A program made the position numbers and the translations under genes. A stretch of 63,941 nt of DNA, the filler included, from Reticulomyxa filosa (Eukaryota; Protista; Foraminifera): NCBI GenBank assembly GCA_000512085.1. It is 25 parts of 25 records of this genome, joined end to end, with 100 filler letters (N's around TTAATTAATTAA, not from the genome) between each part and the next. Parts side by side here need not be neighbours in the genome. Positions count along the whole stretch, not along the records: positions 1 to 10,940 come from ASPP01039867.1; positions 11,041 to 12,871 come from ASPP01009690.1; positions 12,972 to 17,094 come from ASPP01016459.1; positions 17,195 to 19,885 come from ASPP01015498.1; positions 19,986 to 23,984 come from ASPP01012418.1; positions 24,085 to 28,352 come from ASPP01016144.1; positions 28,453 to 30,579 come from ASPP01002856.1; positions 30,680 to 31,691 come from ASPP01029700.1; 17 more parts are not named here. One strand, 5' to 3'. The notes beneath the pieces are model-generated. The model worked only from the letters and a program-made list of their open reading frames with translations, was not told the DNA's origin and did not search any database. Shown here piece after piece: positions 1 to 63,941 of the stretch (positions are counted from its first letter, which is position 1; every line of letters begins with the position of its first letter).

Positions 1-27
1 GAAACCCAATTTGAATATACTTTCAAT

Positions 28-290
28 TCAGTTGTCTTTACTCGATATATCTAACATTTTGACTATATTATCAGATGAACCAGAAGTCAAATTTTTGCCA
101 TATAAACTGTAATCTATACAATAGATTGCATGAGAAAAATCATTTAAAATACCAATTTCTTTGCATGTGGTAACATCACATAATCGAATGGTCTTACCAT
201 TGGAACAATATACAATAGTCTCTCTATCGTGAGAAAATGATATATCGTGTACTGTTCTTTAATGTCCGTTTAAAGTAGATAAATTCGTAA
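28..290 (-). pseudogene. Degenerate WD40-repeat gene fragment
   Basis: Manual translation: STLNGH*RTVHDISFSHDRETIVYCSNGKTIRLCDVTTCKEIGILNDFSHAIYCIDYSLYGKNLTSGSSDNIVKMLDI. Two WD40 units with an in-frame TAA at 259-261 and eroded WD motifs. Confidence 0.75.
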
Positions 291-379
291 TTTTTTTTCA
301 GGCAATTCAAACTATGAAAAAAGTTGTTGTTATATTATTTCATTTGCTTGGCTTTGTTGCAATTGTGTAAAATAATACA

Positions 380-790
380 ACAACTTTTTTTACACAAAAT
401 TTACCATGTCTGGTGCATTCTCTAATAGTTTCACTTCATTGTTATTCGAATAAATCTATTGTATATTTACAAATAATAATAATTTCAAACCTTTTAGTTT
501 ATGCATTCTAGCTTTATGCATGTACAATACATAGGCACAGTTAAACATTCTAATTCAACTGCAACTACCATATGTCCGCAATATTTGTATTAAGAGTCTA
601 TTTTGTTCCAGAATTCAACTTTTTTAGGTGTATTTGCACTAACCATTTTACCTTGCATTGTGGATGTGTGGTGTTTGCAGCATATAGTATGCTGGTGTTG
701 TTTGCCACAATTACATATTAAAAGTACTGTCATGAAACATTATTTTGCGAATGCATTGACAATGCATTCTTGTTAGAAGTACCATTTTGT
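380..790 (-). mobile_element. Possible decayed Mutator/MULE-type transposase remnant (SWIM zinc finger)
   Basis: Minus-strand CNCGKQHQHTICCKH (671-715) has the SWIM spacing C-x-C-x9-C-K-H. The surrounding frame contains stops. Confidence 0.35.
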
Positions 791-1512
791 ATGTGGCCTT
801 GATCAATCAGCAATCTTTTTTTTGGTTTGTTACTATTAATCGGCAACAATTCATTTTTGTTCGAAGTATCATTTTATTCGTTGCCTTGACCAATAGGCTG
901 TTTTTTAGTTTGTTACGATTAATCGTCGATAACTTATTCTTGACTAATGTACATTTTCTTTGTTCGTTATAATTAGCTGACGACAATGCATTCGTGGGCA
1001 AATTATGTTCTTTTTGTTTGTTGTCTTCAATAGATAATAATTCATTCGCAGCAGAGGTAAGTTCGTAGATATTAGCAGTTAACGACAGTTCACTATTAGA
1101 CAAAAACAAGTGATATAAGTCCAAAATAATTTCTTTTTACTTGTAAAAAAGAAATCTTTAGTTCAATATGCTCGTAATGTTAAAAAGACTATTACCCATT
1201 AAATTTATTTTTTACACTTTTATTAAAAACTAAAATATTTTGAATTTTCCATGTAGATTGACTTATATTAAAATGTTATACAAGTGTATAACATTGGCAA
1301 AGTGATTTAATTTAATATGATTTTACTGTCTATATGAACTTTGATATATTTTTTCAACAGTTTTTTTTATTCGTTTCAATTGCAAAATATTGTTATTTTT
1401 AAAAAGTTGTGTTCATAAATAAAATTGATAATATGTCAACTTTCTTTTGCATTAACTTTATAATATAATCATTTGAACATATATTATACAAAGTTTCGAC
1501 ATACAATTATAT

Positions 1513-1610
1513 GATCCTTAAAATTACTTTTCTTTGTTAAATAATAAAACTCAGGATCCAGGTAAAATTATTATATTATTTATCGAATCCTAAAATCAAT
1601 TATATATGTA
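1513..1610 (+). repeat. Left copy of a diverged ~100-bp inverted repeat
   Basis: Three collinear blocks match the reverse complement of 4446-4550: 1513-1535 (19/23), 1543-1563 (20/21, AATAAAAYTCAGGATCCAGGT) and 1583-1601 (17/19). Confidence 0.85.
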
Positions 1611-2179
1611 TTAAATATATGTTTTATAAATTAAAAATGAATTATAAAAGTTTTAAAGTTTGTGTTTCAAAATTAGATTTATTGTTGACAAGATTTAAAG
1701 AAATTTTGAGCTCCCTTTTCTCCATAAAACGTCTTTTGACACAAAGATATTTTTTACTTTCGTATTACTTTGTAAAAAATATAACAAATAACACATTTTG
1801 CTTATACAACACTAATAACAATTTTGGTACAAACTTTTTTCAAATAACAATGTAAATTTTTTTGCACAAAGAAAAAATTTATTGATTTAATTGTTGTCTT
1901 TACTTTTTAAAATTTTGAATATACAATCTTTGGACGCTGAAGAATGTTATGTTTGTTGCATAACAAAAATTGTTTCGATTTTGATCGATAAAGTTTCACA
2001 AGATGAAAACAAGTAAATTATTTTTGTTTTACTTTTTATCCATTGATCTAAAAAAAAAAGACTTACACATAATCATCGATATGATTCCAATAGAAACGGA
2101 TTTCTCATCTGATCATAAGTCATTAATAACGAATGGCAGTTAAAAAGATTAGATGTTATCGACATCGGCATATGAAACA

Positions 2180-2698
2180 AAAAAAAAGAATTAGACAGCG
2201 ACAATGACGAATTTGACAACAAAGAAGAAAACAAAAATGCAAAAATACAGTTGAATGAAACCGAACTCTTTCAAAGGTGTTTGCAAAAATTGCTACTAGA
2301 GAAAAGAGAATTGGCAAGTAACTACACTAAGAGAAAAGCTAGCTACTTTGGTGATTCAATGATTGAGATTGAAAACAGATTAGAAACGTAATCCAATTGA
2401 TTTGTTTGCTTTAACAGCTTATATTGACATTAACACCATTTCGTAGAAAATTCGATACAAATTTACTTTCACTTGCAGAAATTCAAAAATAGCATATTGT
2501 TTGCGAGTGGTATGTGCTAAGTGTCAGATGCACATTTGTCTATATCACAATTGTGATCGCATGTACCAATTCACATGTGGACATTATATGTGTAGTGAAT
2601 GTTCGCATATGCATTTTGAAACATGCTATAGTAAATATAAAATTTGGGATCCAACGCTGAAAAAATTAAGCGAAGAATATATTAATAATATGTTATAG
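2180..2698 (+). CDS. RING-like zinc-finger protein, last two exons (intron 2388-2478); 5' part unresolved
   Basis: Exon ...ETELFQRCLQKLLLEKRELAS...IENRLET is spliced in phase (GT 2388, AG 2478) to NSKIAYCLRVVCAKCQMHICLYHNCDRMYQFTCGHYMCSEC, which has a RING-like CGHxxCxxC. Confidence 0.6.
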
Positions 2699-4445
2699 AA
2701 AAAAAAATTGATTATAAACCATCATTTGCATTACCAAAATTAATTATTGCAAGGTGTATGCACATATTGATGATAAAGTTAACTGCGACATGTTTATCAT
2801 GATATACACAAAGCAATACAGCGTGAACAAAATAACAGTAACATTTTTTTTCAAAACAAAAAAATGTAATTTGTAATTTAGTTGTTTTAAACAATCTTTC
2901 TTTTTTTTAAAAAGGATATAATATGTAGCACTTGTTACTAAATTTTTGTGCTTATTTATTTAAAAACATAATGTCAATGTAATTCAACAATGAATAAAAA
3001 TGTTTGTAACTAAAAAAAAAATTTTTCATATATTTTTGTGACAAGATTTCGCAAAAGAAATTATAATAAATTATATTTCAAATGAAAAAGCATTTTTTCT
3101 CATTTTCTAAATAATCCAAGTATTAGATATTCCATCAACTAATAAACATATTCGAATTTTTTGATACAGTGATAGCATGAATATATATTAATTTTTCATA
3201 AGTATGGTGACATATACTTGAGATATAATCTTCTTTATTTAATTAAATATTTTTTTAATATCAATTAATTCTTCTTTCTATTTGATTGTTCTTCTGTTAT
3301 TGTTGATATTTCTTTATTTTTTTTATCAAGTTCTTAGACCAGTTTATCTATTATATCTTTTGCAAGATCATTCTAACGTCTACTTTTTCTTTTAATAATC
3401 TATTTGTTTATATTTAAAAAAGTTTACAAAAAGTATATGTATTTATATGAAAAGATTGAAACAATGAATTAGTGAAACGATGTAAGGATCGAGAAGCGAC
3501 TTAAAAGCTAAAATTATTTTGACCAATTTCAACAATCAACAACTCTATTTCTACAAAAGATACAATAATATCGCTTAGAACATGATTTCTCATTTCGATG
3601 TCAGCTATTCAATTAAATGTAAATTAATACTGAAATATCTACATTCAACAATTCAAGTGAAAACTATTTTTTTGTAAAATTTTTACAAAAAATCAGCAAA
3701 TAAAATGCAATAAAAATAAATCTTTTGAATTCTATCAAAAAATCAATGACATTTTTGCAATCTTTAGAGTTTGTAAATGCCTTTCTAACTAATTTACTTT
3801 GTTTATTTATAAAAAAAACAAAATAAACATCTTTAAAAAATTTAACAATAAAAATGCAATTATCGCAAATAAAAAAACCTAAACAAACGTTGTAAATAAA
3901 TATAATAAACAAAATCAAACAAAAACCAAAAGCAAAAATCATAAACAAAAATTATAATCAAGTGTCGTGGTCAAGAGTCTTGAATATATTTTTGGAACAA
4001 AATCATGTAAATACGTTTATTGAAAATTTAGAATGTAACAAAAAAAAAATTGTAATAAATGTTATTAATAATTAAATATGCAAGCTAATCTGCAGCGAAC
4101 ACATACTAATTTTATCTAATTTATGTATCATAATCTTCGACAATGTAATTGAAAAAAATTTAATATAACTTTACTTTTTTACGAGAAAAAAATAAAGTGT
4201 ATATTCACAAATCACTTTTATTATAATTCTAGAAAAATTTCCTTTGATAATGTATTCACTAATTTGTATTTCCTTCTTTCATACAAATCATTATGACGAC
4301 TTTACATACATTGACTTATTTAAACACTTATGTATATATTTATCAAAGTTCTTGATTAATTCTAATTCGTCAAGTTATCAATACAAATTTTTCACTTTAT
4401 TTATACTAAATTTCGCTTTTATCCAATTATAATACAAATTCGACA

Positions 4446-4550
4446 TGTACATAGAAAATTAATTTAAGGATTCGACAAAAATTAGATCACCTGGATCCTG
4501 AATTTTATTTCTCACAAAAATATATTAAAAGAAAAGTGTTTTCAAGGGTC
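4446..4550 (-). repeat. Right copy of a diverged ~100-bp inverted repeat
   Basis: Reverse-complement partner of 1513-1610. Confidence 0.85.
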
Positions 4551-5119
4551 TGTATACAAGTTGTTATTACGACTTATGATTTTTACAATTAAAATTATCA
4601 AATTATTTATGCGTCAAATACTTAGCCTAAAAAATAGTCAAATGCATTTTAACATAGCAATAATCTGATATTGTGTATTAAATTAAATTGTGTTCATATC
4701 AAACTGATTGAATAAATAAAAGACATACATAAATGAAATATATAATTAATCAAAGAAAAAAAGCAACAGCTATTTGCTCGAGTCTAATCTGTGTGTTTGC
4801 GAACCAAGTGTGTATGCAGTCTTTCTTTTGAACATTCCTTATTATTATCTTTTTATTGAATAAATAGTAGTTGACTATAACTTGTCTTTATCTGAGCTGC
4901 GATACAAATAGAATAGCTTTATTGGTTTAAAGTGTGTGCAATTTTTTCTTTTTAGAATGCTATGTTCGTTTAACTTAAAATAATTAAGTCTTTCGGGAGG
5001 TAAGAAGAATTTAGCACAATAAAAGATTTCATCTAAGTTTGTTTCTTTTCTCTTGAAAACAGAATAGGTGATTTTTATTTGTTGTTTTAGTCTAAGGGGA
5101 GTTTTTTTTTGTCTATTGT

Positions 5120-5875
5120 CCAAAAAAACAAGCAAAGAAAGCGCAATCGAAACAGTAGCTGACGTGATAACAGACAACAAAACGTATTACAATTGTCCGA
5201 GTTGTAAACTAGAAGTATGGGCATACGGATCTTATGTTGGCAATGTATGTTGGAAGTGTCCGGGCACGATAGGACATGTGATAATAAAAACAACCGATAA
5301 TGTGACATTCGGTCTAACGTCAACAGCAATAGATGCAGTAATAGATAATAAAACGGAGTATCGATGTCCTCGATGGGAGTTAAAAAATGGGCTTATGGAG
5401 TTGGTATTGGACGTACTTGTTTACGGTTGCACAGAAAAAGATTTAACGAGAAGGGCAAAAACTGGTACTATATAAGCAAAGCCAGTGAAGTGGATGTGTC
5501 ATTGGACAATTTTTTGGATTATTATGATAATTCAGGTCTGTCGTTACAATCAATGGCCAAACATTTCTAATGTCATTCCAAAATCGAGATTAAAGGATGC
5601 TCAAGATTATGAACGTGTAGGCACCAATTGGGGTTGTGGCAACAATGCGATTAATATTTGTTTGAAAATGTACGACTATTCCAAACAATTGAGTACGAGT
5701 GAATATGAATATAATACATTGCTTGGTTGTGGATGGAGTTATACAAATTTTTACGAGAAAAATATAAAACCTCATTTTAAGTATTGTGGATGGAAAGGTA
5801 CAGAAACTCTACTACGAGGCGAAGTAAACATAAACTGGAGTTATATTGATGATACTGATTTCAAAGATTGGTCTT
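5120..5875 (+). pseudogene. Frameshifted gene with two tandem CxxC-x14-CxxC zinc-ribbon units plus an unknown C-terminal domain
   Basis: Unit 1: DVITDNKTYYNCPSCKLEVWAYGSYVGNVCWKC. Unit 2 is split over two frames: DAVIDNKTEYRCPR / GVKKWAYGVGIGRTC / YGC. Protein-like sequence continues in ORFs 5364 and 5485. Confidence 0.6.
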
Positions 5876-6619
5876 TAATTATTCTGAGCGGAAATGACAT
5901 TTCAATTTTGAACATCTTTTTATCCACTTTTTTTTTTTGGAGAAAAATAAATAATGATAATTTCGCACTTAGACAATCTATACACTCCAAAAAAAACTCA
6001 CTCCAAAGAGAAACGCGCTCCAAAAAAAAAATCCATTCGGGCACCCCTTTAAGTGGATCTTCAATTATAAGCAAAACAACTTCACTTTAGAAATTTGAAA
6101 AACAAAATCAAAGAAAACCAGTAAGAAAAAAATCAAATAAGATACACATTCAGTATTTTACTTTGAAGGAGAACAAGAAACCGGGAATGCTATTTACTTT
6201 TTGTGAATTCATTATTATTATTATGGAATATTTTTGTTAGCAAACTTTCAAAGCGAAAAAATTTTAATTTTAATCCAAGTAACATTACACAAATGACAAT
6301 GCAAGGAATGGGATAACTCTAACGTTTTATTCAAACTTTAAAAGTAAATTGTTTTTTGATTATTCATGTTAAGATTGAGGACCAATGTATTTTTAGAAAA
6401 AATGTGGAGACTGATGCTAAGTGTAATGCGAAAGATTACTTATATTAAAAAAAGCCTTTTATTGAAAATTTTTTTTTGAAAAAATACAATAGAATGACCA
6501 GAATATATTTTTCAAAACTCTTACTTATGTGGAAAAAAAAGAGCAACTGTCAAAAACGTTGCTATGCTTTACATGAATTAATTACAAACAAAAGTATTAA
6601 TGAATCGGAAAATCAAATT

Positions 6620-8481
6620 TTATTTTCTGTTGAAAATAATGTCATAATAAGTAGTATCTTGACTTTCTACACAATAAAATTCGCCATTATTGATGCTTCT
6701 AAGTTCTTTCTTAACATCTTGCAACATTTGATTCAACGAACAAAGTGATTTATACCTTTTTTTAATAACTTCGTTCATACTTTTGCTAAACAATGACAAA
6801 TCTGGCACTGAATGTCCTTTTGTAGTTGACCGAATAATGAAAAGATCATAATTTTAGGATATGCATCAGTATATAACTGCATTTTAAGTTGATCACATTT
6901 AGTACGACATGTATCAATGATAAAAATTTTTGGTAAATCCCGGAGTCCTATCATTTTATCACAAGCAAATGATATTATCCAATCAATTGATAATAGTTTC
7001 TTATCGCATGATACCACAAGCCCATCATATCCATGACCACAAACAATTAATATCAAACCATCATATTTATATTTATTGTCATGCAGGCTAAAATCTGAAA
7101 TTGCAGTTTGCAAAAATGATAACAAATCTGTTTTTTTTGTATTTTGTAATGGAATACGTACAAAAGTATAATTTAATTCTGTTTTAAATAATTCCATAAA
7201 ATTCTTGACGTCGTTTTCTATACTTGGAATATTGTCGTTTTGATTGCCATATTTACTTATTGCTATCATGAAAACAATTCCATTTTTTATTATTTTGATT
7301 GGTCCAACTCTTTTTTGGTTAAATGTACCGTCATTCTATTTAACAAATAAAAAAATTATTATTTTCTTTATGTTTATCATAACAACAATTATTCAAATTT
7401 AACTTCATTATCTTTTTTACTTTCATTTCATCTTCAATCGACCATTGATTAATTGTTGCAGTAATATGTTTTGCAACAACTTTTTTTCCATTATTTCCTC
7501 CAATAATATGTATATTCACTACATATTGCAGTAGCGTTGTATAATTGGTAAGGTAAAATATTTTCAGATTTCATCCATTTTCTTTTTTCTATTGAATACA
7601 CATGCACTGATCGTGAAACAAGCTTGTCACGCTTGCCCTTGCCATTCCATCCACCAAAAAACAAATCAAGCTATTGACGCAAACATATGCATATGAACAA
7701 AAATGAGCAATATCATCACAAACATTTAATTTACGATACAAAATTTTATTATTATCTTCATAATATTTTATTTTTACTACTGTACTTTTATGAAACAATA
7801 TCATTATAGTCTCATTTGTTTGTTAATTGTCCATTTCTTGTGAATTCACCGGCATTAATACAAAGCAATGAAATTGTATAAAATTACTAATTTGTAAAGT
7901 ATCATGTTGTATAAATTGAAATGTATTTAAATTAAACACGCTAATATTTTTTCATAAGTGATAAATAACAAATGATTTCTACTTCCACCAATTAATGCAC
8001 GCACTCATTTGTAATCATCTTCAGCTCTTCCAATTGGAATTTTATTGCCACAATTATCAGTGAATGGAACCCATTTGTTATATTTTATTGACTCTTTCAT
8101 TGCATTGTTATCGTTCCAAATACTTATATATTTCATCACCAATGTATGTTTACTAACTCCACCAAAAGACAGCAAAATAATAGTATTGTCGTCTTTATTT
8201 TCTACTAGCTTCATCACACAGTGTCCCTTTAATTGAATATTAACTGGATAATTGCATATATGTTTGTATTCTTGTTTGAGTGTATTGTAAGAATAACAAC
8301 CGTTTTGAAACGGACCTCCACAAATGATTATTTCGTATTTGTATGATATACATTGTGGTTGATAAAGCCTAAATGGCAAGTTGTTCAAATGTCGAAAAGT
8401 AGATGAATTAGCAAGTATAGTTGATTCAGTAATATCTTGCTTTTCTTCAGTTGATTTTGGCATTGTATTTACCTTTGCCAT
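6620..8481 (-). pseudogene. Kelch-repeat propeller fused to a caspase-like (peptidase C14) domain; disrupted
   Basis: Kelch blades (QCISYKYEIIICGG, GHCVMKL, LLSFGG, RALIGG, FGGWNG, IHIIGG) are joined by a phase-0 intron (7420-7336) in frame to NGIVFMIAISKY...YDGLILIVCGHG...PKIFIIDTCR (His/Cys dyad). A frameshifted p10-like tail follows (STTKGHSVPDLSLFS...YCVESQDT). TGA at 8005-8007, further stops and frameshifts. Confidence 0.85.
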
Positions 8482-10463
8482 GTTGTAAAGTTTGATAAAT
8501 AATTAAGTAAACTGACACCTTTTGACAAAAAAAAAAAAGATTAATTAATTGAAAATTTGAATGTATAGAATAATATAATTTTTGATGAATAAAAGAAAAA
8601 GATGTTTTTTTATTAATGGATTGCTTCAAAATTAAAATGAGAAAAATAAAGAGTAGTAGTACAAGATTGTAAAATCATCATCTTATAAAAAATGAAAAAA
8701 GCATTGTTAAACCCGAGACTAGCTTGAAAAATGTAACATAGTTAAGTTATTAACTACAAAGTCTATAGCCAATTCTTTCTTGGTTGTTATATAAAGATAT
8801 GAAGTTCTTCTTTCACTAGTAACAAAAAATACAAAGAGTTTCCTAGAATGTAGTTGAAGCATTGAAAATATCGTCACAAATGAAACAAGTCAAGTTGTTT
8901 TGGATGTTATTAAAAATGGGCCTAGGTGAGACTTGCACTCACATCTATGTGGTAAACACATCCATAATGATAAATCATATCTTGTTGTCGCAAGTCTCAT
9001 TCATCTTCCGTCGTTTTTTCATCAAAGCGAACTTTTTGTATTATTCGTGGATTCTGTGAGTACGCAAAATGACGCCCGTTCCATCTGATTATGCTGCGTC
9101 TCACTTTTAATTTTCTCAAATTTAATGTTACTTTGGTTGAGTAAACTTGATTTGATAATTTGAAGTTTTGTTTCCCGATGCAGCAAAGAAAACAATCATA
9201 ATTTTTCACATAATTACTTACTTTGATGGGAATAAATATATAATGTTTCATTTGTAGGATATTTGGACATTGAAGATATATTAAATTTAAAATTGCTATT
9301 TGTATGAAATTCATATTCACCAGGACAAGTAAACAAACAGGACCCTTTTTTTTTTTAATCAAAATAGATAATTTTTTATTCTAAAGGATTTTTTTTATTC
9401 AAAATCAAGATTTGAAAAATATGGAATTAATTTTTCAAGTTTTGTATATGAAAGAATAATTGCATAATGTAATGTTTTTGATGTTTTATTAATTATGGTT
9501 TTTACACATCGCATTTCTTTTTTTGAGATTATAATGTGGAAAAAATTCCAATATGAAATCCATACGTGAATTGACTGGCTGTGATCATTTCTAAGCACAA
9601 TGTTGATTTTTGTTTATCGTTTGGAGTTTAGATCTTTTTTTCTAAATTTATATAAGTTAACTTGGCCTCTTTTGCAAATAATTCCTTGATCTGAGCAAGC
9701 TTTTGTTCATATTTTGTTGAATTTTCAAATACGCTTTCATTTATTAACACACTTATTTCATTGTTCATTTGATTATGCAAAGTTCTCAGTGTCGATTTCG
9801 AAACAACAACTGGGTTTTATTTTTAAAAAGTTCAGAATAAACTGTAATATTAAAAAAAAGAAATTTGTTATTGTTTATTAGTTTGTTGATGAAGAACGTC
9901 GTTTTGTGTTTTTACCAACTGTTCGATCGAATTCTATAGCTTCCGACAACAACATTCCTTTTTGCGAATCTATAATTTGTGTTGACATGGTGTTCAATTG
10001 ATTTGCGTACAAATAAAAGTTATTCCCATATGTGTACAGTTGTTCAATATACTTTGCAAATTCTTTTAATAGTCGCACTTGTTGAATCAGTGAAATAAAA
10101 TCAATTAAATAATTCACTTTCAATTCTCCTTTTCCACTAATATCTAACTCACAACAACTTTTTATTTTTGTCATTTACATTTTTAAACTGGTCCATAACA
10201 CTATTTGTCCAACTCTCAAACATTTCATTACTTCCTTCAACCAATTCATTCCATACACGTGATATTGTTTCTTTTTTTGTTTTTTGTTGTTTCATTTGCC
10301 AGATATAATCAGATATTACACAAACAAAGATACTTGAAGTTTTGACGACTCATTCGCATTTCGAGATAGTTTGCTTATCACTTGTGTAACTTTCTTCAAG
10401 TTTCCCATTCATCGATGGCAAAACGTTATTTTTTCGACCTTTTTTGAGCAAAAAAAGTTCAAA

Positions 10464-10661
10464 ACGAGGAAGGGGCCCATAAATGAGCAAAAAAAATTGT
10501 ATCAATGACGAAACATAACAGTAGGAAAGTTGCTTGATTGTGGAGTGATCAAAAGTGGGGAGGCAATATTCTGTAATGAATCCAATTTTTTTTTTTGTTC
10601 GAATTTCACCAACGTACGCTTTGGTTTTTATTTTCTAACATTGTGAGGACCCCTTCTTCGT
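10464..10661. mobile_element. Candidate ~200-bp MITE with short terminal inverted repeats
   Basis: ACGAGGAAGGGGCCC (10464-10478) vs the reverse complement of 10647-10661, ACGAAGAAGGGGTCC: 13/15 match. PAQR similarity ends at the right boundary. Confidence 0.35.
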
Positions 10662-10895
10662 GGAATAGTACCGACGAATATTCCAAATATATCTGCGTTC
10701 AGACATTGCGTATGTTCTACACGCGAATTGCAATTGTTCATTAGTACGTGATAAATCACGCTTGCTGTGCTCATTAAGTAGTTGTATCCAATCTTTCCAC
10801 TTTGACCATGCACGTATAATTCTTTTGCTGCCAATGTCAAAGACAATATCAATGAAAACAAATGTGTCCAAATGTTCACGGACTCATTGTGAAAC
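10662..10895 (-). CDS. PAQR / hemolysin-III family membrane protein exon (truncated)
   Basis: FHNESVNIWTH motif after a TTAG acceptor, followed by S-x-x-Y-H (ASVIYH) and D-x-x-G-I (DIFGI), the PAQR signature motifs. Confidence 0.75.
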
Positions 10896-10940
10896 TAACA
10901 ACATGTTACATTTGTTATATTTGCAATTTCTAGTGGTATT

Positions 10941-11040
10941 NNNNNNNNNNNNNNNNNNNNNNNNNNNNNNNNNNNNNNNNNNNNTTAATTAATTAANNNN
11001 NNNNNNNNNNNNNNNNNNNNNNNNNNNNNNNNNNNNNNNN
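10941..11040. other. Artificial contig-concatenation linker (first of 24)
   Basis: 44 N + TTAATTAATTAA (stops in all six frames) + 44 N. Identical 100-nt linkers also start at 12872, 17095, 19886, 23985, 28353, 30580, 31692, 33550, 36692, 37804, 39498, 41564, 42857, 46161, 49115, 50355, 51633, 53019, 54264, 56684, 59487, 61542 and 62642. Confidence 0.99.
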
Positions 11041-11222
11041 CAGATTTTCAAAACTGATCAAGCATATATTAAAAAAAAAGAGCCAAATCAAGTTGAAAAG
11101 AAATAAACAACAATGCACAAAAATAGGCCCTTGCATAGAACCAAATAATAAAAAAAAGGATTTGTTTGTGATTTTTTTTTTTTTACTTATTTATTTTGCA
11201 TTTGTATAATTGGTCATATGAC

Positions 11223-11987
11223 TTAGAACCACCCGTCCCACCATTTCTTTTTATTTCCATAAATTCCAATAGCAACACCCAAAAACAGAGCAATGAACAC
11301 TTCGCCAACATGTTGAAGCGAATTGGTTTGGGAACCGAGTTTATTCGGTTTTGAATTGTCTACAGAAGGACGATGATTTTTGCCCATTTCTTTTTCTTCG
11401 ACCTGTTTTTCTTCCAATTTCAGTTCTTCGCATTTTCGTAACAACTCAGCAATGGATAGATCTGTCCATTTTTCCTTTTCCTCTTGTTCTACATCTGCCA
11501 CTTCGAAATACTTTAAAATGTCTTCTTTTATATCGTTTGTTAAAATAGTTTTAATTCCATTAATTTCTTGTTCTTTCAATTTTTGCGAATTTTCTTGATG
11601 TTTATGGTTTAATGTGTCGTACTTTTTTTTAAAATCTTCCAACTTTTTGTTCGTTTCTTCATTTCTTTTTTCGGCTTCCACGAGTTGGTGCTCATAGTTT
11701 TCTATCACTTGTGACAGCTCTTTTGTAAACTTCCCATCCAATGTCGTTGTATCATATGTGAACATCGTGTGCACGTTCTCGTGTTTCGTCCCGTACGCCA
11801 TGCTCTCTTCTTCCTCTTTGTCTCTCGTATCTGCTCTTGGCGACTTGTTTGTCGAGTGATCAAACTCGTCCTCATGTCCGTGCACTACAAACGTGCTACT
11901 TATCTGATGTTGGTGAGTATCTTCCACTGGCGATTTTGTGGCTCCTAATGCCAAGCTGTCATCAGTAATCGACATAGTTTCAGCCAT
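11223..11987 (-). CDS. Coiled-coil protein with C-terminal transmembrane tail anchor
   Basis: Intact 254-aa ORF with an E/K-rich heptad region, one hydrophobic segment (VFIALFLGVAIGIYG) and a short basic tail (NKKKWWDGWF). Confidence 0.8.
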   Translation of the reverse strand: MAETMSITDDSLALGATKSPVEDTHQHQISSTFVVHGHEDEFDHSTNKSPRADTRDKEEEESMAYGTKHENVHTMFTYDTTTLDGKFTKELSQVIENYEHQLVEAEKRNEETNKKLEDFKKKYDTLNHKHQENSQKLKEQEINGIKTILTNDIKEDILKYFEVADVEQEEKEKWTDLSIAELLRKCEELKLEEKQVEEKEMGKNHRPSVDNSKPNKLGSQTNSLQHVGEVFIALFLGVAIGIYGNKKKWWDGWF

Positions 11988-12259
11988 TTGATTATTAATA
12001 TTATTATTATTATTATCCTGTCAACTCCCGTCCCTTTCTTAAAAAGCAACACGAAAAGGAATGAAAAGAAGCACTTTTAAAACTTCCCAGGCTTTGAGAA
12101 AAAGAGAGAAGATATAAAATATATGTGTCATGCATATTATTCAAAGTTTTCTATTAAAGTTTTACGATAAACTTGTGGGAGCACGTGGAAGCACGCTGTT
12201 TCCCCTTACTTTTTTGTTTTCTTTCAAAATAATTTAGTGCACACAACGGGGAAAAAAAA

Positions 12260-24084: not shown

Positions 24085-27000
24085 TTTTTTTTTTTTTTGA
24101 TGCATTGTTAGAAAATGACATTATCAGAGATTTGGAGGCAGTCGAAAGTGCAATTCCAACAATTTTACAATTTGCAAAAGACTGGTATGGCGATTGCAAA
24201 GAATATGAAACAATATTGGTCATGTGTCAGCAAGTACAAATGCAAGTCCTTGGGGCTAAACATTTTGGAACACAAGTTATTGACCAAACGAAGCTGAATG
24301 CTGCACTACCTCATATTATGCGGTTATTAGAGAATGGATGGCTGAATGACAAGACCACAATACCAAGTGCTTTGGAGTATATGCTTGAAGGAGGGCATAT
24401 CGCTTTGGACAAACGTCCACACTTCGTTCGAGATGTATTAACAACGGTAAAAAATTTTGAAAGATTTGACACTCCAAATAAAAAGATAGTATATCGCTCT
24501 GTCATAACCGACATATTTCACAATGCACATGAACTGACTCAAAGTGTACAACATGCAACCGATAAGATTCGCTTGCAAATCCTTGAGGAATTGGTTTTGA
24601 ATCAGTGGAACGATGATACATTTGGATTGGACACGTATAAAGCAGTTCTATTAAATCGCGTATTGGAGCGCATTTATATGAATACGTTGAATGTCGAGTA
24701 TAATGGATCAAATCAAAACATTTCTAATATTTCAAGTATAAAGACAAGGTTGTTCCAATGTATTGACTCCATTTTGTCCATTACTAAAACACATTACATA
24801 TCAGAGATAGAGAATAGCCATGAGCTACATGCGATAATGCATCAAACATCTAAACTGTTAACACACTTTAACAAATCTAACAAATGTTATCAACGCAGTT
24901 TACATATATGGTTCCTGAAGCAGTTTTATGTTACCAAGGGTATGGGTTGGACACAAATGCTTTTCACAAATAAAGCGATCCGCACAAATTACTTAATCTT
25001 TGCCGATCCAAAAATGAGCGATGTGTTTTCCGTATTCAAATATCTCCCGCCCAATCTCCCCTCTACAGATCCCTTTATTGGCATTTACAGAGATACGTAT
25101 ACCAATTTCAAAGATAAACTTTTGCAGGGAATTAATTCAGGTAACGTGGATGTACAGTACAATGGAAATAAAAGTGATTTTATTCCGCTACTAAGCGCGG
25201 CCCTGTCGCTATCCAATCTCTATGGCATCGCTTTCAATGCAAATTTTAAAAGTTAAATATTGTAGATTAGGTTTTTTTTTCCAAGTTTATATACGTTGCA
25301 AAATTGTAACCAAAAAAAAAAAAAAAAAATAGATGTAAAAGATTACTTATTACAATGCAATGTTCTAAACTCTGATATTGAACAAAACTTTGTCAAGGTA
25401 TTGCTGAGTGAACAACTCCCTCCAACTGCCTCTGGTCTAAGGCTGACTTATGACAGTGACGCTTCTAATGCCTACATTCCAAGGCTGTGTTTCCATTTTC
25501 TGGGCACACTCCAAATTATGAATAGTTATGACTCTATTTTTTTATTTTTTTTTTGGAGGCAGCTTGTGCAATAATTTTATGTTTTTTTAAATGTATTTTT
25601 TAAAAATAGAAAACCCATTTCAAGTGTTGATTCTAAATCCTGAGATATATATGAATGGTCATCTCCCAGCAATGCCAGAAAATTTATTGATGAACGTGAT
25701 TCGCATAATGAAAAAAGAAAAAAGGAATGGAGACACCTTCACAGTTCGCTATTGTCCAAACATGCATCCATTCGTCATTAACCAATGTGGTCATCCAACG
25801 GAAAGAGTAATTTGCGCAGTTGATGGATGTGGCAAAGAAATTGGTGATACAACTCACAGAAGTCGGAATACAGGATTGAAGCAACTAGAAATACCCAAAG
25901 GATACATTTTGGATGGATCGGACGAAGAATTGTCAGTGGGTGACTCGTTTTGGAGGTATGAGGGTGACACTCAAATTAGGAGAATCACTGAAGTGACTTG
26001 CACATTAATACGTTTGTTGATTCATTTGGCGTTGCTGATCAGAAATGCAGCTGTTCCAGAAGGGTGCAAGAAGCTCCAAAAATTGTTACAAAAAACGGAT
26101 ACAGCAGAAGTGACCAAGTTTTTGCAGAAGCAAGCAATTGGTTATTTTCGATTGTTAGGAAAGATTACTTGCTTGAATGATGAACTTTTAGCTATGGCAT
26201 TACATCAACTACTGAATGCTTTACCACAAACATTCAATCAGCGGTATCCAAATGGATTGGATGGAACAGATCTTACCACCACATATAAATTTGAAACAAA
26301 GTTTGAAAAGTGGTATTGTGAATTTTTTAGACAAACCATACAATTCAATGAATTGAACAATCGCAGCAAAATTGCTGTAGATGAAGACAAAGCTTTGAAA
26401 GTGATCATCTCTGAAATTGAGGAAACAAAAGCAATTGACTCATTCTATCGCGAACAGTATGTCCCGCATTTGTTTTTAACCATCCATAAGGTATCATTTG
26501 ATGATTTAGCTAACAGATTTATGACAGAACCTTCTCTGAAAAATAGACATCCATTACTATATCACGTGATGTGTGCCAAGGATGAACTTTGGAGTGTGAA
26601 ATATTTGCCTGTTGTTGGACAATGGATGAAATATGTGTATTTCCACTATTCTCAGCAAATTTCACGACAGGAGTGTCAACGCAAAACCATCACTCAGGCG
26701 ATTGAAGAGTGGAAACAAAAAGGATATGGAAGTGAATTGGAGTCCTATCAACAATTATGGAGTGGCTTCAAAACATGTTGGAACACATTGGCGAACAGAA
26801 AGGTAAGAAACGACTGCAAGTCATTTGTTATCCCAAAATTGTATAACGATGATTCAATTAGTTTAGAGTTTTCCATTGCTCAAAACAATGAAAATGGCTT
26901 AATTCTTGTGAAGATCATTGAATTATTGCAAGATGCAAACAATGCATTTTTAGAAGATGTAATGATGGAGTCTAAAATGCATGCAAACAATGAAGAGAAA

Positions 27001-28028
27001 TATGATGCAAAGGATGAAGATTTCAATCAAATGCAAAAGGCTATGGGTAAGAATAAGTCTTTGTTTGATATTCACAGAAATGACATTGTATTTTTGGACA
27101 AAGATCAGGTAACTGAAATTATTCGGCAATGGAGTCTTCCCTCATTGGAATATGGAGTCATTAATCAAAATCGAAACAACATTTTTGGATTTAAATGCCA
27201 TTGAAAATGAAATAGCTTATCGATTTATTAAAAACCGTCAATTTTTGGAAATTAGTGTTCCTTTTTTTCAGTTTTCCAGCCAATTGAATATCAAAAATTG
27301 CGTGGCCATTGTCGAGAAAAACAACAGAGAATTGAAAACAGAGCCAATTGATCAACCATTATTGAGAACTTTCCTTTCTTCATTGAAATCTCAAAGTGAA
27401 ATACAAAGAGCTTTGGAAATCTTAAATGAAGTCATTGTCTTTGTTTCTCAAAATATCAAAATTATTGACTTGTTAAGTTGCAAACAAATTGCATCTATTT
27501 CTTAATATTTTTGGTGTTTTTTTTTTGCGTAGAGACAAGAAATTTGTGGAATTACTTGAACAAATGTCGTTCGATGAGAAAAGTTGTAAACTATTTATGG
27601 TGGATTTGGAAGAGCAACAAAAAAGTTTCATACTGTGCAGGCATATTTGCAACTTATGGAGACTTTTAGACAATACTGTGCAATTGGAATTTGTCAACAA
27701 GAGTACAATTGACAATTATGTCTTGGACATTTACAAACTACCTTTAATAGAACCATTAAAACAACAGCTGCAAGTAATGATACAAAAGACATCTCTGGGA
27801 ATAATAAAGGAAATTTTAGATGCTTGGAGAGAGGTTGTGCAAAGTGAGGGGCAAAGTATAAGAGATTTGAGCAAGAAAGAGCCCTTTAGCAACTGGTTAG
27901 ATAAGGTCATGTTTTATGACAATGAGTTAGAATTTTTCCCGAAAGAATTACTCACTTGGGAGTACTGTGCTAATGGTTATGCCTATCTCTATGAATTGTT
28001 CAACGCAACTCAGGTAATTGACATATAA
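24085..28028 (+). CDS. RNF213-like giant E3 ligase, C-terminal part with RZ-type zinc finger
   Basis: LPAMPE followed by CPNMHPFVINQCGHPTERVICAVDGCGKEIGDTTH (25753-25857), then GY...LIRLLIHLAL. Phase-consistent introns at 25252-25332, 25525-25609 and 27472-27532. One frameshift in a T-run near 27185. Confidence 0.8.
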
Positions 28029-28308
28029 ATTCACTCCACGTTTGTTTCTGTGATTGCTTAATCATTTTATTCCACAGCAAACAGATTGTTAGGTTTGTTA
28101 ATTCAGTACAAAGCCAGTCAATTAATTATGTCTTGAATCTGATCTTTTATTCTACTTAAAACTCCAAGAGTTGTTAGTGTTTAAAATTTAAAATTCATGA
28201 TTGAATTATGTCTATGTTGTTTTCAATATGAGACAAAGAATTTAACGAAAAAATATCATTTGTTCCAGATTAGTGTTGGAAAAAACTATATTATTTTGAA
28301 CAAAGCAC

Positions 28309-28352
28309 TACAGTATATTGCAAAAAAAACCGACATACCTAAATGGCACTAT
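28309..28352 (+). mobile_element. Tc1/mariner-like terminal inverted repeat (second copy, at contig break)
   Basis: TA|CAGTATATTGCAAAAAAAACCGACATACCTAAATGGCACTAT; flanks unrelated to the 17030 copy. Confidence 0.7.
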
Positions 28353-28739
28353 NNNNNNNNNNNNNNNNNNNNNNNNNNNNNNNNNNNNNNNNNNNNTTAA
28401 TTAATTAANNNNNNNNNNNNNNNNNNNNNNNNNNNNNNNNNNNNNNNNNNNNCGATTTTTCACGACGATCGTTAATGATGATATATATATATTTTTTTTC
28501 TCAGTTACCAGGAGTTTGCACCTTGGTACACTTAAAGCAACTGATGTCAATATACGTTGTAAGTTTAAAAGCACTTCCACTTCTTACAGTCACACGATGC
28601 TGAACCGACGAAACTCCCCAAAAATGAACTGCAACAAAAAACGTTGCCAAAGGGTAACAAAAAAGTTTAAAGTCCAGCCACAATATCACAAAATCCAACT
28701 ACTATAAAAAAATTTTATATCACTATAAAAAATTTTTAC

Positions 28740-30470
28740 TTGTCACAATTCAAGATGATGAAGTTGGGAAATAGCATTGACTGTGTCATAGGCAGCCTGG
28801 TTCATTACACTAAAAATTCGACACATTGCAATTCTTTGTATCCTTTCCAATCGTCTCTTATGAATGTCTGCTGCACCATTCCAAAATGCCGATGCATACT
28901 CGAAACTAGGACGAATGATGGTCTTGTATAATAGACTATACGTGGATAGACTTGGTCTGGCACCTTTATATAAACATAAGTATGTCAAATATCCAAGCTT
29001 GGAATAAGTCATGTGAGAATCAATAAACAATTCAAGATACTTTACATGATCACCTGCAATGTCAATTGCATCTTTGGGAATTTTCTCTTATCTGAATGTA
29101 ATGCATTACGTCTTATCAGCTGCAAGTAACATCTTCCATTTATTCACCAAATAGATACTTCATCCAGATTTTGCTGCAATAATTCATTCATTTCATCAAT
29201 ATCATATGTACATATCAATGTCCAAAGTGCCACGTCATCAGCATTGAATGTGTTGATGGATGACTGTTGGTAAATCATTAATGTACAATAGGAACAATAT
29301 TGGTGATAAAGCAGATCCTTGATGAACTCTAGTATTAATCTCTTTGTGATGATTCTTTCCATCAATTTACCAACACTTAATAACAATGCGATCGGCTTAT
29401 GGTGACTATGATCTCCATCAGGCTTGGGAATATGCACAATATTGCCTTCTTCCATGCAATAGGTATATCCCATTCGGAAACTCCATCCAAATAGGAATAC
29501 CAATAATTTAATCATTGCATTGCCACCATTCTTTAGCATTTGATTGTGGATATTACCTGGACCTTGCGCTTTGTACGGTGACAAATGTCTCATCGCTTAA
29601 TAACTTCTTCTTTTGTAATATCACTCTGATGGATATCACTTAGACCAATGAAATTATCATCCAATTCCAATGGTTTTGATATTGCAATTTTACATTTAAT
29701 GTAATCTTCGACAATATCATAATGCTTTTCATATTGGTGTTTAATGCCTTGAATTGTGTGAATAAATTTCTTGTATTCCCTTCATACAGCGAATTAATGC
29801 TGTTTACCATATGTTGATGCTTTTCCAATTGCAATTTCTTTCGCAATTGCTTGGCAGCTCTCTTATATAGCATCAAATTTCTTGATTTTCTTTGTTTATG
29901 AAATCAGTTCTTTAATTTTTAAACTATCTTTCGTAATAGACTTAAACTGTCACTCCACCACATTTTATTGCCTTTCCAAATCATTCTGATACAAATTGTC
30001 GCTTTTCCAGCTCCAACACATTTGGTCCAAGATTTGACTGCTTTGTCCAAAGAATCAATAGATTTCTTCCAATTGTCAATATTTCTTTTCAATCTCAATC
30101 TAAATTATTCTCATTTGTTACTCATCAGATTCCAAGTCTCAATCTTTTATCGTTCAATTCGTAATGATGACCACGTGGTTTTGATATTCAGCGTTATTTA
30201 TTGGATGTCCTTTACATAATGAGCATTTTTGAAATTTTATATTCTTCTGCTATGATTTATGATTCCTTCTGCACAACACTTATCGAAAATTTTATACTTT
30301 GCTTTATTGAATCCAATGGTAATTATCTATTTTTAATATGTCCTTTGTATATCTTCTGCTTTGGCGAATGTAACGTTCAATACTGGCATAGATTGTTTCA
30401 AATAATAAATTTTCTTAAGAAATTCCTAAAGAAATTTTTTCCAAAATCTTGTATACTGATATTCCAAAAC
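28740..30470 (-). mobile_element. Decayed non-LTR retrotransposon (LINE) reverse transcriptase region
   Basis: KAQGPGNIHNQMLK, IPKP...KPIALLLSVGKLMERII, GVHQGSALSPILFLLYINDL (alternate frame), ADDVALW, VKYL and LYKTIIRPSFEYAS. Many stops and frameshifts. Confidence 0.92.
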
Positions 30471-30679
30471 TAACTTCAAATCTTGAATAATCTTGAAGTA
30501 TCTTGAACACCTGAATCTCTTTCAAAAAAACAGCTTTTGCAGTAAGTTGAAAATGATTATGAATGGAGCTATTTTTTTTNNNNNNNNNNNNNNNNNNNNN
30601 NNNNNNNNNNNNNNNNNNNNNNNTTAATTAATTAANNNNNNNNNNNNNNNNNNNNNNNNNNNNNNNNNNNNNNNNNNNN

Positions 30680-31013
30680 ACGTTTGTGGGATATTCGATC
30701 TGGTCAACAAATTCAAGTGTTTAATGGACATACAAATACTGTATGGTCTGTTGAATATTCACCATTTGTAATGAAGAATAGTATTGGTAATTCAAATGTG
30801 ATATGTTCTGGATCAAATGATAATACAATTCGTTTTTGGGATATTCGATCAAATAAGAATCAATTGTATGTGATTAGAGGAGATGATGAAGATAATGGAA
30901 TATCTTGTCTTAAATTTATTGTATTGAAAAAGAAAGATAATACAAAGAATGTCACATATGATTTGAATTTGTGTTATGGTTCAAGAAATGGTCCAATTCG
31001 TATTTGGGGATAG
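30680..31013 (+). CDS. WD40-repeat protein, C-terminal end
   Basis: LWDIRSGQQIQVFNGHTNTVWSVEYSP...ICSGSNDNTIRFWDIR...GPIRIWG*. Confidence 0.92.
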
Positions 31014-32149
31014 TTTACTGTTTTGTCAAATAATAAATGAAAGTGTTTTTTTTTGAAAAGTTTGATCAAAAGAAAAGTAAAGTGACATTAAACTTGTTTG
31101 ATTGAATGCAAGCATTGAAAGATGTGTTCTGTCTTACTTTGTTGTTTCAAAAATCTAAAAGCTGCGATTGTCTTTGCAGTAATTTATGATATATATCTGC
31201 AATCATTCAATAAGCACACAAAAGTATGTGGCATATGAATATACTTCATTTGCTCGAACATGCTCCACTATGTGAGCGAATAACAGTATCAACATTCAGC
31301 AAACACGTATTGAAATCAAGTATGTTTTCATTTTGTACATTCGTGCAAGGAATTGATGCAATGCCACTTTTTAGACAATTAGAATTGCAACAAGTGTTTC
31401 TTCTATCATTCGTTTAGCTTATTTACAGAGTGATATTATCAAATCAAGTCAATTAAATCCCATTGTGCAATAACAAAAATGGAAAAAATTGATAGATGAT
31501 CCAAAGCAAAATGTTAAAAAAAATTGAAATACAATTGCAAAATTCTATTTGGAGATATTGAATTGAGATTTGATACAATGGATGACGAAATTATTGGTGA
31601 ATATATTAGAAGCACATGATATATTTACAAGAATTCATAAAAATCTTAAAAAGTGTGTTTGAACAAAGAAAATCTACATACTTTACGTGCGNNNNNNNNN
31701 NNNNNNNNNNNNNNNNNNNNNNNNNNNNNNNNNNNTTAATTAATTAANNNNNNNNNNNNNNNNNNNNNNNNNNNNNNNNNNNNNNNNNNNNTCTTCATCC
31801 ACATTGTCTCTGTGTGAACATGGACACACACACACCTTGCTTCCCGTGATGTGTCCATATTTCTTTAATTGATACATTGTCATCGTTGTTTCACTTTCAT
31901 ACAATCCATTGCTACTTGCCATATTGCTACTATCGATCTACGTTTTTTCTTTTTTTTTTCTTCTATTCTTCCCTTCAAATTTAAAGCAAAAACATTTCAC
32001 ATGCCCACATTGTTTTGATGGAGATATATTACAACAACTAAAGATATGACACAAACAACATACAATCACACTAACCTTCATCCCTCACTTTTGATTGATT
32101 TTCTTTATTTTCTTGTCATTGTCCATGCTTTTTTTCGCATTCTATTGTT

Positions 32150-33400
32150 CTGGATGTTGTACATGGACAACATAAGTCCATTCTCTGTTGTGGCGTGCAA
32201 TCCTGCCATTATTTAAATCCAAAGGAAATTTTTCTGCGGAATATGCATCCACTCCAATATCTCCATCATTCCATATAATCATTGCAATCAACCCGGGGTA
32301 AACCTTGTCTTCTCGTCACTGTCCAAAATTGTACAGATTGATTTGCAAATTTACTACAAAACAATCCAATATTGAGATGACTTTTCTCTTGGCACACATT
32401 GCAATTTCGAGTATGTGTAATTGCACAGTTGCAATACATGCTGCTGTCGAGAGACATAGATTCACATTGCCTCTTGCTATTTTCAGTGTAACTGGCAAAG
32501 TAATTTTAACTTGCTCCCGATATACCAATTGCCAATTTGTTGAAGTCAGATACCCGATTCATTTGTTCGCCGGACGTCATCGCACGCAATTGTATCCCAA
32601 ACAGTTTTCCAACGCTGCAACGACAACGATGACAACAATATCGACAAATTGGAAATTGTGTTGTAAAATACGTTGGTTAATCGCGTTCAATACTTTTCAC
32701 TACACCATTCAAATCTTGCAGAGTTCAATATTTGCGCAATCAAAGATATGTCACTTGTGGATACGTGATACTGGCGTGCTTTGGACAAATTGTTTTTCAA
32801 TATCTAAAACATTTCACTTCAGTCAATGTTCCATCTGGATAAAATCTTTTGGATTGCTTTGTTATGTCTTATTGTCCAAATATACTGCCATAACGCATCA
32901 CTTGCTTTTTTGAACAGATCAACAATAACAGCGATTACCACCGTTGCGCTTGTGGATAAACTCTCTACTCGATATGTGGGTTTTGTGAATTGTGTTGTCA
33001 TAGCATACAGCCCCATCATTGGTTTGAATGAATCGTCTGTGCGCATTGCATCGTGTTACGTGAGAAATAGTGGTCCATTGACTACCATTGCCGTCATTCC
33101 GGCCATATTTGCAATACAGAGCAACGATTGTATTTTGGACTTCAACTTCCACATGTCCAATATCGCCATGTAAAGGAGATCTTTATATCATTACGTGGAG
33201 GATTGCTTGTTTGGAATGAAATTGATTTGCATCCTCTCCATATGTGACAACGATTGTCCCACTTTTATCTTGGTACGACGCATTCGAGGCAGCGTTCAAA
33301 TATGCAAACACATCCCGAGGCTGCGACAATTCAAACCCCAGATTACAAATACCGATGGGTGTATTTGTTTGATTGAGTGCAACCTTTTTTTTTTATACGT
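32150..33400 (-). pseudogene. Decayed PPR-like helical-repeat gene
   Basis: VEVEVQNTIVALYCKYG resembles the PPR motif (V.NALI.MY.KCG). Surrounding frames are broken by stops. Confidence 0.35.
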
Positions 33401-33649
33401 GCTCGAGCTTGCTGATACGTTTTGACACTGCTTGATTGTACGAGTCGGGCTGGCGTTCGAGGATAGATAAGGCCAAACTTTTGGACAATATCGTACATGT
33501 TTATGCTTTCAACACGTATGTACGTGATAGAGCTGCAATTTGCATAAACNNNNNNNNNNNNNNNNNNNNNNNNNNNNNNNNNNNNNNNNNNNNTTAATTA
33601 ATTAANNNNNNNNNNNNNNNNNNNNNNNNNNNNNNNNNNNNNNNNNNNN

Positions 33650-36600
33650 CCCCCCCACCAAAAAAAAGGAGTTCAACTCTTTTAATGTCATTTGGAAAGA
33701 CAAAAGTAACGAAACACACAAAGAGCCATCGAACCCATATTCAATGACTTTGATACAAGGAATACAATATTTCAAAGATAAATTACAAATCAGAGAACAT
33801 TTCATATATGGCAGAGATGAGTTAATATGCTTTGAATGCGAGTTTGATAAATGCAAACCACCACTTGCTTCAAAGATAGATGACAAAGATGTATTATTGC
33901 ATGACACTTACAAACATCTTTCCCATTATCCAATTATTCAAGTTTATTGGGAAATAAAAGCATGTTTTATGATACCCTACAAACGCACAATCTGCGTACA
34001 AAGAAATAATTTACCAAACAGTGTTCCATTTCGAGGTGCTTTTATCCTATCCAATCAAAGACCTAACTTCAATCCATTACCATATGAATGTGATTTTCAC
34101 AAACTCAAAATTATTCAGGATACAATATATGCAAAAATAATAAGGAACAATGCGTTGCAGAAATTATTACACGAAGTGATAAAGAATGATTATCTGATTG
34201 ATTTAATTCCTAAAAAACTGCGATCGATAGGCAAAGAAGTAATCGAGCAACGAATCGATTACGATGAAAATGATCAAAATGGCGAGTTACTATTAAATGA
34301 TAAAATATTAACAATATTAAATGAATTGAGGACATTGTATCATAATGACATTCACAAACAAATGGGATATCCACTTCAATTACATCATATTTGTGCTATT
34401 TTATTGCATTGTGGTAAATCATGTAATATTCAATTCAATAATGACCAAGTCCGATGTAGACATCATATATGGCCTTATTTGGATAATTATTTGCAAGAGG
34501 CTATAAGGATATTGCATTTACATGAAAGAAGAGAAGAACGAAGATTGACTTGTATTGTGGATTGAAAGGAGTAAGATTGGGGAATATTGAAAAAGAAATC
34601 AAAGGAGGATATTTTATAAGTAACCTAAACACTTCTGATTATATTCAAGTCGCACAAATGTATAGAAGTGATCAAGGATGTATTTTACATTTTCATCCTT
34701 CCATGAGACGAGCAAGTGGAATACGGAGTTGTGATGTATCATGGATATCTTCATTCAAACATGAACGTGAAATTTTGTTTGCAAGATCTGTCACAAATTT
34801 GATTGATGATGATGATGATGAGAAAACATATAAAGAATTGTGTTCATGGAATGCAAAAGTAGAGGATGAAGATAAATATACGCAAACGATATTATTGACA
34901 TGGACAAGATATGATCAATGTTTACAACAGGCTTTGAACATTAATGCGATATTATATTGTCCTATTGATTTTAATATTATTTATGTTGCACTTGAATACT
35001 GTAATGGAGAAGATGTAAATAAAACAGTTGAATTGTTATCTGAATTTGAAGAATGGAAATTGAGAGATAATAACAAACAAAGATATGATGAAGAAAAGCA
35101 TAATTTTACAGAAAGGCGTTGCTATAGTCATAATGTCAATCTATTTTATATGTTTCTTGTCGAAAAAGGATTTCTAAACAAACAGAATGCCATGGAAAAA
35201 TTAATTTTATCTACAATTAATGATGGTTTACCTTTTGCTGAAAAAGATAACATACCTTTCTTATTTTTACCTTCTTTACCTGTTCCACTTTATCAAAGCC
35301 AATGCGTGGTACATAATTATGAAATATTGCTTTTTGGTGACTATTGTAATCATGACTGTTATTCATATCATATGATCGAGCGTAAATACAAACGCATTTG
35401 TTCTTATCCGAGTAATGTCAAATTGAATGGACATTGTGTGATAAAGCTTATACCTAATAATAATGATTCACATGATGTCACTTTGTTATCTTTTGGTGGA
35501 TACCCAAAACATACATTAGTGATGAAATACGAAAGTGTTTGGAATGATATAGAAAATGCCTACAATGAACACAAAGAAGATTATATCAATAAGTGGATGC
35601 CTTTACGCGATAATGATGATATGCCAATTTCTATTGGCAGAGATGAAGATGATTATTTAGGATTGCGTGCAGTGATTAGTGGCAGTAATAATCATTTGTT
35701 ATTTATTACATATTTTCCAAATGATATTAGTGTATTCAATTTAAATACATTTCAATATGAGAAACATAGTACTTTACCTACAAATGATAATGATAGAATG
35801 AGATATCATTGTTTTGTATTGCGAGAATCACCAAAAAAAATAAAAATCAAAATATACATGAAATGATGTTATTTCACAAAAATACTGGCTTGTCCATTGA
35901 ATATGATGAAAATTGCAACATTTTCAATTTTATAATATACGAGTTTGCACAACTATGAGATCATTTTGCTGTTATGGATTTGTTTATGTCAATGATTCTA
36001 TTTTATTTTTTGGTGGATATGACGGAATAAAAAATGCTTCAAGAGAAGTTTATCGATATTCAATTGTAGAAGATCAATGGGTAAAGTTTGAATCAATTCT
36101 ACCCATGCCATTGAATTGTTGTATTGCAACATTGAGTGGGGATAATAAATTTGTGCATGTTATTGGTGGTTATAATGAGCATGAGACTCTTTCTACACAT
36201 ATGAAAACAATATTGCAAAAATGGACAAGTGAAATAGAAATAGAAAAGGAATGGATGAAGAAAGAAGAGGAAGATAGACATAACGAAGAAATAGAAAAAG
36301 GAGAAAAAGAAAAAAAAGAAATTAAAATGATGAACGAAGAATTAAGCATGATGGGACAACAACAGCTCAATATACAGAAATTAAAAGTTAAAAATATGTG
36401 TATTATTCAATTATTTTCTTTGTCCACTATAATAACATAAATAAATGAAAAGAGAACAAAAGAAATATCAATAATAATGAATTATTGGATTCGTTCATAT
36501 TCAGTTAAAATAAAATGGATTGACGAATGTAATGCTGTCATTGCAAGATATATTCTGGTATGTTAGAATTTTTTTGTTTAGCAATAATATTGAGAAAAAA

Positions 36601-36691
36601 AAAAAAAAAAAGTTAATACATTTGTAATAGAGAAAATACTATCGACCTTTAACGATTCTTCAAAGACATCCTTCTTATGTACGCAATGTAA
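33650..36691 (+). CDS. ADP-ribosyltransferase (ART)-like domain + Kelch propeller + coiled coil + HWIR linker + start of WD40; both ends truncated, three homopolymer frameshifts
   Basis: ART motifs LYCGL, ISNLNTSD and SWISSFKHEREILF (ExE). Kelch blades from LPSLPVPLYQSQCV to VHVIGGY. Spliced tail EISIIMNYWIRSY...VIARYIL | RKYYRPLTILQRHPSYVRNV. Single-base frameshifts at about 34537, 35835 and 35922. Confidence 0.82.
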
Positions 36692-36791
36692 NNNNNNNNN
36701 NNNNNNNNNNNNNNNNNNNNNNNNNNNNNNNNNNNTTAATTAATTAANNNNNNNNNNNNNNNNNNNNNNNNNNNNNNNNNNNNNNNNNNNN

Positions 36792-36863
36792 TTATTGTTA
36801 TCTGTTATTACGTTATTGTTATTGTTATTATCATTGTTATTATTATTGCTATTGCTGTTATTA

Positions 36864-36895
<32 letters not shown>

Positions 36896-37790
36896 GTCAT
36901 TGTTGTCATTACCATTGTGATTGGACTCTTTTGTGAGCTTCGCTTCTTCCTTGTTTTGGCTTTCACTGTCAACGGGCACAACTGCCTCTTGCTGTTCGTG
37001 TTTATCTTCATGTCCATGTGTGTCGTATTTGTGCTCATGTTTGTGTCGATGTGGATATTTATGTTCATGTCTATATCCGCGCCCACGATGTCCGCGGTCG
37101 TGTCTATGTTCCTGTTCATGTTCATGTTCATGTCCATGTTCATGTTCACGTTCACGTTCATGTTCATGCCCATGTCCATGTGAAGGGTAGTTTGGCATGT
37201 TTTGCTGCACTGGATGCAATCTCTCCGTTTCCTTGTCGATTCTCTCTTGAATTGCGTTGCTTAGATGGTAGTGTCCAAATCGACGTGCTATTGCCGCTGC
37301 GTCCTCGCCTTGATATTTCGCCAACAAGTCCAACTTGTCGTGTTGAAGAAACTCTTTCCATAGTTCCACGTCATTGCATGCTTGTGCCTTTTTTTTTTTT
37401 TTGTTACGTTATAATTTTTCGTAAAAAAAAAAAAAAAAAAAAAAACAAGCTACACATATATACATATATATATATTATATACTTATATATATATGTATAT
37501 AATATTAACCTAAGAGATGCAATGCATTCCTTCCAACAATCGAGTCTTGTATAGTCCTTTGGTTCAAATAATTGCTATTGGTTTTTTTCAGGTTCAAAAA
37601 ATAAGAGACTATCTTCTTGTGATAGTTCCTGCAACTCCATTGAAATGCATTCATCCCTTCCTCCATGTCCATTGTCACCACGCGGAAAGGGTCCCCTCCT
37701 TGTTCAATGTACTGCTTCACTTCGTCCAAATACTCATCTCCACCTCCTTCGTTCACTGTGTTTCTGCAGATCTTTAACAGTCTAATTTCC
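36792..37790 (-). CDS. Ankyrin-repeat protein with His/Glu-rich and poly-Asn tail (fragment)
   Basis: GMNAFQWSCRNYHKKIVSYFL, GRNALHLL and GEDAAAIARRFGHYHL; intron about 37508-37388; HEHEREREHEHGHEHE tract. Confidence 0.8.
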
Positions 37791-39734
37791 CACACACACA
37801 CAANNNNNNNNNNNNNNNNNNNNNNNNNNNNNNNNNNNNNNNNNNNNTTAATTAATTAANNNNNNNNNNNNNNNNNNNNNNNNNNNNNNNNNNNNNNNNN
37901 NNNATTATGATCTAGTATGCAGCTATGGCCAAATAATGGAGTACGTTACGTGGTTGAAAATTCAACAAAGACTTAGCATTGATCAGCACAGGGAGATACC
38001 ACAGAGACAGAGATAAAACAGCGTTGGGTCGCATTCACTCATGCTATCCGTGACTTTACCAAAGGACAAAGTAAACGCCAATACAAACAAGGCGTACCAA
38101 AAAAAGAAAGAGTCTTTGGATTATGTGGTCCGAGTATGAATCAAAGTTGAAAATGAAGTCGGAACCCAAGTCCGAAGACGGAGTACTCAACGCGATGATT
38201 GGCAGAGCGAACGAAGATTAACATTGACGAGTATTTGGAACAGTAAAGGTTTCATGATTGACCCAACCATGGTGGAGAGTATTAATACCTTTCAATTGAG
38301 TCGATCAAAAGGAAAAGAGTTAATATGTGTTCTGCTGAAACACGAATTAAACGAAAACTCTTTTGTATTGAATGACCATCAATAGTCAGTCCTGTGTTTT
38401 TTTGCTTGGAATTGGATTCATTGGAGCGCTATTGACAAATGCTTGGCTTCAGAATTTGTGGTATTGCTTTGAAGAGATACATCATTTTTTCCAGTGAATA
38501 TGAACACGTACAAATATTGATAACAAAACAAGCAAAGACAAAGCTCGAATAGTGACAAGCTTGTCCAAGAATGGAATCAATATCAAAGATACATTGCCAA
38601 CAAAATTGTCTGGAACTTGCTGTCAAATATAAAATGACAGACTACGAAAGAATTTTGGCGCTGGTCAACAATGCCTTTAGCAACTTGTATGGGTCTCGTA
38701 TGCTCGTTTTAAAAAAATACAAAAAATGCATTGTCGAAACCTGATATCATTGAATTGGACAAGCAGACAAAGCGCATATGCTTGAGTTTGGACTGCCGTT
38801 ACATTATCTTGGAAGAAGCAGAAGTAAATACCGCAACCTCCAAAAACAAAAAACCAAACATATTGACAAATTGCCGATCGTTGGAAAAATTAGTGTCAAT
38901 GACTTGAGTTATGTGTATCGATTTGCTGATGACTTCTCATTGTGTTTGTTGTCACTCAAATGCCGGAAGAGTCCATTCATTGGGCTCGTGCTTTGAGTAA
39001 GCAGACCGATGCACAAAGATTAAAATCCGGATCCAAACATTGTCACAAGCACAGCAGTCACACCAAAAGCGATTTTGGCAAATATACCACAACGGACTGT
39101 TTGGGTCATAAATTAATGATATTCGTTTGGTTTCACGATCATTCTTTTTTTTTTTCTTTGTCGTTTTGATGCACACGGTTGATTTTTTCCTCGTTTGTTT
39201 GTTGTTTTTCATGCTTAACACATCTTTGAACGGTTTGTTTGTTGAAGCAAAGTTGTTCAAAACATTTTTTGATAGAACTCGAATGTGTTTCATGCATTTT
39301 TCATTCCTTATTTTAAAGAAAATATTAAGAATTCGCACTAATACAAATTGTTTTTTTTTCCCACTAAATCTTAAGTATTTTCAAAAAGTAAAGGTTAGCG
39401 AAAGAGAAGTGTGACAATATTATCTTAGTTCAAAAAAAGGAGCAACACAAGTCCTCTTTATAGTTTGTCAAGTAGTTCATTTACAAACAAATTATTTNNN
39501 NNNNNNNNNNNNNNNNNNNNNNNNNNNNNNNNNNNNNNNNNTTAATTAATTAANNNNNNNNNNNNNNNNNNNNNNNNNNNNNNNNNNNNNNNNNNNNGTA
39601 CTTTTTTTTTTAATAAAAAAAAAGTTTGAGGGCAAGCTAAAGTGCAGCAAATTTACGATACTTCGTGCAGTTTGGAATGCATTTATACGTGTAACAACAC
39701 CTGAACTAGACTGTGAGGATCGTGGACAGCGTGT

Positions 39735-40151
39735 ATGGTGGAAGCATTCCCTGAAACAGATAAAACTAGCTATCAATTGCCACGGGGATGGTCTCATGAC
39801 CAAAGACAAATGGCATTGGCAGAGCTACAATCCCATCAACAAAAATATGAAAAACAAGAAGGATTTTCTCAATATGACATGACAGAAGAAGAGAAAAAAA
39901 AATTACCTGTTTGGATCACTGGCCAACCTAACGCTTTTTGGGAAGGAGGAATGCCCGATATTTCCAAATACCGATGGAGACCAGATTTGATTGATCGCTT
40001 AAATCAAAAAGGTCCTGCTGGTATCCCTCCTTTTGAAGAAGAACAAATACAAAAACTATTAGCTGAAAAAATCGATCCATGTGATCACCAATTTAGATGG
40101 ATGAAAGCTATGATTCGCACTGGAAAATTTCAAGCCCTGGGATTTCATTGA
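39735..40151 (+). CDS. Hypothetical protein, last exon
   Basis: 138-aa ORF with natural protein composition. True start is probably further upstream. Confidence 0.6.
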   Translation: MVEAFPETDKTSYQLPRGWSHDQRQMALAELQSHQQKYEKQEGFSQYDMTEEEKKKLPVWITGQPNAFWEGGMPDISKYRWRPDLIDRLNQKGPAGIPPFEEEQIQKLLAEKIDPCDHQFRWMKAMIRTGKFQALGFH

Positions 40152-41110
40152 AATTTATTACGGTTTTCGTTTGATTTTTGAACAAGAAACGAAGCAAAAA
40201 AAAACTTCTTCTTTTATTGTAACAAATCTTTTTAATTGCCCATAAAACGCTTTTTAAAATGTTTTCCTTTTCTTAGGGATGACTTATAGCGTGTTTTTAA
40301 CCATTTTTGAACTTGCACATCACAAAAGCGGTTATCTTTGTTTGTCAAGAATGGTATGCTTACAAGCGAAATGAAATAACTTTAAAAACAAGGTTCGATT
40401 GCTTTATGAATGCAAAAAGAAAAAAACAATATACCTAGGCAAGACTCTCAGTGTTTGAGGGGGATCCATTTGTCAGCAATATTTTTTTTATTGTTTTGTT
40501 GTGTTTGTCTCGTATTCTGTTTTTGTTTTGGAAAGAAAAAAAGAGCCTACTTTCTTTGCACAAAAACAAGCACAAAAAAGCACACCATCCATTCACATTG
40601 TTACCAAAACAAATCAAAAACAGAATAAAAACTAAAATAAGTAAGATAACCAAGTCAAAAGCAAGACGCATTTGCATTCCGAATTGCAAATAAGCAAAAT
40701 GGAAAGTCAAACAAAACAAAAACGGAAGCACGGGCCGTGCAACGAAACTCAAGAACACAACAACAAAAAAAAACTAACCAAATCACAAGGATGGATTGGG
40801 AAAAAATCATGCACACAAAAAAATTTATGCAAAAGTCTTTCCCACAAACAGCGTATGTCCATTATTACTATTATTTTTATTTTAAAAATTTTTTCTTTAA
40901 ATCCTGATCAATTTTTTTTCTTTTCTTTTTTTTCCCACTCCCTTTTATGTCCCTCCTCCAGCAAAAGAAAAAAAAGACAACCCAAAAAAAAAATAAAACA
41001 ACGACGAAAAAAAATTAGAACAACGCACAAGCAAAAAAAAAAAAAAAAAAAATTAATGAACCAAACAAGACAAGCAGAAAACAACAAGGTCATAGAGGTG
41101 ATGAAGTACA

Positions 41111-41563
41111 GTTAATCCGCAGTAGTAATGACGCCAGACATGTGAGATTCATTGTCTTGGAATGATGACTTGGAATAGGCATAATAAAATGTATGAATAA
41201 CCCAAGCCAAAGTCATGAAAGTTAAAGGTAGTACCGACGTTAAACTTAGCATATATATGCTCTTAATACATTTACCTTTACCGCCACCAAAATATTCTCC
41301 TTTTTCGTGTGATATATGCGCACAATCATTTCAACAACAATACGAAAGAAAAAAAAAAAAAAAAGGTATTCGATTTCAATCCTGCCTCAGTTGTATATGT
41401 ATAAGTATATGTGAGGGGTATGTATGTATGCGCGTAGCATAAAATACCCAAAAGTACTGCAATTCCACCAATGGCTAGCATAACAGTGAAAAGAGCTAGG
41501 AGTGGGAGCAAGTACCAATAGGAGTGTTTATGTCGATGGGGATGATGTTGCTGTTCTCGTTCG
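41111..41563 (-). CDS. Multi-pass membrane protein, C-terminal fragment
   Basis: Hydrophobic YWYLLPLLALFTVMLAIGGIAVLLGIL and a later exon MTLAWVIHTFYYAY...TTAD*. Confidence 0.45.
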
Positions 41564-41663
41564 NNNNNNNNNNNNNNNNNNNNNNNNNNNNNNNNNNNNN
41601 NNNNNNNTTAATTAATTAANNNNNNNNNNNNNNNNNNNNNNNNNNNNNNNNNNNNNNNNNNNN

Positions 41664-42856
41664 ATTGGACACGGAAACCATGGCCAATCGTCTGCTGACC
41701 AACTCGTTGCAATGGGATGATCGACCTAATTGGACTTATCCCAAATACCCATCATTCGCCGTTCGAACTGACCGTCATGTGTCATGCGACCGTGCATCCA
41801 TCCAAAGCACCCACACATGCGCCCACTCTCCCTCCTACCGTCAATCAACCTCCGAAATGGACTTTATGTCCAAATAAACACTTGTTTTCGTTTTCCAAAA
41901 ACGAGTCCAATCAAACGGTGTTTTGGTCGATTCCGCAGGCAATCGACAGTCAAGCCATCACTGTTGAATTGTGGCAGCAAGTGTACACATGCATTGATCT
42001 CAAAGACACCCTACACAAAGTCAGCATGAATAAAGTAAAGTCCGGCATAGTGCTCGCGTCGGGATTCCGCTACGATCTTGTGTACAAGGCGACCGACTCA
42101 AACGAACTGACCAGCAATTGCACCGTCACCATTTACGTGATCAATTGCACAGTCTACGACTACGTTGGACTACTGCATACACAGCTCCTTCTCCATCAAC
42201 GTCGTAATCAACGAGGACGACTACACACTTGTCAACACCGACCAACAGCAGTACACGGTCGACAATGGCATCACCATTTCCAAAGTCTATCTCGTCGACT
42301 TGGTCGCAAAGAGACAAAACTGCTACGTGCGCGCTCAGTTTGTGCGACAGGTGTCTCCCAAGACGGCGCAGACAGCTACCTCCACTTATCTGGGCATCAA
42401 AGGGCATACTGTCGCGTGGCAGATTGTCATTTTGGTATTTGTCATTTGTGTCTTGGCCTTGGCTGTCGAGGCCGTTCGGAGATGCGTGCGCGAGTATCGT
42501 GCGGCGCATAAGAAAGAGGCTGATTCCACCAAATTGATTCGCGATGTCGATGCCACCACTGAAGAAAAGGAAGCCATGACCGGTGTTGCTCCTGCCAACT
42601 CAATGCAAAAGGGCACGTCACAAAGTATCAATGGTCCTGGTGCTGCTAATACAAATGCAAATGCAAATACAAATACAAATACAAATGCAAATACAAATAC
42701 AAATACAAATGCAACTGATGAAACAGACGGAGTGGCTATTGAAATACAAACCACAGACAATACCGAGGCACCTGCGTCCCCTGGAAAAGCTGGAGCCACT
42801 GCTGTCACGTCAAATGTTGGATACGTACCTCCTTCGCCCAAAGGATACGTCCCTCC
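41664..42856 (+). CDS. Type-I membrane protein with HYR domain, PT-rich stalk and cytoplasmic tail (frameshifted fragment)
   Basis: PSKAPTHAPTLPPT, then PPKWTLCP...VFWSIPQAID...LVYKATDSNELTSNCTVTIYV (HYR pattern). After a frame change near 42160: TM segment WQIVILVFVICVLALAV followed by RRCVR. Confidence 0.65.
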
Positions 42857-43899
42857 NNNNNNNNNNNNNNNNNNNNNNNNNNNNNNNNNNNNNNNNNNNN
42901 TTAATTAATTAANNNNNNNNNNNNNNNNNNNNNNNNNNNNNNNNNNNNNNNNNNNNTTAATAATGACCGATATTTATGTTCGCCTCACATAACAATAATG
43001 CTCGTTTATGAGACATCAAAATATCTAAATTATTGTATATTGTGTGAACAATGATAAGAATAATGCTTACATAAGAAGGAATATATGTGATAAAAAGATC
43101 ACAAATATTCTATTATAAGGAAAAAAGAATCAAAAGCATGGTGAAAGTGGTATCGTGATCAACTTACATTCAAATGTAGGCATCAAACTATATTTCGATT
43201 ACAGTAACGATATGATCTGATATGTATATTCAAATAGCAATAATATTCACTTATCCAATTGTGCTGGTCTCTTTCACATCTTAGTCATTCTCAAGCAAAG
43301 CAAAAGATGTAATACGCTGTGATGACAACATAAGCAAAGATTTGCTATATTTTTGAGAAAGTGTTTGATTGAGCAACTCGTTGCTGTAAATCTTTTCATA
43401 AGCATGTCGTAAGAGATGTTATAAATTATTTGCAATTGATCGGTCATCACGAAATGAATGTTTCTTAGTTGGCAGTATTTAGATTCATTCTATTGATATA
43501 TGTTTCAATAGATAGTCGGATATTCCATCAATGACAAATCGTTCTTTTTAGGGAAACGTACTCAGATACTTATGTTTGTCAATCACATCCTCTGAAAGCG
43601 CTTATTTTTGCATGTAATTGTTTATTTCTTTTTTTGTTATGTAAAATGGTTTGCGCTCGAATTATGAATTAACAGTTACTAGGAGAAAACGTTGGAGCTT
43701 TTATTGAGTTAAGTGTACTAAACATGACAAAATGTTGACATTTCAAAAATCTTCTATTTTATAATAACATGACAAGAAAATTTTTTTAAACAAGCTCAAA
43801 ATCTACTGTCGTTTTCCTTTTCGACAAGTTTTGGTGTTTCTTTGGGTTTTCTCTTGCTTCTGTTTATTGTGAATTTCGGCACCAATTCCTTTATTTCCA

Positions 43900-46060
43900 A
43901 TTATTGCAGCTGTTGTTTCTTTGGAGATGCATTTCGACCTTTGCTGGTGACAAAGTATCTATTGTTATTTACAGTACCGTCGTGGTCATTGTAATGCCAA
44001 TTTTTTGGATAAACAAGTGGATCAAATTGCAGTTGAACTGTCTGCTTTGAATCAATCCGTGCATTGACGCGATTTTTATTTTTGGCTTCAAAATGCGCGT
44101 TCAAATATGGCTACATCACTATCACCGATTATATCTTTCAAAGACATATACGAATAAGATAGCCTTTTTTTAAAAGTATTGCATTCCATTGAGCGATCAA
44201 TTATCCAATAAAATGCCAAACATTTCCCTGTCGTCAAAGTTGATCATAAAACACAACTTTGTCAATATCGCCCGTGTCGAGAATGACTCTACCCACCAAC
44301 TTTTACGGCCGAGGCTTATTTGCGTCGCAGGTGACACATTCGAGAAGGGCGTTCAGCATTGTGCTCGACTTGCACGTCTGGTCATATTGTCAATTTTCGA
44401 CGGAAGGATAATTGAGTTGAAAGGCCTCGGTCAAATCTTGCTTTGCGTTGCAAATTTTCGATGAGATGCTTTGGCGACGCGAAAAAGTCTCGTATGTGAA
44501 TGTATCATAAAAGTAAGAAGTGGCATTGGCCGAACAGTTTCACTTCAAGATCAAAGATCCCTCTCATATGATGGAAGATTGCATGTGGACACGATCTAAC
44601 TTTGTTCACAACCACAAATTAGCGATTTGATTGCATCGCTGCATACAAGTTCAGTTCGGACAATTACAAGAATACTTTGGTCATCACAAACAGTCCATGG
44701 CCATGTCTTGCCTTTACCATCATGGCCTTGATTGAGTGATTTATCCAACTCCATTCCAATGCTTTATGTATATATATTTTATTATTAAGTCATTTGTTCA
44801 TTTAAATAAACAAAATAAAATTATAAATTATTATTAAAATAAACCTGTTCGTCCTGAAGTAATTTCAACAAGATTATTCACTTGCAATTTTTTTGCAACT
44901 CTTTCACTTTTTCTTCGAAAATGTTGAGCCAATCCCAGTTGCCTGTTCGCGGATCATATTCTTTGTTCAGCACATAATTCAAGTCTACATACTTTATGTT
45001 GAAAGGGATCTTCAAGATCTTGCTAATATTTTCTAGTTGCAAAAAATCGGAACGAGATCTGTATTTTCGTTGCATTCGTTGAATCCCACATCAATACATT
45101 CACCTTTACCCAAAATCAGGAGATTGCCAGAGTATCTGACAAAACAGTTTCAATAAAAAATGATGTATCTCCAAAAAAAGATCTCAACACGATAATGCTG
45201 CTCATATCAACAACTGATTTAAGATTTATTTTTTTCCTTCTTCATCTTTGCTGATGACGATACACTGACGATTCAATCCAAACTCGTCGTCTTGCCGCAT
45301 TTGTGTCTTTGGTAATCACCGCGCTCGATCTATTCGTCGATTGATAATTTGAAGAAGGTTCATTTCCAGGTCTTCTGGAATTGTTTCGAGCTTAGCACTT
45401 CTGTGAGCACGCATTTTCACTATTGAGTCCATATCGCCGATACTTGCAAAATAACCGTATCCTGGTTTTGCATTCAAAGTATTTTTTTTTTTTTTTTTTT
45501 TTTTTTTAATTCAGTCATCAAATAATATTATCTTGTTAATACATACTACATTACACATTTCCCTTCTCTTCTTTTCAATGCTGGACCTGTGGACTTTCCC
45601 AATGTATTTGATCACACCTGCAAAAATTCAACAGATTGTTTTTTTTAAGTTGTCAAAAATAGACATACAATTCAACATGTACGTATATTTAAAAAAAAAA
45701 AACACGTTTTCTATTATTAGCTAATTCAACTCGATCACCGACGACATAGTTACGGGTTTTTGAATAGTAGTAAGTCATTTTAGTAATTTTTCCGTTCGTC
45801 CAGCTGCGCAAAATTCTCAAATTTCGTTATCATTGTCATCGGCTCTTTTGTAAGTTTTAAGATATCTCTTGCTTGGAATATGTTGTGATCTTGACACACA
45901 TTCAGCCATCGCTGTAGCGTTTCTGCCACGGGTTGCAATTGTAGTGTCATGCTTTTCTTTTCGAGAATCCTTTTTTCCGTTATATCTGCTTTGGAGAATC
46001 TTGACTTTAAAAACAATTGCAAACTTTGTCGACGTTCGTCAAGTTTATTTCTTTCCACTG
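43900..46060 (-). pseudogene. Decayed multi-exon gene, paralogous to 54918-56600
   Basis: Shared nucleotide blocks with the other contig, e.g. CATGGCCTTGA..GAGTG.TTTATCCAACT (44721 / 56087), CCAGAGTATCTGACAA (45128 / 56329) and TCACACCTGCAAAAA (45612 / 56538). In-frame stops. Confidence 0.7.
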
Positions 46061-46846
46061 TTGGAGAGTCCTTTTTTTTTTAATTGTATCTTTTTTGATA
46101 AGAGATCACAGCTTCAGAAAAAAAAAAGGGTGTGTTTTTGATAAGTTATTGTATACATTGNNNNNNNNNNNNNNNNNNNNNNNNNNNNNNNNNNNNNNNN
46201 NNNNTTAATTAATTAANNNNNNNNNNNNNNNNNNNNNNNNNNNNNNNNNNNNNNNNNNNNTTGTAATCCATGTCAATTGACAAATACTTTAATTGGACAT
46301 AATGACCATTGTATTCAATATTATCGATTATTTGATTATTCTCAATTGCTTTGTTCATCAAACGACGAAACAATTCGAATATAGAATATAGAGAAAGCTG
46401 AACAAATACAAATGCTATCCAAAGATTCAGTCCATATGAAAGATATAAATCCTTTTTTTTAACTTTGAGTTTCTAATTTAGGCACGATCAACAATACGAT
46501 ATATTATTCGGATTTTTGGAAATTGTATATATATTTTGAGAAAAAAACCTCTTTTTCTGAACCAACTTGTATTATTTGAAGAAATAGCGTTAGTGATACT
46601 GATTTGTGATAAAACTTTGTGCACATTAATAGTGTATTACAGTTCTTTCAATAAAATAATTCAGTTTAAATTTTAGATATTTCTTAAAAGAATATTATTT
46701 AAATTTCTGTTTTATCATTATTTTTACAAAACAGCGTTCTATGAAGTAAAAAAAGTTATTTATATATGTATATACAAAATAGAAGAACGGAGTATTTTTT
46801 TTAAAAAAAAAGTTGAAACTTAAAAAAATCTAATCAATCAATCAAA

Positions 46847-47015
46847 TGTCAAGTTATAATATGAAGAATTTCCTTACTTTGACCGAATTACCGGAAGCAT
46901 TATCAGTTTCACAATGTATTTCATTAAATAATGAAATTCTTATCTGTAGTGGTGCTAAAATTACTAAATGTTACTCATGTCATACTCTGAAAAAAGTTGC
47001 CTGGCAAAGGAGCTA
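46847..47015 (+). pseudogene. Truncated Kelch-family first-blade relic
   Basis: MSSYNMKNFLTLTELPEALSVSQCISLNNEILICSGAKITKCYSCHTLK, homologous to the blade-1 sequences at about 8400 and 35270. Confidence 0.7.
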
Positions 47016-47706
47016 AGATTTGAAATGAAGATGATATCAGCATTTTTGTTTTTTGTTTTACTTTATTTTAGTTGAATATAAGGAAACAATGTTCGTTCAA
47101 AATTGCTTGGGCTTCGAAAATAGAAAAGTAATACATCTTCAACTGTTGCCTTTGGTGTAAGAGTTAGCACTTGCAAGCTATATTCTTAAAAATAAATATT
47201 CAATGAAAAGAAAAATTTGAAAATGAGTCAATAACAAGCAGCGCTGAAGAAGAAAATTCGATGTTGCATGATGAAGCAAAATATCAATCAATTGAAACCT
47301 AAAAAGAGGAATTTTGAATTAAATGATATTTTCAATAGAAAGCTTTTTCAATCTTTTTGCTTCCGATGATTAAAACCTTTCTATTATTGTGAGAGTGGAA
47401 AATATTTTTCAGATTTAAAACAATTATATCCTTTGAACACACATTCGCTATTATCGAATGGAACATCGAAAAATAGTTACAAGTCAAATCAAGCAGCTCT
47501 ATTGAATAAAAATGTTCCAAACAAACATTTCTGATATGATAGCAGTCAAGGAACGATCTTTCAATGGGACAGACACTAGTTGAACAAAAAGATTTACATT
47601 GTCTTTCTAGTTACCAATTTTTAAAAATTTCCGATTAGTTTGGCAACTAACTAGTCGCGTAGCCTTGTGAGAAAATAGGGCAAGTTTTAAAAAAAGACTG
47701 ACGAAA

Positions 47707-49030
47707 ATGGCTTCAGCTCAAATATCTTCTTCGTCACATACATTGACAACATCATTATTTGATGGTACAACATATACTTGGGAGGTCGGACAACCAGTTT
47801 TAATCTATTCACCAATCAGTCCAAACTGGCGCCGAGGTGAGTTGCTGTCATGGACAAGCAAGAACAATTTGCAAGTGGCACACGCGGAGGAGAGTGGACT
47901 GACGGTTCGAACAATAAATCCGGACAACATAGAAATTCGGCCAATCCGCCAAGTTTAGTTTGATGTTTGTGCACAGTTGTGGAGTTGGCTGCAATGCAGC
48001 ATACATAAGTGTAACGAAGTGAGTCCACTGTACAAAGTTCCTCCCCCCCCTAATTTTTTTTTTTGGTAAAAAAAAAAAAAAAATTATAAAGGCACACGTT
48101 ATAATTGGCAAAGCGGATCAATAGTGGAATTGTACAGCAGCAGCGACAACTCATGGAACAAAGCACGTGTGGAAAAAGTAGTGGACAAAGGGAAAGAAGG
48201 AAACGAGAAGAAAGAATCGGAAAGTGGCAAGCACCCGTTGATACCAATCACAAAGAGTGGACTGTTTCAGCCAAAGCAAGGAATATACTTTGTGTTAACG
48301 GTCGAACTCGAAAGCGGGGGTTCCATCGTGTGCGAAGTGCCGCAATTGAGTAGTCAGCTGCGACATCGTCTGGTGTTGATCGAAAACTGGTCGAAAGTCA
48401 AGACGTCGTCGTCGTCGCAGGCAAAGACGACGACCGTGGAGACATTGAAGCACGATCGAGAAGGACAAGGGATAGATGCAGCGGCATTTGTATTACGTAA
48501 TGCATCTTTGAAGCGAAATGCCAATTCATTGGCGACATTAGTCCGTCATTGGATACGTACATGTGAGTGTATTTCATCATCATCATCATCATCGTCATCA
48601 TCATCGTCATCATCGTCATCATCATCGTCATCATCGTCTTCATCATCGTTATCGAAGATGATGCAAAATATGCCAATAGAACTGATCGCCATCATCATTC
48701 AATACCACAATTATGCCGATGCCATCTTGCTATACACTGACGAAATGAAGATCCTGGACACGGTCCATCCCGATGCCGACAAAGACGTCGTGTTGACCAC
48801 CAAATATCCGACCTCGCAATTCCATCATCGCTGCAGCTATCCCCAAAACCTGATGAACGATGGCACGCTCTACTTTGTTGGAGGCTTTGATCAAAAGCTT
48901 GGTCAGGCCGTCACCGATGTCTACTCCTTTGACGTTGCCACCGCCACTTTCACTTCTTTGCCTAGTCTCAGTCACAAACGATACGATAGCAAATCCTTGT
49001 TATTGGATGACAATTACTTGGTCACTTTGG
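47707..49030 (+). CDS. Two Tudor/SH3-like barrels + HWIR/PxELI linker + Kelch repeats, 3' truncated
   Basis: YTWEVGQPVLIYSPISPNWRRGEL and YNWQSGSIVELYSSSDNSWNKARV are duplicated units. LVRHWIR-(poly-Ser)-MPIELIAIIIQY follows, then Kelch LYFVGG...VYSFDV...LPSLSHKR. Confidence 0.7.
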
Positions 49031-49082
49031 GTATTACGTATACACACATTATATTTATGTATATAAATATGTGTATACGACT

Positions 49083-49114
<32 letters not shown>

Positions 49115-49515
49115 NNNNNNNNNNNNNNNNNNNNNNNNNNNNNNNNNNNNNNNNNNNNTTAATTAATTAANNNNNNNNNNNNNNNNNNNNNNNNNNNNNN
49201 NNNNNNNNNNNNNNCTGCTCGAGGTCGTAGCATAGGAGGCATAAGGGGTCTGCTTTAACGGACCCCTCCAAATCTTTAAAAAAAAAAACTGTACTCATGT
49301 TAATAAGTTGCTGTTTATTCTTTCTCAAAAATGTAAACATCTTCGTTCTCTGAAATGTTAATGTCTAATGATGTTCTTTAACGTTAAGTATGTCACTTTG
49401 ACACCAATTACTTTGTTCAATCATGGGAGGGTATGTAAGAAACATTGCGATAATAATGTTAAAATTGGCACATCAACATAGAACAATCCACATCAAGACA
49501 CGCTCTACAAAAAAA

Positions 49516-50247
49516 TGGAACAAATTGAATTGGGCAAAAGGGAACAAATGAAAGAAAGAGAACCAACACTTGATATTTTCGACTAGTCATTGAATGAGTT
49601 GGTGTCAACATTAGAAGACAACCTTCGAGAAGTGTTGCAAAGCGAAAACAAATCGAAAAAGTCGACAGAAACTTAAAAAGAGAATATGCTATCCGAAATT
49701 TGTGATGATTGGGTTCGTCATTCCGCAGTCCAAAACATTATCTTTTTTTTTTAAATAAATTAATAAATAAATTTTAAAAAAAAATAAATTGATGGAAAGG
49801 GTTTCCAAGCGACTCGAAGTGTCGATTATATGTATATGGTAGTGGAGATGATATTGACATCGTATGTTTGGGTCCCAATTTTTTGGCATTTGATTATTTC
49901 TTCGACGAACTGGGCCAAATCTCGTGCGTAAAAAGAGCTAAGGGTATGTTACTCTGTATACATACAAGGGAATGAGGGGAGGGGGGGGATATAATCTTCT
50001 CTTCCAAGTTCAAAAAATAAATAAATAAATTTGTATGGACTTGTATGCATGTATGTGTATGTGTACCGTGGATATACCTTGGATAGATAAAAACTGGGAC
50101 ATTCTGGACGATTACAACTTGGAACATCTGGGTCATGCCTTCATTCTGGATTTGAACGGAGTCAAGCTAGCCGAAAATTTTGTTGCTCATTATCAATCGA
50201 GACACATTCCCGTTTGGCTTTAAGAGCAATACGATATTGAGCAAAAC
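49516..50247 (+). pseudogene. Canonical poly(A) polymerase pseudogene
   Basis: RLYVYGSGDDIDIVCLGPN...DYFF (GS...DxD, 49832-49903), IPWIDKNWDILDD...LDLNGVKLAE and LALRAIRY*AK (TGA 50238-50240 at the conserved Trp of LRAIKLWAK). Confidence 0.75.
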
Positions 50248-63627: not shown

Positions 63628-63941
63628 TGTACTTTTGAAATTCCACTTTCTAGGCCATATTGTTTTACTAATGATGGTAGCATAGTTAAAATAAGTTGAA
63701 GAAGAAATGGTTCTTCCGCCATTTTTTGAAAGTTTGGATAATTATTTAATATTTCTTCATATTTATTTAGTGTCCAATCATTATTATCACCAATCTTCTT
63801 ATTTCTAGATTGCATTTGTTGTTTTGTAAATGGCCATAAGTGCATCATTGATGTATTATTTTGGTTCATACCAATTAAATTATTTTTAATACAATCGTCA
63901 TTCAATACTATGTAAGACTGTAATTTGTTCACTTTTATTTT
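63628..63941 (-). CDS. Fragment of a NACHT/STAND NTPase (post-P-loop helical region)
   Basis: LWPFTKQQMQS...YEEILNNYPNFQKMAEEPFLLQLILTMLP matches the STAND pattern (L.PF...QI..Y, L...PFLL.L). No Walker motifs on this contig. Confidence 0.6.

Follow-up and report, generated by a model that had tools for sequence, protein, structure and literature searches.

A lineage-restricted Kelch family with caspase and ADP-ribosyltransferase fusions in Reticulomyxa filosa, a candidate recognition repertoire

Plant F-box-Kelch proteins are Kelch substrate receptors of cullin ligases. Another example of propeller proteins with a recognition role is provided by Podospora's genes het-d and het-e, in which positive selection acts on a small number of surface residues in each WD repeat (PMC1805685, accessible part). 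For Keap1, the residues involved in ligand binding have been listed (PMC12266349). Protist immunity is little known beyond a few lineages. In the foraminiferan Reticulomyxa filosa, caspase-like proteins have been noted (PMC5982838), and in the accessible parts of two papers its animal-like caspases have so far served mainly as tree outgroups (PMC5982838, PMC10959488). Here we document the size, architectures, predicted folds and pocket variability of a Kelch family in this species; the lineage-specific, sensor-like repertoire with effector fusions that it forms is real, and no description of it was found in the literature searched.

The window, i.e., the whole stretch of 63,941 nucleotides that was analysed, consists of 25 short contigs with spacers N44-TTAATTAATTAA-N44 between them; its two main Kelch loci, A on contig 1 and B on contig 10, are therefore physically unlinked, as an earlier note on this DNA had stated. 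The family features in the window are as follows:

6620..7335, minus strand: locus A caspase domain, His and Cys motifs present (Pfam Peptidase_C14)
7336..7420, minus strand: 85-bp GT-AG intron that would link the locus A Kelch to the caspase in frame
7421..8481, minus strand: Kelch propeller of locus A with six blades; pseudogene-like, ATG at 8481
33651..33989, plus strand: ART cassette module with a predicted beta-grasp (ubiquitin-like) fold, locus B
34146..34930, plus strand: ADP-ribosyltransferase (ART) fold of R-S-E type, motifs YCG / NTS / ERE, locus B
34940..35251, plus strand: possible CUE/UBA-like helical module, weakly supported, locus B
35258..36227, plus strand: locus B six-bladed Kelch propeller (Pfam, family HMM)
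36453..36557, plus strand: exon of the conserved BOX motif (~38 residues), locus B
36631..36691, plus strand: lead-in to a first WD40 repeat, ended by the contig edge (resembles P0004 by eye)
46870..46995, plus strand: on contig 16, a blade 1 remnant belonging to this Kelch family (family HMM, alignment)

The homology proposed earlier between the two large Kelch regions is borne out: 7421-8481 (-) and 35258-36227 (+) share 68/133 identities (51%, E 8e-44), or 128/276 (E 7e-87) when X is placed at the breaks, and 69% over 540 bp at the DNA level, and the third copy is likewise a genuine blade 1 match (17/42, E 2e-7). All three copies are broken. The locus A Kelch contains in-frame stops at 8007-8005 and 7825-7823 and frame changes near 7952, 7665 and 7515, its caspase changes frame once, near 6855, where the large-subunit part gives way to the small-subunit one, and this caspase-bearing copy looks like a true pseudogene. 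That a caspase follows the propeller there, as had been claimed, is confirmed by the Peptidase_C14 match (E 1.6e-12), the His/Cys motifs and the in-frame intron; intact Kelch-caspases have a linker with helical and PB1-like parts, which was not found at this locus. At locus B, frame changes occur near 34540 in the ART, inside an A run, and near 35830 and 35925 in the Kelch, both in homopolymer runs, the BOX exon is flanked by in-frame GT-AG introns (36387-36452 and 36558-36630), and the remaining modules of a full cassette, PUB and PH-like, would fall beyond the contig start. The CUE/UBA-like module corresponds to the end of the stand-alone ART cassette in other family members.

Two further claims about locus B held in part. 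The ART N-terminal to its Kelch gave no Pfam ART match in the window copy, and the fold was confirmed on a family member (see below); the C-terminal WD40 is reduced to the 20-residue lead-in at 36631-36691, which stops at the contig edge with no full repeat and obtained no score with the WD40 HMM. Full WD40 tails are present in the close paralogues P0002, P0004 and P0005. The interval 35910-36230, considered as WD40, was rejected because Pfam identifies it as Kelch blades 5-6, and a Kelch ORF at 48070-49104, without a score with the family HMM, was treated as another Kelch family. The window also contains the RNF213-like piece (RZ finger, E 1.7e-10, Pfam) and the WD40 pieces (on three contigs) that had been noted; the NACHT listed with them was found neither by Pfam (129 ORFs scanned) nor by a P-loop scan.

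The family search returned 186 matches, and at E<1e-30 the family comprises 324 clusters, with gene models derived from a fragmented draft assembly. All the named matches that were looked up (20/20) belong to R. filosa, and a metagenome locus (L001) carries an intact Kelch-BOX ORF with 39% identity to its best match. Pfam Kelch, matched in up to 77/80 members, a structural model and its similarity to Kelch structures (Z 26) concur on six four-stranded blades with Kelch GG/Y/W motifs. Among 266 members, a WD40 tail occurs in 35, a caspase, usually preceded by a PB1-like domain, in 12, a cassette of PUB, PH-like, beta-grasp, ART and CUE-like modules in 8, TPR in 5 and a U-box in one, such that about 22 (~8%) have a catalytic-type partner. 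The earlier description of a large, domain-shuffled family is right as to size and the presence of several partner domains, and the family is restricted to this lineage, but 198/266 members lack an effector, having no recognised partner except the short BOX motif. In support of the earlier description, those recognised partners that are not repeats are enzymes or modules of the ubiquitin system. The likeness to NLRs persists as an analogy: Pfam scans of family members produced no NACHT or NB-ARC match, the module maps of fused family proteins leave no space for either, and P0002, with NACHT in its source name, proved to have none in the protein. Since no STAND NTPase was found, the family is not an NLR family.

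In the predicted top-face pocket, hypervariability extends to all six blades, and Tyr, Trp, Phe, Arg and His are abundant there. The position three before strand A reaches 3.5-3.9 bits in each of the six blades, and columns of at least 3.3 bits account for 17/88 on the top face vs 0/41 in the bottom loop (p 0.0009). Among 16 close pairs, pocket sites differ in 85/170 cases vs 95/611 for bottom-loop sites, and the 50% difference within the pocket does not by itself establish dN/dS > 1. The Y/W/F/R/H share is 38.6% of pocket residues vs 11.6% of variable bottom loops, and 225 distinct pocket signatures were counted among 226 proteins, for a set of pocket positions chosen after the entropies had been seen. 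The variable positions fall on what we take to be the ligand-binding top-face positions of Keap1, with a blade mapping partly compared with KLHL12. At the protein level, where this hypervariability was measured, the family thus has the form of a repeat sensor with a diversified surface, and it is probably a rapidly diversifying repertoire for recognition; variable pockets are also expected in any adaptor family with differing substrates.

Foraminiferan networks fuse with self. The repertoire could mediate self/non-self recognition at reticulopodial network fusion, the caspase killing the contact zone by analogy with fungal het genes. The few positively selected surface residues per WD repeat in Podospora het-d/het-e follow this logic (PMC1805685, accessible part), but it predicts allelic polymorphism at few loci rather than hundreds of paralogues, and we consider it very unlikely.

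Concerning the effectors, the Kelch-caspase model (pLDDT 86.5) comprises a propeller, helices, a beta-grasp and a caspase, with Z 26 to Kelch and Z 21 to caspases. Pfam, motifs and the structure match agree on a caspase fold with a His-Cys dyad, both catalytic motifs are found in 7/12 Kelch-caspases as well as at locus A, and the closest solved sequences are animal caspases. The animal-type (C14A) Arg/Gln/Arg S1 pocket for Asp is missing: Asp occupies the Gln of QACRG, and K/P/E/I occur near the first Arg, such that the Arg179-equivalent varies and Asp specificity is doubtful; the third S1-pocket position is a presumed assignment. The beta-grasp aligns to PB1 parts in 6/10 atlas rows (TM 0.64-0.68, below the naming threshold), with no Pfam PB1 match and a partial acidic (OPCA) motif by eye. 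Where a caspase-like domain is fused to TPR, in both cases found, its active site is eroded. A faster evolution of the Kelch than of its own caspase was considered and found no support (mean identity 66.5% vs 69.6%, 10 pairs).

The ART cassette also combines a recognisable fold with an unusual active site, and no description of it was found in the literature searched. A family-member model (pLDDT 83, pTM 0.85) matches ART2.2 with Z 13.7 (rmsd 3.3, 196 aligned), which identifies the ART fold, as well as PH domains (Z ~10) and, with Z 9.3, the PNGase PUB domain. Pfam ART is detected in 9/46 members at E<=1 (best 2.9e-06), the cassette has no sequence match in PDB or NCBIfam and is absent from all 22 candidate stretches in viral contigs, and the atlas matches of the family ART at 0.86 are eukaryotic ART clusters, a lead only. 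At the R site on strand 1, a column that we assign by analogy to the YRG motif, Arg occurs in 0/48 ARTs, replaced by Cys in 41/48 and otherwise by another residue, and a nearby RR is kept in 46/48. STS is present in 37/48 and ExE in 35/48, the locus B copy having NTS/ERE. Both motifs are complete in 1/6 fully aligned Kelch-fused ARTs vs 33/42 others; the Kelch-fused P0019, which has STS and ERE, was left out of this count owing to a gap. The C-terminal domain of P0199 resembles a His-type (NEURL4/PARP-like) ART by eye, with no confirmation from databases. Near-adjacent locus tags and same-size contigs suggest that Kelch genes have ART cassettes as neighbours (P0087/P0173, P0112/P0187).

The ubiquitin-system partners bring to mind another reading, in which the family would be an enlarged group of substrate receptors of ubiquitin ligases, directed at proteins of the cell itself; BOX would then be the box for a cullin adaptor, and fusions with caspase or ART would be side branches of proteostasis. 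KLHDC10, KLHDC3 and LZTR1 are among the best structural matches, PUB, beta-grasp, CUE-like and U-box partners are present, and at least 57 proteins with Kelch only, together with most of those that have a WD40 tail, carry BOX, a conserved motif without family match located C-terminal to the Kelch and N-terminal to the WD40. However, BOX has no SOCS, VHL, F-box or LisH match in Pfam or PDB sequence searches (weak tests), no BTB, F-box or SOCS box was detected in the Kelch family, and near-unique pockets in hundreds of one-lineage paralogues would fit changing targets better than unchanging substrates of the host. We regard this alternative as rather unlikely; it overlaps with a recognition repertoire if the substrates are foreign.

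Fusion history bears on the swapping of effectors put forward earlier, of which several distinct fusions remain. ART-Kelch fusion members form one clade, and single origins are compatible with AU tests for the caspase (p 0.195), WD40 (0.062), the cassette (0.207) and the ART side (0.152); swapping is thus demonstrated only as several distinct fusions. In the trees, the caspase tails are scattered (7 changes), as are those of WD40 (11 changes), and 0% of 200 bootstrap trees, from a bootstrap without convergence, recover either tail as one clade. Most of the family might instead be neutral debris left by birth and death in a genome prone to duplication, with fusions arising by deletion or read-through between neighbours within mixed clusters and some being gene-model artefacts. 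This would accord with the broken window copies, the often eroded Kelch-fused ARTs, the apparent Kelch-ART neighbours and the genome-wide excess of duplications in R. filosa (PMC11069148, accessible part). However, invariant scaffold residues flank the W/R/Y-rich hypervariable pocket residues, unlike AT-drift loops, the rough dN/dS of 0.19 between loci A and B supports past purifying selection, retention of caspase dyads and of STS/ExE motifs is widespread, and the same fusion junctions recur across many contigs, with in-frame splice sites kept at locus B. Neutral debris thus appears unlikely.

We give about even chances to a diversified intracellular recognition repertoire whose effector-fused minority would act on ligand binding, most likely against microbes; a defence role of the repertoire is similarly balanced. 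Each propeller would bind its own ligand at the top face, and the copies would undergo birth-and-death turnover. In Kelch-caspases, clustering via the PB1-like beta-grasp domain could allow the caspase to dimerise and become active, possibly with a preference for Arg/Lys since the S1 pocket is not of the animal Asp type. The ART cassette, mostly stand-alone and apparently fused once to the Kelch-WD40 lineage, may be tethered to membranes (PH-like) and to p97/ubiquitin (PUB, beta-grasp, CUE-like). A role as decoy or scaffold is conceivable for the copies with eroded active sites, namely several of the ARTs fused to Kelch and the two caspase-like domains fused to TPR. Kelch-BOX proteins without an effector might signal in trans or via ubiquitin ligases. 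A bolder and rather unlikely proposal is that a free-living rhizarian has its own intracellular innate immunity without STAND ATPases or death folds, built from hundreds of Kelch receptors, a PB1-activated non-Asp caspase and the ART cassette as a second effector or decoy. Under this proposal, Kelch pockets would be antibody-like in their variability, PB1-type polymerisation with a caspase would be an inflammasome analogue, and the cassette would be p97/ubiquitin-coupled with a non-canonical active site.

The candidates put forward are a diversified Kelch receptor pocket, the Kelch-(PB1-like)-caspase architecture and the PUB/PH-like/beta-grasp/ART/CUE-like cassette. If the recognition reading is true, they would represent an independent path to sensor-effector coupling and give context to the animal-like R. 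filosa caspases; if they reflect a ubiquitin-adaptor expansion or debris, this would be another lineage-specific repeat family. Compared with cullin-ligase Kelch receptors (KLHDC2/3/10, KLHL/Keap1, LZTR1), the family shares the six-blade fold (Z 23-26), lineage-specific expansion and, by a mapping we partly assume, the Keap1-like position of its variable residues, but the R. filosa propellers are fused directly to caspase and ART and lack a detected BTB, F-box or SOCS box. Its caspases resemble the animal initiators caspase-8/9 in fold (Z ~21) and His-Cys dyad, whereas their prodomain is Kelch, helices and a PB1-like domain instead of a death fold. Its ARTs resemble the R-S-E mono-ARTs (ART2.2, Tre1, HopU1, ExoS) and the expanded rotifer ARTs in fold and, for most members, in STS and ExE, whereas they never have Arg at the Arg site and sit in a compact five-module cassette. 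Finally, although the sensor is a Kelch, no NACHT/STAND switch was found and most members are effector-less, the family resembles the Podospora HNWD/NLR-like receptors in being a multi-copy propeller family with few hypervariable positions per repeat, pseudogenes and cell-death-type effectors (PMC1805685, accessible part).

The two Kelch loci lie in DNA made up of 25 short AT-rich contigs with artificial spacers between them, and the public R. filosa draft is fragmented (50,809 scaffolds with an N50 of 3.6 kb, as given in PMC13746701). The homology claimed for the two regions in the earlier note is borne out by 68 identities in 133 positions (E 8e-44), or 128 in 276 when X is set at the breaks, and the third Kelch relic was located at 46870-46995. 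The RNF213-like and WD40 pieces reported from other contigs were likewise found, whereas NACHT was not confirmed. The features of the window are as follows.

6620-7335 and 7421-8481, minus strand: caspase and Kelch region of locus A, a broken Kelch-caspase copy (contig 1)
35258-36227, plus strand: Kelch region of locus B, an ART-cassette/Kelch copy (contig 10)
48070-49104, plus strand: a different Kelch protein (contig 16; Pfam Kelch_1; the family HMM gives no score)
24085-28352, plus strand: RNF213-like protein, C-terminal portion, including a zinc finger of the RZ type (contig 6; Pfam E 1.7e-10)
28453-30579, minus strand: frameshifted fragments resembling a non-LTR retrotransposon reverse transcriptase (contig 7; by eye, with no Pfam match at 1e-3)
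40-288 (minus strand), 30681-30860 (plus strand) and 50822-51632 (minus strand): WD40 repeats akin to the family's WD40 tails
17196-19176, plus strand: a BSD-domain ORF and a UBA-like ORF (contig 4)
10631-10894, minus strand: HlyIII/PAQR-like
37508-37801, minus strand: ankyrin
60250-60639, plus strand: kinesin fragment

The WD40 copy on contig 18 is frameshifted. In the Kelch protein at 48070-49104, a motif resembling by eye the BOX (a conserved motif of about 38 residues C-terminal to Kelch) is interrupted by a poly-Ser run, and the RNF213-like RZ protein represents a further ubiquitin/defence-type module of the R. filosa genome.

Locus A runs on the minus strand from an ATG at 8481 through the Kelch region and an 85-bp in-frame GT-AG intron into a caspase domain with both the His and Cys motifs. 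It is probably a real pseudogene, since it carries two in-frame stops and four frame changes, one of them outside homopolymer runs, and is missing the linker found in intact Kelch-caspase relatives. Locus B comprises, in order, a beta-grasp, an ART fold, a CUE-like module, Kelch, a charged helix, a BOX exon and a WD40 lead-in truncated by the contig end. All three of its frame changes coincide with homopolymer stretches and the splice sites keep the frame; this copy may therefore be intact in vivo.

Word-seeded searches matched 16 of 168 long and 170 of 255 near-length candidates, and the 136 matches listed are all from R. filosa. One listed gene model, P0018, matches contig 10 with 100% identity across the region searched. 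A profile search returned 324 clusters at E<1e-30; at a cutoff of 1e-3 there are 1246, a set into which ordinary Kelch proteins have probably entered. Among its 131 new proteins, the 20 whose species was looked up all belong to R. filosa. Among 572 candidate stretches, one metagenome contig (L001) holds an intact Kelch-BOX ORF (L001:58-1158; 37.5% GC) with 39% identity to its best family match. This ORF may come from another organism.

In a ranked, length-limited sample of 266 Kelch proteins, partial models included, 141 are without a recognised partner, 57 carry the BOX only and 35 carry WD40. The others bear a caspase (12), the caspase linker only (5), TPR (5, two with a degenerate caspase-like domain), the ART cassette (8), the cassette head without ART (1), a U-box (1) or an unconfirmed His-type ART (1). 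The Kelch-BOX form looks complete, because many such proteins close with the same few residues after the BOX. The family could also consist of ubiquitin-ligase adaptors acting on host proteins, which we consider unlikely though far from negligible.

Several individual proteins extend this catalogue. P0305 joins Kelch, a coiled coil and a U-box in a direct E3-ligase fusion. In P0199, Kelch is fused to a C-terminal domain (residues about 780-960) whose His/Tyr/Glu motifs recall NEURL4/PARP-like ARTs; if this unconfirmed resemblance holds, the domain would constitute a second ART class, unrelated to the first. Kelch-TPR and ART-TPR proteins share a domain of about 200 residues, not assignable to a recognised family, ahead of their TPR arrays (P0013, P0015, P0122, P0162, P0209 and P0222). 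The pairs P0087/P0173 and P0112/P0187 have near-adjacent locus tags and same-size contigs, which suggests either a Kelch gene beside an ART cassette or one fusion gene split by annotation.

For a 228-row tree of the family, the row set came from 38 of the 266 proteins together with the two window copies, short and tandem-propeller proteins being excluded. ART-Kelch proteins form one clade (SH-aLRT 100 with eight rows; 100/98 with five), nested within WD40-tailed Kelch. Tails of the caspase and WD40 types intermingle (7 and 11 changes, respectively). The effector swapping proposed earlier stands as at least five distinct fusions but not as a continual process, since AU tests did not reject single origins of caspase and WD40 tails.

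The ART cassette is a family of its own: 48 of 56 matches have no repeat partner, and the others are joined to Kelch (6), TPR (1) or WD40 (1). In the model of one cassette protein, P0170 (pLDDT 83, pTM 0.85), the folds are those of PUB (Z 9.3), a PH-like domain (Z about 10) and an R-S-E ART, which scores Z 13.7 against ART2.2 and also matches ExoS (Foldseek E 8e-5). A putative beta-grasp is read from secondary structure alone, and the tentative CUE-like assignment rests on one of 46 Pfam matches and on UniRef names. No Arg occupies the ART R site in the 48 aligned members, 41 of which have Cys there. Complete STS+ExE motifs occur in 33 of 42 non-Kelch rows versus one of six Kelch-fused rows, 8 of the 56 rows having been dropped for gaps, including Kelch-fused P0019 with STS+ERE. 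From these counts and P0019, the subclade of locus B is near-intact and the other Kelch-fused ARTs are eroded.

The model of P0042, a Kelch-caspase protein (pLDDT 86.5, pTM 0.59), comprises a propeller, a long helix, a helical bundle, a beta-grasp and a caspase; the modelled beta-grasp resembles PB1 with a match score under the naming bar. Among solved sequences, animal caspases are closest to the caspase domain, in which the Gln of QACRG is replaced by Asp. By analogy with metacaspase motifs, a preference for Arg/Lys would be predicted.

Aligning 226 propellers shows hypervariability (3.5-3.9 bits), next to conserved scaffold residues, at the site three positions ahead of strand A in every one of the six blades; in most blades the B-C loop is likewise hypervariable at its first position. 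Columns of at least 3.3 bits account for 17 of 88 on the top face versus 0 of 41 in the bottom loops, with columns less than 85% filled excluded (those on the bottom all at 3.16 bits or below) and faces assigned from model strands and Kelch geometry. In 16 disjoint close pairs, differing sites amount to 85/170 in the predicted pocket (12 sites, chosen after the entropies were known), 95/611 in bottom loops and 347/2218 in strands. Y/W/F/R/H make up 38.6% of pocket residues versus 11.6% in variable bottom loops. What this variability shows is a diversification of predicted binding specificity; it does not demonstrate positive selection. For the two window copies, dN/dS by NG86 is roughly 0.19 (147 codons, dS near saturation). 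Neutral turnover of the family is, in our judgement, slightly less probable than the ligase-adaptor explanation.

Our preferred reading, given about an even chance, is that the Kelch family forms a recognition repertoire, likely for defence, in which a minority of members is fused to effectors; a role in allorecognition seems improbable. R. filosa caspases were already known (PMC5982838, PMC10959488), the available portions of both papers making no mention of Kelch, as were single domains labelled in databases. Among the papers that literature searches listed, no title or abstract opening describes the Kelch family; the genome paper and ART-evolution reviews may cover the expansion. The NLR-type analogy of the earlier note applies to mode of action and not to identity, the Kelch family not itself being NLR. 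As a recognition repertoire, it would work like the fungal het/NLR repertoires (PMC1805685) and the expanded E3-coupled receptors discussed in PMC3417536.

What the first reader, a model, noticed from the sequence alone, without database searches (positions are those of the whole stretch)
33650..36691. ART toxin-like domain fused to Kelch and WD40 propellers: candidate sensor-effector protein
Seen: one reading path with an N-terminal domain, an ART-like core (LYCGL / ISNLNTSD / KHEREILF), a helical spacer, a full Kelch propeller, a coiled coil, a YWIR linker and the start of a WD40 repeat. Established: R-S-E clade ARTs use R, STS and ExE motifs. ExE is kept here, but R is replaced by C and STS by NTS. 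Inference: a cytosolic enzyme whose propellers recognise a ligand or target, as in immune or conflict receptors. All three frameshifts lie in A/T runs, so the gene may be intact.
Basis: partly seen in the sequence, partly recalled or inferred. Interest (0 to 1): 0.8.

Follow-up and report, generated by a model that had tools for sequence, protein, structure and literature searches.

The report
Arginine-less ART family of foraminifera
This is a three-times frameshifted copy of a large foraminiferan gene family whose toxin-like ADP-ribosyltransferase domain lacks the usual NAD-binding arginine yet keeps its two glutamates, and it likely works as a non-catalytic arginine-binding adaptor joined to ubiquitin-system domains and Kelch/WD40 recognition repeats.

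Summary
The reading path is real. It fills a whole 3,042-bp contig that matches a named Reticulomyxa filosa gene model (P0038). Intact paralogues carry the same ART-like + Kelch + WD40 order in one frame. Models of two intact paralogues match R-S-E ADP-ribosyltransferases (Z 14.6 to ART2.2; HopU1, XopAI, ExoS follow). The lost arginine is not decay of this copy: only 2 of 183 family domains keep it. The family also occurs in four other named foraminiferan genera, where ExE is almost invariant (122 and 121 of 123). The R. filosa subfamily has lost the second NAD-binding arginine too (kept in 1 of 52), the pattern of the pseudo-ART XopAI. Full-length paralogues start with CUE/UBA-like, PUB and ubiquitin-like domains; relatives are fused to E2, Skp1 or RING/RZ domains. 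Best reading: a pseudo-ART adaptor tied to the ubiquitin system (0.5); rival: an enzyme with a rebuilt NAD site (0.3). Whether this copy is intact is open: no reads were listed, only one break lies in a long A run, NTS is unique to it, but 947 codons hold no stop. WD40 here is only 20 codons. Immune sensing is untested.

The parts
33669..33971 (+). Ubiquitin-like (beta-grasp) domain, predicted; upstream CUE/PUB exons of paralogues lie beyond the contig start
   Evidence: 65% identical to P0005 346-445; same region of the P0009 model matches beta-grasp folds at Z 6.1-6.7, moderate
34146..34538 (+). Helical half of the ART-fold domain (family YC reads HC here; QV at the aliph-R site, 34434-34463)
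   Evidence: 66% to P0005 module; motif places; fold of paralogues
34530..34549 (+). Frame break 1, in a purine-rich tract without a long run; the public gene model P0038 splices over it and drops the arom-R strand
34538..34918 (+). Beta-core of the ART-fold domain: LYCG (C at the arom-R site), NTS, HERE (ExE)
   Evidence: Z 14.6 to ART2.2 for paralogue P0047
34922..35248 (+). Helical domain after the ART core, weakly CUE/UBA-like
   Evidence: Z 4.4-5.6 to UBA/CUE-type chains, below the level that can be trusted
35261..36221 (+). Kelch propeller, about six repeats by motif spacing, interrupted by breaks 2 and 3
   Evidence: 82, 78 and 71% identical to P0001 pieces; Kelch_1 E 1.5e-8; repeat spacing in P0001
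35833..35840 (+). Frame break 2, at an A8 run
35920..35927 (+). Frame break 3, at a T4 run
36237..36386 (+). Charged, coiled-coil-like stretch (by composition; not tested)
36387..36452 (+). Intron 1, GT-AG, 66 bp, in frame with P0001
36453..36557 (+). YWIR linker exon shared with Kelch-WD40 paralogues
   Evidence: 70% to P0001 752-788
36558..36630 (+). Intron 2, GTATGT...TAG, 73 bp
36631..36690 (+). First 20 codons of the WD40 exon; contig ends here
   Evidence: resembles the blade start of P0002 by eye; no profile hit possible at this length

Best explanation
The locus is a frameshifted, end-truncated copy of a foraminiferan ART-fold gene family that lacks the NAD-binding arginine, and its product likely acts as a non-catalytic arginine-binding adaptor, predicted to link targets caught by the Kelch and WD40 repeats to the ubiquitin/p97 machinery. 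Shown: the domain order, intact paralogues, the family-wide loss of both arginines in the R. filosa subfamily, retention of ExE. Predicted from models of paralogues: the ART fold, PUB, CUE/UBA-like and ubiquitin-like domains. Inferred: that the cleft no longer binds NAD+ and instead grips an arginine side chain through ExE, as XopAI does; that PUB docks p97 and CUE/UBA binds ubiquitin (recalled roles of these domains); that the propellers choose the target; that the many copies serve surveillance of foreign or damaged proteins, possibly as decoys for bacterial ART effectors.
For: Fold: Z 14.6, rmsd 3.1, 194 aligned to ART2.2; 14.1 HopU1; 12.8 XopAI; same result with a second paralogue. The family profile puts its vYsG on ART2.2 VYRG (E 0.0036), so the C/S/T site is the arom-R site. 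Arom-R is R in 1 of 52 named R. filosa domains and aliph-R is R in 1 of 52; ExE glutamates kept in 40 and 44 of 52. XopAI has FTG, VLE, AAS and an intact ExE, does not suit NAD+ and binds an arginine peptide (PMC6829252). PUB: Z 10.6, rmsd 2.0, 85 aligned to the PNGase PUB of a p97 complex; KYR motif in 8 of 10 regex matches. Relatives carry E2, Skp1, ubiquitin-like or RING + RZ domains. The 8 ART-fused Kelch modules sit on one branch (support 92).
Against: No binding or activity data exist. STS is kept in 46 of 63 paralogues, unlike XopAI. In the 123 more distant domains aliph-R, the first serine and ExE are nearly invariant, which suits catalysis as well as binding. Two members keep arom-R, one of them in R. 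filosa (P0086). In R. filosa the motif columns are no better conserved than many structural ones (52nd-77th percentile). This copy may be dead: three breaks, unique NTS and HC, 11 of 131 conserved columns changed against 4 of 135 in P0001 (p 0.065). Its PUB and CUE domains are not in the window and are taken from paralogues.
Confidence: 0.5

Rival explanations
1. The family is an active arginine-specific ADP-ribosyltransferase or NADase with a rebuilt NAD site, in which a small S/T/C residue replaces arom-R and other residues hold the phosphates; the propellers and ubiquitin-system domains set the target.
For: ExE is kept in 122 and 121 of 123 distant domains (98th and 96th percentile, median column 49%), first serine in 120, aliph-R in 116. 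ExE is the mark of arginine specificity (PMC3102197). A PBZ-like C-x5-C...H-x3-[YF]-x-H finger precedes the domain in 67 of 77 long distant members against 3 of 1,540 shuffles, hinting at ADP-ribose handling.
Against: Arom-R is absent in 181 of 183 domains; the R. filosa subfamily, to which this locus belongs, also lacks aliph-R (51 of 52) and the finger (48 of 49). The PBZ label is weak: Pfam zf-CCHH in 2 of 31 at E 0.47 or worse. Activity is more likely for the distant members than for this subfamily.
Confidence: 0.3
2. This locus is a dead copy, and much of the R. filosa expansion is decaying duplicate sequence with no present role; the function, if any, lies with a few members.
For: Three frame breaks, one outside any long run; longer terminal branch than P0001 in both trees (0.30 vs 0.13; 0.19 vs 0.037); a Kelch-caspase gene in another contig of this window has in-frame stops, so real decayed copies appear to exist.
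Against: 0 stops in 947 codons read piece by piece and intact splice sites; all three breaks are one-base shortfalls at or beside A/T runs, the error type of older pyrosequencing (recalled); P0055 and P0039 have similar branch lengths; 136 of 361 columns are at least 85% conserved across 62 paralogues. I put this copy itself at about 45% dead, but the family at under 15% functionless.
Confidence: 0.12
3. The family is a selfish or secreted conflict element of Crinkler type, with the ubiquitin-like domain as a header and the ART fold as payload, amplified by mobile DNA.
For: Ubiquitin-like domain directly before the ART fold; an ART-bearing Crinkler-like selfish gene of free-living eukaryotes has been reported (PMC12957317, abstract only); high copy number.
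Against: That element has a diphtheria-toxin-type domain, this one is R-S-E type; PUB, CUE, E2 and Skp1 partners point to cytosolic ubiquitin work; no Crinkler profile hit in any Pfam scan shown. Flanking DNA of paralogues could not be examined.
Confidence: 0.08

Closest known systems
XopAI (Xanthomonas type III effector, pseudo-ART)
   Same: R-S-E fold (Z 12.4-12.8), arom-R and aliph-R both lost, ExE kept
   Different: Bacterial, injected, single domain, STS changed to AAS and aliph-R reversed to E; here eukaryotic, multi-copy, STS mostly kept, aliph-R neutral, embedded among ubiquitin-system and repeat domains; 8-13% identity, so no close kinship is shown
Arginine-specific R-S-EXE ARTs (ART2.2/PF01129 group, HopU1, Tre1, ExoS)
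   Same: Best fold matches; Pfam ART in 11 of 50 R. filosa paralogues (1 above cut-off) and 23 of 31 distant members; ExE and serine kept
   Different: Arom-R replaced by C, S or T in nearly all members; no signal or anchor seen in the full-length paralogues read (by eye)
Rotifer and haptophyte ART expansions (ART with TPR or WWE)
   Same: Nearest Atlas clusters by features (0.86-0.87, leads only) and structure (TM 0.60-0.69); lineage expansion with repeat domains
   Different: Their active-site residues were not examined here; no PUB/CUE/ubiquitin-like cassette or Kelch fusion listed for them
PUB-domain p97 adaptors (PNGase, UBXD1, SPATA2)
   Same: PUB fold in full-length paralogues, Z 10.6, 8.8 and 6.5
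   Different: Their partners are glycanase, UBX or other domains, not an ART fold; PUB is outside this contig

Membership tests
R-S-E (ARTC) ADP-ribosyltransferases | ART alpha/beta fold | tested here: met
   Models of paralogues P0047 and P0009; Z 14.6 and 14.3 to ART2.2. The window copy itself was not folded; it is about 60% identical to P0047 over the core and following helices.
R-S-E (ARTC) ADP-ribosyltransferases | Arom-R motif [YFL]-R on strand 1 | tested here: not met
   YCG in the window; R in 2 of 183 family domains
R-S-E (ARTC) ADP-ribosyltransferases | STS motif | tested here: not met
   NTS in this copy; STS in 46 of 63 paralogues, so met for the family
R-S-E (ARTC) ADP-ribosyltransferases | [QE]-x-E in the ARTT loop | tested here: met
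   E-R-E at 34757-34780; 122 and 121 of 123 in distant members
R-S-E (ARTC) ADP-ribosyltransferases | Aliph-R after the active-site loop | tested here: not met
   QV here; R in 1 of 52 named R. filosa domains, 116 of 123 distant ones. The column was placed by family alignment and motif spacing, not by a structural overlay.
R-S-E (ARTC) ADP-ribosyltransferases | NAD+ binding and transfer | not testable with these tools
   needs biochemistry
XopAI-type pseudo-ART | Both NAD-binding arginines lost with ExE kept | tested here: met
XopAI-type pseudo-ART | Acidic cleft that binds an arginine peptide | not testable with these tools
XopAI-type pseudo-ART | Sequence kinship to XopAI | tested here: inconclusive
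   no XopAI chain among profile hits in PDB sequences at E 10; structural identity 8-13%
Kelch-repeat propeller | Six GG-type repeats | tested here: inconclusive
   Pfam Kelch on the last repeats only; about six by motif spacing in P0001; not folded
WD40 propeller | Several WD40 repeats in the gene | tested here: inconclusive
   20 codons before the contig end; full repeats only in paralogues P0001-P0003
Immune or conflict sensor-effector receptor | Ligand-dependent activation and diversifying selection on the sensor | not testable with these tools
   no paralogue DNA, reads or expression data were available

The most novel reading that the evidence does not exclude
Foraminifera run a whole signalling or defence system on an ART clade that replaced the supposedly essential arginine by S, T or C: active, PBZ-like-finger-bearing writers in the Bolivina/Nonionella/Ammonia-type subfamily, and a second wave in Reticulomyxa that became arginine-reading decoys wired to p97 and ubiquitin, with swappable Kelch, WD40 or TPR sensors. 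It would be a new active-site type in the R-S-E clade and a cell-autonomous ubiquitin immune system in a giant amoeboid protist.
Probability: 0.2. Interest if true: 0.85.

Novelty: new variant of a known kind. Interest (0 to 1): 0.55.

Why it matters
The arom-R arginine is one of three residues that define R-S-E ARTs. A large eukaryotic family that drops it across several foraminiferan genera while holding ExE almost invariant is either a new way to bind NAD+ or the largest known set of ART pseudoenzymes. Small intact domains exist, so the question can be settled at the bench. The repeated fusion to PUB, CUE-like, ubiquitin-like, E2, Skp1 and RING/RZ domains gives a handle on defence and protein quality control in a group whose cell biology is little known. 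The single locus in this window matters less than the family.

Tried and rejected
No genome is held for the window and no sequencing run was listed (none listed, not none exists), so breaks and expression were not tested. Pfam finds no ART in the window's own two ORFs; sequence searches of PDB with the window core, P0053 and the two R. filosa profiles found nothing relevant. A PH identity for the beta-rich region between PUB and the ubiquitin-like domain of R. filosa paralogues was not supported: low model confidence and no profile match to the PH domains of distant members (probability 0.4%); the two ubiquitin-like regions did not match each other either (1.3%). The Atlas gave no usable hit for the PBZ-like fingers. 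Repeated independent Kelch fusion was considered: the ART tree puts 9 fused members in 3 places but does not exclude one origin, and the Kelch tree favours one. No relatives were found in phage records, prokaryote genomes, viral contigs or two metagenome scans, at those sensitivities. The careful tree did not finish; the quick tree is unrooted, so whether the two R-bearing members are ancestral or reverted is open (74 of 183 domains used). Three look-ups of earlier findings returned nothing. Ten paper searches listed no description of this family; subscription journals, where the genome paper and ART surveys appeared (recalled), are mostly outside the library. No complex prediction was sent.

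Full report
Setting. The window is a string of 25 short contigs joined by N spacers; the finding is one whole contig, 33650-36691, 3,042 bp. One search lists a named Reticulomyxa filosa gene model, P0038, 97% identical over the query and on a contig of the same length.

The observation. Three long ORFs and one short piece make a single path. The intact paralogue P0001 aligns in four collinear pieces at 56-78% identity, in frames 2, 1, 3, 2, so each break is a net loss of one base. Two canonical introns follow, and the last 20 codons resemble the first WD40 blade of P0002. Break 2 is in an A8 run, break 3 at a T4 run, break 1 in a purine-rich tract without a long run. The public model splices over break 1 and loses the LYCG strand. 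The 947 codons read piece by piece hold no stop.

The family in R. filosa. Two searches gave 37 longer and 46 similar-length proteins, all named R. filosa; 63 of these 83 carry the domain. By module mapping the full form is two small helical domains, PUB, a beta-rich region, a ubiquitin-like region, the ART-like domain and a helical domain. Most stop there. Eight besides this copy go on into Kelch (P0001-4, P0039, P0055, P0070, P0092), four of those into WD40, and one into TPR (P0010). The same Kelch module is elsewhere fused to caspase, U-box, cyclophilin, TPR or WD40. So the fusion is real and not an artefact of reading through breaks. The eight ART-fused Kelch modules tested, including this one, form one branch (support 92, 28 rows).

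The fold. I folded intact paralogues, not the broken copy. P0047 (pLDDT 81) matched ExoS, XopAI, ART2.2 and C3 by Foldseek and ART2.2 Z 14.6 (rmsd 3.1, 194 aligned), HopU1 14.1, XopAI 12.8, Tre1-type 12.7 by the wide search; the top 21 rows were all of this fold. P0009 (pLDDT 75) repeated this and added PUB (Z 10.6, rmsd 2.0, 85 aligned), CUE/UBA-like domains (Z 6.3-7.0) and a beta-grasp at 319-416 (Z 6.1-6.7); the last two are in the range that can be a common arrangement only. Pfam ART hits 11 of 50 paralogues, one above its cut-off, and PUB 7 of 50, all below.

The active site. Among 63 R. filosa proteins the arom-R column holds C 51, S 3, G 2, Y 2, gap 5, R 0; STS 46; NTS only here. A profile search of 1.84 billion representatives gave 472 hits, of which 150 were listed; a further profile search added 103 rows. 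Of 30 proteins looked up, 3 are R. filosa, 16 are Bolivina, Nonionella, Ammonia or Globobulimina, 11 are unnamed, none is a named non-foraminiferan. The Ammonia entry bears a transcriptome label; that the others are transcriptome-derived is recalled. The profile of these relatives aligns its vYsG on ART2.2 VYRG, which fixes the column. Of 239 profile hits among 301 stored proteins I kept 183 distinct domains that span both halves (fragments, duplicates and P0038 dropped). R stands at arom-R in 2 of 183. In the 123 distant domains it is S 79, T 32, C 5; aliph-R is R in 116; the ExE glutamates are kept in 122 and 121, against a median column conservation of 49%. In the 52 named R. filosa domains aliph-R is R in 1 and the glutamates are kept in 40 and 44. 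Caveat: the searches were seeded with R-less members and the nearest R-bearing outgroup was not seen. The two R-bearing members lie near the base of the R. filosa side of an unrooted quick tree.

Partners of the relatives. Pfam shows PH, SAM, WD40, RING + RZ finger, and ubiquitin-like, E2, Skp1 and SAP domains. A C-x5-C...H-x3-[YF]-x-H finger precedes the domain in 67 of 77 long distant members, 1 of 49 R. filosa members and 3 of 1,540 shuffles; its likeness to PBZ is recalled and only weakly backed (2 of 31, E 0.47).

Mechanism. PMC6829252 (passages and section 2.2 read) defines arom-R, aliph-R, STS and [QE]xE and reports that XopAI, with FTG, VLE, AAS and intact ExE, is unsuited to NAD+ and binds an arginine peptide. 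PMC3102197 (passages) states that ExE governs arginine specificity. The R. filosa subfamily has lost both arginines and kept ExE, so the best reading is an arginine-gripping pseudo-ART set among ubiquitin and p97 adaptors, with repeats choosing targets (0.5). The near-invariant ExE, serine and aliph-R of the distant members keep an unusual enzyme alive as a rival (0.3). Roles of PUB, CUE/UBA and RZ domains are recalled. PMC12957317 was seen as abstract and outline only, PMC11463336 as one passage, all other papers as search listings; no supplements were opened.

This copy. For decay: three breaks, unique NTS and HC, 11 of 131 conserved columns changed against 4 of 135 in P0001 (p 0.065), longer terminal branches than P0001. 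For assembly error: no stops, intact splice sites, all breaks one-base losses at or beside A/T runs, and branch lengths like those of P0055 and P0039. About 55% intact.

Verdict. Observation largely right; ART fold supported; enzyme activity doubtful; immune sensing untested. Ten paper searches listed no account of this family, within a library that lacks most subscription journals. New variant of a known kind; interest 0.55, carried by the family rather than by this locus.

Noticed in passing
window 8412-6623 (-): Kelch + caspase-like gene with frame changes and in-frame stops in the alignments; the Kelch module is of the same family as in the finding.
   Followed up: partly
window 51629-50822 (-), 30681-31013 (+), 339-37 (-): Further WD40 genes or fragments; the first has one frame change and no stop in most alignments.
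   Followed up: no
window 46846-46992 (+): Short match to the start of the family Kelch module.
   Followed up: no
window 28743-29087 and 29144-29596 (-): Two ORFs that read by eye like fragments of a non-LTR retrotransposon reverse transcriptase; label recalled, not tested.
   Followed up: no
protein P0198: Bolivina member: ART-like domain followed by RING and an RZ-type zinc finger (E 2.6e-13), a finger known from antimicrobial ubiquitin ligases (recalled).
   Followed up: partly
proteins P0086, P0137: The only two family domains with arginine at arom-R; natural comparators for activity assays.
   Followed up: partly
protein P0026: PUB, beta-rich and ubiquitin-like regions joined to Kelch + WD40 with no ART-like domain between: the ART module can be missing, or the gene model skips it.
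   Followed up: no
protein P0176: Unnamed 2,213-aa relative with ART-like domain and many WD40 repeats on a 185-kb contig, a separate WD40 fusion far from the R. filosa branch.
   Followed up: no
window 36792-37408 (-): ORF with Asn-rich and His/Glu-repeat low-complexity tracts on the next, unlinked contig.
   Followed up: no
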